Shown here: positions 1 to 64,000 of the stretch, piece by piece
Numbering within the stretch: the stretch's first letter is position 1
How the letters are laid out: each line of letters begins with the position of its first letter
Origin: a virus
Reading direction: 5' to 3' (one strand)
Length of the DNA: 64,000 nucleotides
IMG/VR virus record: IMGVR_UViG_3300008448_011290
Notes under the pieces: model-generated
Told to the model about the DNA's origin: nothing
What the model saw: only the letters and a program-made list of their open reading frames with translations
The model's database searches: none
Translations under genes and position numbers: made by a program

Positions 1-255
1 TAGAGCGGGATATTTTTCATGCAATTCAAACTCATAATTTCTAAGAGCTGTGGAGCTCCATCCATCATAAGACACAGTGTATGATGTTGATGCAGTGCCG
101 CTGCCCACGCCTTGCGGCAAGATTGAATTTGCTTGTACTGAAAAAATACCGGGAATGTTTACTTGTCCTGTTTTTGGATCTAACGATCCATATGACTTTT
201 GATTTTCTAATTCAGGAAATAATGGACAGGTACTGACAGTTGAGCTATTAGCCAT
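1..255 (-). CDS. Hypothetical protein, partial (runs off the left edge)
   Basis: Manual translation MANSSTVSTCPLFPELE...ELHEKYPAL. ATG overlaps the folE stop. The KYPAL motif also occurs in 55969..56271. Confidence 0.55.
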   Translation of the reverse strand, partial: MANSSTVSTCPLFPELENQKSYGSLDPKTGQVNIPGIFSVQANSILPQGVGSGTASTSYTVSYDGWSSTALRNYEFELHEKYPAL

Positions 256-1000
256 TGGGACCACTTTGTGCTTCTTGTAATTGTATATTGTGCATAAATT
301 CATTTTTTAATGCAGGATCTGTTTTCAATAAACCTTTCAACACTGTGGTTTGTGTGCTGGAGTTAGCACTTCTTATACCTCTGTTCTCACAACAGCCGTG
401 TCTTGCTCGTATATAGACTCCTACTGCTGGACTCTCTGTGAGTTTTGTAATTTTATAAGCAATCATTTCTGTTAATTCTTCTTGCAGATGTCCTCTGTGT
501 GCCAGATGCTGTGCAACTCGAGTGTATTTGCTCAATCCAATAAGTTTTTTACCTGGTAGACAACCAATATAACATATACCTGTTACTGGTTGATGGTGAT
601 GCGAACACATACTCTTAATGTCTGCTCGTACCACAATTAATTGATCATATCTGCCGTCTTCATTAGGAAATGCTGTTACTTCCGGGGCAGTACTGTATCT
701 TCCGCCCATGATTTCATTAATATACATCTTTGCTAATCTTCGACCTGTACCTCTACTGTTGGGATCATTCTCTCTGTCAATAACTAGACTATCCAACACT
801 GCTTCAAATTTAACTTGTAATTCATCAATAAGTTTTTCTCTCTCGCCTTCTTCAATATATTTGCTAATATTATCTGCTGCAAAAAATCTATCTCCTGATT
901 TTTTAATTCTTTCTCGTATCTGTTGGCTTACAGGTTTATTTTTATCAGTCCATGTATCTATTAACCCTTGTGCTAGAGGATCTTTATTGATATCAGTCAT
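248..1000 (-). CDS. folE: GTP cyclohydrolase I
   Basis: SMCSHHHQP, GLSKY.R, LQEELT and HGCCENRG motifs. Start placed at MTDINK (TAATG overlap with the upstream gene). Confidence 0.95.
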   Translation of the reverse strand: MTDINKDPLAQGLIDTWTDKNKPVSQQIRERIKKSGDRFFAADNISKYIEEGEREKLIDELQVKFEAVLDSLVIDRENDPNSRGTGRRLAKMYINEIMGGRYSTAPEVTAFPNEDGRYDQLIVVRADIKSMCSHHHQPVTGICYIGCLPGKKLIGLSKYTRVAQHLAHRGHLQEELTEMIAYKITKLTESPAVGVYIRARHGCCENRGIRSANSSTQTTVLKGLLKTDPALKNEFMHNIQLQEAQSGPNG

Positions 1001-1527
1001 TAATTTAATTCCTTCCATGGTTTATCTGATCTCATTGTTAATATTATTCTAGGTTCATTAGTCGGATTTATTGCACTATGAGGAACCTGTGTATTAAAAA
1101 ATGCTGCTTTATTTAGATATATTCTATCAATTTCTTCCACATCTGATTCTTTGTATCCATTATAATAATTAATACCAGCACTTTTTTTTTCTAATTGAGC
1201 ACCTTCTTTTATTTTATAGAATACTGTATAAGTTTTTTCACAATTGTAAACAGGAATATTCAATGAATATTTAGTTTTTTCAACAGGACCATAATCTATA
1301 TGTATTGGAAGTTTTGAATTATGTTTGGTAGAAACGATGGCTACATCAAATATTTCATTCCATGGTTTTAATTTTTCTACAGATTCTTTTAATATTTCAA
1401 TTTCTCCAAAAAACTTTTTATCATAACTCTTGTATGCAGAATTATCTTTGTGAAAATCTGGAATTTTTTCTAAAACTTTTTTAGATATCTCTTCTAAATT
1501 TGGCATATCAACGTATTGGTAATTCAT
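1000..1527 (-). CDS. Fe(II)/2OG-dependent oxygenase-like (cupin) protein
   Basis: HxD (IHID), distal His (PHSAIN) and Arg (PRIILT). AT-rich. Confidence 0.65.
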   Translation of the reverse strand: MNYQYVDMPNLEEISKKVLEKIPDFHKDNSAYKSYDKKFFGEIEILKESVEKLKPWNEIFDVAIVSTKHNSKLPIHIDYGPVEKTKYSLNIPVYNCEKTYTVFYKIKEGAQLEKKSAGINYYNGYKESDVEEIDRIYLNKAAFFNTQVPHSAINPTNEPRIILTMRSDKPWKELN

Positions 1528-2519
1528 TAGTTCAAGTCTTTTTGATTGATCTTACTATACCATTTTACAGCAGTCTGCACTATGTTGTCAATAGAGCTGT
1601 GCTTGGGTTCCCAACCCAATTCACTTTTTGCACGTGTGGTATTTGCTACCAACACTGGTGGGTCTCCTGCTCTGCGAGCCATTTCAGCAATCTTTATATT
1701 GCCCACATATTTTTTAATAGTTTCTAACAGTTGTCTATTGCTGGTACTAATACCAGAGCCTAAATTATATCTTTCACAGATCACATTACCTGATGCACGT
1801 TGTAGAGATAGAACATGTGCATTGGCAAGATCAGTCACATGCACGTAATCTCTCACACAGGTTCCATCGGGTGTATCAAAATCTGTACCAAATAATCGAA
1901 ACTCGCGAGTTTGATATGCTGCTTCTATAGCCAATGGTATGATATGCGACTCATCTTCTCTTAGTTCACCTATTTCACTGTCAGCGTCAGCACCTGCAGC
2001 ATTAAAATATCTTAAACTTACACTGCTTAATCCATAAGCCACATAATAATCTTTTAGAATATTTTCTACCATTAATTTGCTTCTACCATAGGGATTGATT
2101 GGTTGTAGATCAGTTTCGTCGTCTTCTGCTATACCATTAGCAGGAATACCATAAACGGCTGCACTGGATGAGAACACAAACTTGTTTACACCTGCTTCTC
2201 TTAATTTGTCTAATAATTGCACAGTCATTATCACATTGTTCTTGTAATATTTAGATGGATTTCGTACAGATTCTCCCACTTGTGTGTGTGCGGCAAAATG
2301 TATGCAAGAATCTATGTTGTATCTGTGAATTATCTCTTTTAAAAAATCTATATCTCGAGGTAGATTACATTCAAATGCTGGTCCGTATTGTGTAGCCCAT
2401 GGTTTGGTCTTGATATCTCTGTCTACTACCACAGGTGTAAAACCATTTTTTGTTAATTCTTTAGCAGTGTGAGAACCTATATAACCGGCTCCTCCCACAA
2501 CCAGCACTGACTTGTTCAT
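1527..2519 (-). CDS. galE: UDP-glucose 4-epimerase
   Basis: GGAGYIGSH, HFAA..QVGES, FSSSAAVYG, YGRSK, LRYFN, RDYVHVTDLA. Confidence 0.95.
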   Translation of the reverse strand: MNKSVLVVGGAGYIGSHTAKELTKNGFTPVVVDRDIKTKPWATQYGPAFECNLPRDIDFLKEIIHRYNIDSCIHFAAHTQVGESVRNPSKYYKNNVIMTVQLLDKLREAGVNKFVFSSSAAVYGIPANGIAEDDETDLQPINPYGRSKLMVENILKDYYVAYGLSSVSLRYFNAAGADADSEIGELREDESHIIPLAIEAAYQTREFRLFGTDFDTPDGTCVRDYVHVTDLANAHVLSLQRASGNVICERYNLGSGISTSNRQLLETIKKYVGNIKIAEMARRAGDPPVLVANTTRAKSELGWEPKHSSIDNIVQTAVKWYSKINQKDLN

Positions 2520-2523
2520 ACCT

Positions 2524-3699
2524 TTAATATTTGCTTTCGGACGCGGTGTTTCTATAATGTTTACCATCTCTTCTCCATTGCTCGCCTATACCAGTCATAA
2601 TATCAATCATTCTATCAATAGTGCTATCAGTCCAATCAGATATACGACCCATATTAGGAGATGGTTTGGATAATAATGTTTTTAATTTCTCCATTGCATC
2701 TCTGCCACTCCACGGTACATACATTCTAGTTTCATCATTGGCAAAAGTTTCTGGAAATGATCGATATGCTGGAAATAAAACATTACAACCTAGAGTATCT
2801 GCTTCAGAAACTGTGTTAGATACCCAATCTTGTAGAGCACAATTGAATAATACTCGAGTATCATTTAATAATTCATAATAATCATTCTTTTTAAGATTTT
2901 CATAGATTTTTAATGCACCTGCCTGTTCCATCATTTTTGCTCGATTTACATAAACAGGATTATTGGATCTTAGAGGTCCTCCACAGAATATTGCAAATTC
3001 TACAGAGGGTAAAGTTTTGTTTGCATGCCAGTGTTCTATTAAATCCATAAAGAATCCGGGTTGTTTCTCTTGATCCCATCTCGCAGCGAATCCGACTCTT
3101 CGAGCTCTTTGCTCAAATGGTTTAATTTTTTTAACTCGTTCTAGTACTTCCGCTTTGCCATAACTTAAACCAGATATGTTATAGATAGGAGCCTTCCAAT
3201 TGGCTATTCTCATATGAGCTACCATCTCTTCATTGGTTGCAAGAATATGCACATTGGGTATTTCATTACACATTTGTTCATACAAACTCATCCATCGGCT
3301 CATTCCCCAAACGTGTACAAAATCATCTGGATCTATGGCTTGTGCCAAACATCTTAAATAAATTCTTGGTCTATATTGTTCTGGTGATTGTTGTATGATA
3401 TAAGGCAGAGATTCTATGCCTGGTTGGAACATATCTTCAAAAAATATCGCATCATCTGATGTAATCTCTCCTGCTTTCATCATCCGAACCAAATTCATCA
3501 TTTGGCTCATACCAAAATAACTTCTTCCGTGGGCATCTAATACCTGTCCTGTTACAATTGCTTTAGAATTATCTATAGTAGTACCTGGCACAATAACATA
3601 ATCTATACCACGTCTTTTATAAACTCTTTCTGTCCAATCTGTTAATTGTAGAGTATAACGACCTTCATAAGGTTCTAAACCCATGTAAAATATTTTCAT
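2524..3699 (-). CDS. GT-B (GT4-like) glycosyltransferase, candidate DNA glycosyltransferase
   Basis: C-terminal half ARWDQEKQP...LFNCALQDWVSNTVSEADTLGC.VL.P resembles the GT4 nucleotide-sugar-binding region. Adjacent to galE. Confidence 0.75.
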   Translation of the reverse strand: MKIFYMGLEPYEGRYTLQLTDWTERVYKRRGIDYVIVPGTTIDNSKAIVTGQVLDAHGRSYFGMSQMMNLVRMMKAGEITSDDAIFFEDMFQPGIESLPYIIQQSPEQYRPRIYLRCLAQAIDPDDFVHVWGMSRWMSLYEQMCNEIPNVHILATNEEMVAHMRIANWKAPIYNISGLSYGKAEVLERVKKIKPFEQRARRVGFAARWDQEKQPGFFMDLIEHWHANKTLPSVEFAIFCGGPLRSNNPVYVNRAKMMEQAGALKIYENLKKNDYYELLNDTRVLFNCALQDWVSNTVSEADTLGCNVLFPAYRSFPETFANDETRMYVPWSGRDAMEKLKTLLSKPSPNMGRISDWTDSTIDRMIDIMTGIGEQWRRDGKHYRNTASESKY

Positions 3700-4046
3700 C
3701 GAGCAACCTTTGTTAATTTAACACCACCATCACTGGTATGTTTAATATCATAATCACATTTCGCTTTAAGATGCAACCAAGTTCTAATTTTTTCATCCTT
3801 AACATATAGAGTCACTGTATCTTCCATATCATCGTTGTAGCCGTGATATGCCCAAATAAAATCCTTGCCATAGGTATAACCAGCACTGCCCATCATAGTG
3901 CATACATTGGCCACAGCATCTACGAAAGTATAGTCAGCATTCAATGCACCGCCACCTATGGGAAGATAACCTTTCCTTTTGGTCAATGTCTTAACTGGTA
4001 CGTTAACTTCTACGTTAACCTCTTGGGTATTCTGCTTTCGAGCCAT
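3696..4046 (-). CDS. Hypothetical protein
   Basis: ORF with GGAG upstream of MARKQ, coupled to both neighbours. Confidence 0.6.
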   Translation of the reverse strand: MARKQNTQEVNVEVNVPVKTLTKRKGYLPIGGGALNADYTFVDAVANVCTMMGSAGYTYGKDFIWAYHGYNDDMEDTVTLYVKDEKIRTWLHLKAKCDYDIKHTSDGGVKLTKVAR

Positions 4047-4449
4047 TCTCTCCATCCTCTGATACTTCTATTGTTACTTTTCTGCCTGGGTAACGTTCTA
4101 CAATTGTAAGATATAAATCATCTGATATCATTTCACAAGATTTGTAATCCAAAGCCAATGTCTTCTCTGCGTATAATTTTTCTAACCACCTTTTAAACTG
4201 TATAAACTCAATGTCTCGATCATCATGAAATACTTCTATTGCTACATGAAAATGAAATATATGTCTGTGAGGATAACCTAAGAAACTTACATCATACTCA
4301 TCTCCTGTGGCTAATTTAGGATCTGTTAATGCTGCTGGATATTTGTGAATACCTTCTTTGCGGAAAGTTACCCAAATCATCTTTGAGCTTTGACCTAATT
4401 TTTCTTTTAATGCCTGCTCTCTTTGTAACTGTTGTAAATCTATTGTCAT
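4015..4449 (-). CDS. dpdL: QueD-like T-fold protein, DpdL-type (predicted 7-carboxy-7-deazaguanine decarboxylase)
   Basis: LGYPHRHIF (LxxxHRHxF) in place of the QueD CxxxHGH motif; SCEMI and VSEDGENG T-fold glutamates; dpdA/folE context. Confidence 0.7.
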   Translation of the reverse strand: MTIDLQQLQREQALKEKLGQSSKMIWVTFRKEGIHKYPAALTDPKLATGDEYDVSFLGYPHRHIFHFHVAIEVFHDDRDIEFIQFKRWLEKLYAEKTLALDYKSCEMISDDLYLTIVERYPGRKVTIEVSEDGENGSKAEYPRG

Positions 4450-4964
4450 TTTATAATCTCATCTTTGCTGTATTGATTCCAATCTGTAAATCCTGATTTG
4501 TCTTTAAAATCCTTCATGCTCATGGTCCACACGCCTGGATTGCTATGTCGAAAAGTAACATCATCTATCTTAAAATGTAATTGTTTGTCATCGTCGCTGT
4601 CTTTGAATATAATTGAGCAGAATGGTATAAATTTAGGTTCATTCCATATTAGTGCAAATCTTTTTTTAACTTCTTCATGATCCGCAAAAGGATAATCAAT
4701 TGTGACATAATACCCATTGTCTAATAATTTTTTCATTTGAAAAACATGTGTGCCTATGTTGTATTGAAATGTTCTATTAGCACCATAATAGACTGCTTCA
4801 CAACCATGCAGTGTTGCAAGTTCTAATACCTGATCTGTGTCAAATTCGTTTGTGGCTAAGAATAAGGTTTGTTTGCCATATGCTAGAGTATGTTCGATCT
4901 CTAATCCTGTGAATGCTTTAACTGATTCATTACCAAAATGTCCTGAATTATAATCTCTGTGCAT
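4446..4964 (-). CDS. Hypothetical protein at the head of the deazaguanine/glycosylation operon
   Basis: FTGLEIEHT.AYG..TLF. Start moved to MHRDY because the ORF-track start lies inside a -35/-10 promoter. Confidence 0.6.
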   Translation of the reverse strand: MHRDYNSGHFGNESVKAFTGLEIEHTLAYGKQTLFLATNEFDTDQVLELATLHGCEAVYYGANRTFQYNIGTHVFQMKKLLDNGYYVTIDYPFADHEEVKKRFALIWNEPKFIPFCSIIFKDSDDDKQLHFKIDDVTFRHSNPGVWTMSMKDFKDKSGFTDWNQYSKDEIIK

Positions 4965-4972
4965 ATCGTGTA

Positions 4973-5000
4973 ATTGTAACATAATAATTCAATCTGTCAA
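4973..5000 (-). promoter_or_regulatory. Sigma70-type promoter TTGACA-N16-TACAAT
   Basis: Read directly; 8 nt before ATG 4964. Confidence 0.65.
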
Positions 5001-5156
5001 AGTGTTAATGTTGGTTATTTGCATATTATAATATAGATTATTACACTTACCACTAGTGATATTAATATTATAAATGCGTAATATAATCTGTAACAGTTTA
5101 TTATAAATCGTGATCCTCTCGAGTTATATTTTTTTCCAGATAAAGCAATTATTTTT

Positions 5157-5828
5157 TTAAACATGTTCATGCTGTATTTTTGGATATTGTCCTCGCACAA
5201 AAGGTGGCACATCTTTATATCTTTTTTTATTAGTTTTTTCACCAGGTTCTATGCCTATGGCAGATCTTCTTATATCTATCAAATAAACCAATCTACGATG
5301 ATCTGTATAATTGTAAGCACTGTGTATAAACTGATTATCAAATCCAAATAAATCGCTCCAATCGATCTCTACTCCTTCTACTTCAAGGAATATGTCTCCT
5401 TTAGGTATGATTAAAGGTATGTGTATTCTTAAAAATTCACCATTTCTATTCTCTATTCCTGTATGCCTCTCAATTATACTGTTTTTTTCCAATATAGAAT
5501 AAGTGCTAATAGGACAATCTTCTCCCCAACGTTCTGTTAGAGCTACTGCGGTGGGAAATCTTTTTTTAATTTCTTCATTCTTAAATGGATCTAAAACTAT
5601 ATTTTTTTCTTTATAAACATATTTTAATCCATCTATTTTCCAAGCATGTTCATGACTTTTTATATTGTTGGTATCAAATGTTTCATTGATATAAGGAACA
5701 CCCTTACTGAAATTGCCTTCAATAAAATCTGTGTGATAAGCTAGGAATTCTTCTGTTAACTTCGGCGCAAGAGATAGTAATTCATCTGCTATGCTTATTT
5801 CTTTCCTAAGCCAGATGCTCTTTCTCAT
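5157..5828 (-). CDS. Aspartyl/asparaginyl beta-hydroxylase family Fe(II)/2OG oxygenase
   Basis: SIIERHTG, LRIHIPL, FDN..IHSAYN, RLVYLID. Confidence 0.8.
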   Translation of the reverse strand: MRKSIWLRKEISIADELLSLAPKLTEEFLAYHTDFIEGNFSKGVPYINETFDTNNIKSHEHAWKIDGLKYVYKEKNIVLDPFKNEEIKKRFPTAVALTERWGEDCPISTYSILEKNSIIERHTGIENRNGEFLRIHIPLIIPKGDIFLEVEGVEIDWSDLFGFDNQFIHSAYNYTDHRRLVYLIDIRRSAIGIEPGEKTNKKRYKDVPPFVRGQYPKIQHEHV

Positions 5829-6019
5829 GAATTCAGATTTTTTTCCAATTCTGCGATTTGATCTTTTAAAGCTAATTTTTCTTTTTTTAATCGCATTAAT
5901 ATAGTTTTACTTTCTATACTTCTATCATGAAGTCTTAATTCAGTAACCTCTGCTACCTTTCTATTTAGATAATCATGATGTAGTTGTAATTTTTTTAATT
6001 GTTTGTTTTTATTAGACAT
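5825..6019 (-). CDS. DUF465/YdcH-like small coiled-coil protein
   Basis: L...H..L...V......LKKEKL.LKDQI pattern. Confidence 0.65.
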   Translation of the reverse strand: MSNKNKQLKKLQLHHDYLNRKVAEVTELRLHDRSIESKTILMRLKKEKLALKDQIAELEKNLNS

Positions 6020-6020
6020 A

Positions 6021-7466
6021 TTATGCTCCTTCAAATAGAGAACTGAAATTGTTTTTACCTTTACCGCCACCAGTAGCTCTTTGCCATCGGGTGCCTCTAA
6101 GATCGGCTAAGAACGACGTAGCAGAACTGATTAATTCCATAGGTTTTTCAGATTCAAAAACTTCTTTAACAAATGTATTGAAATATAGAATATTTCTCGG
6201 AACGAAATCACTCATTTGATCTGTATTGTCTGAATCTTTAATCTTTCTCCAGTGTTTTGCTTGTGGTTGATATTTGATAGATTCAATGTCATTCATATCA
6301 TTGGCAATCTGTACTGCTCTAATATGATTATAAACATTGTGAGCCATCATTAATACGTAACTGAAACTATCCCAAGCAGTCTTGCCTTCTTTGTTGTTTT
6401 TATTTAGATCGCCTTCTCCATACCAACAAATATCTCCCATGTTTAATCGATTACCTATAGCAGATTTAAATGGGAATGGTATAGTGCTGCCTTTTAATCT
6501 TTTATCATCTGGTGCTTTCTCCATAATATAACTCCATCTCTTAGGAGTGAATAGATTATGTGTGTAAACCAAACCATTGGCTGTGCTTAGAAATGCTGAT
6601 GCTGAATCAAAACTAATTGTGACATCTGGATTTACATGTTCTCTTAATTGTCTTTGTATCTGTGTTAAGAAACAAGCCCAATCCAATTGTGATGTACCTA
6701 ACACGTGTATCCAGTTTTTCTTGTCTAATTTCTTCTCATCTCTCATTATGATTAATCTTTTTAACAGTACTTCCATGTCGCACATGTTGATACCGCCCAT
6801 TGCCCAACCTTCAAACTCGAAATCTTTGATAGCATCATACCAGGTTTGTGCTGTTTCCCAATCGTCTCCTTGTAGAACGTTTAAAAACTTAGTTTGTCCT
6901 AATCTATTTTTTTGGAAGAAATTGTTGTTATAGATTGTGCCATTTAGAGTGTCTCGGAAACTCTTTAATCCTGTTTTAGGAGAGTTTAATTCGTCAGCTG
7001 CCCAAGTTGGCACGTCCAGCGTCATAGACCAATCAGCAGTCAATTCTAACCAATTTAGAATATCACTTCTAACTTTGTTAGCTTTGTTACCTTCAAAATC
7101 TTGCCAATCAAAATTAATAACTCCTCGTCCTATCTGATATCCACCTGAATCTCCCACTATAGTGGAGAATTTTCTATCTCTTTGTACACACATACTGTCA
7201 GCTACTGGTGCTTTTTCTACATCTAGACACGCATGTCCTGCTGAATATAAACCCACGTCATAGGTGAAATAACCTTTTTCTGGATTAAGGAAGTTTAAAC
7301 CTTCTACATCATTCTCAAAACCCAGAGGTACTCTGTCTTTGGGTATGTGATCACCTTTCGCTCTCTGTTTACTAACGAAAGTATTGTAGAAATTAGATAT
7401 CGCTGGCAAGAACTTCGCAAAGTCCCTGTTCAAAGGTCCTAGATGTTCTTGCCCGATATTTGACAT
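6021..7466 (-). CDS. dpdA: DNA 7-deazaguanine transglycosylase (TGT fold, DpdA2-like)
   Basis: GDSGGYQIG, MTLDVP, LNVLQG, WAMGG, HVLGT and SFDSAS carry the TGT catalytic aspartates. No C-terminal CxCxxC Zn site of bacterial tRNA TGT. Lies among replication genes. Confidence 0.85.
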   Translation of the reverse strand: MSNIGQEHLGPLNRDFAKFLPAISNFYNTFVSKQRAKGDHIPKDRVPLGFENDVEGLNFLNPEKGYFTYDVGLYSAGHACLDVEKAPVADSMCVQRDRKFSTIVGDSGGYQIGRGVINFDWQDFEGNKANKVRSDILNWLELTADWSMTLDVPTWAADELNSPKTGLKSFRDTLNGTIYNNNFFQKNRLGQTKFLNVLQGDDWETAQTWYDAIKDFEFEGWAMGGINMCDMEVLLKRLIIMRDEKKLDKKNWIHVLGTSQLDWACFLTQIQRQLREHVNPDVTISFDSASAFLSTANGLVYTHNLFTPKRWSYIMEKAPDDKRLKGSTIPFPFKSAIGNRLNMGDICWYGEGDLNKNNKEGKTAWDSFSYVLMMAHNVYNHIRAVQIANDMNDIESIKYQPQAKHWRKIKDSDNTDQMSDFVPRNILYFNTFVKEVFESEKPMELISSATSFLADLRGTRWQRATGGGKGKNNFSSLFEGA

Positions 7467-8203
7467 TATTGTGCCTGTGCTGGTATGATGTAACGATATA
7501 CACCCACTCCTGAATCTACTGTAACTTGCATTGCACCTTCATTAGAGAAATGCAGAGTAACTTTGGCAGAATCAGACAATTTTAATATTTGTAGAACTTG
7601 TGCTACTGGCCAACTCCAACCTTTATTAAGAGTGCCTTTAACACCTGTAGCAAAAGTAAATTCTCCACCATGCGATGCTTGATCACCAAAAGTGAATATC
7701 AAATTGCCATTGTCTGTTCTCACAACGAATGTATTATGTTCTGTGTTTGCTACTGATTGGAAGTTGAATCTTTGTACACCTGCCACTGTGGGTTCAATTT
7801 CCACGTCCCATTTAACACCTTTGAATTTGATTGTTTTTAATTTTTCATTGATAATTTCAGCATTCATAAAACGATAATCATTTTTAAAATCACCTTTTTC
7901 ATTTGCAAAGTGTATGCCCACAGGAATTTCAGCGCCATTACGATTGCCTTTGATTACTGAAATATTCGCTTTGTCTTTGTACTCAGGACATTTTAAATGA
8001 ATGTCTAATTTGTTCAATTGCGGCATTCCAAATGTACCTACCAATCCTGCTTGTGGTTGTTTGAATGTGCCTTGTAGAATCACCGAACGATCTTCAGCCA
8101 TGGAATCGATTGCAGTCTCATCTGCTGTGCCTGTGATCTTAACCAGATCTAGAAAACCTAAACCATATGTGTGTTTAACTATGTCTCTTAATATGTCTAT
8201 CAT
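7466..8203 (-). CDS. Putative DNA polymerase sliding clamp (gp45-like)
   Basis: 245 aa, two-domain beta-rich pattern ending Y.YIIPA, near polB; a clamp loader is present in the window. Confidence 0.6.
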   Translation of the reverse strand: MIDILRDIVKHTYGLGFLDLVKITGTADETAIDSMAEDRSVILQGTFKQPQAGLVGTFGMPQLNKLDIHLKCPEYKDKANISVIKGNRNGAEIPVGIHFANEKGDFKNDYRFMNAEIINEKLKTIKFKGVKWDVEIEPTVAGVQRFNFQSVANTEHNTFVVRTDNGNLIFTFGDQASHGGEFTFATGVKGTLNKGWSWPVAQVLQILKLSDSAKVTLHFSNEGAMQVTVDSGVGVYRYIIPAQAQ

Positions 8204-8271
8204 GTTTTGCCTATTCTTAAAAGTTTAAAATTAAATTGTATAAGATATTTAGATAGAAATCAAGTCTTAAA

Positions 8272-9090
8272 TTATTTTTTTGCTGGAATTTCTAAGACTT
8301 TGTACAATACTGGATTATCGTTACCAGGTTTCTGAAATATGGCATAATTGGCTCCAGGTTTAAACTGATCCATTTCTATCACAGTATATCCACATTCTTT
8401 GATCAGTTTGGTCATAGCAGATTTGGTATTATAATTCCAATATCCACGCTTTGATTCATGTAGATCATAATCATATTCGCAGTTGGCATAATGTAAGAAT
8501 ACATAACCTCCTGGTAATATAACTCTAAATATATCTTTGAGATATAATTTTATGTGTTGTTGTGTAAAGAAAGGAAAGGTATCCCAACTGAATACAAAAT
8601 TAACGGAATTATTTGGAATATCTGGACAAGATGTCCAATTGGTTAAATTAAATTTAATATATTGCAAATGAAAGGGATTGAATAATTTTTTTATTTTGGT
8701 TTGACAATGTGGAACAACATCAACAAAATAGTTTAATCTCCATGCTAAGAAACATTTACTAAATTTACCATAGCCTGGACCTATTTCTAAACTATTACAT
8801 AGATTAGCTGCTGAACCTGATTTAGCAAAATGTCCTATTTTACTTTCTATACGATCAAATAATATTTGATCATGTAATAAATCTTTTCTTGCATGTCGCC
8901 ATTCTAAATCAGCAGCATACCAATCTTTGGTTTTATCTAATCGATCTATTTGATCTTGGTTATTAATATCTACAACTGATGCTAAATTTTTAAGTATTTT
9001 TAAATTATCATCAATGAGTTGTTGAAAATCATGTCCTTTGATTTTTTCTAATTTCTCTATTAATAATTTAATCTCTTCTATACTCAACAT
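8272..9090 (-). CDS. Class I SAM-dependent methyltransferase
   Basis: LEIGPGYG, FVFSWDTF, RVILPGG. Confidence 0.8.
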   Translation of the reverse strand: MLSIEEIKLLIEKLEKIKGHDFQQLIDDNLKILKNLASVVDINNQDQIDRLDKTKDWYAADLEWRHARKDLLHDQILFDRIESKIGHFAKSGSAANLCNSLEIGPGYGKFSKCFLAWRLNYFVDVVPHCQTKIKKLFNPFHLQYIKFNLTNWTSCPDIPNNSVNFVFSWDTFPFFTQQHIKLYLKDIFRVILPGGYVFLHYANCEYDYDLHESKRGYWNYNTKSAMTKLIKECGYTVIEMDQFKPGANYAIFQKPGNDNPVLYKVLEIPAKK

Positions 9091-9091
9091 A

Positions 9092-11758
9092 TTAAGCCAT
9101 TTCAAATAGTTTGTTAAATGTATTAGAACTCTCTGTGGATCTCACGTCCCATTCCAGCACACCTATTAAGTTTTCAATCTTACCATCCAGCACACTCTCT
9201 TCCATACCATCTGAATCAAACGGTAACTCTTTAAACCATTCTGGCAATCTTTGCTCATCCACAGGATATGCTATAGAAGTATAACCTAAAGGATTATTCT
9301 TTAATTTGCATACAATCACCTTAGCACCATCTAGGATAGGCATACTGTATTTGTCACTATACATCTCTCTGCATCGGTTCCAATTGATGCTGGCTCTTAC
9401 GTGTCCTGGCATATTAGTTTTGCCTTTTTTCTTTTCTTCTTCGTGATATTCTGTAATGTTATTAGCACGTTTAGGAGAACCTTTTTCCCAACCTGGTCTA
9501 GATTTAAATTCTGCTCGGAATTGTTTAATCTTATCCAATACTTCTGTTTCAGTTTTACCTACCAGTACTAGATACAATACTTCACTTAAAAAATCCTGTA
9601 CAAATACCGGAGTATCTGAACGTTTAAGATCCAATCCCATGGCTTTTACTTTGCCTTCTTTGCCTGCTGTGTCCACACGCTCATTCTCTTTGTCAAAATA
9701 CAGCAGTGCATATCTTTTTTTAGTTATAAACAATCCTTTGGATGCAACTAATTCTCGACCTGCTCGTATCACATCACCGCGAGTTTTAGGACAATGGAAT
9801 GCTCGAGTCATGAATGCTGAGAATGTTTCATTTACTTCTTCGGCTATACGATCATAGAGAGCAATAATATTCTCTTTGCCCCATGGTATCTGCCCACCGT
9901 CTATTTCTTTTTTTAGAGTAGCATAAGCAGAAAAATACACCGAGTCTGTGTCACCATATATCACACTCTCTCCCACGTGATCATATCGACCTGCAATAAT
10001 TTCATTGGTCTTAGCAGCCATGTGTTGCGTAATACATCTGCCAGTTAATGTTACTGATTGTCCTATACGCATGTCAAAGAAACGACAACCTGGATTTAGA
10101 ATTGCACCATACAGAGAGTTTAGATTAATTTTTTTAACTAACTGTCTTTTATCCCAAAACTCTCTTTCGATAGCATTATCTCCACATTCATTCATTCTTT
10201 TTTGCATGTCTTTTCTTTCAGCATACCATCTTTTTAATAATCCTGGAATAACACCTTCAAATTCATATGTGAATATAGTACCATTGGCAGAGATCATCCA
10301 CTGTCTGTTACCATCAAACACAAGATCATACAGTTGTGCTGCACTCATTCTCACACTAGTACCATCTTCCCAATCAATGATTAATTCTGTGCCTTTGTCC
10401 TTGTTCATCACTGCTTGATACTCCCAACAACCAAACTGTCCTTCCCATGCAGTAGCAAATGATTTGCCTTGATGTTTCGCTCTGTTTATTTCTGCAGATG
10501 TAATCACCGGACGTATCTGTCCTACGATAGTTTCTGGACCCATATTTAGAGCTCGAATCACAGATGGATACAGTGAGTTTATGTCCACTGATCCGATCCA
10601 GTCATGTATGCCTTTTTTGGGATATGCCACATAGGCTCCTGCTGCTGATTCCACAGGTGCTGATTCATCTCTTTTTGCTCGACCCGGTACTATCATGCCT
10701 CGACGATGTGCTTCATTGATAATAGCTTGTTCTGTAACTGCCACTGCTCCCATGGTGGTTTGCAATAACACAGTGTTCTGATGTGCAATCTCATTGGCTA
10801 ATTCAATAAATTTTAATTTCTTTTCTAATTTTGCTAATAGATTACAGTCTTGTCGGTTGTATTCTATGAACATGCCAAAATCATTGTTGTACAATTGATC
10901 CAATGATCCTTCATACACAGTTTTCTTTTCATCCAATTCCCATTCGCCTATGGCATCTAAACGATAACTGTGACGTTCTTCATAGGTATATTTTCTATAT
11001 AATTCTAATAAATCTAAATGTACTCGACCAATTAAATCATAACTGATCTGTTCTCGACCATATTTCTCAAATGTTCTTTTTTTAGGTTTTTCTCCCCAAA
11101 AGCATAATCTTCGAGTATCATCGGAACTCAATACTTTCTGTATTCTTCCCACAACATAGGGTATATCATATCCTTCCGAGTTCCAACCACTGATAACATC
11201 TCCTTCGTCCACTAGTGTTAAGAAAGCATCTAGCATGTCTTTTTCTTTTTCGAACAACATTACATTGCTGAATCTTTCCACTTGCAATTTAGCATCTGCC
11301 ATGCTCAATCCTTTGGGAGGTATTGCAAAAGTTACGAGCTGATCAGTCCAGTTGAGATAACAAGTGATTGCTGTGATGGGCATGAAAGGATCATCTGTGG
11401 TAGAATATCCACGCTGTGGATCGAAGTCCACTTCAATATCAAAGAACACCACATTGAGTTTGGGAGCATCTTTGCCTAGATAATTCTCTTCAAGACAACG
11501 AAAGACAGGATTGATATCCTGCTCAAACAATTTTTTATTGCTCCTAATTTTTTGTTCTTTTATAAACTCTTTAAACGTACTACAAGAAACTTTCTGTAGA
11601 GTTTCTCCGTGTATGCTTCTATGTTTTCCTCGAGGATCTGGATAATAGAATACATATCGAGCATCATAATCCACAAATCTTCTCTGACCGTTGGCATCAC
11701 GTTCTACTACCAACACCTTGTCGTCATCTCTGCGATAATAAGCGTCTATGTAACTCAT
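9092..11758 (-). CDS. polB: Family B DNA polymerase
   Basis: Exo I FDIE, DINSLYPS, KINLNSLYG, YGDTDS, KKRYA. Confidence 0.97.
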   Translation of the reverse strand: MSYIDAYYRRDDDKVLVVERDANGQRRFVDYDARYVFYYPDPRGKHRSIHGETLQKVSCSTFKEFIKEQKIRSNKKLFEQDINPVFRCLEENYLGKDAPKLNVVFFDIEVDFDPQRGYSTTDDPFMPITAITCYLNWTDQLVTFAIPPKGLSMADAKLQVERFSNVMLFEKEKDMLDAFLTLVDEGDVISGWNSEGYDIPYVVGRIQKVLSSDDTRRLCFWGEKPKKRTFEKYGREQISYDLIGRVHLDLLELYRKYTYEERHSYRLDAIGEWELDEKKTVYEGSLDQLYNNDFGMFIEYNRQDCNLLAKLEKKLKFIELANEIAHQNTVLLQTTMGAVAVTEQAIINEAHRRGMIVPGRAKRDESAPVESAAGAYVAYPKKGIHDWIGSVDINSLYPSVIRALNMGPETIVGQIRPVITSAEINRAKHQGKSFATAWEGQFGCWEYQAVMNKDKGTELIIDWEDGTSVRMSAAQLYDLVFDGNRQWMISANGTIFTYEFEGVIPGLLKRWYAERKDMQKRMNECGDNAIEREFWDKRQLVKKINLNSLYGAILNPGCRFFDMRIGQSVTLTGRCITQHMAAKTNEIIAGRYDHVGESVIYGDTDSVYFSAYATLKKEIDGGQIPWGKENIIALYDRIAEEVNETFSAFMTRAFHCPKTRGDVIRAGRELVASKGLFITKKRYALLYFDKENERVDTAGKEGKVKAMGLDLKRSDTPVFVQDFLSEVLYLVLVGKTETEVLDKIKQFRAEFKSRPGWEKGSPKRANNITEYHEEEKKKGKTNMPGHVRASINWNRCREMYSDKYSMPILDGAKVIVCKLKNNPLGYTSIAYPVDEQRLPEWFKELPFDSDGMEESVLDGKIENLIGVLEWDVRSTESSNTFNKLFEMA

Positions 11759-12036
11759 TTAAAAAATACTAGATAATTTCCGATACAATTCATTATTGTA
11801 AACCAACTAGCCAACATAGTTATCCATAGGTTTCTTCTACGATAAGCAGAATAGGCCATAGTAGAGGACCCTAACAGATAAAACGGAAACACCAAATTCA
11901 TTTGAGGGTGTGGACTGGTGAATGTCAGCACTAGAGAACCAAATATAGTGAATATCAAAGAGATCAGTTCATAATAAAATGCTACACGATCTGTTCGATA
12001 ACTATTGATCCAAAATTGTTTTACAATACCATACAC
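11755..12036 (-). CDS. Small multi-pass membrane protein
   Basis: Three hydrophobic segments. Confidence 0.6.
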   Translation of the reverse strand: MYGIVKQFWINSYRTDRVAFYYELISLIFTIFGSLVLTFTSPHPQMNLVFPFYLLGSSTMAYSAYRRRNLWITMLASWFTIMNCIGNYLVFFK

Positions 12037-12293
12037 TAGATTTTGCCTGCTGCAGTCAATATGCTGTCTAACATATCCATATCATCGGCCACAGCTTTAT
12101 AATTGTCTCGGTGAGCGATAGAGATGGCTTTGTTAATCAATGCTGGTTTAAGTTCTAATTCTTCTGATAGAGCTTTTACTGTGTCTTTGAGACCAGCTTT
12201 AAGATCGTCTATCTCTCCTAACACTTGTGATCCTTCTTTGATCAGTTGTATTAGTTTGGTTTTTTCTGCTTCGTTGAAATTTCTTCCTGACAT
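12036..12293 (-). CDS. T4 DsbA-like double-stranded DNA-binding protein
   Basis: 85-aa helical protein (EG..VL.EI.DL..GL.DTVKA..EEL). AGGAG RBS and TTGATT-N17-TATAAT upstream. Confidence 0.65.
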   Translation of the reverse strand: MSGRNFNEAEKTKLIQLIKEGSQVLGEIDDLKAGLKDTVKALSEELELKPALINKAISIAHRDNYKAVADDMDMLDSILTAAGKI

Positions 12294-12350
12294 TTTTTCT
12301 CCTTTGTAATTGTTGTTATGTATTATATAACTCTAGGACGATTAAATCAA

Positions 12351-12938
12351 TTACTTTTTCGCGGATTTAGTAATATTGGTCCAACGAGATTCAAACCAAG
12401 TTTTTAAATTACCTTGAATTGCTTCTGGTAAGATCAACTCGCCTGATGTTTTGGAATAAGTGACGCTTTCTAAAACAGCCTTTATTGCTTCATTTTTGGT
12501 AATTTTTTTCTTCTCTGCTGATTTTAGCACTTCATAGTAGTCTGGTCTCTCATTTAGATGGTCTAATGCAATTTCCATAGCTACTTCAAACTGATCTGTG
12601 TGTTCTTTTTCTACTTGTATGCCTGCTCGCAATTGATCTAATATATATTTTGTAGATTTATTAAATTTTTTTGCAATGTCTTGAATAGTGGGTGTGGGTT
12701 TATCCAATAGATTTGATTCTAATTTAGGATTAGGACTTGCCGGAGAAGGTCTAGGATCTTCTGATTCTCCCATAAGATGTACAGGATCTTTTACAAAATT
12801 TTTAATTCTTTTCAATCCTCTTGATCCTGCACTAATTGGTCTTTCTACTTGTGCATCAACATCCACGGTACCGTGATCTTTTAGACGCATCATATCGTCT
12901 AGGTATTGTTTATAAGAAAAAATAGGTATCTGACTCAT
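12351..12938 (-). CDS. DUF5661-like phage protein
   Basis: QL..GIQVEKEHT....AMEIALDHL.E.PDYY; late promoter upstream. Confidence 0.6.
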   Translation of the reverse strand: MSQIPIFSYKQYLDDMMRLKDHGTVDVDAQVERPISAGSRGLKRIKNFVKDPVHLMGESEDPRPSPASPNPKLESNLLDKPTPTIQDIAKKFNKSTKYILDQLRAGIQVEKEHTDQFEVAMEIALDHLNERPDYYEVLKSAEKKKITKNEAIKAVLESVTYSKTSGELILPEAIQGNLKTWFESRWTNITKSAKK

Positions 12939-12990
12939 ATTTGTATTTATTTTGTTTTTTGATTACTCGTTTCCTTGCTACTCATGGAAA

Positions 12991-14013
12991 CTATTTTTTA
13001 GTTTCAGAAAGCTCGTCTTTGTATTCTAAATTTTCATCAACCATATCTCCCAAAGCACTCATAACTGCTTCAGGTGGAGACATTGTGTTTATAGAGACTG
13101 ATGAAAAATCTGCTTCGCTGGGTTGAACTTCTGCTTGTATACCAGCATTTTTTAAAATAGTTTTAATAGCTGTAGCTTCTGTGTCTGATGTTGGACGATC
13201 TCTGTCAAAATCTCCTGCTAGTCTCACATCAAATTGTCTTGCTTCTGATTGTCCTTGGAATCCTGCGGCTTCATCTGTGTTCTCCTCTTTAGGTTCCGTT
13301 TTTTCTTCTTTTTCTTGTTTAGGTTCTTCAGCAACTGTTTCTGCTTCTGGTTGTTTCTCTTGAACCACTTCTGCTTTTTCTTCAGCTGCTTTTTCTTTTT
13401 CTGCGATAACTGCTTGTTCTAATTTTTCTGCGTCAGCGATAATTTCTTTAGTTTCTTCAGTTTTAACAAGAATGTTTGATGATTCTTCGTTGTAGATTGC
13501 TTCATTGTCTGAAATGCTGTTGTATAACTCAACCAATGCTGACTCATCGCATGACTTGATATACTCTTGAATATCTTTTTGTACCACTTCTCTGAATGTT
13601 TTTGCATCATAGGTTTGTTCTTCTTTTTGTTCTGCTTTTAATTCTGCTAATTTAGATTCTAACTCAGCAATTTTTTCTAATCTATTTTCTTTTTTCTTTG
13701 CTTCCTTTATTGTTTTCTTAGGAGCTTTTTTATCAGATTCTTCTATAGCTTTTGTGATATCACTCTTCTCACCTGTAATTGATTCAATTAATTTTTCTGC
13801 TTTGGGTGAAATTTTTGTAGGTTCTTTGAATTCTTTAATACCGGCTAACTTTGCAATATCCGCTAATGATATTTGTCTATCATCTAGTACTCTTGGTTCT
13901 TTTTTAGCTGCTTCTAGTAATTCCTGTCTCTCTTGCTCAGGAGTAATATTGCTCATCTCATTTAAGCGTTTAACTAGATCTGCAAACCCGTCGTTGTATG
14001 TTTTACGTGTCAT
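12991..14013 (-). CDS. E/K-rich late protein (scaffold or internal-head candidate)
   Basis: Coiled-coil composition, LAGI motif, perfect TATAAATA upstream. Confidence 0.55.
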   Translation of the reverse strand: MTRKTYNDGFADLVKRLNEMSNITPEQERQELLEAAKKEPRVLDDRQISLADIAKLAGIKEFKEPTKISPKAEKLIESITGEKSDITKAIEESDKKAPKKTIKEAKKKENRLEKIAELESKLAELKAEQKEEQTYDAKTFREVVQKDIQEYIKSCDESALVELYNSISDNEAIYNEESSNILVKTEETKEIIADAEKLEQAVIAEKEKAAEEKAEVVQEKQPEAETVAEEPKQEKEEKTEPKEENTDEAAGFQGQSEARQFDVRLAGDFDRDRPTSDTEATAIKTILKNAGIQAEVQPSEADFSSVSINTMSPPEAVMSALGDMVDENLEYKDELSETKK

Positions 14014-14019
14014 ATGAAG

Positions 14020-14027
14020 TATTTATA
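14020..14027 (-). promoter_or_regulatory. T4-type late promoter TATAAATA
   Basis: Exact consensus 6 nt upstream of ATG 14013. Confidence 0.7.
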
Positions 14028-14053
14028 AAATCTTGTATTATAATAATATATTA

Positions 14054-15667
14054 TTATTTCAGCTTATTTGCAAGTTTTTCGGCTAATTTAGACTCGTATT
14101 TCACACAGTTATCCACTCTTTTGCCACCTTTCATCTTGGTGCCCATGCGTCTATAACCTTTCCAGCATGCTTTACCATCTAACCCTTTTTGTTTTTCTTC
14201 AGTGTTTATGCTCTGTCCTTCACCGCCTACTAAATCGCCTGCTCGTGCTGGTCTTTTCATTGTGCCGGTTAAATGTGCTGCTGGTCCTAACTTGTGTTTA
14301 TTGCTGCCTGCGAATGCGCTCTTAGGCAACATAGATTCTTTGCTTTTATTATAATCTTTAATAGGTGACATGATCTTGTCTATAATCTTATCTTTAAAAC
14401 TCTCGTTTTCTTTTTTATATTCTGTTGGCATAAATTTAGAATATCTATCCTGCATATTTTTTACCGTGTTTAGGTTCTGTCCAGAATTTAAACTTATCTT
14501 TGCTGTCTCTATATCCTGCTTGATATTCTTTATCATCTGTTGATCGTTTTTTTGGTTAGCAACGTCTAATGCCTTGTTCATGGCCTGAATCACTGGCACG
14601 CTGTTGTCCATGGCGTTGTTAATTGATCCAATGCCTGCCACACTGCCCACAATGATGCCAGCAGCAGCAATTCTTTGTAACCAATCTTTTAATCCTTCAT
14701 CTAATTCTATTTCTTTTAAATTATTGTAATTTTTTTTAAAGTAATCCTGTGCCACATTATAATTGCTGGATGAGAACACTGTCTTGCTATCTTTGTCCAG
14801 CACATTCCACTTGCCATCTGCAGCTTGACTCACATAAGGTTTTTGTGTGCTTTCAAAATGTTTTGAATAAGGATTTCTTTTAGCAAATTCTCTGCCATAT
14901 CGAAATTCTTGACCCTGTGCTAATTCTTTGGCTGAGAAACCTGGACGTATAACTCCACCAGCATGTTGTTTGGCGAAATCTTCTCTTTTTTTGAAAAATG
15001 CTCTGATCTCATCTGGAGACATACTGTCCAATTTGGCTTTAGTCTTCGCCATTGATGATGGTAGTCTAGAACCTGCTTCGTTGGTTTTTCTATTTTCTTG
15101 AGCACGTTCTTTTTCAAATTGGTGTACTCTTTTCTTTAATATATTCAGCATGCCAGGTTTGGTCTCTACGTCATCCACAGGAGTTTCTGTGGCTAGAATT
15201 TCATCGATATTCTTTTTTACTATTTCAGCATGCTTCTGATGTAGATCTCCTATTTCTTCTCTGTAGGGATTTAATCTTTGATAGTCTTCATAATGATACA
15301 CTGCGTCCAGCATGTCCACTGCTCGATTCATTTTAGTTTGTAGCCAAGCTTCAATATCATCGCCAGGTCGTACTATAGAAGCAATCTGCAGAGCATATTT
15401 GGCAGTTGCATACAACTGTGATTTTGACATGTGTCCTTCTCCAGCGTCTTCTGAGAATGTTTGTCCTTCTAAATAATTTCCAATAGATGCGATATAACCT
15501 GATGCTAGATCAATTTTTTTAGCCACCCAAGATTCCATTTCTTGGTCGTTGTTTAATAAGTTATGAATTTTTATTGCGTATTTGCCTGCTCTAATAGCCT
15601 GTTTAATGAACATACTGGCTTCATATGTGTCCGGTTGTACTGGTACATTTAATTCATTAATACGCAT
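14054..15667 (-). CDS. Modular late protein, probable internal head protein
   Basis: Starts MRINE after TAAATA; duplicated ~50-aa module; C-terminal CWKGY...GTKMK..KRVDNCVK module. Confidence 0.6.
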   Translation of the reverse strand: MRINELNVPVQPDTYEASMFIKQAIRAGKYAIKIHNLLNNDQEMESWVAKKIDLASGYIASIGNYLEGQTFSEDAGEGHMSKSQLYATAKYALQIASIVRPGDDIEAWLQTKMNRAVDMLDAVYHYEDYQRLNPYREEIGDLHQKHAEIVKKNIDEILATETPVDDVETKPGMLNILKKRVHQFEKERAQENRKTNEAGSRLPSSMAKTKAKLDSMSPDEIRAFFKKREDFAKQHAGGVIRPGFSAKELAQGQEFRYGREFAKRNPYSKHFESTQKPYVSQAADGKWNVLDKDSKTVFSSSNYNVAQDYFKKNYNNLKEIELDEGLKDWLQRIAAAGIIVGSVAGIGSINNAMDNSVPVIQAMNKALDVANQKNDQQMIKNIKQDIETAKISLNSGQNLNTVKNMQDRYSKFMPTEYKKENESFKDKIIDKIMSPIKDYNKSKESMLPKSAFAGSNKHKLGPAAHLTGTMKRPARAGDLVGGEGQSINTEEKQKGLDGKACWKGYRRMGTKMKGGKRVDNCVKYESKLAEKLANKLK

Positions 15668-15675
15668 GTGCTTAT

Positions 15676-15840
15676 TTATGCTGGTTGACAACGGTTGCAG
15701 TGGCAGTTACGGCAAACTTCTATGGTCCACTCACGCACCGTTTTATCATTAATAGTCTCTTGCTCTTTTCTTTTGAGAGTTTTTTTACAATGGCTGGATC
15801 CGCCACAGTTGATACAGTAAGGTTTTTCTTTCTTGCTCAT
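15676..15840 (-). CDS. 54-aa Cys-rich (putative Zn-binding) protein, absent from ORF track
   Basis: MSKKEKPYCINCGGSSHCKK...IEVCRNCHCNRCQPA fills the intergenic gap. Confidence 0.65.
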   Translation of the reverse strand: MSKKEKPYCINCGGSSHCKKTLKRKEQETINDKTVREWTIEVCRNCHCNRCQPA

Positions 15841-15855
15841 TATTTTTATTTAATC

Positions 15856-17157
15856 TTATCTTAGATATCCAATATCTTTTCTATATGTAAAATTACCCAT
15901 ATTTTTGTTTTTTAAGAATGCATATAGATTGTCGCTAGCTAAGTCTATGTTATCAGCAGTTGTTGTAATTACTGAAGAAAGTGAATTTTGTTGTGTATTA
16001 TATTGAATACAAATATTTTCAATAGGAGGATATAGTTCTGGAAATTGAATAATATTATTTTTTCTTAAATCTAAATTATATTCTTTATTAATTATTCGTA
16101 TCGATACTGCTGATTTATTAGAAAATTTAACTGGTTTTAATTCTTGGTTTGTTGCTGCTTTATAAAAAAGATCAACAATATTATCATCTATTACAGATAA
16201 AATACTTTGTATTTCTGGGCAACCTGGACGTGTGTTTATTTCTAAAACAATAGGAGTTCCATTTTTATCAATAATAATTCCTAAATATAAAAAACCAATA
16301 TAACTAATTCTTTTTTCTTTTAATAGTTTACGTAAACGATCTATATAAGAATGAATAATAGGATTCACATCAGTAACAGGACTATAAGATCCCATACCAG
16401 CAGTGTTATATCCTTGATCATTTTCATATCTTTTTTTATAATCTCTAGCACATCCTAAATATGTCCAACTAGTATCGTTCATTAATGCATGATATGAAAA
16501 TTCTCTAATGCCATCAATATATTCCTCGATAAGAAATTTTTGATTTTCAAAAAATTTTGTTGTTAATAAATCAGTAGTTTCTTTTTTTAATAAATCAAAT
16601 TCTTCTTTATAATTTTCATTTGTAATAATTATTGTTGGAGATTTAGGATTAGAACCTTCAAGGAAATTTTTTCCTACTAATTCTTCTCGCCAATATTGAT
16701 CATATTTTAAAACAAATGGTCGAGGTATATTTAAAAATTCTTTAATTAATTCTTGAAGATTATATTCTTTACTAACAGAAGTTGGTATTCCAGCTTCCTT
16801 AAGGAACTTTTTTCCTATAATTTTAGACCATTCTAACATACCTACTTGTCTGTTAGACATTAATACTGCTGCCTTACTATTTTTCATTTTATTGTAAAAT
16901 TCTGTCCACAATTGATATTGATTATTCATAGGAAGAATTAAATCAACAATATTTTTGTAAGGAAATTCTAAAATAAATTCTTTATTTTTTTCAACAGTAA
17001 TATCTGAATAAAACAATGATATTGGAATATATCGATCAGTTTTTAAAGAATTTATAGGAGCACCTAAATGATACATGGTTTCGACTTTGTTACATTTTAA
17101 CATAGTTTGTACTATAAAATCTGTACTAGCAGAATTACCAAGAATAGCAATTTTCAT
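15856..17157 (-). CDS. Divergent PurD-like (GAR synthetase-type) ATP-grasp ligase
   Basis: LEWSK...K.FL..AGIPT, RDYKK...NDQGYNTAGMGSYSP, LEINTRPGCPEIQ, C-terminal YRKDIG. Confidence 0.75.
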   Translation of the reverse strand: MKIAILGNSASTDFIVQTMLKCNKVETMYHLGAPINSLKTDRYIPISLFYSDITVEKNKEFILEFPYKNIVDLILPMNNQYQLWTEFYNKMKNSKAAVLMSNRQVGMLEWSKIIGKKFLKEAGIPTSVSKEYNLQELIKEFLNIPRPFVLKYDQYWREELVGKNFLEGSNPKSPTIIITNENYKEEFDLLKKETTDLLTTKFFENQKFLIEEYIDGIREFSYHALMNDTSWTYLGCARDYKKRYENDQGYNTAGMGSYSPVTDVNPIIHSYIDRLRKLLKEKRISYIGFLYLGIIIDKNGTPIVLEINTRPGCPEIQSILSVIDDNIVDLFYKAATNQELKPVKFSNKSAVSIRIINKEYNLDLRKNNIIQFPELYPPIENICIQYNTQQNSLSSVITTTADNIDLASDNLYAFLKNKNMGNFTYRKDIGYLR

Positions 17158-17162
17158 AAAAA

Positions 17163-17170
17163 TATTTATA
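17163..17170 (-). promoter_or_regulatory. T4-type late promoter TATAAATA
   Basis: Exact consensus 5 nt upstream of ATG 17157. Confidence 0.6.
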
Positions 17171-17200
17171 ATTAAAAATTATAGGAAGTTTTTTAATTTA

Positions 17201-17464
17201 TTATCTTCTCACCAGTGGCCCACCAAATAGACTGGTGCCTGCTAATTCGTGTGCGCCTTTGGCAGTGCCATTGGAATTTTTTGGTGTGTATGCTGCAGGC
17301 ACTCGAGGTGCTCGTTTTCCTGACTGTCCTGGTGTGCCTGTGTAACTCTTCTTAAATCTATCTGGTCCTATAGCGATATGCGGAGAAACAACCGTAGCAA
17401 TACTGCCTGATGATGTGGCTCCTGCTGATGCTGTTTCTCTAATCAGTATTTCGTTGATTCTCAT
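17201..17464 (-). CDS. Small late protein with MRINE N-terminus
   Basis: MRINEILIRETASAGATSSGSIA; TAAATA 8 nt upstream. Confidence 0.65.
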   Translation of the reverse strand: MRINEILIRETASAGATSSGSIATVVSPHIAIGPDRFKKSYTGTPGQSGKRAPRVPAAYTPKNSNGTAKGAHELAGTSLFGGPLVRR

Positions 17465-17465
17465 T

Positions 17466-18308
17466 CTACTTGTATTTATTGCTTAAAGGTACAACAAAAT
17501 CTTTTACAAAGAAACGATTGATGTAAAAAAATCCCTTAGGAGTTATACCTTTAGGCCAATATATGTTATGTTTTTTTTCCATAGTGATATGTAACACAGC
17601 ATCACCACCAAACACAGGATCTAATTTTGATCTTTGTTTTCCTGTATTATCAAACAGCGTAAAATATTGATTTAAATTTAGAGGCCATCCAACCTTTTTT
17701 TTATAAAATTGTAAAATTTTTCGAAGATTGTATGAACACCCACGACGTGAATATACTTGTAAAAAATTTTCTGTATAATTTATAGGATCTTCAAACAACG
17801 AATAAGGGATAATATAAAAGTGACTCAAGTATACTAATGTTGATTTGGACATAAATCCATTTGTATAATCACTGTCAGCATTTTTTATCTCTATACGCAA
17901 TTCATATTGTGCTGTCTTTAAAACTTCGTTGTCTATAACATAAACAAGAATTTTAGGGTGTTTTATATTTGATAGAGTGTTAAATTCTGGATCAAATTCT
18001 TTACAAATTTCTACAAATGAAATTTTACTCATTCCTTTTTTATCCCACCAAAAGTTATCTAATATATGGTTTTTTTCAAATAGACTTGGATCCAATTCGT
18101 TTTGTCCTACATGTAATTGACGTGATAGAAAAGAACTATCTACATTTTCATTGCTTAAAAATGATAGCTTTTTATCTCTCACATATTCTTCTGTATAAAA
18201 TTCAGAAATCTCTATCTCGTCGATCATGATGTCGCCCACATAGATCCTGGCCGTGGGTGCCTTCTTGTAAATTTGACAATAGAAACCTAAAAATATGACC
18301 TGCTTCAT
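17466..18308 (-). CDS. Hypothetical protein
   Basis: 280-aa AT-rich ORF; N-terminus weakly resembles 22237..22716 (KAP.A.I). Confidence 0.6.
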   Translation of the reverse strand: MKQVIFLGFYCQIYKKAPTARIYVGDIMIDEIEISEFYTEEYVRDKKLSFLSNENVDSSFLSRQLHVGQNELDPSLFEKNHILDNFWWDKKGMSKISFVEICKEFDPEFNTLSNIKHPKILVYVIDNEVLKTAQYELRIEIKNADSDYTNGFMSKSTLVYLSHFYIIPYSLFEDPINYTENFLQVYSRRGCSYNLRKILQFYKKKVGWPLNLNQYFTLFDNTGKQRSKLDPVFGGDAVLHITMEKKHNIYWPKGITPKGFFYINRFFVKDFVVPLSNKYK

Positions 18309-18338
18309 ATCTTTAGTTATTTTCTTTTAGTTTGAGTA

Positions 18339-18653
18339 TTATTTTTTTCGGCCTTGGCGCATGTTAATCTGCCAGTGTGCCAGTTGTTTTTTACGTGGCG
18401 AAGCAGTTTTAGAACTGCGTATCTTTTTTAATTGTGCTATGGTAGCACCTTTGGGTATGCCTGCTCGTTTAGAATCACCTGGACGACCCGGACCTTTTCC
18501 ATCAGCAAAGTTTTCATCTACAGCATTTGTTAAATGTAATTTTTTTAAATTTCTTTCGGTCTCGCTAGGTTTAACATCTGCAGTAGTATTTTGTTTGGTG
18601 ATTATACCTACACCAGCAGCATCTTCTCTCTGTATTACTTCTCGGATTTTCAT
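18339..18653 (-). CDS. Small basic protein with MKIRE N-terminus
   Basis: MKIREVIQRE...ENFADGKGPGRPG...LAHWQINM. Confidence 0.65.
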   Translation of the reverse strand: MKIREVIQREDAAGVGIITKQNTTADVKPSETERNLKKLHLTNAVDENFADGKGPGRPGDSKRAGIPKGATIAQLKKIRSSKTASPRKKQLAHWQINMRQGRKK

Positions 18654-18817
18654 TTGACTCTGAATGGATATCCCATAGGAAAACCTGGATGGTAACCCAT
18701 TTTAGTTCGTTGTTTTACTCTCTTGATGGCACGCTTCTCATATCGGTTAATGATCTTGTTCACGTCTGGGTGTATTAATTTGGGATCTTGTGTGTAGATT
18801 ATCTCTCGTATCTTCAT
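18650..18817 (-). CDS. Small basic protein with MKIRE N-terminus
   Basis: ATGA overlaps on both sides; MKIREIIY. Confidence 0.55.
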   Translation of the reverse strand: MKIREIIYTQDPKLIHPDVNKIINRYEKRAIKRVKQRTKMGYHPGFPMGYPFRVK

Positions 18818-19254
18818 TTTTTTAATGTGCTTTTCAACATCCAAGCATGTTTGCTGTGTGCGTCGATTCTTTCAGCAATAAAATTGCCAAATCCATGCAT
18901 GTGATTTGCTTCTAAAACGTCAAAAGCAGTACCAAGACTTTTTAATACTTTTTCGTTACTGTCTATTAAATTTTGCATCATTTTTTCAGCAACAGGTATT
19001 TCATCTGATTGTTGTATAGTGGCTAATTCTTTTAATCGATCAAACACTCCTGGAGCATAGGTACCCATAGATCTTAATTCTTCTGCAAACGTATCAATTG
19101 AACCAAACACTTCTTCATATATCTTGCCCAGTAACTCATGATCCTGTGAGAAGTTTCTGCCTTCTACATTCCAATGATAATAGTGTGCTTGAAGATAGAA
19201 TAGGAAAGTATCTGCGAAAGCCTGTTTTGCAATTTTACCAATTTCTGGAGTCAT
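18814..19254 (-). CDS. dps: Dps/ferritin-like protein
   Basis: HYYHWNVEG..F...H.L...YE...D..AE ferroxidase signature; H.K.AWML. Confidence 0.9.
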   Translation of the reverse strand: MTPEIGKIAKQAFADTFLFYLQAHYYHWNVEGRNFSQDHELLGKIYEEVFGSIDTFAEELRSMGTYAPGVFDRLKELATIQQSDEIPVAEKMMQNLIDSNEKVLKSLGTAFDVLEANHMHGFGNFIAERIDAHSKHAWMLKSTLKK

Positions 19255-19265
19255 ATAATATGCTT

Positions 19266-19481
19266 CTATTTATTAGATTTACGAGGCATAGGATTTTCTC
19301 CTGTAAGATACGGTCTTGCAAACCATAACTTAAACCATTCCTGTGTGCCTGGTTGTATGTTGTGTTTTCTCTGATATTCAGCTTTTTCTGTAGCAGAGTG
19401 AGATACATTTTCTCCCACACTGGGATTGTGTTCTGCTGTATTACTAATACCTGCTAATCTTCGTAGATGTTCCAGGTCCAT
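19266..19481 (-). CDS. Phage hypothetical protein
   Basis: LRRLAGI...IQPGT.EWFKLWF.RPYLTGE. Confidence 0.65.
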   Translation of the reverse strand: MDLEHLRRLAGISNTAEHNPSVGENVSHSATEKAEYQRKHNIQPGTQEWFKLWFARPYLTGENPMPRKSNK

Positions 19482-19486
19482 ATTGA

Positions 19487-20107
19487 TTAAGAGGAAAATA
19501 CTTCCAATGCGTGATTATAATGTTTGATACGATCTTCCAATCCAATAGTACCACCGTTGATACGTTTGGTCATGGTTAAAATATCTCCTGCATCAGCATA
19601 CTGATTTAGATTGTTGGTCTTCCAAAACCAGCAAGCAGACTTTACTGCACCTTCGAAGGTTTCCAACAGTGCGGGCACTTCTTCTACTGCCATGCCAATA
19701 CTTTCAGCAAATTTAGTGTAGTTGTTACGACCTGTAAGTTGTATCAACCCTCTGCCACAATAACGAAATCCATCTCCAGATGATTCGTCACCGTTGCCCA
19801 TTCTGCCGCCGTAAACTCGATTAGCAATCTGCTCTTGTTTGTGTGCATATTCTTGTGCTAATTCATCTGTGGGGAAATATTTCGGGAATACCTTTCTTAA
19901 ACTCTCCCATTTATAGTTTAAATTCTCTTTTAATCTCTTGAATCCACCACTCTCGTGTGTGCATTGTGCTATGAAAGCAGACACTCGCTCGGGAGTATTG
20001 ATTTCATATTCAGGAAGAACATTTGATAGTGCTTCGTGCCATCCATCTAGATTAGGATTATTACCAATTATAGATTGCAATTGTTCTTTAGTAAAAGTGA
20101 ATGACAT
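19487..20107 (-). CDS. GH19 glycoside hydrolase (endolysin)
   Basis: AFIAQC.HESGGF..L.ENLNY, GRGLIQLTGRNNY, T.RINGG..G..DR. Confidence 0.92.
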   Translation of the reverse strand: MSFTFTKEQLQSIIGNNPNLDGWHEALSNVLPEYEINTPERVSAFIAQCTHESGGFKRLKENLNYKWESLRKVFPKYFPTDELAQEYAHKQEQIANRVYGGRMGNGDESSGDGFRYCGRGLIQLTGRNNYTKFAESIGMAVEEVPALLETFEGAVKSACWFWKTNNLNQYADAGDILTMTKRINGGTIGLEDRIKHYNHALEVFSS

Positions 20108-20110
20108 AGA

Positions 20111-20329
20111 TTATTCCTTATCTTCTTCGGCTTGTGCTTTGATTTCTGCTTCGGTGTACTGTAGTTTTCCACCATAGTTTAAACTGGATGCTCCTTTAGC
20201 AATGCCTGGTTTTAACTTTTCAACTTTGCCACCTTTAGCAAGAAACTCTTGCATCATACGATCTTTTTCGTCCTGAGCCATTTTAATCTCTTGATCTGAT
20301 CTATAATCTCTTCTAATATCAATTACCAT
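20111..20329 (-). CDS. Hypothetical protein
   Basis: ORF with EFLAKGGKV motif. Confidence 0.6.
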   Translation of the reverse strand: MVIDIRRDYRSDQEIKMAQDEKDRMMQEFLAKGGKVEKLKPGIAKGASSLNYGGKLQYTEAEIKAQAEEDKE

Positions 20330-21491
20330 TTTTTTCTCCGTAGTTTTTTAAACTCTGTTCTATTTTATTTAATGAATCTTTGTTGGCTTGATATAAAATT
20401 CCGTATCCACCCTTGTCCTGCCATTTCTGTATGTTGATAGGACGATCATCGATGAGTATGTTAGGTGTACCATTAGTTGTAGCATATTTTTCTTTTCTTC
20501 CAGTTACTATAGTCTCATCTGGCTGTTCTATGTTTTGATTGATCCAAATCTTTTTCCATTTAGCAGAGTTGTCATGGTCTCCTCTTAATGGAGATGTTAA
20601 TATAGAGAATCTGCCGCTGGTGAATTTTTTAATCATACCAATCAGCGGATCTGTTGTGGGGAATTTAGGTAGAGTTTCAAAAAAGTTTGTGCCTGTGATT
20701 CTATCGATCACATCTTGTCGTAGATCTTTAGTTTTATCTGATGCTAATTGTTTCCAATGACTTACTCCATAGAGTTTTTCCACTCCACCAAAGAAATCAG
20801 CCAGCACTCCATCCATGTCTAGGTAAACAGTTGGTTTACCATTTGCTTGTTCGGGCATTGCTTCATTATACAACTTTTCCGTGTTTGTTGCAACCTGCTC
20901 TTTAATGCCCATGGATTTTCTTAATTCTTTATATAATTCAGCACCAAATTTAGGATTTACCATACTCATAAAACTTTTTTGATCTCCTGCTGCTGCGGCT
21001 GCTCGAGCACCGCTGGCACTGATACCACTAACACCTTCCTGATCAGGATCTCTCTCGCCCGAGCTCACAACATCTATGCTGTCAAACTCAAAAGGTATAT
21101 TACCTTTCTTATCAGGCTTCTTATTATACTGATTTAAGAATGTTCGAAATTCGTTTACTCGATCTGAACCTGCTACCATAGTAATATTTCTATAACCACG
21201 GTTCATTAGTTCTTGTAATAATTGCACAATAGTTTTTACAGTGTCATCACCATTAAAATTTACACCTGTGTACGTTTTTTGAAGATAACTTAATTTGTAT
21301 TGGAATGACAGTGGATCTGTTTTGGGTTTTTGTGTTGAGCTGATGAATATGGTATGGTCAGCACCTTTGGACTTGGCAGTATTGATCACTGTTTGAAATA
21401 CAGCCTCATGTCCTAGTGTTGGTGGATTGTATCTGCCGAATGCAAAAACGATGGAATCGTTCTTAGCTTCAAATAGTTCCTTTAGCCACAT
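20319..21491 (-). CDS. Fusion of a HIGH-type nucleotidyltransferase (cytidylyltransferase-like) and a HAD 5'(3')-deoxyribonucleotidase
   Basis: N-terminal FGRYNPPTLGH, VAGSDR, SAS.AR; C-terminal YLDMDGVLADF, ILTSP, LIDDR. Confidence 0.8.
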   Translation of the reverse strand: MWLKELFEAKNDSIVFAFGRYNPPTLGHEAVFQTVINTAKSKGADHTIFISSTQKPKTDPLSFQYKLSYLQKTYTGVNFNGDDTVKTIVQLLQELMNRGYRNITMVAGSDRVNEFRTFLNQYNKKPDKKGNIPFEFDSIDVVSSGERDPDQEGVSGISASGARAAAAAGDQKSFMSMVNPKFGAELYKELRKSMGIKEQVATNTEKLYNEAMPEQANGKPTVYLDMDGVLADFFGGVEKLYGVSHWKQLASDKTKDLRQDVIDRITGTNFFETLPKFPTTDPLIGMIKKFTSGRFSILTSPLRGDHDNSAKWKKIWINQNIEQPDETIVTGRKEKYATTNGTPNILIDDRPINIQKWQDKGGYGILYQANKDSLNKIEQSLKNYGEKNGN

Positions 21492-21822
21492 CGTACTCAC
21501 CTTTTTTTATATTTTCAAATTCTCTGTCAGCAAGTACCTGTGCCACTTTAGTTCTAGTTTCTTGTGGGAACATGTCTTTGACATCTTCATTAGGTTTGCC
21601 AAATTCTTTAACATATTCTCTAGCGGCATCATCGACTAAAAGATTCCATTGTTTGGTAGCATTCTCGTGATTGTATCTATTAGAATTAACGTTTGTTTTT
21701 AAATCATGAACCAATGGCATGAATTTTTTTCTATATAAGTCTTCATTGTTATTGATATAAAGATCTAATTCGTTGACTGCGTCAATGCTGGATTCTGCGA
21801 TAAATTGATGAGCTCTTACCAT
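21469..21822 (-). CDS. Hypothetical protein
   Basis: MVRAHQFIAE...EL.LYI.N.EDLYR. Confidence 0.6.
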   Translation of the reverse strand: MVRAHQFIAESSIDAVNELDLYINNNEDLYRKKFMPLVHDLKTNVNSNRYNHENATKQWNLLVDDAAREYVKEFGKPNEDVKDMFPQETRTKVAQVLADREFENIKKGEYDVAKGTI

Positions 21823-22223
21823 TTGCGACAACTCCAGTATCTTGCTTTGGTTCTTGGTCCTGGATTAGCACAGTTGTGTCTTGCTCGAAAACTCTTTCTT
21901 CTTCCTGGAATGTGTTTTTTGATTCTCATATTAGGATCACCAAAATTAACTTTTTTTACATTACCAGTCTTGGGATCTTTTACATAAACTTTAAATTTTT
22001 TAACATCACCTTTCATTGGTTTGCCCAATGATACTTTTCTACCCCGATATTCTGCTTCCCATAATTCCGTTTCTGGAAATCCTAGATATCCAAACATTTC
22101 ATGAAAATCTTGATTATCTTCCACTGTGATTTCATCTGTTTCTGGCAGTGGTTCGTAAGCAGGTTCGGCTGCTATGCTGTCTAATCTAGTAAGCAGTACT
22201 TTGATATCTTGATAGTTGCTCAT
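21816..22223 (-). CDS. Phage late protein with basic C-terminal domain
   Basis: EAEYRGRKV...KVNFGD...RRKSFRARH.C...ARYWSC..W; TAAATA upstream. Confidence 0.65.
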   Translation of the reverse strand: MSNYQDIKVLLTRLDSIAAEPAYEPLPETDEITVEDNQDFHEMFGYLGFPETELWEAEYRGRKVSLGKPMKGDVKKFKVYVKDPKTGNVKKVNFGDPNMRIKKHIPGRRKSFRARHNCANPGPRTKARYWSCRKW

Positions 22224-22236
22224 ACCCTGTATTTAG

Positions 22237-22716
22237 CTAATACAGGTTCTCTAAAAGCCACATGTAAAATGGTGATGTAAATTCTAATTCCCAACGTCCA
22301 TTATGACCCATAGCCGTAACATTTTTAAACGATTCTGGCAATTTATTACCTGCAGCCGCTTGTTCAGATGCCCATGGTTCTGGATATTTTGGAGTGTAAA
22401 GACCACTATAAATTAGTGAACCAATGTCTATTTCGTCTATTTCTATAGATTTAATATGTAACAACTGATCTTTAACAATCTGACCGTTTTCAACCACAGT
22501 CTGTCGAGTATCTTTGCCAGATCGATTAATTATTAATCGATATTTTTCTCCTTCTTTTAATTCGTGCTCAAACTCTATAACAGTGGGTTCTTTTTCTGTG
22601 CTTTTTATTTCTTGATTGTAATGACTGTGATTGTTAATCAATATCTCTGCTCGAGGAGCCTTATCCCAATGAGTACTGTATAACTCTAATTTAAATTTTA
22701 ATTTTTCAATCGACAT
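22237..22716 (-). CDS. Hypothetical protein
   Basis: ORF ending F.SPFYMWLLENL. Confidence 0.6.
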   Translation of the reverse strand: MSIEKLKFKLELYSTHWDKAPRAEILINNHSHYNQEIKSTEKEPTVIEFEHELKEGEKYRLIINRSGKDTRQTVVENGQIVKDQLLHIKSIEIDEIDIGSLIYSGLYTPKYPEPWASEQAAAGNKLPESFKNVTAMGHNGRWELEFTSPFYMWLLENLY

Positions 22717-22894
22717 ATTTAAACTCTAATCCTGCTTTGGTTCCTACGTATGGTTTATTTAAATCAGTACGGTGCATCTCTATGGTCATTGTGGTTCCTT
22801 CCACAGCTACTTTCATATAGCGATCCGTGCGGCTTAGCACATCAGCTCGTTTGGTTTTACCATTATCTATACAAACGATTTCTACCTGTTCCAT
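22706..22894 (-). CDS. Hypothetical protein
   Basis: 62-aa ORF coupled to neighbours. Confidence 0.6.
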   Translation of the reverse strand: MEQVEIVCIDNGKTKRADVLSRTDRYMKVAVEGTTMTIEMHRTDLNKPYVGTKAGLEFKYVD

Positions 22895-22895
22895 G

Positions 22896-25529
22896 TTAAA
22901 ATCTTCTTTCTACTTGTATACCAAAGCCTAGGTTGTTTTTACCTGTTTCTCCAGCTACATCTTTTCGATATTCCATATTGTATCTCATACTCCATTCCAT
23001 ATCAGATTCGCCTCTTTCAGTGTAATATAGTCCTAGGTTCTTTTCAGGAGTTCGAGTCTTTAGATTTGCTCTCACATCATTATAAAGAATATCTCCTTCT
23101 GCAGAAGTAGCATATGGCACTGATACTGTGGCAGAACCTTTAGTGATATAGTTAGGCAATCCTGCTGTTATACCCCAATTGCTGTTATCAGTTAAAGATT
23201 GTTCAAATCCAACTTTTAAGCTCTGTGATTGTAGAGTGTCGATATTCTTGATCAAAGAATTGCCGGCAGTATTAACATTAGTATAACCTCGGCCTAAGTC
23301 AATGCTCCATCGATTTTTATCTTGAATATAATCCACACCAACCTGTGCAAAATTAGTGCTGTTATTATTGCCCACAGATAGAGCACCACTACTTTCATTA
23401 CCCAACCAAGTAGTCTGTTCACTCATAGTACCTAGTGTAGTTCTCACAGCAACGTTAGGAGACACTCCAAATTTCTTAGTCACATGTGAGCTCCAGTCAC
23501 CTTTGAAATCAGGATTGCTGGTCATACCCACTTTTAAATCATCCATAATAGCGAACTCTCCACCTTGATAAAAGTTACCAAATGCTTGTTGGAATGGTAG
23601 ATAACTTAATCCATCTTGTTGAGCTTTTACATCACTGATTTTTCTTTTATCTTTAACAGTAATACCTTGTGATAGATTCACATAGAAATCTCTAGAAAAT
23701 TCATCTACAATCATCACACTGGATAAAGCGCCTGTATTTTTTAAAGAGCTAAGAGCCGAACCTGTACCACCACTAGTATTAAGTGTCGCAGTATTCACAG
23801 CACTAGTTGCTCTACCTGAAGTAGGAATACCCACTGCTCCTACAGGTTGTGTTGCTCGATCCAAATCCAACATACCAGCACCATTCACACTTGGATCATA
23901 ATTTGGTATATTTTTATTTGCAGTGGTTGTTAATAACTTAACAACATTCTCGCCTTTCATGTACGGCCACATTTGGCTAACCAATGCTACACCACCAGTC
24001 ACAATTGGTGCTGCCATGGATGTCCCATACATAGTGGTCACACCATTGTTTAAACTTGTACTTTGTACCACGCCTGGTGCCATTATATAGAAATCGCTAA
24101 CTTTATATTTGTCAGCACATGTATTGGTAGCTGAAACATAATTTTGACAGATAGATCCTGCTTTATTACTCCAACTGTAAAGTGTGCCTTTTTCATCGGC
24201 TGCACCCACGATCAACATACGACCGCCTAATAATAGATTGCCTGATGCATCTGTAACTGTAGCAAAATATCCTGGATTAGCAGAAACTGGCAGTCCTTGG
24301 TTACCTGCCGCATTCACTACAACCATACCTCGATCTGTGACAGCTTTCCATTCTGCAGGATCTTGCAAGTTATAATATCGTCCAGTACCATAGTTGTATC
24401 TAGAATCAGTGCTTCTATAAACACCTTTGCTGACACTTACTAAATTTTTAGTAAATGTGGAGTCATAATTTGTGTTAGCACTCACGTTACCTACCACAGC
24501 ACCCTGATCAGCGGCCCATGCCAAACCTTGAGAGGCAGCACTTAAATTAACCGAAGAGCCTGTGCCAATTTTAACCACAATTGCTTTAGAATCATAGGCT
24601 ATACCTTGCGTACCGATATTATTTTTGAGAGCAACAATTTCTCCCAATACGAAAGTACCGTGACCGTGTGTGTCATTGATACCTGTGCCTGTGTAATCTC
24701 GAGTAGCAACAACCTGCCCTTGCAAATCTGTGCTGTTCACAGCATAACCCGAGTCAGCCACTGCCACAGTTACACCCTTACCAGTCCAACCTCGTGCATA
24801 GGCTTTGTCGGCATTCACTAATGCACCTGCTTTGCCTGCGGCAAATTCTGAAGTTTGATAGAATGTAGGATTACTGTTGTAACCTGGTGTTGGCGTACCA
24901 TTTGGGTTTGTAATTAAATTTGAAGCAGGTATAATTTCAGTTGCTGTTAATACGCCTGGTGTATTATCTGTACTCGTTGTAATATTTTCTCTAGTGACTT
25001 TAATCTGTACAATAGATGTAGTTTTAATGTCTCTAACAAAAGTTTTTACTGCAGGTCCAACTTTAATTACAGGTTTGCCTACTGTGATTACTTCTTTGCC
25101 ATTGACTATTTTAGAAGTTCTAGGAGTTGTAATTGTAGTAGTAATAACATTAACATAAACTTTATCCGTCACTGTCTTTGGTGCAGTTATAGTAGTAACT
25201 TTTGGTGTAACCACAGTGGTAGTAGTGATACGTCTAGTGGTTCTAGTGGTGCTGCCATCTTTATTGTTCACGTTAGATACTACATCTTTACTTGATGTGT
25301 TTGTACTGATTGCTTTCTCTGAGGTAACGGTTGTTGTTTGAGAACCCAAAGAAGAAGATACATTTTTTTCAGTGAATTCTGATCCTTTGCTGACTTTAGT
25401 CTCAACAATGGGATTCAATGTCTTAACACCATTCGTAATCGGTGTTGCTGTTTTGGTTTGTGCAAAAGATGTTTCTGTATAAAACAATATAAAAGATATT
25501 GTGATTAATAGTTTTAATAAGTTTTTCAT
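22896..25529 (-). CDS. Secreted S8 subtilisin-like protease with probable C-terminal outer-membrane beta-barrel
   Basis: Signal peptide, Thr-rich stalk, triad VADSG / HGHGT / GTSMAAP, oxyanion AAGN, amphipathic C-terminal strands ending in Phe. Confidence 0.88.
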   Translation of the reverse strand: MKNLLKLLITISFILFYTETSFAQTKTATPITNGVKTLNPIVETKVSKGSEFTEKNVSSSLGSQTTTVTSEKAISTNTSSKDVVSNVNNKDGSTTRTTRRITTTTVVTPKVTTITAPKTVTDKVYVNVITTTITTPRTSKIVNGKEVITVGKPVIKVGPAVKTFVRDIKTTSIVQIKVTRENITTSTDNTPGVLTATEIIPASNLITNPNGTPTPGYNSNPTFYQTSEFAAGKAGALVNADKAYARGWTGKGVTVAVADSGYAVNSTDLQGQVVATRDYTGTGINDTHGHGTFVLGEIVALKNNIGTQGIAYDSKAIVVKIGTGSSVNLSAASQGLAWAADQGAVVGNVSANTNYDSTFTKNLVSVSKGVYRSTDSRYNYGTGRYYNLQDPAEWKAVTDRGMVVVNAAGNQGLPVSANPGYFATVTDASGNLLLGGRMLIVGAADEKGTLYSWSNKAGSICQNYVSATNTCADKYKVSDFYIMAPGVVQSTSLNNGVTTMYGTSMAAPIVTGGVALVSQMWPYMKGENVVKLLTTTANKNIPNYDPSVNGAGMLDLDRATQPVGAVGIPTSGRATSAVNTATLNTSGGTGSALSSLKNTGALSSVMIVDEFSRDFYVNLSQGITVKDKRKISDVKAQQDGLSYLPFQQAFGNFYQGGEFAIMDDLKVGMTSNPDFKGDWSSHVTKKFGVSPNVAVRTTLGTMSEQTTWLGNESSGALSVGNNNSTNFAQVGVDYIQDKNRWSIDLGRGYTNVNTAGNSLIKNIDTLQSQSLKVGFEQSLTDNSNWGITAGLPNYITKGSATVSVPYATSAEGDILYNDVRANLKTRTPEKNLGLYYTERGESDMEWSMRYNMEYRKDVAGETGKNNLGFGIQVERRF

Positions 25530-25531
25530 TT

Positions 25532-25693
25532 TTATTTTTTATTGATTATATCTGGAGTCAGCATATCCACTGTGTTCACTATGGTCTTACCTGCATATAC
25601 CACTGCTGATCCTGTGACATCCACTACTGCCACGGTGGTAGAGCAGGCATTTAAAAAAAAAGAAATAATAACGATTGATAATAATTTATTCAA
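25532..25693 (-). CDS. 53-aa lipoprotein, absent from ORF track
   Basis: TTG start after GAGGA; MNKLLSIVIISFFLNA-C lipobox; stop codon ends 2 nt before the protease ATG. Confidence 0.65.
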   Translation of the reverse strand: MNKLLSIVIISFFLNACSTTVAVVDVTGSAVVYAGKTIVNTVDMLTPDIINKK

Positions 25694-25973
25694 TGTTTTC
25701 CTCTTTTTTAGAATTCTGTCTTGCTTCGTATTCTTCTTGTCTTTTTTTTGCTAATGTGTCTCTGATTTTATCCTGTTCTATCTGTTTCTTTTTTATGTCC
25801 AAAGGATCGTCTATTTCTTTGATAGAAACCAATCGAGCACCTAGGTATTCTTTTATTCTATTCGAAGCATCCTGCTCAGTGTCGGCATAGAACCAAGATT
25901 TTAATTTAATTCCATTCTCTAGCACACAATCAAATTGCCAAGCATGATTGACACTGCTGTTGTTCATCTTCAT
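25686..25973 (-). CDS. Hypothetical protein
   Basis: ATGA overlap with the upstream gene. Confidence 0.55.
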   Translation of the reverse strand: MKMNNSSVNHAWQFDCVLENGIKLKSWFYADTEQDASNRIKEYLGARLVSIKEIDDPLDIKKKQIEQDKIRDTLAKKRQEEYEARQNSKKEENIE

Positions 25974-26152
25974 CGAACCAACCCCATGAGATACATACCT
26001 GCCAAGAAACACATCAAGCAAGTGGTGAATACATAGGCTCTCTTTTGAATAGCATAACCATTTTCTTTCAAGATATGCACATGAACTTCCATGGTTTCAG
26101 GAGTCACTTTCACATCCACATATTCTAATTGATCTATATTTTTATTATCCAT
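25970..26152 (-). CDS. Small protein with C-terminal TM helix
   Basis: Hydrophobic C-terminus; first gene after a promoter. Confidence 0.55.
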   Translation of the reverse strand: MDNKNIDQLEYVDVKVTPETMEVHVHILKENGYAIQKRAYVFTTCLMCFLAGMYLMGLVR

Positions 26153-26158
26153 ACTACA

Positions 26159-26186
26159 AGTATACAGTAGATATGGTAGAAGTCAA
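26159..26186 (-). promoter_or_regulatory. Sigma70-type promoter TTGACT-N16-TATACT, leaderless
   Basis: 6 nt to ATG 26152, no SD. Confidence 0.7.
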
Positions 26187-26238
26187 CGAGTTGATCTTAG
26201 ATAAAAGTGTTCAAATTCAACGACTTAAATTGTGATCT

Positions 26239-26847
26239 CTAGTGATTATAAAGGATTTTTGTAACTGATGAACTAGCAGTGGTCCAATCATAGCATTTAG
26301 CTCGAACCCAAACAAAATTGCCAGTAAAATTATATGCGGCTACAGAAGTACTGGTATCTGCTGTGAAAGTGGTTCCTGAAATATCAAACCAATCATCTTC
26401 TGTGGGAGTGGTTGCTAGACTGCCCTGCATCTTGATAGATCCATTAAAGTTATTGGCTGCTGTGTTAGATCCTGCTGACACATGATAGGCCACTGTGTGT
26501 ATGCCATCCACATGTGAATAGTATCCATCGCCCTGATATTTCGCTGTTACGAATCCCGTATGTGCTAAAGACATAGAAGCACCTGCAGATTCTGTGGTAA
26601 CTGCCTCTTCTACAATAATATATGCTCCGTTGGTAGCCACACTTTTAACTGTGAATGTATTGTTGTTATTGGTTGAGCCAGATACAGTGATACGATCATA
26701 CTGTGCCCAACCCGCCAAACTTAAAGTAGTGGTGTTGCTGGAATTTATTTTGTATTCAGTGCCTGTTTGTGAGAAACTGATCACGGTGCCACTCAATGTG
26801 GCTTTGTGTGATGCCGCGCTTCGTATTGTTGTGCTTGACTGTGCCAT
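26239..26847 (-). CDS. Putative virion structural protein
   Basis: S/T-rich beta protein; GDGYY...DG.HT, QGSLA..P...DWF.I, NFTGNFVWVRA; late promoter. Confidence 0.6.
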   Translation of the reverse strand: MAQSSTTIRSAASHKATLSGTVISFSQTGTEYKINSSNTTTLSLAGWAQYDRITVSGSTNNNNTFTVKSVATNGAYIIVEEAVTTESAGASMSLAHTGFVTAKYQGDGYYSHVDGIHTVAYHVSAGSNTAANNFNGSIKMQGSLATTPTEDDWFDISGTTFTADTSTSVAAYNFTGNFVWVRAKCYDWTTASSSVTKILYNH

Positions 26848-26852
26848 GGCAG

Positions 26853-27161
26853 TTATTTATGGCGTTTTTCTTTTCGGAATCTGGATGTTTTTGGTCCTAG
26901 GTTGTACACAGCGGCTAGATCCTGTGGTCTCATACCATCGATGGTTATAATGTCATAATACATGATTTTTCTGTAGGGTACTTCTGCAGAATAATCAAAT
27001 TCTTCATCTGCAATACAGTGATCATTGTGTAGCTCTTTGATACGCATGGCGGCACGCACTTGTATAGGTGTGCCCATATGATGTTTATCTATTATGGTTT
27101 CAATCATGGTGCCCACTTTAAATATATTCTTTTCTTTTAATTTTAATATAACGTCTATCAT
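26853..27161 (-). CDS. Hypothetical protein
   Basis: IDGM.P..LA..Y.L motif. Confidence 0.6.
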   Translation of the reverse strand: MIDVILKLKEKNIFKVGTMIETIIDKHHMGTPIQVRAAMRIKELHNDHCIADEEFDYSAEVPYRKIMYYDIITIDGMRPQDLAAVYNLGPKTSRFRKEKRHK

Positions 27162-27835
27162 TTGGATACCTTTACAAATTTTATAACTTTTTCTATAGCT
27201 TCTTGTGCTATCATGTATATAGGAGTCAACATCTTTTCATCTCGCACATAAAAATAACCTTGCCATCCGTATTGGCTGGCTCCTTCTAAATATTCTTTTA
27301 CATACTTGCCTGTTATTAGACAATTTTCTGGATTTTGATTTAGATATCTATATAGATCTTCTCGTTGATGCTGTTTTAATATTCTGTGTACATTCTTTTT
27401 TAAATGTACCTGATACTGGTATTTGCCCAATGGTAATCTTTTACACAGCACAGAATTTTTATCTAGTAGATAAGATTTATCTTCTGGAATAGCATCAGCA
27501 TTAGACCATTCATCCCAAAAAACAGAGACTAGATCTTTAGCCATATTCTCATCACAATAAAAAACACTGTCTATATTCTGTATTCGAAACTTCATATTTT
27601 TTCTATTATGTAATATAAATGATGCTAATTTTTTTAATTTTTTACTGTGTTTAAAAAAGAACACCCATCGATTTTCTCTCATCGCTCGTTCTGCTTTAAA
27701 ATCCTTCTCTTGATGATCCAGCACTGACTTTAAATGCTGATCTGTTGTAGGATATAGATAACAAGCCCATGGCATACGAAATACTACTTTATTAGTATAC
27801 CTACCAAAATATAATCTATTATGATGTTTTCGCAT
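27158..27835 (-). CDS. Hypothetical protein
   Basis: 225-aa ORF coupled to clpA. Confidence 0.6.
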   Translation of the reverse strand: MRKHHNRLYFGRYTNKVVFRMPWACYLYPTTDQHLKSVLDHQEKDFKAERAMRENRWVFFFKHSKKLKKLASFILHNRKNMKFRIQNIDSVFYCDENMAKDLVSVFWDEWSNADAIPEDKSYLLDKNSVLCKRLPLGKYQYQVHLKKNVHRILKQHQREDLYRYLNQNPENCLITGKYVKEYLEGASQYGWQGYFYVRDEKMLTPIYMIAQEAIEKVIKFVKVSK

Positions 27836-30131
27836 CAGCTGATTCTGTTTGAGTGTTTGTTTCTGCCTGCGATTTTTTATATTCTAATGCTATCTTTTCA
27901 TCTTTAATTGTAACTTCAACCCTACCACCATCTAATAACTCTCCAAATAAAATCATTTTAGATAAAGGTTTTTTAATCTCATCATCTATAATTCTTGCTA
28001 ATGGACGAGCTCCTAGTTTATCATCAAATCCTTTTTTAACTAGATATTCTATAGCTTCTTCAGAAGCATTCACTTCCACACGTTTTTCCAGTGTCATTGT
28101 GTTTAACTCTAATAAGAATTTCTTCACAATTCTCTTCATGGTCTCTTTTTCTAGTTTTCTAAATTTAATTACAGCATCTAACCTATTACGGAACTCTGGA
28201 GCAAAGAATCTTTTAACTGCATCATCATCGTCGCTTCTCTGTTGATCTCCAAATCCTAGATTAGCTCGTTCCATTTCTTCTGCACCTAAATTAGATGTAA
28301 GAATTAAAATAATATTTCTACAATCAGCTTTCTTACCATTACTACCTGTCACAGTTCCATAATCCATTACTTGTAACAACATATTAGTAACATCTTGATG
28401 TGCTTTTTCCACTTCGTCAAACAGTACCACTGCATGAGGATGTTTTTCAATCTCATTAATAAACAAACCACCGCCCATGTGTGAGTCTTCGTAGCCCACA
28501 TAGCCTGGAGGCGATCCTATTAATTTGGCAATAGAATGTTTCTCTTGATACTCAGACATATCAAATCTTATCAATTGTGTGCCCAATGTAGTGGCCAATG
28601 TTCTTGCTGTTTCAGTCTTACCACAACCAGTTGGTCCTATGAATAGGAATGATCCCACAGGTTTGTTCAGACTTTTTAAACCTGCTCGGCTGATCAATAT
28701 CTTATCGATAACTTTATTTAAAGCATCATCCTGTCCAAACACCTGCAGTTTCATTTTGGTTTCCAATGTTTCTAAATTGGCTGCTTGTTTCTGACTCAAT
28801 TGCTCTATGCTGATACCTGTTAATTTGCTAATCTCGTGTATGATTTCTTCGTGATCAATTTTGCCATCTTTGATGCCTTTTAATCTTAATCTAGCACAAG
28901 CACTATCAATAACGTCTATGGCTTTGTCTGGCAATTTTTTATCTGCTATAAATTTAGATGAGTATTCCACTGCATCTTCGCAGGCTTCATCAGTGATTGT
29001 ACAACCATGAAACTTTTCATAGTATTGTTTAATACCTTTTAATATCTTAACGCAAACTTCTTGTGTGGGTTCTCCAATTTGTAATCTTTGGAATCGGCGC
29101 ATTAGAGCTCGATCTTTTTCAAAGAATTTTCTATATTCTTCCCAAGTGGTTGAAGCAATTACTTTAATATTGCCTTTGGTCAACACTGGTTTCATCATAT
29201 TGGCTAAATCCATACCACCTTGTCCTGTAGATCCAGCACCTACCATCATATGTGCTTCATCTATGAACAATATAGCATTGCCTTTTTGATCCAATGCATT
29301 CAGCACTAGTTTTAATCGCTCTTCAAAGTCTCCTCGGAATTTAGATCCTGCAATCATACTGGCAACATCTAAACTATAAACCACATTGCCTTTTAAATAT
29401 TCTGGTACATCATCTTTGTTTTTAGCAATCCTTCTTGCTAGTCCCTCTACTATGGCAGTTTTACCCACTCCTGGATCACCCACTATTAATACATTGTTTT
29501 TATTTCTACGAGCTAGAATCTGCTTTAATACTTCTAGATCGTCATCTCTGCCTATTACAGGATCTATTTTTTTATCAAAATATTTTTGATTTAAATTCTC
29601 ACAATAATTCTTTAATACTTTATCTGCTTGATTGGGTCTTAATTTTTGTTCAGGATTGACACTAGTACTACCACCCATGGCAGCTTCTTCTAAAATACTC
29701 TCTGCGGAGATCATGTCATTTAGGTCATCTTTATTAACTTTATGTGTCTTTAAAAAGAAAGCACCATAACTTTTCTTCTCAGCAAATATACTTAATAATA
29801 CATCTATAGACGTAACACTCTGTCTGCCTTGGAATAGAGCTTGTGTAAATGCTCGGTTCATTAGTCGTTCCAGTGATGCTGTTTTTCTTGGTGCTACAGG
29901 ATTTGTACTTTTGCTTACGATATCAGCACATTTAGTATCTAAATAATTCTCTATGTCCAATATCATGGCACCCACATTTGTTTTTAATTCTTGCAACACT
30001 GTGCCCACTTCTTGGTCTTTGATCAGAGCTAATAATAAATGCTCTATGGTTACGTATTCATGTTTACGTTTTTCAGCTTCTTTGACTGCGTTCTCAAAAA
30101 TATTTTCTAGTGATTCGTTTGCTTCTAACAT
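27819..30131 (-). CDS. clpA: ATP-dependent Clp protease ATP-binding subunit (ClpA-like)
   Basis: Clp N domain (HEYVTIEHLLLAL); two AAA+ modules GDPGVGKT and GPTGCGKT; FDMSEY; no ClpB middle domain. Confidence 0.92.
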   Translation of the reverse strand: MLEANESLENIFENAVKEAEKRKHEYVTIEHLLLALIKDQEVGTVLQELKTNVGAMILDIENYLDTKCADIVSKSTNPVAPRKTASLERLMNRAFTQALFQGRQSVTSIDVLLSIFAEKKSYGAFFLKTHKVNKDDLNDMISAESILEEAAMGGSTSVNPEQKLRPNQADKVLKNYCENLNQKYFDKKIDPVIGRDDDLEVLKQILARRNKNNVLIVGDPGVGKTAIVEGLARRIAKNKDDVPEYLKGNVVYSLDVASMIAGSKFRGDFEERLKLVLNALDQKGNAILFIDEAHMMVGAGSTGQGGMDLANMMKPVLTKGNIKVIASTTWEEYRKFFEKDRALMRRFQRLQIGEPTQEVCVKILKGIKQYYEKFHGCTITDEACEDAVEYSSKFIADKKLPDKAIDVIDSACARLRLKGIKDGKIDHEEIIHEISKLTGISIEQLSQKQAANLETLETKMKLQVFGQDDALNKVIDKILISRAGLKSLNKPVGSFLFIGPTGCGKTETARTLATTLGTQLIRFDMSEYQEKHSIAKLIGSPPGYVGYEDSHMGGGLFINEIEKHPHAVVLFDEVEKAHQDVTNMLLQVMDYGTVTGSNGKKADCRNIILILTSNLGAEEMERANLGFGDQQRSDDDDAVKRFFAPEFRNRLDAVIKFRKLEKETMKRIVKKFLLELNTMTLEKRVEVNASEEAIEYLVKKGFDDKLGARPLARIIDDEIKKPLSKMILFGELLDGGRVEVTIKDEKIALEYKKSQAETNTQTESADAKTS

Positions 30132-30601
30132 TATCTATTCGCTTTCTTATTAAACGTAATACCGTTTAGATGATCCAGTTCGTGTTGAAAACATCTTGCT
30201 TCTAAACCTTCTAATCGTGACAACAAAAATTCTCCTTTATTATTTTGATATCTGACCATTATTATTTTGGGCCTGCTTACTTGTAACAGCAATCCCGGAA
30301 AGCTCAGACATCCTTCCTGTGCTAATTCTTGCTCTTCATCTGCATTAACTAGTACTGGATTATAAATTATAGCAGGTTTTTTAAATACGTCAAATGACTC
30401 ATGGCCTATTGCAAAGAATCTTTTGGTAATGCCTATTTGGTTAGCAGCAAGACCTATGCCATTGCTGTGTATCATAAGATGTATCATGTCATGCTCAAAC
30501 ATTTCTAAATCACGATATCTCATGGGTATTTCGTCAAATTTAAACTCTGTACAGACAGTATATAATGTATGGTATGGATGAACCATTATGCTCATATTCA
30601 T
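30131..30601 (-). CDS. def: Peptide deformylase
   Basis: GIGLAANQ, EGCLS, QHELDHL. Confidence 0.95.
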   Translation of the reverse strand: MNMSIMVHPYHTLYTVCTEFKFDEIPMRYRDLEMFEHDMIHLMIHSNGIGLAANQIGITKRFFAIGHESFDVFKKPAIIYNPVLVNADEEQELAQEGCLSFPGLLLQVSRPKIIMVRYQNNKGEFLLSRLEGLEARCFQHELDHLNGITFNKKANR

Positions 30602-30602
30602 A

Positions 30603-31442
30603 TTATAAGTCCTTGATCTTCTCTAAATCTTTTGCACTCAATTGGGGTATTAATATATTAATTTTAATATATATGTTACCTTTAATATTTAATGTATCAT
30701 GCACTGGCATGCCTTGACCTTTTAAGACTATTGTATTGCCTGGCTGTGTGCCTGCAGGCACTTTAACGTTTAATATTCTGTCATCCAGTGTGCGTATTTT
30801 AAATTCTGTGCCTCGAATAGCATCAAAACAACTTATAGTTTTATCACTAAAAAGATCGTTACCTTTGCGAGTATAGCCATCTGAATCCAATACAGTTACA
30901 GTGCATAATAAATCTCCTCTTTCTAAATTATTATCAGTATCATCACCTAGTCCTTTGTATTTGAACACAGCACCATTCTGTACACCAGCAGGTATTTTTA
31001 AATTTACAATTTCATCTCTGCCTGAAGGTAGTCTTACACTGATAGTTTTTTCTGTGGCTTGATATACTTCTTTTATAGATAGAGTTATTCTAATGTTTAC
31101 TGATTGATTAGTTCGCGGTCGTGTTCTATATACTCTTGTTTGTCCTCTACCAGGCCCAAATCCAAAACCTGAGAAAAAATCTTGGAATATATCTTCGCTG
31201 AAGAAATCATTGCCCTGCTGATTGAAACCCGAACCTCGTGTTCCATAACGCCTCATGGCGTCGTACTCTTGTCTCTTTTCTGGATTTTTTAGAGTATCAT
31301 AGGCTTCATTGATCTCTTTAAATTTATTTTCATCTCCGCCTTGATCAGGATGATACTTTTTAGCCAATACTTTAAATGCGTTCTTTATCTCTTTCTCAGA
31401 AGCAGTTTCGGCCACACCTAGAGTGTCGTAAAAATTCTTCAT
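30603..31442 (-). CDS. DnaJ/CbpA-type co-chaperone (no Zn finger)
   Basis: J domain with HPD, G/F region, DnaJ C-terminal domain. Confidence 0.92.
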   Translation of the reverse strand: MKNFYDTLGVAETASEKEIKNAFKVLAKKYHPDQGGDENKFKEINEAYDTLKNPEKRQEYDAMRRYGTRGSGFNQQGNDFFSEDIFQDFFSGFGFGPGRGQTRVYRTRPRTNQSVNIRITLSIKEVYQATEKTISVRLPSGRDEIVNLKIPAGVQNGAVFKYKGLGDDTDNNLERGDLLCTVTVLDSDGYTRKGNDLFSDKTISCFDAIRGTEFKIRTLDDRILNVKVPAGTQPGNTIVLKGQGMPVHDTLNIKGNIYIKINILIPQLSAKDLEKIKDL

Positions 31443-31449
31443 TTGTATA

Positions 31450-31477
31450 AGTTTACTATAGATCTAGTATCTGTCAA
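31450..31477 (-). promoter_or_regulatory. Sigma70-type promoter TTGACA-N16-TAAACT, leaderless
   Basis: 7 nt to ATG 31442. Confidence 0.65.
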
Positions 31478-31488
31478 TGCTTTGGTAA

Positions 31489-31803
31489 TTAAAGAGCTGG
31501 GTCTTCGGTTTTGGACGGTTTGCTGATACCATTAGTAGTAGTGGTAGAAGCAATCTTCTCTTGTGATCTACCATATGCTGACAATCCTAACACTGCTCCC
31601 ATTGCAATATGGAAGAAACCAGCACCCTGTAGAGTTAATGGTTGCCATTGTGTGAATAAAATGTTTTTTAGATAAGTGGCTTGAGCAACATTCCACAGTA
31701 TAGGAAATATTACAAAATCAAAAGCACAGATTCCCATGTACAACCAACCCATTGCTGGTCTCCATCGTTTCTGCATCCAATCTTCTTTTTTAGTTTCACT
31801 CAT
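31489..31803 (-). CDS. Putative holin (GTA 3TM holin-like)
   Basis: WRPAMGW.Y, two hydrophobic helices, LG..AYGR..EK. Confidence 0.75.
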   Translation of the reverse strand: MSETKKEDWMQKRWRPAMGWLYMGICAFDFVIFPILWNVAQATYLKNILFTQWQPLTLQGAGFFHIAMGAVLGLSAYGRSQEKIASTTTTNGISKPSKTEDPAL

Positions 31804-31805
31804 TG

Positions 31806-32081
31806 TTACTTCTCCAATTTTTTAATTCTTGTTTCTAATTCGTCTATTTTTTTTGCTATATTAGGATTTATTTTTTTCCAAGCATCTGGATCTTGATTTA
31901 ACCAAGTCCATCCATATCGATCACGTAAAAAATCAATGGCTCTATCCCATTTGTTGTACACCCATAAACCAATTCTAGTGTCTTTCATGTAGGCAAGGAA
32001 CAGGGCACCAAATATAGATCCCATAATACCTGTGTAGATCCACAGACGATCTCCAGCCATTCTTTCAATCATTTCCCACAT
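31806..32081 (-). CDS. Membrane-anchored hypothetical protein
   Basis: N-terminal TM, C-terminal coiled coil, late promoter. Confidence 0.6.
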   Translation of the reverse strand: MWEMIERMAGDRLWIYTGIMGSIFGALFLAYMKDTRIGLWVYNKWDRAIDFLRDRYGWTWLNQDPDAWKKINPNIAKKIDELETRIKKLEK

Positions 32082-32094
32082 AATGTACTGTTAT

Positions 32095-32469
32095 TTATTT
32101 CTCTTTAAGGATATATTTGATGGGGTATTCAGCTTTTACTTTGACTCTCTTGCCAGATTCACTGTCTCTGTACTGTATTAAATTGGGTGCAAGTTCTACA
32201 AAATCATCTACATGCACAGTGGTTAATACACCATCGTGCCAATAGGTCAATTCTGAAGGAATCTTTTTGAACATGTCTGCCACATGATGATAAACCCATG
32301 CTAGTGCGGACCAAATGCTTTTAGAACCAATTTTTAGATAACGATACAGTATGCAGGCAACAATTTTAGAATATCCGTAACCTTTTACAGAATAAAGTTT
32401 GAAACAAGACCATATGTTCTTTAATATTGAAACAATGGCGTTAATTATTTGTTTTAGTCGTTCCTTCAT
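32095..32469 (-). CDS. Hypothetical protein
   Basis: ORF overlapping the o-spanin stop. Confidence 0.5.
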   Translation of the reverse strand: MKERLKQIINAIVSILKNIWSCFKLYSVKGYGYSKIVACILYRYLKIGSKSIWSALAWVYHHVADMFKKIPSELTYWHDGVLTTVHVDDFVELAPNLIQYRDSESGKRVKVKAEYPIKYILKEK

Positions 32470-32803
32470 AGTATTCTTTGTAGCGATCCAATATGTCTTG
32501 AGTCTGTTTTAGTGTGCTGCGAATCTGTGCAAAATTTTTAGCCAACAACTCATAATCTTCATCACTCAACCCAAACAGCACAGGATCCAATCCTTCTGCT
32601 TTCATTTTGGCAAATACTTCATTGGCATTGTTGCTGGTGATCACAATCCATCTCAATTTCTCCATCTCTTCCAGAGTGGGAGTCTTAAGATTCAATTTTT
32701 CTCGGCTTTGTTCTTGTGTGAGCACTTTAATCACTTTTTCTCCCACTAAGCTGCAATTGGTTAAAAACAAACTCAAAGCTATCACGGAAATTATTTTAAT
32801 CAT
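32441..32803 (-). CDS. Putative o-spanin (lipoprotein)
   Basis: Lipobox LTN-C; directly follows the i-spanin-like gene. Confidence 0.7.
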   Translation of the reverse strand: MIKIISVIALSLFLTNCSLVGEKVIKVLTQEQSREKLNLKTPTLEEMEKLRWIVITSNNANEVFAKMKAEGLDPVLFGLSDEDYELLAKNFAQIRSTLKQTQDILDRYKEYYEGTTKTNN

Positions 32804-32804
32804 A

Positions 32805-33290
32805 TTATTCGTTGTATGGCTTATACGCTGGGTTGGCTATGGCTGGACACTCGGAATTAATCTCTGATTTTTTAGTGGCTGTTTTTTCAGCTTCTGTTAG
32901 TTTGGCTCCACCTGCGATCTCTACGCATCTCAGAGCTTTGTCTGATGCTTTGTTAACAATTCTTTCCATGGCTTCGGGTCTTTCCATTGCTGTCTTGCCC
33001 AAGTCTCTGGTGCCTTTGTTGAATCTCTTGTCTAGGTCATCGATATCTTTTTTAAGATTGCCTACCAGTTTGTTCACTTCTTGGTTAGCTTTCATTATGG
33101 CTTCAAAATCTTTTTTCTGTTGTTCGATGTATTTGGTCTGTTGCTCTAAGGCCTGTTCCATCTTTACTTGATTGCCTTTAAGAATAGCATTATCTCCTCT
33201 CAGTTTCAGCACGTAAGCACCTGCTCCTGAAACTGCTAGAACCATGATGATCGTAAAGACCATTTTTACTGAACCAAATAATCCAAACAT
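32805..33290 (-). CDS. Putative i-spanin
   Basis: N-terminal TM, long coiled coil, C-terminal Cys pair. Confidence 0.7.
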   Translation of the reverse strand: MFGLFGSVKMVFTIIMVLAVSGAGAYVLKLRGDNAILKGNQVKMEQALEQQTKYIEQQKKDFEAIMKANQEVNKLVGNLKKDIDDLDKRFNKGTRDLGKTAMERPEAMERIVNKASDKALRCVEIAGGAKLTEAEKTATKKSEINSECPAIANPAYKPYNE

Positions 33291-33299
33291 AATATTATA

Positions 33300-34040
33300 T
33301 TACCACTTATATTTACTTACCAGAGCTGACTGATTGCCTTTAGAGAATATGAATCGATTTTCATAGGTCTTTGTGATATTGTACGGGCCGAAGTATTTTG
33401 TTAAAAATAGACATTCTGCCATACTTTCAGCATCTATTTTAAATGCTCGAGTTTCTTTTAATATTTGTTGAGTAGAACCATATTCGTGTAACTCAAATCG
33501 TAATTCATCAAGACTACCTTTTTTAGTTACAGAAATAATATTATTATCTAATTTAAATTCTAACAATTGAAATTTATCGAAGAAACTGTGTATCTCTCCT
33601 AATTTTAGGCTTGTTATTTTTTGGCCATATGCCTCAGCAGTGCTAGGTATTATATTCTTTAAATTTTCTCGACTGGCTTCAAATGGTACTTCGTTTTTAT
33701 GATAGGTAAATTCAAAATTTTTAATATTGGTTAATTTTTTAAGATCATCTAAAAACTCTCCAATGTATCTATCTAGACCTTGTTCTCTAGGAAATTCTAT
33801 GAATACTCTATATTTTCCATCAGTCATAGTGCCTGGAGTGGCATCAGCATCTAAAACTTTTTTATAACCTTTTTCAGCAAAATTTTCTAAATCTTTGGCA
33901 CCAGCTGCTCCTGAACATACGAAAGCAAGAACACAGATGTCTTTGTCTTCGCCCATCTTGCTCTTGTATTGATCCACCGAGAAACGTTTCTCTACTATGC
34001 CTTCAAGATCGCCTGCTTTTAATCCTTCATTAACTTGCAT
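33300..34040 (-). CDS. Phage hypothetical protein
   Basis: MQVNEGL..GDL...V...FSVDQYKSKMG. Confidence 0.65.
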   Translation of the reverse strand: MQVNEGLKAGDLEGIVEKRFSVDQYKSKMGEDKDICVLAFVCSGAAGAKDLENFAEKGYKKVLDADATPGTMTDGKYRVFIEFPREQGLDRYIGEFLDDLKKLTNIKNFEFTYHKNEVPFEASRENLKNIIPSTAEAYGQKITSLKLGEIHSFFDKFQLLEFKLDNNIISVTKKGSLDELRFELHEYGSTQQILKETRAFKIDAESMAECLFLTKYFGPYNITKTYENRFIFSKGNQSALVSKYKW

Positions 34041-34497
34041 TGGCTGCGTCCTGTGCTGCTTGATAATCTATTGTGGTTTCTAAATCTTGGCCGTGTTTGA
34101 AATTGCCGATTAACTCTTTTGGCATGCGAATGTTAACCACCCATATTGAATGTCCATCAATCCGACCTTTGGTTGTGCCTGGTCTATAATCTTCTGGTCC
34201 TTTGATAGGTCTTGGTTTGAATAGAGTATCTTTTTGATAGGTCACTTTGCAACCTCTGTCTGTTAATCTTTTGCCTCCTTGCGGATCTGGCATTTTGTCC
34301 AGAGGCCACATGAATGAACACTCTACAAAATGTCTTTGATCTTTGGGTCCTGATAATAATTCGCCTTCATCCCAATTTTTAAACACATATACATCTAATT
34401 CGTCGATAACTCGTTCAAAGTCCTTTAATATACCCAGAGATGGGCTTAATGAATAAAGGTCTTGTACGTTGCGGATTACATCTAATACGTCATGCAT
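34030..34497 (-). CDS. Phage hypothetical late protein
   Basis: LKDFERVIDELD.YVF.NW..GEL..GP; TAAATA 7 nt upstream of ATG 34497. Confidence 0.65.
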   Translation of the reverse strand: MHDVLDVIRNVQDLYSLSPSLGILKDFERVIDELDVYVFKNWDEGELLSGPKDQRHFVECSFMWPLDKMPDPQGGKRLTDRGCKVTYQKDTLFKPRPIKGPEDYRPGTTKGRIDGHSIWVVNIRMPKELIGNFKHGQDLETTIDYQAAQDAANAS

Positions 34498-34579
34498 GGT
34501 TGTGTATTTATGCTGCTTTTCTTGTTTGTAATTTATGCTCATATATCTCTTGTGGTAAAGTGGTAAGTAATTTTATACA

Positions 34580-35293
34580 ATGTCTCGTAAACACAGACGT
34601 CAAAAACAACAATCCAACATCGTTAACTTTATGAATTATCTTGCCGAAAAAAAACAAGCGGCTAGACCTACCGCTAGAACACCGGGTCAGCAGGAGTATT
34701 TGAACATATTAAACAACTACCAATACAAGATTGTAGTGGCATTAGGACCAGCAGGAACAGGCAAAACCATGCTGGCTACAGAGCGTGCTATTGAGCGATT
34801 ACAAAAAGGTGAAATCGATAAAGTGGTTGTGACTCGTCCTGCTAGCTCAGTGGACGAAGAAATAGGATTTTTACCCGGTGATATTAATCGTAAAATGGAA
34901 CCGTGGATGAAACCTATACTGGATGTTTTTGAGAGTCATTATATGCCACCCACAGTGGATGAGATGATGAAACGTGGCACTATAGAAATTGCACCACTGG
35001 CATTCATGCGAGGAAGAACATTTAAAGATGCATTTATTATTGGAGATGAAATGCAAAATTCTACTCCTTCACAGATGAAGATGTTAATGACTCGTTTGGG
35101 CAGAGGATCACAGATGGTTATCACAGGAGATACTCGTCAATCAGACAGAATGGTGGGCAATGGATTGGTAGATTTTAAAAGGCAATATGAGAATTATTTT
35201 AATGCTGAATACGTTAAATTTATAGAATTAGGCAAAGCGGATATACAGAGACATCCTGCTGTGTCAGAAGTGTTAGGAATTTACGGAGAATAA
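34580..35293 (+). CDS. phoH: PhoH-family ATPase
   Basis: GPAGTGKT, GFLPG, FMRGRTF, DEMQN, GD..Q.D. Confidence 0.95.
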   Translation: MSRKHRRQKQQSNIVNFMNYLAEKKQAARPTARTPGQQEYLNILNNYQYKIVVALGPAGTGKTMLATERAIERLQKGEIDKVVVTRPASSVDEEIGFLPGDINRKMEPWMKPILDVFESHYMPPTVDEMMKRGTIEIAPLAFMRGRTFKDAFIIGDEMQNSTPSQMKMLMTRLGRGSQMVITGDTRQSDRMVGNGLVDFKRQYENYFNAEYVKFIELGKADIQRHPAVSEVLGIYGE

Positions 35294-35557
35294 TTACTTT
35301 AAGAATTCGTCAATGGCATCTGCATACCATTGTCTATAATGTTTGTATAGAGCGTCAAACGGAAAATCTTTCGGAACATTAGGTAGATCCACTTTAATAA
35401 CTGTTTGTTCAACTAAATCCAATACTACTTTTGCTTCGGCAATCTTGCCTGCTCCTAATTTTTTCTTACTAAGTTCAACAAACTCATCAAATTTGCCATC
35501 AGGTTTTATATTATATTTTACTACAAAATATCTTTTCTTTTCATGTTTACTTCCCAT
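35294..35557 (-). CDS. Hypothetical protein
   Basis: 87-aa ORF converging on phoH. Confidence 0.6.
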   Translation of the reverse strand: MGSKHEKKRYFVVKYNIKPDGKFDEFVELSKKKLGAGKIAEAKVVLDLVEQTVIKVDLPNVPKDFPFDALYKHYRQWYADAIDEFLK

Positions 35558-35756
35558 TTAATCTTCCCCATTTAATTTTTAACCATATTCTTTCATGAAT
35601 ATAATAATCAATACTAAGAAGAATATGTAATACTGTAGCAAATCCGGTTGCAGAACTGATACTTCCAGTAAACAACCAAGTATAAAAAATTGTAAATAAC
35701 CAAGCAGAAAGTCTATAAGTAATCATTCTTACTACGGTTCTTTTTTTACTTTCCAT
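35547..35756 (-). CDS. DUF2061-like membrane protein
   Basis: ES.KRT....ITYR...YYIHERIW.KIKWG. Confidence 0.75.
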   Translation of the reverse strand: MESKKRTVVRMITYRLSAWLFTIFYTWLFTGSISSATGFATVLHILLSIDYYIHERIWLKIKWGRLNGK

Positions 35757-36675
35757 CGTGTATTCTCGCTAGTTTAATCATTACAGCCGCAAGGTTGATC
35801 TCTGGATCTGCTACGAATGAGTGATCCACTAATCCTTGTTTGATTGTTAATATCGCTTTGTCTTGTTGCTCATCGTCTTTGCTGATAAGTTCTAAATTGT
35901 CATACAACCAACGAAATATATCTTCCACTTCTTCGGGTCTAGCTTGTGAACACACTAATTTTCGTGCATCTAATATCTTGCCTTTTTTAAACAGATCCAC
36001 CATCTCTAATCTGTAATCTTGCTGACCTTTATCTGATTTGTCTGGAGCATATAATTTGCCATCTTTGCAATTCTGTTGCACCATATTGATACATTTTCTT
36101 AGGTCTGGATATGTGGCTTTAACATACGTGTCCAGTATATCCAATTCTGGTTCCACTTTCTCATCAATTAGTATCTGTGCTATTCGTGCTGTGAATTCGT
36201 TCTTATCTATGGTCTCGATATGAAATCCTTGACATCTGCTGTGCAGTGCTGGAATAACTCTGTTGGGATAGTTGCAGGTTAATATAAATCTTGCTGATGT
36301 ATGGTATGTTTCCATCACACCACGCAGTGCTGCCTGGCCATTAGGAGTGATATAATCTGCTTCATCCAATAGCACATATTTAAAAGCACCAAACGGCATT
36401 ATCTGCACAAAGTTTATAATCTTGTCTCTCACTGTGTCCACAGAGTTCTCTCTAGATGCGTTAATTTCTAGCACATCATATGGGTCTACTTTTAATTCAT
36501 GGAATAATATTTTAGCCAGTGTAGTTTTGCCCACACCTGGTGCACCTGAAAATAATAAATGAGGGATGGCTCCGCTTTTGATCCAGCTCTCTATTTGTTC
36601 TCGCTGACGCTGATCGCGAACCACATAATCTTTTAAAGTATTGGGTCTATACTTCTCTGTCCACAACTCTTTCAT
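35746..36675 (-). CDS. Clamp loader ATPase subunit (gp44/RFC-small-like)
   Basis: WTEKYRP, GAPGVGKTT, INAS, LDEAD, SRC. Confidence 0.93.
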   Translation of the reverse strand: MKELWTEKYRPNTLKDYVVRDQRQREQIESWIKSGAIPHLLFSGAPGVGKTTLAKILFHELKVDPYDVLEINASRENSVDTVRDKIINFVQIMPFGAFKYVLLDEADYITPNGQAALRGVMETYHTSARFILTCNYPNRVIPALHSRCQGFHIETIDKNEFTARIAQILIDEKVEPELDILDTYVKATYPDLRKCINMVQQNCKDGKLYAPDKSDKGQQDYRLEMVDLFKKGKILDARKLVCSQARPEEVEDIFRWLYDNLELISKDDEQQDKAILTIKQGLVDHSFVADPEINLAAVMIKLARIHDGK

Positions 36676-36848
36676 ACAACCTCTTCAACGATACCTAGTA
36701 TTTCTGCAATGATAAAAGCCAATCCTGCAATATTCAATAGTGTACTGCCTGATAAACATAAACACAATCCTGCAATCAATCTCACACCGCTCTTGATCAG
36801 TGATACTCGAAAATGTCCTAGCCTATTGTCTTTGTTTTGAATTTTCAT
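36672..36848 (-). CDS. 58-aa membrane protein, absent from ORF track
   Basis: MKIQNKDNRLGHFRVSLIKSGVRLIAG...AEILGIVEEVV; ATGA overlaps on both sides. Confidence 0.65.
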   Translation of the reverse strand: MKIQNKDNRLGHFRVSLIKSGVRLIAGLCLCLSGSTLLNIAGLAFIIAEILGIVEEVV

Positions 36849-37039
36849 TCTTTTACTTCGGCTAATGGAGTCACAGAGAAATTATCAGTGTAATCATTCT
36901 CAGAGTAATTCCTTTGAACAGTTTCTTTAACTAATACTCCGTCTCGGATTCTATAAGTTACTAATTCTTGTTTGATAACTCCTGTGGTATTTCCCTGGAA
37001 TGCTGCATAGAAAGGTCCTTGTTTATTTTCTTGTGTCAT
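36845..37039 (-). CDS. Hypothetical protein
   Basis: Preceded by TTGATT-N17-TAATAT, 6 nt before the ATG. Confidence 0.6.
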   Translation of the reverse strand: MTQENKQGPFYAAFQGNTTGVIKQELVTYRIRDGVLVKETVQRNYSENDYTDNFSVTPLAEVKE

Positions 37040-37078
37040 ATGAGTATATTAACACAGATACATAAAAAAATCAACTGA

Positions 37079-37804
37079 TTATTTCCAATTAACTATTTCT
37101 TCGTAATTGGGTTTGATCTTGTTTTTAAAATAAGGTAATTCTTTATCACGATAACCGATGCCTAGAAGAAATGCTACGTTAGAAAAGCCATGTTTTAATG
37201 GTGCTAATATATTATTAAAATTTTTATAACTGTGATAATAACATTTACAGAATGAAGCATATAGTCCTTGTTCGGCACTTAAAAGAGTTGTACCATAGGC
37301 ATGCATTGAGGCTGATATCATCCACTGATGTTCTGTTCTATCAGCATATCCAATTATTTTTTCATTGTATTTTTGCTTTTTTTGTTTTTCTGTGGGTATA
37401 CCTGGTCTTTGATAATACACTAAAAGATAAGGTGCTCGTACTTGATCATTAAATCCAAAACCTTGATATGTACTCTCAATTTTTATACCATTCCTCATGA
37501 TTTCTCTTTTATTCTTCCATCCTTCGTATATCTCTTCTAATAGTTTTATATTGTCTTCTTCTTTGCCTCCAGCGGCAAAAATTCTTTTGTCTGGTCCTGT
37601 GACAGTTTGTAGAGCTACTAATCTTTTTTCTTCTGCATGTTCTGGTCCCCACACATCTATTTGGTAGTTCCACATATTATTTTTAACAGGGATTAACTCG
37701 TGTGCATCTTTGAGTATTTGATCTATTATTGTTTTTTCGGGGGCTTGATCAGAGAAGTGTGTGATGTTCTCACGCAACTTCATTAATCTTTTTAATTCAC
37801 TCAT
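37079..37804 (-). CDS. Nitroreductase-like protein
   Basis: R.NI..FS, APYLLVY, A.EQGL.ASFC.C, LGIGY. Confidence 0.6.
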   Translation of the reverse strand: MSELKRLMKLRENITHFSDQAPEKTIIDQILKDAHELIPVKNNMWNYQIDVWGPEHAEEKRLVALQTVTGPDKRIFAAGGKEEDNIKLLEEIYEGWKNKREIMRNGIKIESTYQGFGFNDQVRAPYLLVYYQRPGIPTEKQKKQKYNEKIIGYADRTEHQWMISASMHAYGTTLLSAEQGLYASFCKCYYHSYKNFNNILAPLKHGFSNVAFLLGIGYRDKELPYFKNKIKPNYEEIVNWK

Positions 37805-37810
37805 TTATTG

Positions 37811-38221
37811 CTAGGCGCTATACCCAGCCTGTTTGGCAACTTCGTCTTGAGGTTCTTCGTCTGAAACTAATAAGATATCTTTCTCATCTACCATTCTCAC
37901 TTCTTCTTTAACACCATCTTTCTCCACAATCATACCACGAGTCCAACGACCATGTGCAACCAATATCCATTGTCCCACACTGACATCTTCTTGTTTTGCT
38001 CCCACAGCATATACTCGACCCCATCGCGGATGTATGCCCTGTTCTTTGCCATCATCATCCAGTAGTATTAATCCACCTTTAGTCTTAATATCACCAAATC
38101 TCATCTTATAAACTAGAACTCTTTTTCCGATGGGTTGTATGTCTGAATCGCTGACTGTGTGCTGTAGTCCTCCGTGAGAACCGAATCCTTTTTTCTGTAA
38201 GTCTGATATTATATCCACCAT
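37811..38221 (-). CDS. GroES-like co-chaperonin
   Basis: PIG.RVLV, KTKGGLIL, G.VYAVG, E.DIL. Confidence 0.8.
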   Translation of the reverse strand: MVDIISDLQKKGFGSHGGLQHTVSDSDIQPIGKRVLVYKMRFGDIKTKGGLILLDDDGKEQGIHPRWGRVYAVGAKQEDVSVGQWILVAHGRWTRGMIVEKDGVKEEVRMVDEKDILLVSDEEPQDEVAKQAGYSA

Positions 38222-38242
38222 AGTGGTTATATTATATAATGT

Positions 38243-38629
38243 TTATTCTATGCCGTCAAGAGCAGCATCAATACCTTTTTTAGGTTTAAAAGTGTTAATG
38301 GTTTTGCCCTGTGCTGGTTTATTTGCTTGTGGATTCACTACTTGTGTTTGTACCACTTGTGTTTGAGGTATCGGTTGAGGTCTAGATTCTCTAACAGTTC
38401 TGGTTCTAACATCACTGACTTGACCTTTTGGAGCGTCATAATATTCTTTCATCTGCTCTTCTTTACTCTTGATAACCTGTCCACCTGCTCCTAACACATC
38501 GCCTCGAGCGTTGACACTCATATTGCCCACAGCTTTAACGTTTTCATTAGATGCTCTTAGTTTTTCAATATCCACCATACGACCTTGCATGGTTCTGTAA
38601 AGTTTTCTATTTGACTGTCTTGCTACCAT
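38243..38629 (-). CDS. Phage hypothetical protein
   Basis: YRT.QGR.VD...L...NE...AVGNM.VNARGD.LG.GG. Confidence 0.65.
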   Translation of the reverse strand: MVARQSNRKLYRTMQGRMVDIEKLRASNENVKAVGNMSVNARGDVLGAGGQVIKSKEEQMKEYYDAPKGQVSDVRTRTVRESRPQPIPQTQVVQTQVVNPQANKPAQGKTINTFKPKKGIDAALDGIE

Positions 38630-38659
38630 ATTATATTACTCCTTGTGTGCTTTTACTTA

Positions 38660-39184
38660 TCATCGCAAAAATTCACGGTGGTCCAAAGCATACAGCAGTG
38701 GATTTATCTTGTGTATACCTATTAAAAATAAGCAAAAACTAGCCACTGAGCTGCCTCGTCCTACACCCCATACTATGTTATTAGCTCTCAGTGTGTCTAC
38801 AAAATATATTAAAAATTGTAGAACCTTGGTAAAATTCTTCTTCTCAAACAAAGCATATTCTGTCTGTACTCGCTCTCTTTCTTGATCTGTTTGACATCTA
38901 TCCAAAAGATATTTTAACACATCTAAATCACTGTAATTTGTAGGCATGTGCCACTGAGATTGTAATCTCGAATCAAATTCTTCCGGAGTTTCATTGTGTT
39001 GAGGTTCTCCTTTTATTACGGGTAAATCTATGCCTAACTCCGCTAGAGCTGTGAGATATGGTTCTGTATTTTCTATATAGAGTTGACTGATATCTGCTGA
39101 GGGATTTTGATAGAGATGTTCAATGATGCTCTGCTCGTCATAAACGCAATCACCCCAATTATTTCTTCTTGCCTTTGCCACCAT
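38660..39184 (-). CDS. Stand-alone fragment homologous to DNA polymerase III alpha (DnaE)
   Basis: ERV..EY..F, YFVD.....I.WGVGRGSSVAS...FLIGI..INP. Confidence 0.75.
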   Translation of the reverse strand: MVAKARRNNWGDCVYDEQSIIEHLYQNPSADISQLYIENTEPYLTALAELGIDLPVIKGEPQHNETPEEFDSRLQSQWHMPTNYSDLDVLKYLLDRCQTDQERERVQTEYALFEKKNFTKVLQFLIYFVDTLRANNIVWGVGRGSSVASFCLFLIGIHKINPLLYALDHREFLR

Positions 39185-39794
39185 CTAAAACCTTTGGATT
39201 AAATTCAAATATTTTAGCATTTTCTCGGTGTTCGTCAACCTCAGCGATCTCTTTGTTCCAGCTGAAATGTCCTGTGTATATGCCTTTTTCCAATTCTTCA
39301 TCATAAGTCGCCGTGTCGGGTCTTAACCACCATGGATCCATCTTATTGTACTTGGCAGAGAACCAATTGTCAACGTCTAATAGCTCTAATTCTGGGCCAT
39401 CTTTCTCTATAGTGTACACTATACCATCGCCTTGATAACTGCCCAATTGCAGTCGATCCACTGTGATTTTACCTTCTAATATGGCATTGCTTTTGGCAAA
39501 ACAAGCTGCTGCCATCACTTGATCATAGGGAGGTCGTGGTAGCTCTATGAATCGATTATCGCTGTTTAATTTTAATAATTGGTAAAGATCCTCATCTCTC
39601 CAGGTAATAATGGTATTAGCAAATACTAATTGATAGAGGCTTTTTAATCGCTCAAAATATTCACTCTGCTCTGCAAGATCGGCGGTGATGGGAGAGATAT
39701 GACAGGTCACATCATACTGATTATGAAACAACTCATCACCTACGATTATGACTGTGCGAAATTCTGTTTTCCAAGAGAAAGATTTGCTCTTCAT
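39159..39794 (-). CDS. Phage hypothetical protein
   Basis: ORF, PYDQ motif. Confidence 0.6.
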   Translation of the reverse strand: MKSKSFSWKTEFRTVIIVGDELFHNQYDVTCHISPITADLAEQSEYFERLKSLYQLVFANTIITWRDEDLYQLLKLNSDNRFIELPRPPYDQVMAAACFAKSNAILEGKITVDRLQLGSYQGDGIVYTIEKDGPELELLDVDNWFSAKYNKMDPWWLRPDTATYDEELEKGIYTGHFSWNKEIAEVDEHRENAKIFEFNPKVLDGGKGKKK

Positions 39795-39804
39795 CCTGTA
39801 GTTA

Positions 39805-40059
39805 TTATTCGATATTGATCAGCTCGCCCATATCTGGTTCTCCTCGAGCTTTTTTATATTCGTCTTGCCAGGTCTTTAATCGTCTGCGTCTCTGCTCGTC
39901 TTGGTAAGATACCAAAGCATTCTGCAGTTGTGCCAGTAGTTCTGGATTCCTCATCCATCTTTTGGCCTGTGCTATTTTTTTGGTAAGTTCTCTAATACGT
40001 TTTCCAAGTTCCGCTTCGGGCATATTACCGAGTTCTTCTTGTAATGGATGAAAATACAT
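39805..40059 (-). CDS. Hypothetical coiled-coil protein
   Basis: MYFHPL...LINIE. Confidence 0.6.
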   Translation of the reverse strand: MYFHPLQEELGNMPEAELGKRIRELTKKIAQAKRWMRNPELLAQLQNALVSYQDEQRRRRLKTWQDEYKKARGEPDMGELINIE

Positions 40060-40068
40060 TGTTATATG

Positions 40069-40632
40069 TTAGACGTACAGTTTGCCTATTTGATGCATCA
40101 GCACAGTGGTACCACCGTTTGCTGTGACAAACTCATAGAGATATCTGCCTGTGCCAGCCACAGTGATGATATCTGTGCCACTGTCAAATCCTGTTACATT
40201 GTCTGCAACCAGTGTAGCCGATGTTACAGTTAAAGTATGTGCTGTGTTTGCAAATGTGATATCTAATATTATTCTACCCAGTTTAGCTGAAGCAGGCCAG
40301 TTATTAAAAGCCAGAGTGATTGAACCACTGGTAGTGATAGTTTGATAATGACCACTCTCGTGATTTAAAATCACAGATCCTGACACAGAGCCATGTGCAT
40401 AAACAGTTTCAGCACAATCTTTAAGAGTGGCTCTAGTAACTACGTAATCATTGAAACTAGTATTAGTGTCAGTGCTCGCTTTGTTGTCCTGTAGATCTAC
40501 AATTTCGTCCCTGGCTTCTGTGAAATTATTTTTAATTGCTGTAAAATTATCTCGAAATCCCTGTGAACTATTGTCTTGTCCTGCTACAGGAAAAGAGCTA
40601 TCTATATTGCCTGGTACTATATTGCTTGACAT
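40069..40632 (-). CDS. Putative baseplate/tail structural protein
   Basis: ID..FPVAGQDN.SQGFRDNF..IK.N, directly downstream of the baseplate-like gene. Confidence 0.6.
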   Translation of the reverse strand: MSSNIVPGNIDSSFPVAGQDNSSQGFRDNFTAIKNNFTEARDEIVDLQDNKASTDTNTSFNDYVVTRATLKDCAETVYAHGSVSGSVILNHESGHYQTITTSGSITLAFNNWPASAKLGRIILDITFANTAHTLTVTSATLVADNVTGFDSGTDIITVAGTGRYLYEFVTANGGTTVLMHQIGKLYV

Positions 40633-40633
40633 A

Positions 40634-43180
40634 TTATTCTTTTAGTTTCCTTCTAAATGCTAGATATTTATCTCCCTGTCTCTCCACTGTAATTTTAACA
40701 CTAGCAGCCGGAGCGTTGGTAAAATTAATGGTGGTTTTTTTGGTAACAGTATCGTGTGTTAGATAGAACTCTGGCTCGTAATCTGCAGATCGTATCAGAG
40801 TATCTGCACTGAGATATGTAGGATCTTCATCATTGTCTGCTGTGACTTGATCCCCATATCTTAACACATGAGAGTTTGTTCTAATTTTAATCTCTTCTTC
40901 ATGCACAATTTCATTTAATGTAAATGTTCGAGTACTGCCATCTGGAATTATTGTGCCTGTGTCCACTCGACCAGCATTAACCACATAACGATCTATACGG
41001 AAAAAGATTTTTTTAAAATCAATATTTTTGTCTAATATTCTTCTTCTTACGAGTGCAGATTTGCCTGGTTTACAATATGCTAAAACTACAGCTGGTTTAT
41101 AACCCAATGGTACTCCTGATCCATCTTGCGAAGTTCTCATCCATAGAGGTAAATGTATGAATTCTTTTTGTCCTAAATTTTTCATAACAGATCTCATGTT
41201 CGCTATAGCATTAGGAAATAATTTTTCAAATGTGCCAAGATCTGAACTTAACGGATGAGCATATCTAATTTTACTACCTGATATACTGAAACTTAAACCA
41301 CCATCTGTGGTAACAGTATAATCATCATAGTTGTCTGTGGTGATTCTAGTTACATCTGCTACAGGACCTAACATCGGTCTGTGAATATCTGTGCGTAATG
41401 TGATGCTTTTAGGTACGGATATTCCATCATTATTCACAAGATTATCCACCATCTCTATGTATACCACTTCATATTTTACAACACCATTCTGTCGAGCCAC
41501 TGCTGTTTTTATGTTTCCAAAATACAGTGTCTTGGGTTCATGATTTTGTTCCATGACCTGTTGTAATGTTGTGAGAGTTTGATGTTCTAATCCTGCTATC
41601 AGTAACATGTCTGGACTCTGTCTCACACCGAATGCTGGATCTTCTGATCGAAATATTACGTCATCATTGTTGATGTTGGGATCCTGTGCTATAGAATAGA
41701 ATAAATCACGATCAGAAACAGAATTAACTCTATTGGATAGTAATCCTTGAGCTGACATATTGCCATATTCTACACTGTAAGGAAGATACACAGTGATAGT
41801 GAATTGTTTATTAGCAGCGGCTGATTGATATTGATCACTCACATTCACAGTGAATATGTAATCAAATGATGTAGCGGAATCATCTAATATTCTAAATTCT
41901 GTGAGATCCACCTTACCTATAATATTGCCCTGTGAGGATAGAGACAATCCTGGCGGTAGCGATCCTGCTGTGACAGAATAAGTCAATACTCGGTTAGTTT
42001 CTGCTGCTTCAGCTTCTATAGAAAACAAAGAAGGTATACCTGGTGTAATTGTGCCTATATCAGTACCAGTTAAGAAAGCAATACCCACATCAATGTTGCC
42101 AATCACCGTCATTGTGAATGTTTTATCAGTGAACACTGTTACACCAGCCAGCGGAGTTCGATTGGCTCTCACTGTGAAACTGTATTCTGATTCTATGGCT
42201 GCCTGTGTGGGTAGAGCTCCATATATTTCACCGGTGGTTATATCTATGCTCAATCCTGTGGGCAGAGCTCCTCCCACAATGCTGTACTCGAGAGAGGCCT
42301 GTAATGGATCAAAGTCTACCACATCAATTTTGATTACACATTGATTGTCATGTCGGAATGTGCCTAAATTGCTTGGAGTTAAGAACACTGGTCTTCGATT
42401 AGCACTTAAACTCATCACCAGTGGAAAACCATCATAGACATTCTGATCCACTGAAATTCTGTTATTGTCTACTCGCCAAAAATCTGCTGTGAAAACAAAT
42501 ATGCTGTTGATCTGTTCCACTGAAGTGGTTCCATCTGTGACTCTTATTGTGAATTCATAGTTCACTGATCTTGAAGTAGAATACACTGTGGGATCGAATG
42601 GAGAGTCATCGAAAGCATAACCAACTGTGCTGTCATCATATCCTCCTATGGCTCCATACCTTTCATCATCAGCTAATAACACAGTGCCTGATATCAATCC
42701 TGATGTGCTTATGGTAACACCTGGTGGTAGAGATCCTCCTGCTATGTCATACACTAGAGTTTGTCCAGCGGCTGTGTCAGTATCAGAAGCTTCTATTTGA
42801 TATTCTATATAACTGCCATCCAATACCCATTTGTATGTGGGTTTAGAAGAATCAGTCAGATCTAATTCGCCTGCAGGTGTTTCTATCACAGGAGCATCTG
42901 CACCTTTGACCTGTAAACTGAATGTGCGATCTGCTATATTGGTACCGTCTGAAACTCGCACTACGAAGTTGTAAAGGGATCTTGTGGCAACTTCAGACGG
43001 TACGCCTTGCAGTACTCCATCAGTAGTAAGTTCAATACCTGGTGGTAGAGTGCCTGCAACCTTGGAGTAGGTCAAAGTGGTACTGTCAGCATCTTCAGCT
43101 TCCAGTTGATAGGAATAGAACGATTGCTCGTTTATAATCGCTATTTTGCCCGCTGTGGTTTTCCAGATCGGTGCTGCCAT
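40634..43180 (-). CDS. Virion (baseplate) protein with putative Ig (He_PIG/cadherin-like) repeats
   Basis: Four G.LP.GL.L...G.I.G repeats; late promoter plus AGGAG. Confidence 0.75.
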   Translation of the reverse strand: MAAPIWKTTAGKIAIINEQSFYSYQLEAEDADSTTLTYSKVAGTLPPGIELTTDGVLQGVPSEVATRSLYNFVVRVSDGTNIADRTFSLQVKGADAPVIETPAGELDLTDSSKPTYKWVLDGSYIEYQIEASDTDTAAGQTLVYDIAGGSLPPGVTISTSGLISGTVLLADDERYGAIGGYDDSTVGYAFDDSPFDPTVYSTSRSVNYEFTIRVTDGTTSVEQINSIFVFTADFWRVDNNRISVDQNVYDGFPLVMSLSANRRPVFLTPSNLGTFRHDNQCVIKIDVVDFDPLQASLEYSIVGGALPTGLSIDITTGEIYGALPTQAAIESEYSFTVRANRTPLAGVTVFTDKTFTMTVIGNIDVGIAFLTGTDIGTITPGIPSLFSIEAEAAETNRVLTYSVTAGSLPPGLSLSSQGNIIGKVDLTEFRILDDSATSFDYIFTVNVSDQYQSAAANKQFTITVYLPYSVEYGNMSAQGLLSNRVNSVSDRDLFYSIAQDPNINNDDVIFRSEDPAFGVRQSPDMLLIAGLEHQTLTTLQQVMEQNHEPKTLYFGNIKTAVARQNGVVKYEVVYIEMVDNLVNNDGISVPKSITLRTDIHRPMLGPVADVTRITTDNYDDYTVTTDGGLSFSISGSKIRYAHPLSSDLGTFEKLFPNAIANMRSVMKNLGQKEFIHLPLWMRTSQDGSGVPLGYKPAVVLAYCKPGKSALVRRRILDKNIDFKKIFFRIDRYVVNAGRVDTGTIIPDGSTRTFTLNEIVHEEEIKIRTNSHVLRYGDQVTADNDEDPTYLSADTLIRSADYEPEFYLTHDTVTKKTTINFTNAPAASVKITVERQGDKYLAFRRKLKE

Positions 43181-43223
43181 TTGAACTTACTCCTTTACAG
43201 GTGTATTTATGGTAAACTAAGGA

Positions 43224-44663
43224 TTAACTTTTAGCGTAATAAGGTATCACGTAAGGAGTGCCATTGATTTTAAACTCAATATATCCTGATGGATTAGCTG
43301 GCAATGCACTTGCAGCACCCGCTGAACCCACTGTGCTCTGTGTGGGCAATTTAAAGTCCACTGTGCCTGTGCCTTGCGACGCTATCACTATGTCTTGGTT
43401 AGAATCAAAACTTCTAATACTGTTTGTGTCCAATGTGCCAGAAAGAGCCACTGTGGTAGCATTGATTTGACCTGCTCCAACACGAGCAGCATTTAATATA
43501 ATTTGACCACCAGCATTGGCCACAATGTTTATGTCGCCATTGGTAGTTGAAGTTATTGTATTACTGTAAACCTGTATATTGCCCAATTGTGTAATAAAAC
43601 CATCTGGCACAGTTACATTGCCTGATATGGTTTGAGCCACTGTGGTCATTGCGGATTGAACATCTACTATTCCTGTGCCTTGTGCTGATAGAGATAGATT
43701 GGCATTGGAAGCAGGTGATTTTATTCGATCTGAATATACAGTGCCTTGTGTTGTAATATTGCCAGACACAGAATGATTGCCTGTGATGCTCACATCTCCA
43801 GTAACAGTAATACCATTCCCAACAATAACAGTGGTTAAATTTGCAGTGCCTGTAGAGCTGATGTCGTATAGATATGTTGTGCCTAATACATCTAGACTGC
43901 CAGGTATACTCACTAGTCCTGTGCCTCCCGGAGTCAGTATTAAGTCTGCATTGGATGCTGTACCTATGATGTTGTCATCAAAAGTTAAATTATCTATAGT
44001 TGTTGCTCCAGTTATAGTAGGAGAAGTTAAAATTTTATTTGTTAAAGTCTGTCCACCTGTTAGAGTAACTACAGATGAATCTATGTCTAGAGTTAGTGCA
44101 TCACCAGTCACTGCTGATGTTAATCCTGTGCCTCCAGCAATTTTAAAAATCTCTCCAGAATTAACAGCAGTACCTGTGCTGTCATCACCTACGAAAGTGA
44201 TGGCCTGTGCCACATTCTGTGCATCCACATAGGCTTTTACTGCGTTCTGTGTAGGAACCACTGTGTTGCTAGTACCTAGAGCAGTATTGGTTGAAAATTC
44301 TGTAATGGTTGCTCCTGTGGCCAGTGTCAATGATGTGTTCAATGTTGCAGCACCTGTGACATCCAGAGCTCCGGTTACATTGGTATCTGCCATTAATTCT
44401 ATTACCCCTGTGCCATTTGGATTCAATAGTATATTAAAATTAGTTGGTGTGCTGATTGTAGTGTCATTGAATATTAAATTGTCTATGGTAGCAGTGCCTG
44501 TGATAGTGGGAGTGGTTATCTGCGGTGAAGAGAATGTATCCGCTGAGCTGTCATCTCCGTATAATTCTGCAAAATTGTCGTTAATCTTTTGAAACGCTGT
44601 GCGTAACGGATCACCTGTGCCGTCGTTTGCTGTAGATCCTATGTTAATTGTCTGTTTTGGCAT
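43224..44663 (-). CDS. Tail fibre/spike with gp9/gp10-like N-terminus
   Basis: INIG..ANDGTGD.LRTAF.KIN.NF.ELY; L.PNGTG-type repeats. Confidence 0.75.
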   Translation of the reverse strand: MPKQTINIGSTANDGTGDPLRTAFQKINDNFAELYGDDSSADTFSSPQITTPTITGTATIDNLIFNDTTISTPTNFNILLNPNGTGVIELMADTNVTGALDVTGAATLNTSLTLATGATITEFSTNTALGTSNTVVPTQNAVKAYVDAQNVAQAITFVGDDSTGTAVNSGEIFKIAGGTGLTSAVTGDALTLDIDSSVVTLTGGQTLTNKILTSPTITGATTIDNLTFDDNIIGTASNADLILTPGGTGLVSIPGSLDVLGTTYLYDISSTGTANLTTVIVGNGITVTGDVSITGNHSVSGNITTQGTVYSDRIKSPASNANLSLSAQGTGIVDVQSAMTTVAQTISGNVTVPDGFITQLGNIQVYSNTITSTTNGDINIVANAGGQIILNAARVGAGQINATTVALSGTLDTNSIRSFDSNQDIVIASQGTGTVDFKLPTQSTVGSAGAASALPANPSGYIEFKINGTPYVIPYYAKS

Positions 44664-44712
44664 ACTGATTATTTACCAAAGATTTTATAAACCTAATGTG
44701 ATTATTATTATG

Positions 44713-46116
44713 TTATGTTACCACGTTGATGGTATTACCCATTACACTATGGTTTATGCATTGATAGTATAAAGTGCTAGGAGCGTCCATGGGCACTGTG
44801 AAAGTTATTGTGTTAGTGCCAGCACCAGACACTCCATTGGTGTATGCAGCACCTCCATCGCTCACTCTAATTTCTAAAGGATGACCAGCATGCACAGTGT
44901 TGCTGAAAATGTATGTGGTTCCTCTGTGCAAATACAGAACGGGATCGTTGGTGGCTGCGTAAAAACCTGGACCAGTTAATACATAATCAGAAGCACCACT
45001 GTTGGACAAACTCCATCTGATTATAGGACCATTCTGTTTCACCCAGTTGGTGCCATTGTAATACAGCACATCGCCCACTGTGGGTGCGGATATCACTACA
45101 TCTGTGAGGTCATCCAAACTTGCACTAATTCCAGTGCTGTTGATGTACACAGTGTCTCCAGTAACTGTAACACCAGTGGTTCCTTGTCCTTCGAATTTTA
45201 TAGTTTCTCCTGTTGTGAATACTGTACCATTACTGTCATCACCTACTATTGTGAATGACGATGATGCCACTACCTGATTATCCACATAGTTTTTTGTGGC
45301 TGCATCTTGATTATCCACAGGATCTTGTACATTGACTATCTTGTTGTTATTTAAATTTAAAGTGTCGTCGATTTGTATAGCAGTCGAATCATCACTCTGA
45401 ATGCTGTTGACATATAAAGCACCGCTGATTTGTAAAGAATCGTTCACATTTACTCTTGTAGAATCTGGAGAAGATATAGTGTTGGTTAATATAGAAGATG
45501 CTGATACATTGCCTGCTGTGCTGATAGAATTTCCAAATTGTATCTCTGAAGAATCATTGCTGAAAATTCCATTGGTAGCAATAAAAGGTGCAGTCAGTGT
45601 GCCGGATACATTTAATTTTTCTTTTATTTCAATTGCGGAAGAATCTTCTGAACTGATCTCATTCACAATCAAATCTTTCACATTTAATATGCCTGATATA
45701 TTCACAGAATCACTGATTTGTATGGCTGAGCTGTCATCGCTCTGTAATAGATTAACATGTATGATAGCAGCTGATAGCGTGCCTGTAACGTCCACAGATT
45801 CTGCTAGAGTAATTTTAGATGAGTTATCTGAACTAACAGTGGTTCCATTTATCGTCAGTGCGCTCAGCACCACATTTCCTGTGCCATTGGGTGTAAGAGT
45901 TATGTTACCATTGGTAGCAGAGGTAGTGATTATGTAGGTTTGCAGATCCAGATTGCCACCCAATTGCGGAGATCCATCTTCCACTAGATCATTGGCTTCT
46001 GCTGTGGTTCCGTATAACTCAGTGAAATTCGTATTGATCTTCTGCATCGCTGTGCGAAGATCATCACCTGTTCCGTCGTTTGCGTTAGTTCCTACATTTA
46101 TATTAATTCTTGCCAT
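44713..46116 (-). CDS. Tail fibre with gp9/gp10-like N-terminus, 30-aa repeats and C-terminal cupredoxin-like domain
   Basis: Same N-terminal motif; SxDS[ST] repeats; DAATKNYVD; HPL...YYQCINHSVMG. Confidence 0.75.
   Translation of the reverse strand: MARININVGTNANDGTGDDLRTAMQKINTNFTELYGTTAEANDLVEDGSPQLGGNLDLQTYIITTSATNGNITLTPNGTGNVVLSALTINGTTVSSDNSSKITLAESVDVTGTLSAAIIHVNLLQSDDSSAIQISDSVNISGILNVKDLIVNEISSEDSSAIEIKEKLNVSGTLTAPFIATNGIFSNDSSEIQFGNSISTAGNVSASSILTNTISSPDSTRVNVNDSLQISGALYVNSIQSDDSTAIQIDDTLNLNNNKIVNVQDPVDNQDAATKNYVDNQVVASSSFTIVGDDSNGTVFTTGETIKFEGQGTTGVTVTGDTVYINSTGISASLDDLTDVVISAPTVGDVLYYNGTNWVKQNGPIIRWSLSNSGASDYVLTGPGFYAATNDPVLYLHRGTTYIFSNTVHAGHPLEIRVSDGGAAYTNGVSGAGTNTITFTVPMDAPSTLYYQCINHSVMGNTINVVT
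45360..45835 (-). repeat. Six imperfect ~30-aa protein repeats in the fibre (approximate limits)
   Basis: SDNSS, SDDSS, SEDSS, SNDSS, SPDST, SDDST spaced 30, 30, 30, 30 and 25 aa. Confidence 0.8.
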
Positions 46117-46117
46117 A

Positions 46118-46465
46118 TTATATCGCCTGTAATATTAATTTTTTCCATATAGTAGTTGAACCATCATAATTGGATACACATATATATAAATTGGTACCAT
46201 CCCATGATATAGATCCTGCCACATCTCCTGATTCACCAGTGGCTGTTGGAGTTTTGCTAGTGTTGATCACTAGTCTGTCTCCATTGACCACTATCTGCCC
46301 TGTGCCATTAGCACTCAGTGTTAGATTGGCATTGGTAGTTTCTGTAGTAATTGTGCCAGAATATAATTCTGCAAAATTAGTATTAACTTTGGTGAATGCC
46401 GTGCGTAGACTGTCGCCTGTGGCTGAATTTCCTGCTGTTCCTGTGTCAATTGTAAGTCTGCTCAT
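46118..46465 (-). CDS. Short fibre/baseplate protein with the same N-terminal motif
   Basis: TGDSLRTAFTKVNTNFAELY; C-terminal GD.AG.I.WD...LYIC...W. Confidence 0.7.
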   Translation of the reverse strand: MSRLTIDTGTAGNSATGDSLRTAFTKVNTNFAELYSGTITTETTNANLTLSANGTGQIVVNGDRLVINTSKTPTATGESGDVAGSISWDGTNLYICVSNYDGSTTIWKKLILQAI

Positions 46466-46507
46466 ATAATGATCCGCATGTATTTATTAAATATTTCCGA
46501 GGATATC

Positions 46508-46795
46508 ATGTTCATAGAAACACTGAAAACACTCCGACTGTACGAACGCCAGAGCAAACTGGGTGTATATCATACCTTCAAAAGAAAAAACACTCTATAT
46601 GTATTCAAGTGCGACTGCTGCGGCACTACTTTTTTCCGTCCTAAAAGCCGAGTGGATCAGGATCGAGCTACCAATGATTATAAACACGTGTGCAGTTTCT
46701 GTGATTCCAAAAGATTTGCTCAAAAAGTGGGTGTTAAAATGCGTCGAATCTACCGTACCGATGCTAGCAGTGATAGACCTATAGGCAGTACTTAA
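46508..46795 (+). CDS. Small Zn-finger-like protein
   Basis: CDCC...HVCSFC; GAGGA RBS; plus-strand TAAATA at 46488-46493. Confidence 0.65.
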   Translation: MFIETLKTLRLYERQSKLGVYHTFKRKNTLYVFKCDCCGTTFFRPKSRVDQDRATNDYKHVCSFCDSKRFAQKVGVKMRRIYRTDASSDRPIGST

Positions 46796-47127
46796 ACAGA
46801 GAAACTCTCACCACAACCACAACCACCTGAAGCATTGGGATTGGATATCTCAAATTGCGACCCAAACACTTCTTCTCGCCAATCGATACGTGTGCCTGCC
46901 ACGTAGAGCATGCTGGTAGAATCCACTACAAAACGACCATCTTCCCAAGATTCCACTACATCATCTTTCTGTATCTGTTCTGCAGAATCTACAAATCCCC
47001 AATCGTATTTGAATCCTGCACAACCTCCGCCTCGCACACCTAAACTCACAGCATATTTGCCAGGATTTCGAGACAGCAAATTGCTCATCTGTTTCTTCGC
47101 TGATTCTGTTAGTTCAAACCATTGCAT
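46792..47127 (-). CDS. iscA: A-type Fe-S carrier (IscA/SufA/HesB)
   Basis: GGGCAG, NPNA..GCGCGESF. Confidence 0.93.
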   Translation of the reverse strand: MQWFELTESAKKQMSNLLSRNPGKYAVSLGVRGGGCAGFKYDWGFVDSAEQIQKDDVVESWEDGRFVVDSTSMLYVAGTRIDWREEVFGSQFEISNPNASGGCGCGESFSV

Positions 47128-47683
47128 AATATTCCTTGTCTATTGCTAGATAAAATGTCACTCGCATCTTATCAGATCTATTCCATCCACCATGTAATTG
47201 ACTACCGTCCATAGAAACTATGTCCCCAGTAGCCCATGATTTCTTAATATTATTTACATGGAATCCCACTAGCTCTACATTATCACTGGGCATGTCTATG
47301 CCAATAATGGTCACTATGCCTAACTCTTCTCTCCAACTTTCCTGCTGTTTTAACGGTTTAATGTCATCACAGTGATCTGGTATAATACTGTGGGCAGCCA
47401 CATAATTTACATTGAGACTTTTTAAACCAGGAATAGTAACAGCAAATTGTGTGCTCTTGGGCCAATAAGGTTCGTAATCTTTGTTAATTTTTCCTCCCAT
47501 TATTAGAGCATGACAGTGCCAGTCCACTTGAGGAGGCCATGGTAACTGACGGTATCTTTCTTTGATAGATTCTGCAACTTTGTAAAGATCTAACATTGGA
47601 TTATATTCTGATAATCCTGTATCTCTTAACTGTTCCAATAATTCTGGGTGACGATACTGTTTATAATCTATCCAACTCATCAT
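47114..47683 (-). CDS. Asp/Asn beta-hydroxylase-like Fe(II)/2OG oxygenase
   Basis: IPDHCD, DG..LHGGWN.S..MRV. Confidence 0.65.
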   Translation of the reverse strand: MMSWIDYKQYRHPELLEQLRDTGLSEYNPMLDLYKVAESIKERYRQLPWPPQVDWHCHALIMGGKINKDYEPYWPKSTQFAVTIPGLKSLNVNYVAAHSIIPDHCDDIKPLKQQESWREELGIVTIIGIDMPSDNVELVGFHVNNIKKSWATGDIVSMDGSQLHGGWNRSDKMRVTFYLAIDKEYYAMV

Positions 47684-49149
47684 ATTATATTTGCTATAGT
47701 TCTGTGTTTATTCTCATGGTATTCATAATATTTTTTAGATAGATCTAAAAATATCTCATCAACTGTTTTTAATTTAACATCAATACCCCATGATATTGCT
47801 AATTGTAACCACATATAATCTGGAAACATAGAATATCCACTGATAGAATTTTTCATAGTATTCAAAGGATTATTAATTTTATCATTGATTAATTGTGTGT
47901 GATTCTGTTTTATATCTTGCCAAAATTTTGTGTCTGTTCTATTGCTCATGGTATAATGCACAAGAATAAAATCAGCAATATCATCAATGGTGTAGCTCAT
48001 TTCTTTATTATAAGATGTAAAATTTAATTGTCCTTTCATTAATACTCGGGATAATCTTCTAATACTATTAACAATTATGTATAGAGCATTGGCTTCCAGT
48101 GGTTCAATAAAGCCACAACTCAATCCCACTGCTGCTACATTGCCTTCAGCGAATGTTTCTAATCTAGATGGTTTCCAACGAATTATTCTTGGTTCGGTTT
48201 TTAAATTACTCACTTGTTTTTTAAAATATTCTATAGCGGATTCATCATCTAGATGTTGAGATGAATAACAATAGCCATTGCCCATTCTATGTTGTAGTCC
48301 TATGTTGAATCTCCAGCCATAGGGTTCTGCTATGCTCTGAGTATAACAAACCAATTCTTTCTGCTTGTCTTCATAATCACTCTGTGCGACCACTGCACTG
48401 TCGATAAGATGCTGTGAGTATTCTTTAATTTTCCATCCTAATTTATTCACAAGCACTCTACGAAAACCAGAACAATCGATAAAAAAATCTCCCTGTACAC
48501 TGTTATTTTTTGTTTTTAATTCCGTAATAGTACTGTCTTTATGCACAACTTCTGTCACTTGATCTATTATTCTTTTAACTCCTAGCGGAACAGCAATTTC
48601 ATCTCTAATATATTCTGCTGCCATCTCTGCGTTGATGTGTTGGCTAACACTGTAGGGTTGATTCAATAGATGTTCACCTTTATAGAATGGCAGTGTATTT
48701 TTTTCCATATAATAAAATTGTGGATTAAAATAACGATCAAATCTATCAAATCCATTTTTACAATGCCATGCCATGTGATCGATACTGCGTATATCTGTGG
48801 TATCAGAGAAATTTTCATAGGATATGTTTTGAGTGATATCTTTTAAAAAATTTATTTCTGGCACAGTGTAATTAAAACTAAAGTATTCGTATTCACCTTT
48901 GTTGTTTACCCAGTTCACAAACTTATTTGCATACTTGTACACAGCACCTGTTTTGGCCATCCAATCTTCAGTGGGAATACCTATTTCTTCAAAAAATCTT
49001 GCTACATGTGGAGTAACACTCTCGCCCACACCAATTCTGGGTATATCTGCAGGTTCTATCACAGTAATATCATTGGATATTTTATATTTGGCTAGATAGG
49101 CTGCAGTCATCCATCCTGCTGTGCCACCACCCACTATTATTATTCTCAT
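47680..49149 (-). CDS. Tryptophan halogenase family flavoprotein (PrnA-like)
   Basis: GGGTAGW, IGVGES, conserved Lys (VYKYA), FIDCSGF, GFIEPLEA. Confidence 0.88.
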   Translation of the reverse strand: MRIIIVGGGTAGWMTAAYLAKYKISNDITVIEPADIPRIGVGESVTPHVARFFEEIGIPTEDWMAKTGAVYKYANKFVNWVNNKGEYEYFSFNYTVPEINFLKDITQNISYENFSDTTDIRSIDHMAWHCKNGFDRFDRYFNPQFYYMEKNTLPFYKGEHLLNQPYSVSQHINAEMAAEYIRDEIAVPLGVKRIIDQVTEVVHKDSTITELKTKNNSVQGDFFIDCSGFRRVLVNKLGWKIKEYSQHLIDSAVVAQSDYEDKQKELVCYTQSIAEPYGWRFNIGLQHRMGNGYCYSSQHLDDESAIEYFKKQVSNLKTEPRIIRWKPSRLETFAEGNVAAVGLSCGFIEPLEANALYIIVNSIRRLSRVLMKGQLNFTSYNKEMSYTIDDIADFILVHYTMSNRTDTKFWQDIKQNHTQLINDKINNPLNTMKNSISGYSMFPDYMWLQLAISWGIDVKLKTVDEIFLDLSKKYYEYHENKHRTIANII

Positions 49150-50231
49150 GCTATATCTCCATCATTTTTTTCGCTGTAGGTGTAGGCTTCGGGTACTCGA
49201 TCCAGCACAGGTAATCGTTTGTTCACATAAGCATCACGAGTGATCACTTGATGCACAAAGTTTGTGAGATAATCCTGTCTATTAAACTTAGCCCATGGCG
49301 AGTGTTTCAACTGATGCAGATCTATGTTGGTAACATCTGGCCACTGTATGATTCTTAATTTGTGTCCATTCATATAGGCCATCATATGATACATATTATC
49401 ATCCCCTTCGTTGTGAGCACTGATCAATTCATGACCCAATGATTTTGCTATCTTCTCTATCTCTTTGTAATTCTTGCTGATATATGCTGTGGGTTCATTG
49501 GGTACTCGTCCTATGTTACTACCCAATCGTATGCGGAATTGATATCGTTTGCCTTTTTTATTGTAATAAGGAAAACTGTTAATCTCTTCCAGTACATCTC
49601 GTAGATGTTCATAACTTTCCACAGTGTATCCAATATAGTGAAATCTCAATCCCATATCGATACAGTTTTTTATGCCTTCTAATTGTCTCTCATGAGTATC
49701 TCTACCTTGATAACTCCAGTGATTCAATCCTATCAAAACCTGATCTACCCTGTATAATATCAAGTTCTCTACAAACTTTCTTTCACCCAGTCTCACACCA
49801 TTGGTTAATATCATGGTTTTTCTACCATCATGATGCACACAATCTATGATATCAAATAGATCTTTCCTCACAGTGGGTTCGGCTCCTGCTAACACAATAT
49901 TTTCTAATTCACGTGGTGCTGTTCTTATATCATTATAAATGTAAGCAAGATCAATATCTCTATCTCTGTTATTGGGTATATGATAACAGTGAGGACAGTC
50001 CAACTGACATCTATTGGTAGTTTCTACCATCAATATTTTATTGTATAGTTGGTTGGTTCGTTGCTCTAATCGCTCACAGAATTCAGCATCAGGATCCTGT
50101 ATCACTCGAAATGGTCCATGCTCGGTGCATTCTTTCACAATGTATCTCACATTATCCTCAACCACAATTTGACTGGGTAGATGTCGATAGCAAACAGGAC
50201 ACAGTGAATGTGATTCGTATAATAGTTTCAT
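49146..50231 (-). CDS. Radical SAM protein with N-terminal CxxC...CxxH domain
   Basis: CQLDCPHC, GAEPT, TNG; N-terminal SLCPVC...KECTEHG. Confidence 0.88.
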   Translation of the reverse strand: MKLLYESHSLCPVCYRHLPSQIVVEDNVRYIVKECTEHGPFRVIQDPDAEFCERLEQRTNQLYNKILMVETTNRCQLDCPHCYHIPNNRDRDIDLAYIYNDIRTAPRELENIVLAGAEPTVRKDLFDIIDCVHHDGRKTMILTNGVRLGERKFVENLILYRVDQVLIGLNHWSYQGRDTHERQLEGIKNCIDMGLRFHYIGYTVESYEHLRDVLEEINSFPYYNKKGKRYQFRIRLGSNIGRVPNEPTAYISKNYKEIEKIAKSLGHELISAHNEGDDNMYHMMAYMNGHKLRIIQWPDVTNIDLHQLKHSPWAKFNRQDYLTNFVHQVITRDAYVNKRLPVLDRVPEAYTYSEKNDGDIA

Positions 50232-50632
50232 CTTCCGTTGGCGTAATTCTTTATTGTTAATATAAGACTGCCCAAACCATTCTGTCTTTGAGGAGTCAGA
50301 ATAGATGAAATATTTAATGATGCAAAATCTTCTATCTTAATTTTTTGTATATTCTTATACTTTTGTTCATTCAATATATCCAATATAATATAGGCAGTGC
50401 CTCGAGTTATGAAAGCATCTGCTCCTGCTCGCAATTTTAACACCTCTTTTTCAAAGATAGGCACTAACCATAGATTGCTGGCACAGCCGCGTATTTTAAA
50501 GCTCTCCAACTGATATTTTTCATCCAGTGGTTCTAATTTTCTGCCAAGATCTATGAGATATTCTAATCGATCCATGCTTGACAACTGAGACAATGTTTCA
50601 CTCCATTGTTGTATTTTATTTTTTATTCGCAT
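50228..50632 (-). CDS. sufE: SufE-like sulfur acceptor
   Basis: LIDLGRKL, IRGCASNLW, DAFITRG, LTPQRQNGL. Confidence 0.9.
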   Translation of the reverse strand: MRIKNKIQQWSETLSQLSSMDRLEYLIDLGRKLEPLDEKYQLESFKIRGCASNLWLVPIFEKEVLKLRAGADAFITRGTAYIILDILNEQKYKNIQKIKIEDFASLNISSILTPQRQNGLGSLILTIKNYANGR

Positions 50633-50912
50633 GATCTCCCATCCTCTGCCACCAAAACCAAAAACGCATTGCGTCTTTTTTATATTGAAAACTCATGTAA
50701 GCACGATTCTTACCATAAGACCGCTCATCGTAGGTATCATAGGCAAGATTGTGCCAGTCTGGGTGTGTCCAGAACCACCAACCCCATGAACCCACACTGT
50801 GTCTTTTGCACCATTCTATGAGATCTCCATCCACTCCAAAATTATTAAGATCTATATTATGACGAAACTTCTGCAAATAACCAGATTTCTTGCGTCGTTT
50901 TTTCTTTGGCAT
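50616..50912 (-). CDS. Trp-rich hypothetical protein
   Basis: First gene after a leaderless promoter. Confidence 0.55.
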   Translation of the reverse strand: MPKKKRRKKSGYLQKFRHNIDLNNFGVDGDLIEWCKRHSVGSWGWWFWTHPDWHNLAYDTYDERSYGKNRAYMSFQYKKDAMRFWFWWQRMGDHANKK

Positions 50913-50918
50913 TATTCA

Positions 50919-50947
50919 ATTATAAACGATTAATGGTTGGTATTCAA
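50919..50947 (-). promoter_or_regulatory. Sigma70-type promoter TTGAAT-N17-TATAAT, leaderless
   Basis: 6 nt to ATG 50912. Confidence 0.65.
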
Positions 50948-50954
50948 CCTATTG

Positions 50955-51992
50955 CTAGCTCAGTGATTGCTCGTAGAGCTGTTGAGCAGCTAGATTCTTC
51001 CATTTAGCTTCGACTTGAATATCAAAATTATCCAAGAAAGTCAATGCCCAAGCATTAGCAGTTCTATTAGGTAATAGATCTGAATGAGATCTTAATTTCT
51101 GTTTCTTACAACCTAATAATAATAAGTCCTTGATATTATGCAAACCACTGTGCATCTTTTCAGGATGATCTCGGTAAGCGGGCAACAATTCTTCATCACG
51201 GAAATAAGAATAATGCAGAGTAGGACGTGTGCCACGCCATGAATCAATCACTCGTTTGACTCTATCATCATTTGCTTGTATGTATTCTTCGTCTCTGATC
51301 AGATGATGATGTATGTCTAATACCAGTGCCACATGCTTCTCTAATTTAAGTGTGGCATCCAAACCCCAGCCCATTTCATCATTTTCTATGGTGATAAGAT
51401 TGCGTGCTTCGGGTGATAATCTAGGCAGAGCTTTAATAATACCTTCTGTACCTTGACGACCGGATATGTGTACATTAATTTTACAACCATCTTGAAACTT
51501 ACGACCAAAACCCATCCAGCGTGCCATATTAACATGATATTCAAACTCATCAATACTTCTGCGTACTATATCTTCAGATTCTGAAGCCAACACTGTGAAT
51601 TGTCCTGGATGGAAAGATACTTTAACATCTAGTCGACGAGCTAACTCGCCCACTTCAGCAAAATGCTTTTCACAATACCGTACAATATCCTGTGAATCTA
51701 TATAGTATCGCCATGTCGCTTCTGTGGCCATTGGCAGCACAGGAGATCCTAATCGTACCATTCGTCTTTCGGGTGGCAGTGATCCTACATGTGACACAAG
51801 TTTTTTCAGTGATTCTATGTTGTGTCTCACCACTGAATCTAATTTCTCTTCTGCTTGATCACGATGCTCATTCAGCCAACGCACTGTAGTAGCTTTGGTA
51901 TTAAAGGGTCTTTGAATTTCTTCCAGTTGTTTCTTGCTGAGAGTCTGATCAGTATGATACCATTGACAGCAGAAACCTATACGTTTCGTCAT
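50955..51992 (-). CDS. uvsE: UV-damage endonuclease
   Basis: IGFCC, SFHPGQF.VLAS, NVHISG, IENDE, LDIHHH, RSHSD, VEAK.K. Confidence 0.92.
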   Translation of the reverse strand: MTKRIGFCCQWYHTDQTLSKKQLEEIQRPFNTKATTVRWLNEHRDQAEEKLDSVVRHNIESLKKLVSHVGSLPPERRMVRLGSPVLPMATEATWRYYIDSQDIVRYCEKHFAEVGELARRLDVKVSFHPGQFTVLASESEDIVRRSIDEFEYHVNMARWMGFGRKFQDGCKINVHISGRQGTEGIIKALPRLSPEARNLITIENDEMGWGLDATLKLEKHVALVLDIHHHLIRDEEYIQANDDRVKRVIDSWRGTRPTLHYSYFRDEELLPAYRDHPEKMHSGLHNIKDLLLLGCKKQKLRSHSDLLPNRTANAWALTFLDNFDIQVEAKWKNLAAQQLYEQSLS

Positions 51993-51998
51993 GTGTTA

Positions 51999-52026
51999 AT
52001 TGTAACACATTATTGCCAATTGTCAA
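51999..52026 (-). promoter_or_regulatory. Sigma70-type promoter TTGACA-N16-TACAAT, leaderless
   Basis: 6 nt to ATG 51992. Confidence 0.7.
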
Positions 52027-52708
52027 CAACGAAAGGATCTCCTGAATTGAATGGTTTTGGTTCTCCATGGAATACTGCTACCATATTATTATCTGTGATT
52101 GCGGGAGCATGTTCGAATACTTTTTTATTACCTTTATTAATTGGCCTAGCATTGCGAGGCATCATTTCCCATTTATAGCTACGAATCCATTCGTCGGGCC
52201 AATGATTTATATCCTTTGCTGCTCTTTTAGTAATCCAATCTTGATCTCCATGATTGTTACGCATTACACTGCCAGGATCTCGAGCAAATTCTGTCCAAAG
52301 ATAATCCAACTGTCCGGTCTTCCAACGCATCACAGAGGAGTTGCTGAGTTTCCAATCTGATACTCTACATCTGTTAAAATCTCTTATGATCATGAACTGT
52401 TCAAGATTGTGAGAGAATAATCTATCTATGTTCTTGAATATTACAACATCTAAATCAAAATATAATACAGTGCCTTGTATGGGTAATTCTGGAGAGAACA
52501 TATACAGTTTACTCCACCAAGTTTTAATGCCTGGATGTACAGGTAAGGTTATTATTTTAATATCTGCATCTAATCCTTGAGGATCCTCTGTGAGACAATG
52601 AAATTCAAATGGCACAGCAATGTGCCGGCGACACATATTTTTTAGAACATTAACGTATTGGCTGGTATATTTGTTGCCCCATTTAACACATAGCACATGA
52701 TTAGGCAT
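52010..52708 (-). CDS. GT-A fold glycosyltransferase
   Basis: CVKWG.KY, WWSKL, YFDLD (DxD), NSSVM, GDQ, FHG.PKP. Confidence 0.8.
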   Translation of the reverse strand: MPNHVLCVKWGNKYTSQYVNVLKNMCRRHIAVPFEFHCLTEDPQGLDADIKIITLPVHPGIKTWWSKLYMFSPELPIQGTVLYFDLDVVIFKNIDRLFSHNLEQFMIIRDFNRCRVSDWKLSNSSVMRWKTGQLDYLWTEFARDPGSVMRNNHGDQDWITKRAAKDINHWPDEWIRSYKWEMMPRNARPINKGNKKVFEHAPAITDNNMVAVFHGEPKPFNSGDPFVVDNWQ

Positions 52709-53861
52709 TGTTTTTGCTCCAATCATATCCTGGTCGAAGGAAATCTATTTGCATTTGTTTATAGTTATCATCACTCCACACATAATCAAAAGTGCCCGTC
52801 ACACCATCTGCATGAATTTGATGGATATCTAGATGCGCGGATAACTTTTTTAATATCACTGCAAAATCTTCCGTGCCAAAACTCTTCTCGAGATTGACCT
52901 GCCCTATCTTAATATAGCCTAGACTCAATTTAGGATCATTATAATTCATACCATTTCGAGTCAACCATTCACGAAATGCTCTTTGTTCTCGAGCATGCCA
53001 TTCATGATTCTGTTCGTTGATATTTCTACCCCATTCTATATCAAATTCTCCAGAATAAAACTTTAAACTGTTAATAGCAGAGCAAGTGGCAGCATCAATA
53101 TCTGCTCCATTCTCATCACGAAATACTTCAAACTGTGTTTTGCCCACCTGCGCCCAATGTAGATATACTCCTCCTAACTCTCTATCATATCTAGTTTTTA
53201 AAAATAATTCATAATCTTTATCTTGTAAATCCTGTCTAGGAGCGTTGAGGAATGTGGTTATCTGTGAAGGTCTTTGCCACTCTGGTTCATATGTTTTCTT
53301 TCTATTGGATAGTACCCAAGATTCTAATTCATGACATAGATCATTCAGCTGACGTATAGCCCATTTGGTATCATAATCAGCCAGTTTATAATAACGACTA
53401 ATGTTCCAAGTTTCACCTTGTAAATCTTCAAAATATCGATGCAACCTATTCATGGGTTCATGATTTAATCTTAAACCAGGTTTTCCGTTGCCCACTTCGC
53501 CTGATTGTATTACAGATTCTGGAGAGAAATAATCATTGATATGATAAGAAGGCAGTCCTGCTACTCCCCAATAGTTTGTGGAATTAAAACAATTGATTTG
53601 AAATATGGCTTGATTTATTTGTCGACATAGATATTCAGCATTTCGAGGCGAATCAGCCCAGCCTAACCAACAGTAATTTTTTTCTAAATGTAGATTATTT
53701 TTAAGATTTTGTTTGAGTAATTCAAGCCAACGCAGATTAAAATCCGTAGATTCAATGTCGATAAAATAAGATAGAGTATCTGTTTTATCTTCAGGATTCC
53801 TTAATACTATTTCAATCTCTTTGATAGATTGCACTGTTTGCTCCATGTTCTCGACATTCAA
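52701..53861 (-). CDS. Hypothetical protein (start uncertain)
   Basis: Long ORF; N.LHRYFEDL.G, LNDLCHELE, LHWAQVGK. Confidence 0.65.
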   Translation of the reverse strand: MNVENMEQTVQSIKEIEIVLRNPEDKTDTLSYFIDIESTDFNLRWLELLKQNLKNNLHLEKNYCWLGWADSPRNAEYLCRQINQAIFQINCFNSTNYWGVAGLPSYHINDYFSPESVIQSGEVGNGKPGLRLNHEPMNRLHRYFEDLQGETWNISRYYKLADYDTKWAIRQLNDLCHELESWVLSNRKKTYEPEWQRPSQITTFLNAPRQDLQDKDYELFLKTRYDRELGGVYLHWAQVGKTQFEVFRDENGADIDAATCSAINSLKFYSGEFDIEWGRNINEQNHEWHAREQRAFREWLTRNGMNYNDPKLSLGYIKIGQVNLEKSFGTEDFAVILKKLSAHLDIHQIHADGVTGTFDYVWSDDNYKQMQIDFLRPGYDWSKNNA

Positions 53862-54258
53862 CGGAATCTAACCATACTCTGCCACCGCTGCTCTGTTCTA
53901 TGATCTTACTTACATGGTTGTACACATACTCAGCAAATTTCTCACAACCTACTGCAGGCAGCACTCTAACGTCTGCAATCTTGCCATCCAACAGCATGAT
54001 TGTTTGAAATTCTGGATCATCCTCTGCAATACAAAGTGTGTGATCAAATTGCTTTTTTAACCAAGCCTTGATATCTTTTAATCCTCCAAAGTCCTGCACC
54101 CAGTTTCGATCATCCAGTGTGGTAGCACCAAATACAAATTTAAATGCCAGTGAGTAACCGTGTATTAATTGGCAATGTGAGTGTGTGGCTTTCCATTGAC
54201 GGAATGCACAACTTAAACCTTCTGTGTGGTCGTATGTTTTTGTTGAGTAGTATGTCAT
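53812..54258 (-). CDS. queD: 6-carboxy-5,6,7,8-tetrahydropterin synthase
   Basis: HSHCQLIHGY, WV.DFG.LK, FDH, GCEKFA, ECREH.ANSA. Confidence 0.92.
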   Translation of the reverse strand: MTYYSTKTYDHTEGLSCAFRQWKATHSHCQLIHGYSLAFKFVFGATTLDDRNWVQDFGGLKDIKAWLKKQFDHTLCIAEDDPEFQTIMLLDGKIADVRVLPAVGCEKFAEYVYNHVSKIIEQSSGGRVWLDSVECREHGANSAIYQRD

Positions 54259-54265
54259 TGTTTTT

Positions 54266-54321
54266 CTCCTGTTATGACATGCAGAATATTTAGAGTGGGA
54301 ATGAATGTCTTAAAGTCCACT
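54266..54321 (-). ncRNA. Candidate cis-regulatory H-type pseudoknot (preQ1-I-like riboswitch variant) in the queD leader
   Basis: P1 AGUGG(54321-17)/CCACU(54298-94); P2 GACAU(54309-05)/AUGUC(54280-76); SD AGGAG 54270-66. Confidence 0.45.
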
Positions 54322-54334
54322 GTGCTTAATTATG

Positions 54335-54583
54335 TTAGTGTAACGTACTGCCAGCAATTTTGTCAATCTCTAAAGTGTCGGCCAATTCGGCTATTCTATC
54401 AGAGAGATGATTGGGTATTTCCATTTTGCCATCGATTATAGCTTTTAAGAAATGTACCAATACCACAAACTCTGGAGTTTTACTTAGAGCTTCTGGATCC
54501 ATACCATGTTTTTCCATAGCACTCAATAATGCTTCTGTGGCATCCATTAAACAACTAATACTTTGTTCGTGTTTTTTTAACAT
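54335..54583 (-). CDS. Hypothetical protein
   Basis: Preceded by TTGACA-N16-TACAAT (54590-54617), 6 nt before the ATG. Confidence 0.6.
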   Translation of the reverse strand: MLKKHEQSISCLMDATEALLSAMEKHGMDPEALSKTPEFVVLVHFLKAIIDGKMEIPNHLSDRIAELADTLEIDKIAGSTLH

Positions 54584-54599
54584 AAGCTAATTGTAATTG

Positions 54600-55232
54600 T
54601 TATTTAGATTCTGTCAACTGTTTGTTGATGTACTTGGCCATGCCTTCGTAGGTTTCTTGGAAAACATTCTTGTGTTGACTCCATTCTGTGGGCAGAGTCC
54701 ATCCTTCTCGATTTACCACAATCCAACGACAACTGTTCAATACCATTAGTTTTTCAAACTGATAGATCCAGTAACTTGGATCCACAGGACGTTTGATATA
54801 CTCATAGCCTTTGCTGTCTTTGTAGATGTTATTCACAGTATCTTTTTCCACAGGATGTAGATCAAATCCTATCATGAATATGGCTTTGGGTTTAAAAGTT
54901 AAACCTACCACACCAGCATAAGGACCTGTGCCCCAATGGAATGGTTCGTCTTGACGTTTATCTCCTTCATAGGGTAGATCCGGCAGTGGTTTAACATTAG
55001 ACCACATAGCAAATTCTGAGTGCCATCGTTGACGAGTGTATATGGTGGTATTTTTACCCACTGTGTTGGCAGCTTCTTGACACATGTGACGATCAGCACA
55101 AACAAAATAATCAAAATTATAATCACGGAACTGTGCATTGCAACCAATTACTGTGCTGAATTTTTTTAAAGGCACAAGATCAAAGCCGAAACGACTCTCG
55201 CCGTTGCCGATAATGGAAACAAATTTAGTCAT
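54600..55232 (-). CDS. Glycosyltransferase-like (Maf/DUF115- or GT29-like Rossmann) protein
   Basis: IGNGESR, GCNA..RD, CAD, MIGFD. Confidence 0.55.
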   Translation of the reverse strand: MTKFVSIIGNGESRFGFDLVPLKKFSTVIGCNAQFRDYNFDYFVCADRHMCQEAANTVGKNTTIYTRQRWHSEFAMWSNVKPLPDLPYEGDKRQDEPFHWGTGPYAGVVGLTFKPKAIFMIGFDLHPVEKDTVNNIYKDSKGYEYIKRPVDPSYWIYQFEKLMVLNSCRWIVVNREGWTLPTEWSQHKNVFQETYEGMAKYINKQLTESK

Positions 55233-55836
55233 TTTTTATTGTTTTAACTCTGCCGTAAAGGTCTTTTTTCTCTACCACTGCAGAGGATACCAATCTATCT
55301 TTAGGAAAATTTTTACCTGCCACAATAATGCCTCTATCGTTGGCTGTTAACCACTCCTCTTCAAACATCTTTTGTATTTGTCGAGTCATTCTAGTGTGTG
55401 CTATGTCTGGATTCTTATCTCGAACTTCTTGTACAAATTTGTATCTTTTTAAACCATTGTTTAATAACTCAGCACAATCTGAGGTTACTTTATCTGCCAA
55501 CCACTCATCAGAACGCATTTCTTGTTTGATTTCTTTTTCTTTTTCTCGGCTTTCTTTTTGCTGTTCTCTATCTGTAACAATCCTATCAATTTTAAATTTC
55601 TTTTCTATTGCCTGTGCTGTTTTAGCAGAACAGTAATAAGTGAACCCATTCCACACAAATGTATTAATTTTATCACACTGATGACCATATTCCACTTGAT
55701 TCTTCTCACAGAATTCTTTTAAAGCTGCATCTTTGCCTGTGTTAATTAATGCGTCAGCAAATCCCCATGGCTCTGCCACATTAATTACTAGTGATTCTCT
55801 AATATCGGGCAATACAAAATATTTTATAACACTCAT
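55225..55836 (-). CDS. Hypothetical protein
   Basis: 203-aa ORF. Confidence 0.55.
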   Translation of the reverse strand: MSVIKYFVLPDIRESLVINVAEPWGFADALINTGKDAALKEFCEKNQVEYGHQCDKINTFVWNGFTYYCSAKTAQAIEKKFKIDRIVTDREQQKESREKEKEIKQEMRSDEWLADKVTSDCAELLNNGLKRYKFVQEVRDKNPDIAHTRMTRQIQKMFEEEWLTANDRGIIVAGKNFPKDRLVSSAVVEKKDLYGRVKTIKND

Positions 55837-55979
55837 TTTTTATGTTTCCGTTTTTTATTATTTAATTCTGATTCAGTTTTTTCATCATTGTTTATCATCC
55901 ATGATAAATCTTCTTCATCTTCTTCGTCTTTAAACTCTATAATAGGTTCTTCCAGTAACTTCCTTTTCTCAATAGTCAT
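55833..55979 (-). CDS. 48-aa acidic/basic protein, absent from ORF track
   Basis: MTIEKRKLLEEPIIEF...KRKHKK bridges the gap and overlaps both neighbours. Confidence 0.45.
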   Translation of the reverse strand: MTIEKRKLLEEPIIEFKDEEDEEDLSWMINNDEKTESELNNKKRKHKK

Positions 55980-56271
55980 ATTCTTCCTTGGCTATTACAT
56001 TCCATACAAGTTTATATTGATCCCATGCTTTTTGCAGTGCTGGATATTTCTGTCTCATTCTTATGGCTTCAGTGCCCATCATGTCCATCTCGGCCTGTGC
56101 TTGATCCATTAGTTTGGATTGCTCGCTCTTGTACACACATCGACCCCAACCCCCTCCTCGTTTCTGCTCGTACACAGTTTCGCCGCCATCTGGGCTTACG
56201 AAGATAGGTCCTCCCCTGCTCGCTCTTTTAGTTCTTTTATTCTTTTTTTTAACCATGTTTTTGTGGGCCAA
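55969..56271 (-). CDS. Phage hypothetical protein
   Basis: SPDGGETVY and KYPALQKAWDQYK motifs. Confidence 0.6.
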   Translation of the reverse strand: MAHKNMVKKKNKRTKRASRGGPIFVSPDGGETVYEQKRGGGWGRCVYKSEQSKLMDQAQAEMDMMGTEAIRMRQKYPALQKAWDQYKLVWNVIAKEEYDY

Positions 56272-56364
56272 TTTTTTTGTTCATTTGTTATAGTATATAC
56301 TTCTTCTTCCAGAGCTCGCAACAGATTCCATTCTTGGTTGGTTAATGGTTGTCGTTTGGTCATT

Positions 56365-56769
56365 TTAATAATATTCTTTGTGATCTCCGTTAGGATAACT
56401 TAATCTTATGCCATTGCGTCCAGGCTCACAATCACCCTTGTGTCTGGGTATGAGATGTATATGAGGCCACAGCACAGTTTGTCCTGCTGCCATGCCTATA
56501 TTCTGTCCTATATTAAAACCTGCCCACTTGCCTGACTCTATCTGATCTTGCCCATATTCGTATGCTGCTCCATAGGTCACTCTCACATGTCCCACCATGT
56601 TCTTTTTGGGTATCCACAGCAGATGTCCTGGTGTCACAGGAAATCGATCATCCCACACAGAGTATGTGTCATTCTCCCATTTAGGAGAGCCGTTGGCGTG
56701 CCACGTGCTCTCTTCGTAGCAGCTAATGGGTTCTCTTAGATTCTTTGCTATAAACGTTTTCGATGTCAT
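56365..56769 (-). CDS. HIT family nucleotide hydrolase
   Basis: D.FPVTPGH.L.IPK, GFNIG.N.G.AAGQTV..PHIHLIPR..GD. Confidence 0.9.
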   Translation of the reverse strand: MTSKTFIAKNLREPISCYEESTWHANGSPKWENDTYSVWDDRFPVTPGHLLWIPKKNMVGHVRVTYGAAYEYGQDQIESGKWAGFNIGQNIGMAAGQTVLWPHIHLIPRHKGDCEPGRNGIRLSYPNGDHKEYY

Positions 56770-57082
56770 CTGTTTCAATTATGCCAATTTCAATATTAAT
56801 GGGACTGGGATGATATTCCTGTCTGATATGTTCCCAATAGCTGGTTGGTTTCACTGATTTGTTATGCTCGTATAGGTGTAGCAGTTGTACCAGGGCTTTT
56901 CTCACTTTTTCAGCTCCACCATGTTTCTTGCAGGTGTCAGATCGACCCACGTGTACTACTTTATTATCAATGCGTATTTTATACACACAGGGCAGTTTGA
57001 CGAACTCGCTTTTCTTCTTATGAGTGATTTGTAGATTGTCGAAATTATAGAATTTTTCTAAGCTATGCCATTTCGTCTTCAT
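56723..57082 (-). CDS. GIY-YIG-like small protein
   Basis: CVYKI......VHVGRS; preceded by TTGATT-N17-TAATAT. Confidence 0.45.
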   Translation of the reverse strand: MKTKWHSLEKFYNFDNLQITHKKKSEFVKLPCVYKIRIDNKVVHVGRSDTCKKHGGAEKVRKALVQLLHLYEHNKSVKPTSYWEHIRQEYHPSPINIEIGIIETDDIENVYSKESKRTH

Positions 57083-57125
57083 GACACTATATTAGCATGA
57101 GCCCACTCTATAATCAATATCTAAA

Positions 57126-57656
57126 TTAAAAAGATTTTAAATTTAGCGTGCGGTAATATCTTTGAACTTTTTTTGCTTGGTAATCACAATCAGCGAGTGC
57201 ATTGTGAGCATCGGGCTTGCTGGTTTCGTTTTCTTTGTATAAACTAAAAAGTGTCCTGCTGTCTCTGATCTGCCAGTAGTTCCATGGACAGGGTTGGTTC
57301 AGCTGTGCATACAGGTTCTGTAGTATGGCATAATCAAACAGTGGTCCTTGACACCAGAATATATCTATGCCCACACACCATCGGTTTAATCGTTGTGTAA
57401 ATTCCGCCAGTGATATTCTATCCTTTTCTCCCAGTGCATCTTCTGCTATTTCTTTGGGTTGTGTGGCCCACCAGTTTAGAGTATCATCCATCACATGACG
57501 ACCCAGAGCAGTTTGCGAATCCACATCCACTCGAAAATATAAGGGATCATGTGGCTGCTGATCTGTATAAGGATCAAATTTAATGCCACCCAATGTTAGA
57601 ACCACAGCATCAGGACGAGTGCTGAGAGTTTCCAGATCTATCATACCGTGAATCAT
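57126..57656 (-). CDS. DEDDh 3'-5' exonuclease (RNase AS/phage exo VIII-like)
   Basis: MIDLETL, FDYAIL, RDSRT, HNALAD. Confidence 0.88.
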   Translation of the reverse strand: MIHGMIDLETLSTRPDAVVLTLGGIKFDPYTDQQPHDPLYFRVDVDSQTALGRHVMDDTLNWWATQPKEIAEDALGEKDRISLAEFTQRLNRWCVGIDIFWCQGPLFDYAILQNLYAQLNQPCPWNYWQIRDSRTLFSLYKENETSKPDAHNALADCDYQAKKVQRYYRTLNLKSF

Positions 57657-57661
57657 ACCGT

Positions 57662-57689
57662 ATTATAACACGATACAGATCTTTGTCAA
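57662..57689 (-). promoter_or_regulatory. Consensus sigma70 promoter TTGACA-N16-TATAAT, leaderless
   Basis: 5 nt to ATG 57656. Confidence 0.75.
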
Positions 57690-57941
57690 TTATATGTCTT
57701 GATTGTGTTGGTCTTGGAATTCTTGCTGTTCTTTTAATAAACGATTGGTTATGTCCACAACTTCTTGCTCATCAAAACAGTAGGTGCTGCCAGAACTTTC
57801 TGGTAAATTTTTTCTTATTTTTTCCACTGCTGTTTCGGAAAACTTGCGACATTCTTCTCTGGATGTGAACTCAGGTTCTGTGGTAAGGAAGTTCTCACAC
57901 AATCCATTCATGCAAAGTACAATAACTAGAAAGTATTTCAT
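57690..57941 (-). CDS. Small secreted Cys-containing protein
   Basis: Hydrophobic N-terminus, four Cys. Confidence 0.55.
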   Translation of the reverse strand: MKYFLVIVLCMNGLCENFLTTEPEFTSREECRKFSETAVEKIRKNLPESSGSTYCFDEQEVVDITNRLLKEQQEFQDQHNQDI

Positions 57942-57983
57942 ACAAATACTTACGTAGGATTGATCGTTAATAATATACTGTTA

Positions 57984-58259
57984 TTAGTTCTTGTGTTCGG
58001 AATTGCGATTTTTCTTTTTTTCCAACTCTTCCTGATGTTCCAGGATTACATTCAATTTGGTGTTCAATCGAATCAAGTCATTATCCAACATTCTTATTCT
58101 GTCCACCAGTGCAATCAGAGTTTTGCTGGTTTCACTCATTACAGGTTTGATCTCTGTAGTTACCCATTTCCATACGAAATAGATCAATCCTCCCATACCA
58201 AATGCGGCAATGATAGGAAATCCATATTGATTAATCATTGTTGCTATGTCTTTGCCCAT
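57984..58259 (-). CDS. Membrane/coiled-coil protein (GFPI motif)
   Basis: YGFPIIAA-TM...LVDRIRMLDNDLIR. Confidence 0.7.
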   Translation of the reverse strand: MGKDIATMINQYGFPIIAAFGMGGLIYFVWKWVTTEIKPVMSETSKTLIALVDRIRMLDNDLIRLNTKLNVILEHQEELEKKKNRNSEHKN

Positions 58260-58261
58260 AA

Positions 58262-58540
58262 TTAATCCTTTCTAGCATCAGTCTTGCCGTCGGCACGACC
58301 AATTCTTTCCACATCAGGTTTGATTCCTAGGGTGGAACTCACCAGAGTGTCAATTCGTATCACATCAGCATTCATGGTTTTAACTCGATTGTCCAGAGCT
58401 TCAATAATGCCGCTGAGTTTCTTTACATCAGAAGTTACCGAAGCCAAGATAAATTTAAGAGTGAGGAATATGAAGAATCCACAAGCCACGGCTGCTGCTA
58501 TTGGGAAACCCACATCTATTGCTAGTTTAAGAAAGTCCAT
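58262..58540 (-). CDS. Membrane/coiled-coil protein (GFPI motif), paralogue of its neighbour
   Basis: VGFPIAAA-TM...LDNRVKTMNADVIR; TATAAATA at 58551-58558. Confidence 0.7.
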   Translation of the reverse strand: MDFLKLAIDVGFPIAAAVACGFFIFLTLKFILASVTSDVKKLSGIIEALDNRVKTMNADVIRIDTLVSSTLGIKPDVERIGRADGKTDARKD

Positions 58541-58562
58541 AATCTAGCAGTATTTATAGATT

Positions 58563-59018
58563 TTAAGAGACTACTTGCAATACTCTACGAGCACGTCTTT
58601 TACGCATAGGTACCACAGCGCCAGTTAAAGGTATTTCTTTAAGATCGTTCTCACGATCTAAGAATTTGTAGTCCATTTTGATCACACCAAAACGACGCAG
58701 TGACTCAAACACCACATCAGTGTCCAATGCTCCACAAGTGTACACGTCCAATTGTATCATGGCAGGCTCGCACTCATCCCAAGTGTGCATCACCACGTGT
58801 GACGTTTCAATGATAGCAAAACAAGTTAATCCACGATTGCCTGGAATATCCACATACTTGGCTTCTGGGCCAAACAGTATTTTCATGTTGATACCTTCAA
58901 TCAGTTCTCGTAAAAATTCTTTTGCTAGTGTTTCGTCTTTGGGTGGGTTTGTTACTTCTGCTCGCACTATCAAGTGCTTGTGAACAAGTGGTTTCATTTT
59001 CTGTTTGTCTCCTGACAT
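58563..59018 (-). CDS. speD: S-adenosylmethionine decarboxylase family (pyruvoyl) proenzyme
   Basis: GLT....IETSH...HTW.E.....LDVYTCG. Confidence 0.85.
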   Translation of the reverse strand: MSGDKQKMKPLVHKHLIVRAEVTNPPKDETLAKEFLRELIEGINMKILFGPEAKYVDIPGNRGLTCFAIIETSHVVMHTWDECEPAMIQLDVYTCGALDTDVVFESLRRFGVIKMDYKFLDRENDLKEIPLTGAVVPMRKRRARRVLQVVS

Positions 59019-59104
59019 TGTTTTTATACAGGCTATTTAACAATATTTTTTAAAATCTGTCAATTATAATCTTTTTTTTTATGAAACTTTTTTTGTGAAA
59101 AAAA

Positions 59105-61105
59105 TTATTTTGAAGTGGCTTTGTAAGTGCCTGACCAGTCAGCAGGAACACCTTCTTGTAGACGCTCAGTCATCATGAAATAATATTTTTTTAGTTCAGG
59201 AGCATTATTTTTTAAATTCTCCAGCAAAATAAGAGCATTTTTCCACTCTCCTGAATAATAAAATTTTAAAAATTGTTTGTGTTCTTCTGTTTCACAACCT
59301 AAGGTATATATTTTTACACCTTCTTGTTTGCCTTTAACAGCAATACAATCCAGTTCTATCACAGCATACTCATCTCGAACCAGCTCGACTGTGCGTGATC
59401 CCAACACCAATTCCACTCCATAGGGCTTGCTCTGTCCTTCCAGACGTGAAGCAAGGTTCACTGAGTCACCTAAACAGGTATAATCAAAACGCTGATCTGA
59501 TCCCATATTGCCCACAACCACTGATCCTGTATTAATGCCCAATCCCATGCCAAATGCTGGCACGCCTTCACGAGCAATTTCTTCGTTAAATTGTTTTAAA
59601 TTGTCCAACATTTCCACTGCCGTGCGTACTGCGTTCTTGGCATGATTGACGTCATCCAGCGGAGCGTTCCAAAAAGCCATTTGAGCATCTCCAATATACT
59701 TGTCCAGTGTACCATTATTTCTTAATATGCTGGCAGTCATAGCAGTCATGTAGCGATTCATTATACCGGTAAGTCCTTGTACATTGCTGCCATAGTGTTC
59801 AGATATAGCAGTGAATCCCCTCACGTCAGTAAACATAATAGAAAGTTCTCGAGTTTCACCTCCCAAACGTAACAATTCTGGATTCTTCTGTAATCGTTCT
59901 ACCATGGCAGGAGATAGATAGGTACCGAACTGTTTCTTGATTCTCTGTTTCTGTAGATACTCACTGACAAATTTAACGCTATAAGCATGTAGCATTATTA
60001 GTATCAATCCTGCCACTAGTAGAGTGCCATCCAACAACCAAAGGTGATGTGTGTAAAAATAATTGCTGATTGGGACCACAGCGACGATAGCAACGGCTCC
60101 TGCTGCCATACCCACATAAACCCATCTGCTCAAAAATAACAAACCTAAAGATAACGCTATTAAACTTATAACTTCTGCACCTTCAGCCCAATCAGGTCTC
60201 TTGATATTAACCTTATTGATCATGGTACCTATCACGGCTGCCTGTAGATCCTGTGGCCAAACTGGTCCTATGGCTGTGGCCACTGGATTACCTATGCCTG
60301 CTGCTGATGTACCCACTATCACTATTGCGCCTTTAAAATCTTGGGGTAGATTGCTCAGTGATACTGATTGATTTTTTTGACTCCAATCAATCCATACTCT
60401 GCCCAGTGAATCTGTGTCAATGATGCCTATGTCTCCAGGCAGTCGCATCTTCTCCACACCATTGGCATTTAACTTTACTTGAAACGTAGAATTATTTGTG
60501 GCCACTCTTAGAGTTTCCATAGCAAGGTTAGGATACAGTTTGCCATCCACTGTGACTATTAGAGGTAGTCTTCGGTTCACACCATCTATCTCTGGCAGTG
60601 TGTTTGTAGTTCCCACTCCTACAGCAGCGTTTTCCAATGACGGTATATTAGCAATCAGGCCTGGATATCTCACGATAGTATTGAGATGTTCTGGTCCCAG
60701 CACTGCTGATCCTGGCACTCGGGGTTCATTCTTGGTCTGCTGTGCTGGCACGTTGCTCAACACCACAGGATAATTTCTCATGGTTTCTGCCAGCACAGCA
60801 TCCTTGCCACTGCGATCTGATTCTGGCATCAGCACGTTGAACACTACCAGGCCTGCTTTGCGTTCATATAAATCTTTGATTATGCCTGCATACACATCTC
60901 TAGGAAATGGCCATTGCCCATACTGCTCCAAACTCTTCTCGTCAATATTAACGGTGAAAATGCTGTTTTGTGTGGCGGTTTTGCCAGTAATCAGTGTATC
61001 AAAATATCGCAGTCGCACACTCTCTACGAACTTGGGATCTGCGATCCTAATCGTGAGAATTAATATTAAAGTAATGATTGCTGTCCAAGGACTGACCCAT
61101 TTCAT
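59105..61105 (-). CDS. CHASE2-domain class III adenylate/guanylate cyclase
   Basis: IDE.SL...GQWPFPR (CHASE2), three TM helices, FTDVRGFT, DKYIGDA, GINTG, YTCLGDSVNLASRLE. Confidence 0.93.
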   Translation of the reverse strand: MKWVSPWTAIITLILILTIRIADPKFVESVRLRYFDTLITGKTATQNSIFTVNIDEKSLEQYGQWPFPRDVYAGIIKDLYERKAGLVVFNVLMPESDRSGKDAVLAETMRNYPVVLSNVPAQQTKNEPRVPGSAVLGPEHLNTIVRYPGLIANIPSLENAAVGVGTTNTLPEIDGVNRRLPLIVTVDGKLYPNLAMETLRVATNNSTFQVKLNANGVEKMRLPGDIGIIDTDSLGRVWIDWSQKNQSVSLSNLPQDFKGAIVIVGTSAAGIGNPVATAIGPVWPQDLQAAVIGTMINKVNIKRPDWAEGAEVISLIALSLGLLFLSRWVYVGMAAGAVAIVAVVPISNYFYTHHLWLLDGTLLVAGLILIMLHAYSVKFVSEYLQKQRIKKQFGTYLSPAMVERLQKNPELLRLGGETRELSIMFTDVRGFTAISEHYGSNVQGLTGIMNRYMTAMTASILRNNGTLDKYIGDAQMAFWNAPLDDVNHAKNAVRTAVEMLDNLKQFNEEIAREGVPAFGMGLGINTGSVVVGNMGSDQRFDYTCLGDSVNLASRLEGQSKPYGVELVLGSRTVELVRDEYAVIELDCIAVKGKQEGVKIYTLGCETEEHKQFLKFYYSGEWKNALILLENLKNNAPELKKYYFMMTERLQEGVPADWSGTYKATSK

Positions 61106-61192
61106 AATATGGGTATTTATTATCTTTGATTTGCTATTGCCACGCATAATATATGAATAGCAATAGTCAAAATCAAGAATTATTGTAATAAA

Positions 61193-62104
61193 TTATTTGC
61201 CACCCCAAACTGTGCCTGCTGGATTGGCCACAGGATTGCCCACAGAGTTGCCATATTCTGTCCATGAACCATCATAATTTCTCACTTCATAACCCAGTAT
61301 CTTTTTAAGAGCGAACCAAGTATGACTAGAACGTTCTCCTATTCTGCAATATGTAATAATTGGTTTTTTTCCATCTATACCAACTGCAGCATAAACTTTT
61401 CTAAGTTCTTCTCGAGATTTAAAAGTTCCATCTTCAGCAACAGCTTGTCCCCATGGAACATTCACTGCGCCTGGAATATGACCAGCTCTAATTGCAGTTT
61501 CCTGAACGCCAGCTGGAGCAAAAATCTTTCCAGTAAATTCATCTGGTGATCTAATGTCCACTAACGCTGTATCAGATTTTTTATTAGCAACAGCAACAAC
61601 GTCTGGCAGTCGAGCTCTCAGATCATTGTCAGCATTGGACAATGTGATGTTGCCTGTTTTGGCTGCAGTAGCTATTGGAGTCAATGGTCTCTTTTCTGCT
61701 TCCCATTTCTTTCTGCCACCATCCAGCAATTTAACATTTTTTACTCCATAAACATCAAACACCCAAGCGCCCCATGCAGCAAACCAGTTGTTGCTATCTC
61801 CATAGATAACAATAGTGCTGTCGCTGTTGATACCTAAGGTTTGTAATGTTTTTTGTAAATTTTCTTTGCTGGCGATATCTCTTTTTACAGGATCCACTAG
61901 ATCAGTGTGCCATTTGATATTCACAGCACCTGGAATGTGACCTCTTTCATATACTCCAGTATCAACACTCACTTCAATTAATCGAAGTTTAGGATTGTTG
62001 AGATTTTTTTCCAACCAATCAGTATTCACTAAGAATTCACTGGAGTGTGCCACTGAAGCAATGGAAAATATTCCAATCAAAATTAATTTTTTAATCAAGT
62101 TCAT
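61193..62104 (-). CDS. Tandem-domain rhodanese/sulfurtransferase with signal peptide
   Basis: GHIPGA twice, active-site CRIGERS, YDGSWTEYG; start at MNLIKK after AGGAG. Confidence 0.9.
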   Translation of the reverse strand: MNLIKKLILIGIFSIASVAHSSEFLVNTDWLEKNLNNPKLRLIEVSVDTGVYERGHIPGAVNIKWHTDLVDPVKRDIASKENLQKTLQTLGINSDSTIVIYGDSNNWFAAWGAWVFDVYGVKNVKLLDGGRKKWEAEKRPLTPIATAAKTGNITLSNADNDLRARLPDVVAVANKKSDTALVDIRSPDEFTGKIFAPAGVQETAIRAGHIPGAVNVPWGQAVAEDGTFKSREELRKVYAAVGIDGKKPIITYCRIGERSSHTWFALKKILGYEVRNYDGSWTEYGNSVGNPVANPAGTVWGGK

Positions 62105-62259
62105 TGTGTTCTCCTTTGTTAATAATGTTAATTTAGTATTAAATACTACGAAAGTCAATAGTCGTAAAATAAAAAAGTGAAAAGTCAGACACTTTCATTA
62201 AAAAATAAAATATTTTTTTGTGTTTAAACGAAAAGTTAAAATTTAATTTTGTCTAATTT

Positions 62260-63678
62260 TTAATTGCCTTGGTTCACAGTGGTAGTGCCACAACCACCCA
62301 TTGTGACACAATTAGTAGTGATATTATAAGTTTGACCACCTGTCTGTGTGAGATTCACACCTGCTGGACCACCCAAATTGTTGATCACTATGGTGGCTTT
62401 GTTTTGAGTATTACCTGACTGATTCACTGTGGCACTATTACCATTGCCATTCAGTGTGATATCCAGATAGTGATTAGCACCTGTGCCTGACTGTGTGGTG
62501 TTCACTGTGTTGTTGTTGCCCGTGATAGAATTGAATAATAATTTGTTATCTCCAGATTGTGTGCTGGTGATAGAATTAAAATTGCCACTCACAGAGTGTT
62601 CCATGTAATTGCCCACTGTGCCCACATCGCGATTCTGTTGCGTGGTCACTGTGTTGTAACTGCCCTGCACATCCACCTTTTGATAGTTGTCTCCCAATTG
62701 ATTACCACTCAGTGTGCCGTCTGACAGATAGCCTTGATTGAGATTGAGAGTGTTGTTGCCCGAACCAGTCACATTTAAATCTACTAAATTTTTACCTGTG
62801 CCACTGTTCTGTCGTATCGTGGTAGAGTTGCTGTCTCCACTGATGGTAGCAGTTTGCTGTGTGGTGCCTGTGATTTTATTGTTATTGCCTTTTTGAGTAA
62901 TTGTGGTGATGTTGTTGCTGCCTATTTGATCTATGTGGATCTCATTGCCATTGTTCTGAGCTGAAATTCTATTTCTATTGGCTGTGATATTGATCTGTTG
63001 TCCACTGGTGATGTTGCTGGTGTAAACACTGCCACCATACCCACCCGCTTGTCCACTAGTAGTACCTCCTGTGGCACTGTAGTAACCACCATTCACCAGA
63101 GCGCCATTATTGATTACACAGGTATTGGTTCCTGAATATAGAGCACAGCTCTGCCAACCATTGGAACTGGACCAGCCATGAGGATAGTTAGTGCCTGTGT
63201 AGATACCAAATTCTGAATTATAAAGTATGTTGCTACCACCATTAAGGGACAGCGATGGATCCTGTATGTAAGGACCATAGTTACCTGCCCAATATCCACC
63301 ATCTTTGCCATAGAACTGCACACTGACATAGGCCACGTTGGCACAACTGCCTCCACAATTGGTGGCAGTGACTGAATAGGTGGATGCTGCGGCTCCCAAC
63401 ACTAGAGTGTATGCTGCCTGTGTGGTATTGATGATTTGATTGCTGCTGTTGTAGAACACCAATTTCATAGTCAATGGATCTCCTGGTGATCTTCCACCAC
63501 CATCTGCTACAGTGGCAGACAGAGTTAGAGTTCCGCCGGACTGCATTGCACTGTTGAATACCACTGTTTGGCTCACAGTCACGAAATTGTAGCCCATCTT
63601 GATAGCATTGCTGACAGCCATGGCTGTGTTGCTAAAGAACAAAAATAATAACAATAAAATTATAAAAATTTTTCTCAT
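62260..63678 (-). CDS. Secreted protein with curlin-like (QxGxxN) repeats
   Basis: Signal peptide; IDQIGSNN, TQKGNNN, VQGSYN, TQSGDN, NQSGN repeats; C-terminal C....GC....VNQ. Confidence 0.7.
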   Translation of the reverse strand: MRKIFIILLLLFLFFSNTAMAVSNAIKMGYNFVTVSQTVVFNSAMQSGGTLTLSATVADGGGRSPGDPLTMKLVFYNSSNQIINTTQAAYTLVLGAAASTYSVTATNCGGSCANVAYVSVQFYGKDGGYWAGNYGPYIQDPSLSLNGGSNILYNSEFGIYTGTNYPHGWSSSNGWQSCALYSGTNTCVINNGALVNGGYYSATGGTTSGQAGGYGGSVYTSNITSGQQINITANRNRISAQNNGNEIHIDQIGSNNITTITQKGNNNKITGTTQQTATISGDSNSTTIRQNSGTGKNLVDLNVTGSGNNTLNLNQGYLSDGTLSGNQLGDNYQKVDVQGSYNTVTTQQNRDVGTVGNYMEHSVSGNFNSITSTQSGDNKLLFNSITGNNNTVNTTQSGTGANHYLDITLNGNGNSATVNQSGNTQNKATIVINNLGGPAGVNLTQTGGQTYNITTNCVTMGGCGTTTVNQGN

Positions 63679-64000
63679 TTCTGTATCACCGTGATTGAGG
63701 TATTGCCACCTGAGTTGACTCTATTTTGAATGCTCACTGGTCCTTGACCCTGTATAATTGTGCTGTTCTGACCGCGAGGAGTTTTGATGCATTGATTGTT
63801 ACTGCCATCATTTTTGCACAGTGTTACGTCAGTGGCTCCCACGCTCGCTTTTACTCCTGTGTTGGGATCATAGTCTGGCAATAGACTGTCTTTATCTTTT
63901 ACTAATGCACTCTTTAACACAGTTTCTCTCTGTGTTTTTAACTGTTGTTCCAATATATCAAAGATGTTGGCCAAGAAATTTTGTCCCAACAGATCTTCCA
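63675..64000 (-). CDS. C-terminal part of a probable secreted protein (possibly FecR-domain), truncated by the window edge
   Basis: Frame open to the window end; ends NSGGNTSITVIQK. The FecR guess rests on context only. Confidence 0.4.
   Translation of the reverse strand, partial: EDLLGQNFLANIFDILEQQLKTQRETVLKSALVKDKDSLLPDYDPNTGVKASVGATDVTLCKNDGSNNQCIKTPRGQNSTIIQGQGPVSIQNRVNSGGNTSITVIQK

Follow-up and report, generated by a model that had tools for sequence, protein, structure and literature searches.

What does a glycosyltransferase (GT) with its own UDP-galactose supplier do inside a gene set that exchanges guanine for 7-deazaguanine in DNA? The combination is found in many phages, and here in an uncultured marine jumbo phage, of which a stretch of 64,000 nucleotides (the window) was analysed. 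The genes form a minus-strand run (Table 1). Downstream of the genes for a family B DNA polymerase (polB) and a clamp-like protein, they encode, in this order, a DpdA-like protein of the TGT fold (481 aa), a DUF465-like protein, an Asp/Arg hydroxylase, p178, DpdL, p119, a GT-B glycosyltransferase, GalE, p175, and FolE. The reading preferred here, which we give about an even chance, is that the locus combines a DpdL-type module for 7-deazaguanine modification of DNA with an added sugar arm. As end product we predict a 7-deazaguanine bearing a sugar, which would protect the DNA against host nucleases; no published description of such a purine in DNA was found.

Table 1. Coordinates of the features discussed, with the evidence for each assignment.
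Feature	Position	Strand	Evidence
GTP cyclohydrolase I FolE	248..1018	minus	PF01227 E 3e-38
p175, possible 2OG-oxygenase-like passenger, 175 aa	1000..1527	minus	HxD...H pattern (HID ... PHS)
UDP-glucose 4-epimerase GalE	1527..2567	minus	TIGR01179 equivalog, 356 bits vs cut-off 262
GT4-like GT-B glycosyltransferase (GT)	2524..3699	minus	AF2 + Foldseek, motifs
p119, closer clade only	3696..4055	minus	63 related loci, 52-95% identity
DpdL, QueD paralogue, proposed CDG decarboxylase	4015..4449	minus	LGYPHRHIF; phrog_17812 E 6e-35
p178, conserved module protein	4446..4982	minus	in 134 related loci, 25-90% identity
Best sigma-70-like promoter match of the region, TTGACA-16-TACAAT with TG	4973..5000	minus	consensus match only
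Asp/Arg beta-hydroxylase-family oxygenase, 223 aa, window-specific passenger	5157..5828	minus	PF05118 (Asp_Arg_Hydrox) E 4e-15
DUF465-like small protein	5825..6070	minus	PF04325 E 5e-5, 23.6 bits
DpdA-like transglycosylase, divergent TGT fold, 481 aa	6021..7466	minus	AF2 + Foldseek, motif
Clamp-like protein, 245 aa	7466..8203	minus	32% identical, E 1.5e-40, to Phosso gene annotated as sliding clamp
Family B DNA polymerase, upstream anchor of the module	9092..11758	minus	PF00136 E 4e-37, PF03104 E 4.5e-20
Canonical QueD (CPH4 synthase; QueD/PTPS)	53812..54258	minus	PF01242 E 1e-16

All ten ORFs from the DpdA-like gene to folE were found exactly where the original prediction had placed them, co-oriented; they had also been described as mostly overlapping, and they do overlap or abut, but for a single 175-bp gap at 4982-5157. 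Promoter-like sites in the region do not in total exceed the shuffled expectation. The upstream polB is confirmed by its two Pfam matches, and its synteny is kept across the related loci, where the clamp-like gene separates polB from the DpdA-like gene in every case. The name "clamp" agrees with the annotation of the Phosso homologue, but the protein itself is without any HMM match.

The genes for precursor synthesis were called correctly. FolE at the end of the run and the canonical QueD at 53.8 kb both match their Pfam families; NCBIfam FolE models also match the former (E down to 7.5e-41, every one below its own cut-off), and the latter is 53% identical to QueD of BUCT-ZZ01. Neither queC nor queF had been seen in the window, and neither tblastn against this genome fragment nor Pfam applied to about 60 of its ORFs detected homologues of QueC, QueF, Gat-QueC, or QueE there. 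QueE, together with a YhhQ-type transporter and a phosphoribosyltransferase, is located downstream of FolE in an 80%-identical contig (G001), and in the nearest relative it lies about 4 kb past the position matching the window edge. FolE, QueD, and a QueE encoded beyond the window would make 7-carboxy-7-deazaguanine (CDG), and since QueC is missing, the pathway would end before preQ0. CDG would then be processed by DpdL, for which decarboxylation to 7-deazaguanine has been proposed (PMC10516641). The gene first described as an HRH-type QueD paralogue indeed fits the published DpdL signature, LxxxHRHxF, and is homologous (30.5% identical, E 5e-8) to CGPG_00067 of phiST, the founding DpdL (PMC10516641).

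In phage DNA, the DpdA-like protein would then replace guanine by the deazapurine; it has no Pfam or NCBIfam match. Its AF2 model (pLDDT 92.7) was compared with the PDB using Foldseek, and the best 50 matches listed are all tRNA-guanine transglycosylases (TGT; E about 2e-8); D106-S107-G108-G109 aligns with the TGT motif DSGGYQ. The label "dpdA2" had to be abandoned: judged by its modelled fold, the product is a member of a very divergent TGT-fold family, not DpdA2, and its closest named relatives are the DpdA-like proteins of ACP17 and BUCT-ZZ01. The family has no invariant or near-invariant Cys; thus, the zinc site of tRNA-TGT is not conserved.

The predicted GT-B glycosyltransferase was recovered by structure modelling as well. 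Its Pfam match is weak (18 bits, below cut-off), and its AF2 model is of moderate confidence (pLDDT 71); the PDB neighbours found by Foldseek are all GT-B enzymes and almost all glycosyltransferases (E about 2e-8). They include GlgM, glycogen synthase, MshA, PimA, and BshA, i.e., generic GT4/GT5 enzymes, not known DNA glycosyltransferases, while among viral structure models the second-best match is the GT of ACP17, gp124. Invariant residues comprise R207...K212, a GT4-type R...K motif that aligns with the WlaC glycosyltransferase, and D291-x7-E299, whose D-x7-E pattern is invariant across 21 homologues. Given this fold and these two motifs, the enzyme looks active. Among the module genes, GT (66-97% identity in the related loci) and DpdL are conserved best, and within GT the acceptor-side N-domain has 51% invariant columns versus 37% in the donor-side domain. 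The adjacent galE passes its equivalog cut-off as claimed; a GalE-type gene follows GT in 127 related loci and throughout the wider clade, and 7 of the 10 such genes scanned pass that cut-off. The same slot in some relatives adds a UDP-glucose dehydrogenase, a DegT-like aminotransferase, or a cytidylyltransferase. With UDP-galactose from GalE, GT would move a hexose onto the deazapurine, either as the free base or once it has been inserted into DNA.

Do GT and GalE really belong to this module? In an IMG/VR comparison of 160 related loci, DpdL is located just upstream of GT in 126 of the 127 GT contigs with at least 1.5 kb of upstream sequence (median gap 644 bp), and a DpdA-like gene accompanies GT in all 126 contigs with at least 5 kb, counts that are inflated because many loci share one large jumbo-phage clade with synteny by descent, so that about five to seven independent lineages stand behind them. 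The association extends to relatives whose DpdA-like protein shares only 36-52% identity with that of the window. This co-occurrence supports the original proposal that the two genes are part of the deazaguanine module and not chance neighbours; none of the 126 contigs with sufficient flanking sequence has GT without the DpdA-like gene. A pyrimidine hydroxymethylase that would explain GT otherwise is not in sight either, since no enzyme of the thymidylate-synthase type was detected in the contigs of five relatives (114-197 kb) or among about 60 window ORFs scanned with Pfam. Among named phages, PA5oct, ACP17, BUDD, and BCSR5, which are cultured, and the T4-like cyanophage BUCT-ZZ01 have the full set of GT, DpdL, and DpdA-like genes. 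A GT profile finds GT beside DpdL in each of them and also in Phosso, whose DpdA-like gene is at another genomic location. In BUCT-ZZ01, the three genes are adjacent, with GT 68% and DpdL 39% identical to those of the window and the DpdA-like protein barely alignable.

It was supposed that the sugar might be attached to a hydroxyl made by a neighbouring oxygenase, but this part of the prediction found no support. The first oxygenase is real, to judge by its Asp_Arg_Hydrox match, but it occurs in none of the 160 related loci and is missing even from G001; p175, with no Pfam or NCBIfam match, is found in a single locus of the 160, there in another slot. Both being window-specific passengers, neither provides a general hydroxyl acceptor; the conserved mechanism does not include them, and the conserved module contains no hydroxylase. 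Since 7-deazaguanine has no hydroxyl, only C7, N2, or the carboxyl of CDG come into question as acceptor. We infer the deazapurine as acceptor and galactose as sugar, as well as the atom glycosylated and the order of steps. The remaining small genes are of different standing. p178, whose true start is probably Met13 (about position 4946), has no Pfam, NCBIfam, PDB, or Atlas match; its residues E28, E30, D96, D141, and D174 are invariant and its profile matches ACP17 gp122 (E 9e-32). p119 matches no Pfam or NCBIfam family. The DUF465 assignment agrees with the Pfam match but falls under the cut-off of 25 bits; the gene is present in most close relatives.

The same genes could be read in other ways. 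GT, DpdL, and FolE might make a glycosylated pterin or other small molecule instead of a DNA base, DpdL acting like PTPS on the FolE product and GT on the pterin side chain, as in cyanobacterial pteridine glycosyltransferases. DpdL is a PTPS/QueD paralogue whose decarboxylase role is only proposed (PMC10516641), and RHph_I1_18 has FolE, PTPS, and DpdL with no DpdA-like gene found in the 14 kb of the locus that were analysed. A UDP-glucose:tetrahydrobiopterin glucosyltransferase (5ze7) ranks 25th among the structural neighbours of GT, but as one of about 490 similarly scoring GT-B matches it is not specific. We consider this reading unlikely, because a transglycosylase gene accompanies GT in all 126 contigs with sufficient flank, QueE and QueD are kept although required only for deazapurines, and dDG formation in phiST needs a decarboxylase, for which DpdL is the only candidate proposed (PMC10516641). 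That GT acts on an unrelated acceptor (another base, a phage or host protein, an envelope glycan) and shares the locus through inherited gene order only is not probable either. GT4 acceptors are very diverse, a single broad jumbo-phage clade with synteny kept around polB accounts for most of the loci sampled, one relative (L023) has lost GT while keeping DpdL, GalE, and FolE, and the modules of relatives are rich in unrelated passengers (redoxin, SET domain, radical SAM). However, in BUCT-ZZ01, ACP17, BUDD, and BCSR5, whose backbones are unrelated and whose gene orders differ, GT is again associated with DpdL; tblastn matches to GT occur in 17 phage records, each time within 3 kb of DpdL; GT is missing where DpdL is missing, as in Vibrio phage 2.275.O, which has a DpdA-like gene with QueC/QueF; and neither the contigs of five relatives nor the window ORFs scanned yielded a TS-like hydroxymethylase able to provide a pyrimidine acceptor.

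It is quite doubtful that mature DNA contains only plain dDG or dCDG, with GT acting transiently on an intermediate trimmed later or as a non-catalytic helper of the transglycosylase. The DpdL-type phages measured so far, phiST, phi13:1, and phi19:2, do have plain dDG (PMC10516641), but they are without this GT. The conserved, enzyme-like p178 could remove or rearrange a group. Against a transient or non-catalytic role of GT, the invariant donor-binding and D-x7-E motifs, with a dedicated GalE kept over deep divergence, argue for sustained catalytic use of a UDP-sugar. Glycosylated queuosines occur in eukaryotic tRNA, and given the fold of tRNA-guanine transglycosylases, a phage version of such tRNA bases might be imagined. 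This is highly improbable: the DpdA-like gene follows polB and the clamp-like gene in a replication module, the 64-kb window has no tRNA gene, the zinc site is not conserved, related DpdL systems modify DNA (PMC10516641), and restriction digests of PA5oct, which has a homologue, suggest that its DNA contains a modified G (PMC12191111).

A sugar-bearing 7-deazaguanine remains the preferred product, and several known systems bear on it. With the retaining GT4 enzymes (MshA, PimA, BshA, GlgM, WlaC/PglH), GT shares the two-Rossmann GT-B fold, the R...K donor motif, and the acidic-x7-E in the C-terminal domain, but its similarity is below the Pfam cut-off, and its N-terminal acceptor domain is unusually conserved and without annotated relatives. 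The T4 alpha- and beta-glucosyltransferases, phage GT-B enzymes that transfer a UDP-sugar onto a non-canonical base (5-hydroxymethylcytosine) and so protect against restriction, are the best working analogy. They differ in that their acceptor is a pyrimidine hydroxymethyl made by a TS-like enzyme, of which no counterpart was found in the five relatives' contigs; moreover, no T4 glucosyltransferase is among the best 50 solved neighbours listed for GT, and the viral models include a single one with a DNA alpha-GT annotation, that of cyanophage S-TIM5, in 19th place.

In PA5oct (Wroclawvirus), three neighbouring genes, gp168-gp167-gp166, all annotated as hypothetical, encode homologues of the DpdA-like protein (41% identity), GT, and DpdL (57% identity), with QueE 3 kb downstream and the same polB and clamp-like synteny, but no GalE or p178 was found at the locus. 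Restriction resistance of its DNA points to a modified G, suspected in GA/GG contexts (PMC12191111). Acidovorax phage ACP17 has a p178 homologue, DpdA-like, GT, and DpdL in a row (gp122-gp125), flanked by QueD, FolE, and QueE; it differs in having a Busanvirus backbone and no GalE, and its GT shares just 24% identity with that of the window. When DpdL and DpdA of either phiST or ACP17 were co-expressed in E. coli, no dDG was obtained, and it was suggested that further enzymes are possibly required (PMC10516641). phiST itself shares FolE, QueD, and QueE without QueC, a DpdL with the same signature, a distant TGT-fold transglycosylase beside it, and a cluster adjoining polymerase genes (Cui, Hutinet et al., NAR 2023, PMC10516641). 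Tblastn and profiles found no GT, GalE, or p178 there, and its DpdA3 has 259 aa versus 481 aa here, the two being weakly related (hhalign probability 60%). The DNA of phiST, modified by this DpdL/DpdA3 system, was measured to contain plain 2'-deoxy-7-deazaguanosine (dDG) (PMC10516641), whereas the product of the present locus is predicted to bear a sugar.

The most likely reading of the module at 248-7466 is a pathway of the 2'-deoxy-7-deazaguanosine (dDG) type in which the base is given a hexose by the glycosyltransferase (GT), with UDP-galactose coming from GalE. Folds, motifs, and co-occurrence are what the analysis shows; what the GT acts on, which sugar it transfers, the atom it links, and when it acts relative to the other steps are putative assignments. 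The gene run itself, as originally predicted, was confirmed: ten minus-strand ORFs lie in the same orientation, overlapping or abutting, with a single 175-bp gap at 4982-5157. The window is AT-rich (~36% GC), derives from an uncultured phage, and has no tRNA genes in its 64 kb. Its nearest IMG/VR relative, a 72.7-kb contig with ~80% nucleotide identity, is only 21% complete according to CheckV, which implies a jumbo genome; the clade includes contigs as long as 225-250 kb. The features discussed here are listed in the table.

Features of the module and of its surroundings in the 64-kb window
Feature	Coordinates	Strand	Remarks
Family B DNA polymerase (polB)	9092-11758		precedes the ten-ORF run
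Methyltransferase-like ORF	8272-9105		precedes the ten-ORF run
Clamp-like ORF	7466-8203		245 aa; no HMM match; 32% identity to a Phosso gene annotated as sliding clamp
DpdA-like	6021-7466	-	481 aa
DUF465-like		-	
Asp/Arg hydroxylase	5157-5828	-	223 aa; PF05118 match, E 4e-15
p178	4446-4982	-	
DpdL	4015-4449	-	144 aa
p119		-	
GT	2524-3699	-	391 aa
GalE	1527-2567	-	
p175	1000-1527	-	175 aa; no HMM match
FolE		-	
QueD	53812-54258		
386-aa ORF and 238-aa ORF	52010-53861	-	directly downstream of QueD
Four consecutive genes	47114-50632	-	Asp/Arg hydroxylase, flavoenzyme, radical SAM, SufE
Second Asp/Arg hydroxylase	47114-47683	-	189 aa; same family as the 223-aa protein
Proteostasis cluster	27819-31442, 37811-38221, 34580-35293		host-like
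174-aa ORF	38660-39184	-	adjoins the clamp-loader-like gene
Clamp-loader-like AAA+	35746-36675		
CHASE2-cyclase	59105-61147	-	680 aa
Rhodanese	61193-62158		near the CHASE2-cyclase gene
AdoMet decarboxylase	58563-59018		near the CHASE2-cyclase gene

Outside the module, the four consecutive genes include a tryptophan-halogenase-family flavoenzyme (489 aa, E 3e-95) and a radical SAM neighbour with an HMPTM-type zinc ribbon, and the group has the look of a set for tailoring small molecules or peptides, unusual for a phage. The proteostasis cluster comprises a ClpB-type double AAA+ ATPase (770 aa), peptide deformylase, DnaJ, and a Cpn10-like protein, with PhoH on the opposite strand. For the 174-aa ORF, the sole match is to part of the NTPase domain of bacterial DNA polymerase III alpha (E 2e-11), and the phage-encoded CHASE2 sensor domain is fused to an adenylate/guanylate cyclase domain.

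The DpdL of the window carries LGYPHRHIF in place of the CxxxHGH motif of QueD, thus bearing LxxxHRHxF, the signature of DpdL, a proposed decarboxylase of 7-carboxy-7-deazaguanine (CDG) (Cui, Hutinet et al., PMC10516641). No variation is seen at F56, L57, H61, R62, H63, and F65 among 27 homologues, and the protein is 30.5% identical to the founding DpdL, CGPG_00067 of Cellulophaga phage phiST (E 5e-8 by tblastn; profile E 2.6e-21). The phiST protein has been related to the QueD/PTPS T-fold by a published HHpred result (PMC10516641); when the DpdL profile is compared with the QueD of the window, hhalign gives a probability of 6.6%. DpdL can also occur in a longer protein: in Vibrio phage Bakedbeans, it forms the C-terminal part of the 383-aa gp176 (L102:7260-8411), fused to an uncharacterised N-terminal domain of ~250 aa, and no GT was detected in that locus.

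FolE is clear in the window, where QueD is also present and QueE, QueC, and QueF were not found, in agreement with the prediction made for the latter two. Weak QueC-family matches in relatives, one just above the cut-off and one below it, cover ~60 residues of the profile C-terminus and were rejected; no true QueC was found in the contigs of six relatives. In the 80%-identical relative contig G001, FolE is followed downstream by genes for a GMP-reductase-like protein, a phosphoribosyltransferase, a YhhQ-type transporter, a cupin, DUF6614, and a QueE-like radical SAM protein. Judging from this gene order, and with QueE seen in G001 alone, the QueE gene of the window probably lies just outside its left edge. 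Taken together, FolE, QueD, and DpdL in the window, QueE in the relative, and the lack of QueC point to a phiST-type system, which stays at the CDG level and includes DpdL.

The 481-aa DpdA-like protein had been labelled dpdA2, and this label did not hold, as the protein is unlike characterised DpdA2 or recognisable tRNA-guanine transglycosylase (TGT) sequences. It has no match in Pfam (E up to 0.01, PF01702 included), NCBIfam, or PHROG, and a single-sequence search of PDB sequences found nothing, while an exhaustive search for homologues yielded 941 cluster representatives. D106, S107, G109, and D287 do not vary among 66 diverse homologues, and G108 and Q111 hardly do (motif GDSGGFQ). The sole meaningful matches of the profile in the PDB were weak ones to Z. 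mobilis TGTs (E about 0.35), in which the active-site strands of TGT are matched by DSGGFQ (DSGGYQ in Z. mobilis), the next Asp, LNVLQG, and GWAFAG; D287, judged by sequence position and not by residue-level superposition, would be the counterpart of the TGT nucleophile Asp. Sequence and profile searches of the PDB being too weak, both this protein and the GT were assigned by folding. The AF2 model of the DpdA-like protein (pLDDT 92.7, pTM 0.92) has only TGTs among the best 50 PDB matches listed by Foldseek (probability 1.0, E about 2e-8, TM 0.4-0.5), so that on its predicted structure the protein is a TGT-fold enzyme. The zinc site of tRNA-TGTs, CxCxxC...H, is missing, since no Cys is invariant or near-invariant in the 66-sequence alignment.

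The deazaguanine role of the DpdA-like protein has strong context evidence from the neighbourhoods of its homologues. In 50,697 phage records, tblastn matched only PA5oct-like phages, Vibrio phage 2.275.O, and Phosso; the nearest named profile relatives are the DpdA-like proteins of ACP17 (96.6%) and BUCT-ZZ01 (94.7%), and the relation to phiST DpdA3 is a faint profile one only (60%). The PA5oct homologue, gp168 (41% identity), has a QueE-like gene 3 kb off, and that of 2.275.O adjoins QueF, YhhQ, QueC, Gat, and FolE. Resistance of PA5oct DNA to several restriction enzymes has been reported, with a pattern pointing to a modified G (PMC12191111), which bears indirectly on the putative guanine-for-deazaguanine exchange in DNA by the DpdA-like enzyme.

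The GT is similarly inconspicuous in sequence: in Pfam, Glyco_trans_1_2 scores 18 bits, below the cut-off of 25, Glycos_transf_1 is assigned to 21-28% of the members of Atlas clusters resembling it, and its profile search of PDB sequences gave E 0.23 at best. Its AF2 model (pLDDT 71) has 490 PDB matches by Foldseek at E up to 0.001, with TM up to 0.62, and the best structural neighbours listed are all GT-B enzymes, nearly all of them GT4/GT5-like glycosyltransferases (GlgM, glycogen synthase, MshA, PimA, BshA). Among viral models, the top match is a 370-aa protein without a name, followed by the ACP17 GT. R207, K212, D291, and E299, invariant in 21 homologues, provide the donor-binding R/K and the acidic-x7-E of the C-domain, and the R207...K212 stretch can be aligned to the donor motif of the GT4 enzyme WlaC; invariant columns make up 51% of the N-terminal acceptor-side domain versus 37% of the donor-side domain. 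A complex prediction for GT and DpdL scored 0.01, which bears on binding neither way.

GalE, encoded next to the GT, matches the NCBIfam equivalog TIGR01179 with 356.3 bits against a cut-off of 262.3. Across the deep clade, the gene after the GT is above the GalE cut-off in seven of ten sampled loci and has GalE as its best match in three of the ten. In some relatives, the same slot has an added UDP-glucose dehydrogenase, DegT-like aminotransferase fragment, or cytidylyltransferase, which looks like sugar diversification. The 238-aa ORF near QueD, accompanied by an unknown 386-aa ORF, has a weak GT8 (Glyco_transf_8) match (E 0.005) and could be a second pathway-linked sugar transferase.

That GT and GalE are part of the deazaguanine module, as originally predicted, is supported by their distribution. 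IMG/VR was sampled twice, with 80 loci taken from the DpdA-like protein and 80 of at least 600 stretches taken from a GT. The former are close kin (76-97% identity), which keep polB, the clamp-like gene, DpdA-like, DUF465, p178, DpdL, p119, GT, GalE, and FolE wherever the contig reaches; the latter are far deeper (36-52% identity for DpdA-like, 48-69% for polB) and retain DpdA-like, p178, DpdL, GT, GalE, and FolE. Where the contig extends 1.5 kb or more upstream of the GT, DpdL is present in 126 of 127 loci, at a median gap of 644 bp; where it extends 5 kb or more, the DpdA-like gene is present in all 126. Since the sampled loci are mostly one big clade, independent backbones were also examined, and the GT profile detected a GT next to DpdL in each of six cultured phages: PA5oct (gp168, gp167, gp166, with GT adjoining DpdL), ACP17 (gp122-gp125, including a p178 homologue, E 9e-32), BUDD (GT, DpdA, DpdL, QueE), BCSR5, Phosso, and the T4-like cyanophage BUCT-ZZ01 (DpdA-like, DpdL, GT). 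The BUCT-ZZ01 GT is 68% identical to that of the window while its DpdL is only 39% identical, and these identities suggest a transfer of the GT between phages, with the gene settling beside DpdL anew.

All 17 phage records with tblastn GT matches have the GT within 3 kb of DpdL. Phage phiST, whose DNA contains plain dDG (PMC10516641), has DpdL and DpdA3 and no GT, whereas Vibrio phage 2.275.O has a DpdA-like gene with QueC/QueF and neither DpdL nor GT. Thus, the co-occurrence and these two contrasts indicate that the GT tracks DpdL. It is not indispensable, since a natural relative (IMGVR_UViG_3300032281_001107, L023:9725-10025) shows its clean loss, with an unrelated ORF of ~100 aa in its place and DpdL, p119, GalE, and FolE kept. 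A scan of 185,579 species genomes revealed six GT loci only (L183-L188), none of which suggests a version residing in a bacterial chromosome; all six are phage-type contigs binned into MAGs, with the complete phage module, polB through FolE, as far as the contig reaches, and their labels (Rickettsiales, Chitinophagales, Phycisphaerae, Haliscomenobacter, Syntrophomonadaceae) are therefore no evidence for a host.

p178 is a conserved module member of no known family, with invariant E28, E30, D96, D141, and D174 and a homologue in ACP17 gp122 (L096:7206-7715). It had no match in profile or single-sequence searches of PDB sequences or in an Atlas feature search. The alignment and the best promoter match suggest that its true start is Met13, near 4946.

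The module is also a hot spot for variable inserts in the DpdL-GT and GalE-FolE slots (e.g., L042:12946-13587, L036:15674-16894, and L067:11981-12346 in related loci), among them a redoxin (39 loci), a SET-domain gene, a PGDYG protein, a cytidylyltransferase, and a phosphoribosyltransferase. A radical SAM/SPASM insert occupies six different module slots and is probably mobile.

How the sugar would be attached can be approached in two ways. In one, an oxygenase of the module makes a hydroxyl that accepts the sugar, and the window does encode an Asp/Arg hydroxylase as well as p175, in which an HID...PHS pattern is seen by eye. The hydroxylase gene is absent from 160 of 160 related loci and also from the 80%-identical contig, which has 13 bp in place of 832 bp, and p175 occurs in one relative only, in a different slot. 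Both are passengers, and the oxygenase-made hydroxyl is rejected as a general mechanism; of the overall interpretation, the place of GT and GalE in the module thus stands, and the oxygenase route falls together with the DpdA2 label. A search of contigs from five relatives (114-197 kb) and of ~60 window ORFs yielded no thymidylate-synthase-like hydroxymethylase. In the other, the sugar is attached without hydroxylation: as 7-deazaguanine has no hydroxyl and no oxygenase is conserved, the linkage would be to carbon, nitrogen, or the CDG carboxyl. The hexose could be joined, e.g., by C-glycosylation at the pyrrole carbon, which is electron-rich and left free by DpdL; alternatively, it could be joined at N2 or the carboxyl. 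The chemistry of this linkage is the main difficulty of the sugar reading.

It is proposed tentatively, at somewhat less than an even chance, that a hexosylated 7-deazaguanine is present in virion DNA, both in the phage group of the window and in PA5oct, ACP17, BUDD, BCSR5, BUCT-ZZ01, and Phosso, with the sugar, probably galactose here, attached without hydroxylation. Co-expression of DpdL and DpdA from the phiST and ACP17 sets in E. coli has yielded no dDG (PMC10516641); for ACP17, this would make sense if GT and p178 are needed. If the proposal is right, GT, DpdL, and p178 would be the components that the unsuccessful reconstitution of DpdL systems lacked. The proposed base may also answer what the modified G is in PA5oct, a therapy-relevant jumbo phage (PMC12191111).

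Aquatic viromes are very rich in this gene set: IMG/VR contains at least 600 stretches that encode the GT, and the protein clusters number in the thousands. A full-text literature search found no description of a glycosylated 7-deazaguanine in DNA or of this GT. The latter shows no specific structural similarity to the T4-type DNA glucosyltransferases: AGT and BGT are absent among the 50 best PDB matches listed for it, and a cyanophage "DNA alpha-GT" comes only at rank 19 among its viral model matches. To our knowledge, none of the known 7-deazaguanine DNA modifications (dPreQ0, dPreQ1, dADG, dG+, dCDG, dDG, and methyl- and formyl-dPreQ1) bears a sugar, and all sugar-bearing DNA bases that we know of are pyrimidines. 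A glycosylated deazapurine would thus constitute a new class of natural DNA base, which would affect restriction, CRISPR, and modification-dependent nucleases, and, as far as the literature search shows, it would be the first sugar-bearing purine analogue described in DNA.

Follow-up and report, generated by a model that had tools for sequence, protein, structure and literature searches.

We examined a 64,000-nucleotide stretch of DNA from an uncultured virus (IMG/VR record IMGVR_UViG_3300008448_011290; hereafter the window) to determine whether the leader of a queD-like gene on its minus strand contains a structured regulatory RNA. The window is tightly packed, with nearly all genes running on one strand, and encodes a T4-type DNA polymerase (phrog_262), a clamp-loader-like AAA protein, PhoH, ClpB-like and DnaJ-like proteins, and a CHASE2 cyclase, among other genes. 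The polymerase is closest to those of the jumbo phages Sinorhizobium phage Phosso (49% identity) and Agrobacterium phage Atu_ph07 (46%). Related contigs are rated 10-47% complete at 44-172 kb, and homologues of a neighbouring gene lie on contigs of up to 336 kb. The window therefore derives from an uncultured jumbo myovirus. A 76-nt gap separates the stop of an upstream 82-aa ORF (54335-54337) from the ATG (54256-54258) of the queD-like gene, and the minus strand from 54321 to 54256 reads AGTGG-ACTTTAA-GACAT-TCATTC-CCACT-CTAAATATTCTGC-ATGTC-ATAAC-AGGAG-AAAAACA-ATG. The features of the locus, all on the minus strand, are as follows.

54335-54583 (-): 82-aa ORF with no family match, ending 13 nt before P1; its last codons (..L-H-stop) coincide with the conserved TACACT -10-like box, and in relatives the stop lies only 2-4 nt from P1.
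54337-54366 (-): sigma-70-like promoter, TTGACA-18 nt-TACACT (10 of 12 consensus matches), inside the end of the 82-aa ORF; a start about 7 nt after the -10 box would lie about 8 nt 5' of P1.
54317-54321 (-): P1 5' strand, AGUGG.
54310-54316 (-): L1, ACUUUAA.
54302-54309 (-): P2 5' strand, GACAU (P2b, 54309-54305), an unpaired U, then CA (P2a, 54303-54302).
54299-54301 (-): L2, UUC, with an invariant C at 54299 directly 5' of the P1 3' strand.
54294-54298 (-): P1 3' strand, CCACU.
54284-54293 (-): L3, CUAAAUAUUC (family consensus NUAAANANUC), which contains the TAAATA box.
54276-54283 (-): P2 3' strand, UG (P2a, 54283-54282), an unpaired C, then AUGUC (P2b, 54280-54276).
54274-54280 (-): 5' arm of the alternative hairpin, AUGUCAU (the P2b 3' strand plus AU).
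54266-54270 (-): Shine-Dalgarno (SD) sequence AGGAG, in the loop of the alternative hairpin.
54252-54258 (-): 3' arm of the alternative hairpin, AUGACAU (the start codon plus 4 nt).
53812-54258 (-): queD-like PTPS-family gene (148 aa).
52701-53846 (-): 381-aa protein of unknown function, overlapping the end of queD by about 35 nt and probably co-transcribed.
52010-52726 (-): predicted GT-A fold glycosyltransferase resembling GT8, a recurrent partner of motif-bearing queD genes.
50955-51992 (-): UvdE UV-damage endonuclease, a recurrent member of the same gene string.

The queD-like product belongs to Pfam PTPS (PF01242, E 1e-16) and to PHROG 2389, 'QueD-like 6-pyruvoyl-tetrahydropterin synthase' (phrog_2389, E 2e-40), but remains below the NCBIfam QueD equivalog cut-off. 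The leader carries two perfect 5-bp helices that interlock as an H-type pseudoknot, with P2 ending 5 nt before the SD. The observation made in the original prediction is thus confirmed to the letter. As a single sequence, however, the leader is not special, since its nested fold energy is ordinary (z = -0.16 against shuffles), and its significance had to be established by comparison.

QueD relatives in IMG/VR carry the same leader, and a pattern scan that fixed only loop bases and the two G-C pairs at the top of P1 yielded 110 stretches. Because a MAFFT alignment (A1) placed the L2 gap inside P1, it was replaced by ungapped alignments (A2 and A3). Covariation of the two helices in related leaders had been named beforehand as a test of the structure. 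On 54 distinct ungapped leaders, 100% of 540 pair cells are standard pairs, four pairs change on both sides, 0 of 500 shuffles reach the covariation score, and slid registers pair in only 31-62% of cells. P2, which was entirely free in that pattern, appears as GACAU/AUGUC, GACUU/AAGUC, GACAA/UUGUC, GGCAU/AUGCC and GACGC/GUGUC, along with G-U intermediates. A second scan, aimed at a variant seen in one relative (locus L046), uncovered a larger and more varied ‘TCCGC’ subfamily. With both subfamilies on one ungapped 34-column alignment of 76 distinct leaders (A3), P2 in its extended form (pairs 1-5 with 30-34 and 7-8 with 27-28) is 92.3% paired, compared to 62.8% when shuffled and 22-48% when slid, and the three inner P2b pairs show 4-6 pair types each. 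The middle pair of P1, counted in 92 leaders chosen without asking for P1 complementarity, is A-U 64, U-A 27 and C-G 1, with no mismatch. An independent metagenome sample gave the same picture, with A-U 74, U-A 35 and one mismatch at this position. A P1-free pattern found no further P1 variants in IMG/VR. In total, about 230 distinct leaders from viral and metagenome contigs keep both helices with compensatory changes, although these counts include related sequences and the number of independent events is smaller.

P2 is longer than originally proposed. Following a U/C mismatch, two further pairs, C22-G42 and N23-N41, continue the helix (CA with UG in the window). The second of these is A-U whenever L3 ends UCUG and G-C whenever it ends UCCG. 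In IMG/VR the counts are 54 against 66 with no mixed case, although the A-U set was partly fixed by our first pattern. A metagenome scan that left both bases free gave A-U 71 and G-C 39 among 110 real leaders, and the single A/C combination was a chance hit lacking every other feature. This extension leaves an L2 of only 2-3 nt ending in an invariant C, the same place where preQ1-I carries its UC or AC with the specificity cytosine (PMC11625349). In the 120 IMG/VR leaders the L2 forms are AC 54, UC 46, UUC 9, CC 9, UCC 1 and AUC 1, while in the metagenome sample the base before the C is U 44, A 43, C 21 and G 2. L1 is 4-12 nt in the family and starts ACU in 110, UCU in 7 and AUG in 3 of the 120 leaders; CCU also occurs in metagenomes. 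Sixteen of the 34 core columns are invariant, even though the downstream QueD proteins fall to 26% identity and include both HGY-type and canonical CxxxHGH-type enzymes. A rare subtype (L046:2908-2961 and loci L192 and L257) has an L1 starting AUGGA and a small extra hairpin (ACUU..AAGU or ACUU..GGGU) inserted in the P2 3' strand between P2a and P2b.

The motif almost always sits in front of a PTPS/QueD-family gene. The first ORF behind it is a PTPS-family protein in 56 of 63 automatically called cases in IMG/VR; the other 7 look like mis-picks by our ORF caller, because the leaders of the TCCGC scan are followed by QueD-type N-termini. In the metagenome sample 91 of 92 distinct first ORFs are PTPS. 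The one exception, in locus L372 (850-2230, minus strand), comprises two copies of promoter plus leader lying 1.1 kb apart. The upstream copy keeps P1, L1, the P2 5' strand and L3 but has lost the P2 3' strand, and it precedes two small proteins with signal peptides, while the intact copy sits downstream, before queD. This arrangement looks like a moron cassette inserted with a duplicated promoter-leader. There is one copy of the motif per contig in the five large contigs tested, and a search with the model R1 found no second copy in the window.

To determine how widely the element is distributed, we scanned 185,579 bacterial and archaeal species genomes for the TCCGC core. This returned 12 hits, about the number expected by chance, none of which has P1 or P2 and all of which lie in coding sequence. 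A blastn search of the locus against 50,697 phage records matched only the queD coding part. Three motif-only queries against the same records gave chance 18-mers, and a hit in Vibrio phage pVp-1 turned out to be an AT-rich linker match. Five cultured phages, including Atu_ph07, Motura and BUCT-ZZ01, lack the core pattern; in four of them queD abuts its upstream gene and leaves no leader, while Motura has a 67-nt gap. So far the element is known only from uncultured phages.

Comparison with Rfam 15 by cmscan gave no preQ1-I, II or III match or any other relevant match, at E<=10 on 2.5 kb and on 106 nt of the window (where the filters are laxest) and on a TCCGC-type leader, or at gathering score on 11 loci. 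The only hits were chance hits to freshwater-2 and Mu-gpT-DE on the SD region and a weak one to c-di-GMP-II at 53814-53868 (minus strand; 19.7 bits against a gathering score of 53.5, E 0.81) inside the overlap of queD and the 381-aa gene, which we also take as chance. Full-text literature searches found no description of such a motif, and neither the Weinberg 224-motif paper nor the phage 7-deazaguanine paper mentions one.

The original prediction cautioned that TAAATA in L3 might simply be a late promoter. This caveat fails. In the family the box reads TAAA-N-A, with T, C, A or G at the fifth base, and a start inside L3 would exclude the two 5' strands that demonstrably covary. Instead, 57 of 66 TCCGC-type leaders have a 5/6 or better TATAAT box within 40 nt 5' of P1, in most of them ending 3-11 nt from it and often accompanied by TTGACA at 17 nt. 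The TTGACA-N18-TACACT arrangement of the window is kept in its relatives (loci L011-L017). Inferred from these consensus matches alone, the knot would sit at the very 5' end of the mRNA, and TAAATA would be loop sequence.

The 3' half of the knot is also complementary to the ribosome-binding site (RBS). RNAfold of the window leader keeps P1 but pairs AUGUCAU with AUGACAU, placing the SD in the loop and excluding P2. In 70 distinct leaders of the window's subtype this hairpin has 5-7 pairs. Its second position (P2 column 45) covaries both with its P2 partner and with the third base of the second codon (A-U 46, U-A 14, G-U 5, mismatch 5), and the metagenome sample repeats this. In the window that base (U, 54279) pairs either with A 54306 in P2 or with the third base of the Thr codon ACA, and in the main group all three are changed together (A with U, and ACU). 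Other subtypes use other partners: ACUCC, made of the P2 3' strand plus CC, pairs with the SD GGAGU; CCUC pairs with GAGG; and CUCC, at the L3/P2a border, pairs with GGAG. The sequestering partner thus differs between subtypes (AUG in some, SD in others), and the hairpins are only 4-8 bp. Pairing of the SD with the P1 3' strand or L2 was also examined and is not conserved; the window's CCACU cannot pair with AGGAG. The computed nested MFE fold pairs at least 3 RBS bases with the 3' part of the knot in 118 of 120 viral leaders and 88 of 102 metagenome leaders. The duplex energy of a leader's own pair is -8.0, compared to -6.2 across types and -5.3 shuffled; with one representative per type it is -6.78 against -5.81 (Wilcoxon p = 0.008), a significant but modest difference. 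In the window P1 is worth -3.7, P2 -3.4 and the alternative hairpin -4.9 kcal/mol, so the hairpin should win unless tertiary contacts or a ligand stabilise the knot.

The gene context does not settle the pathway. This QueD type is about 50% identical to QueD of cultured phages with full 7-deazaguanine clusters, such as Pseudomonas phage Iggy, the Rhizobium RHEph phages and Alteromonas phage R7M (PMC6884629; PMC10484667). Motif-bearing contigs, however, showed no QueC or TGT above the Pfam cut-offs, whereas FolE is present in 5 of 10 contigs, three times within 1-2.5 kb on the same strand as the motif. The one contig rated complete by CheckV (283 kb; locus L334, G006:C1:87900-93500) has FolE but no QueC, TGT or radical-SAM match anywhere, and its operon reads motif, queD, a 313-aa unknown, a phosphoribosyltransferase (PF00156), a 113-aa ORF and FolE. 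A phosphoribosyltransferase beside QueD and FolE also occurs in the cultured Synechococcus phage BUCT-ZZ01, which hints at a free-base to nucleotide route. A further context (locus L335, G008:C1:68500-74200) comprises FolE, two small ORFs, a cytidylyltransferase-like gene, the motif, queD, a 215-aa unknown, a DAO-type FAD oxidoreductase and a weak radical-SAM-like protein.

Elsewhere (the window and loci L196, L213, L223, L228, L242 and others) a recurrent gene string follows the motif. The queD-like gene is joined by the GT8-like glycosyltransferase (27 of 53 loci), then sometimes a PMM-like phosphomutase (7), then UvdE (19 of 53). The glycosyltransferase has a predicted GT-A fold (AlphaFold2 pLDDT 93), Foldseek hits to glycogenin, LgtC and alpha-1,3-galactosyltransferase at about E 1e-8, and invariant D91 and D93 flanking an invariant Leu, a DxD-type motif. 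A QueD-type enzyme linked to sugar transfer and UV-damage repair, rather than to QueC, QueE and DpdA, suggests an unknown pathway. The 381-aa protein has no Pfam, PHROG or NCBIfam hit and 5,960 homologues in metagenomes, none of them named; it was found only in the window's jumbo-phage subtype and not among the neighbours of the 53 TCCGC-type loci. Its AlphaFold2 model (pLDDT 77) has no Foldseek PDB match, and VIA-align gives only a borderline cyclophilin-like barrel with a helical insert (Z 8-10, about 140 residues aligned), with the Pictet-Spenglerases McbB and KslB among the hits.

Taken together, these results suggest that the leader has two mutually exclusive folds. In the first, a compact H-type pseudoknot combines a 5-bp P1, a two-part P2 (5 bp, a U/C mismatch, then 2 bp), a 2-3 nt L2 ending in the invariant C, and a 10-nt, A-rich L3 placed to run along the P1 minor groove. 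In the second, P1 is kept but the P2 3' strand pairs with the start-codon region instead. Most likely a small molecule binds at the P1/P2 junction and stabilises the knot, which would pull the P2 3' strand away from the start codon and switch on translation of queD and the genes behind it. Such a ligand would carry a guanine-like face, as a GTP-derived pterin or a 7-deazapurine does. The analysis itself establishes both helices, the conserved loops, the gene association, the complementarity of the knot's 3' half to the RBS and the promoter-like boxes 5' of P1; that a ligand exists, what it is, that it binds directly and alters expression, and the ON direction are inferences. We are all but certain that the pseudoknot is real and consider a cis-acting two-state translational switch likely, while a small-molecule trigger is only somewhat more likely than not. 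By analogy with preQ1-I (PMC11625349), an invariant unpaired C stacked on the G-C top of P1, next to an A-rich L3, would fit recognition of a 2-amino-4-oxo heterocycle such as guanine, a GTP-derived pterin or a 7-deazaguanine. Since ON control of a biosynthetic gene by a pathway product would be odd, a precursor or signal such as dihydroneopterin triphosphate, a purine or a damage-related base is easier to rationalise than the end product.

The interpretation given in the original prediction is therefore only partly supported. The pseudoknot is conserved with covariation in homologous queD leaders, resembles preQ1-I and is a good riboswitch candidate. It has two general features of a riboswitch, a conserved structured domain in a 5' leader with covariation and conserved unpaired bases, and a computed expression platform whose fold excludes that of the knot. 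The wiring, however, points to ON control rather than the proposed feedback by a pathway product, and the description of the gene as a dedicated deazaguanine-pathway enzyme is uncertain given the complete phage that has FolE but lacks QueC, radical-SAM and TGT matches.

The main rival is a protein-binding translational operator, in which the same two-state leader is read by the QueD-like enzyme, repressing or activating its own mRNA, or by a phage RNA-binding regulator. The element is known only from phages and almost always sits beside one gene family, the conserved loop bases could equally be protein contacts, and T4-like phages use translational operators. We consider this unlikely, however, as the RNA core stays nearly invariant while the adjacent QueD proteins diverge to about 26% identity, no other gene accompanies the motif everywhere, and the small size, junction-centred conservation and unpaired C at the preQ1-I specificity position are typical of metabolite pockets. 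Less likely still is a ligand-independent device that sets translation by temperature, co-transcriptional folding, mRNA stability, or ribosomes terminating on the upstream ORF. In the window's subtype an 82-87 aa ORF ends 2-13 nt before P1, so a terminating ribosome would melt P1, and all helices are short and marginally stable. Yet most TCCGC-type leaders appear to start at their own promoter with no upstream ORF next to them, and a pure thermometer or stability element does not need 16 invariant, mostly unpaired, positions.

An ordinary, divergent class I preQ1 riboswitch that binds preQ1 or preQ0 and represses queD is improbable. The element shares with preQ1-I (RF00522; types I-III, e.g. 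B. subtilis queC, T. tengcongensis, C. antarcticum and E. coli) the H-type topology, a 5-bp P1, an unpaired C directly 5' of the P1 3' strand and preceded by U, A or C, an A-rich L3 placed to line the P1 minor groove, and a position before a queuosine/7-deazaguanine-type gene (PMC11625349). AGAGG/CCUCU is also the B. subtilis P1. It differs in giving no covariance-model match, in an L1 that mostly starts with A rather than the conserved U or UU, in an L3 of 10 nt that ends in UC, in an SD that lies 5-25 nt 3' of P2 instead of overlapping it, and in a predicted ON logic, whereas every known preQ1 class is OFF. P2 has 7 pairs in two parts with an internal mismatch, about twice the usual 3-4 pairs. 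Finally, a T4-type late promoter or a DNA operator with an incidental RNA fold is very improbable: one relative (locus L108) does have a perfect TATAAATA, but the fifth base of the box varies and its commonest form is TATAAACA, a start inside L3 would leave out P1 and P2 5' strands that covary with their partners, and two interleaved repeats with 17- and 23-nt spacers do not suit a dimeric DNA binder.

Other systems offer partial parallels. The preQ1-II riboswitch (RF01054) is also a pseudoknot, one that senses a 7-deazaguanine, and the extra hairpin of the rare L046 subtype recalls its embedded P4 hairpin; it gives no model match here, however, buries the SD in the pocket floor, and is about 77 nt long with different conserved bases. 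In translational ON riboswitches such as the Vibrio vulnificus add adenine riboswitch, ligand-stabilised aptamer folding competes with a helix that sequesters the SD or AUG, so that binding releases the RBS, but add is a three-way junction purine aptamer whereas the candidate aptamer here is a pseudoknot. The T4 gene 32 mRNA leader pseudoknot likewise controls translation of the downstream gene from the 5' leader of a phage mRNA, but it works through cooperative binding of a protein and has no sequence or size similarity.

We judge it about as likely as not that the element is a phage-only, previously uncatalogued riboswitch class, built on a preQ1-I-like pseudoknot with a lengthened two-part P2, that senses a GTP-derived pterin, 7-deazapurine or purine metabolite and turns on translation of a phage QueD-type operon. 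If so, it would be the first ON-acting relative of the preQ1 riboswitches. Riboswitch classes confined to viruses are very rare, and this small aptamer of about 42-60 nt, abundant in uncultured aquatic phages, would combine a pocket architecture that looks like preQ1-I with the opposite output, adding a new ligand-RNA recognition case and a compact ON-switch part. Identifying its ligand would help to assign a function to the QueD-like gene string, which often lacks QueC, QueE and DpdA and travels instead with a glycosyltransferase and a UV-damage endonuclease, and the element itself would provide a handle on an unknown phage pathway made of QueD-like, GT8-like glycosyltransferase, PMM-like and UvdE genes. 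It would also show that phages meter their own 7-deazaguanine or pterin metabolism during infection.
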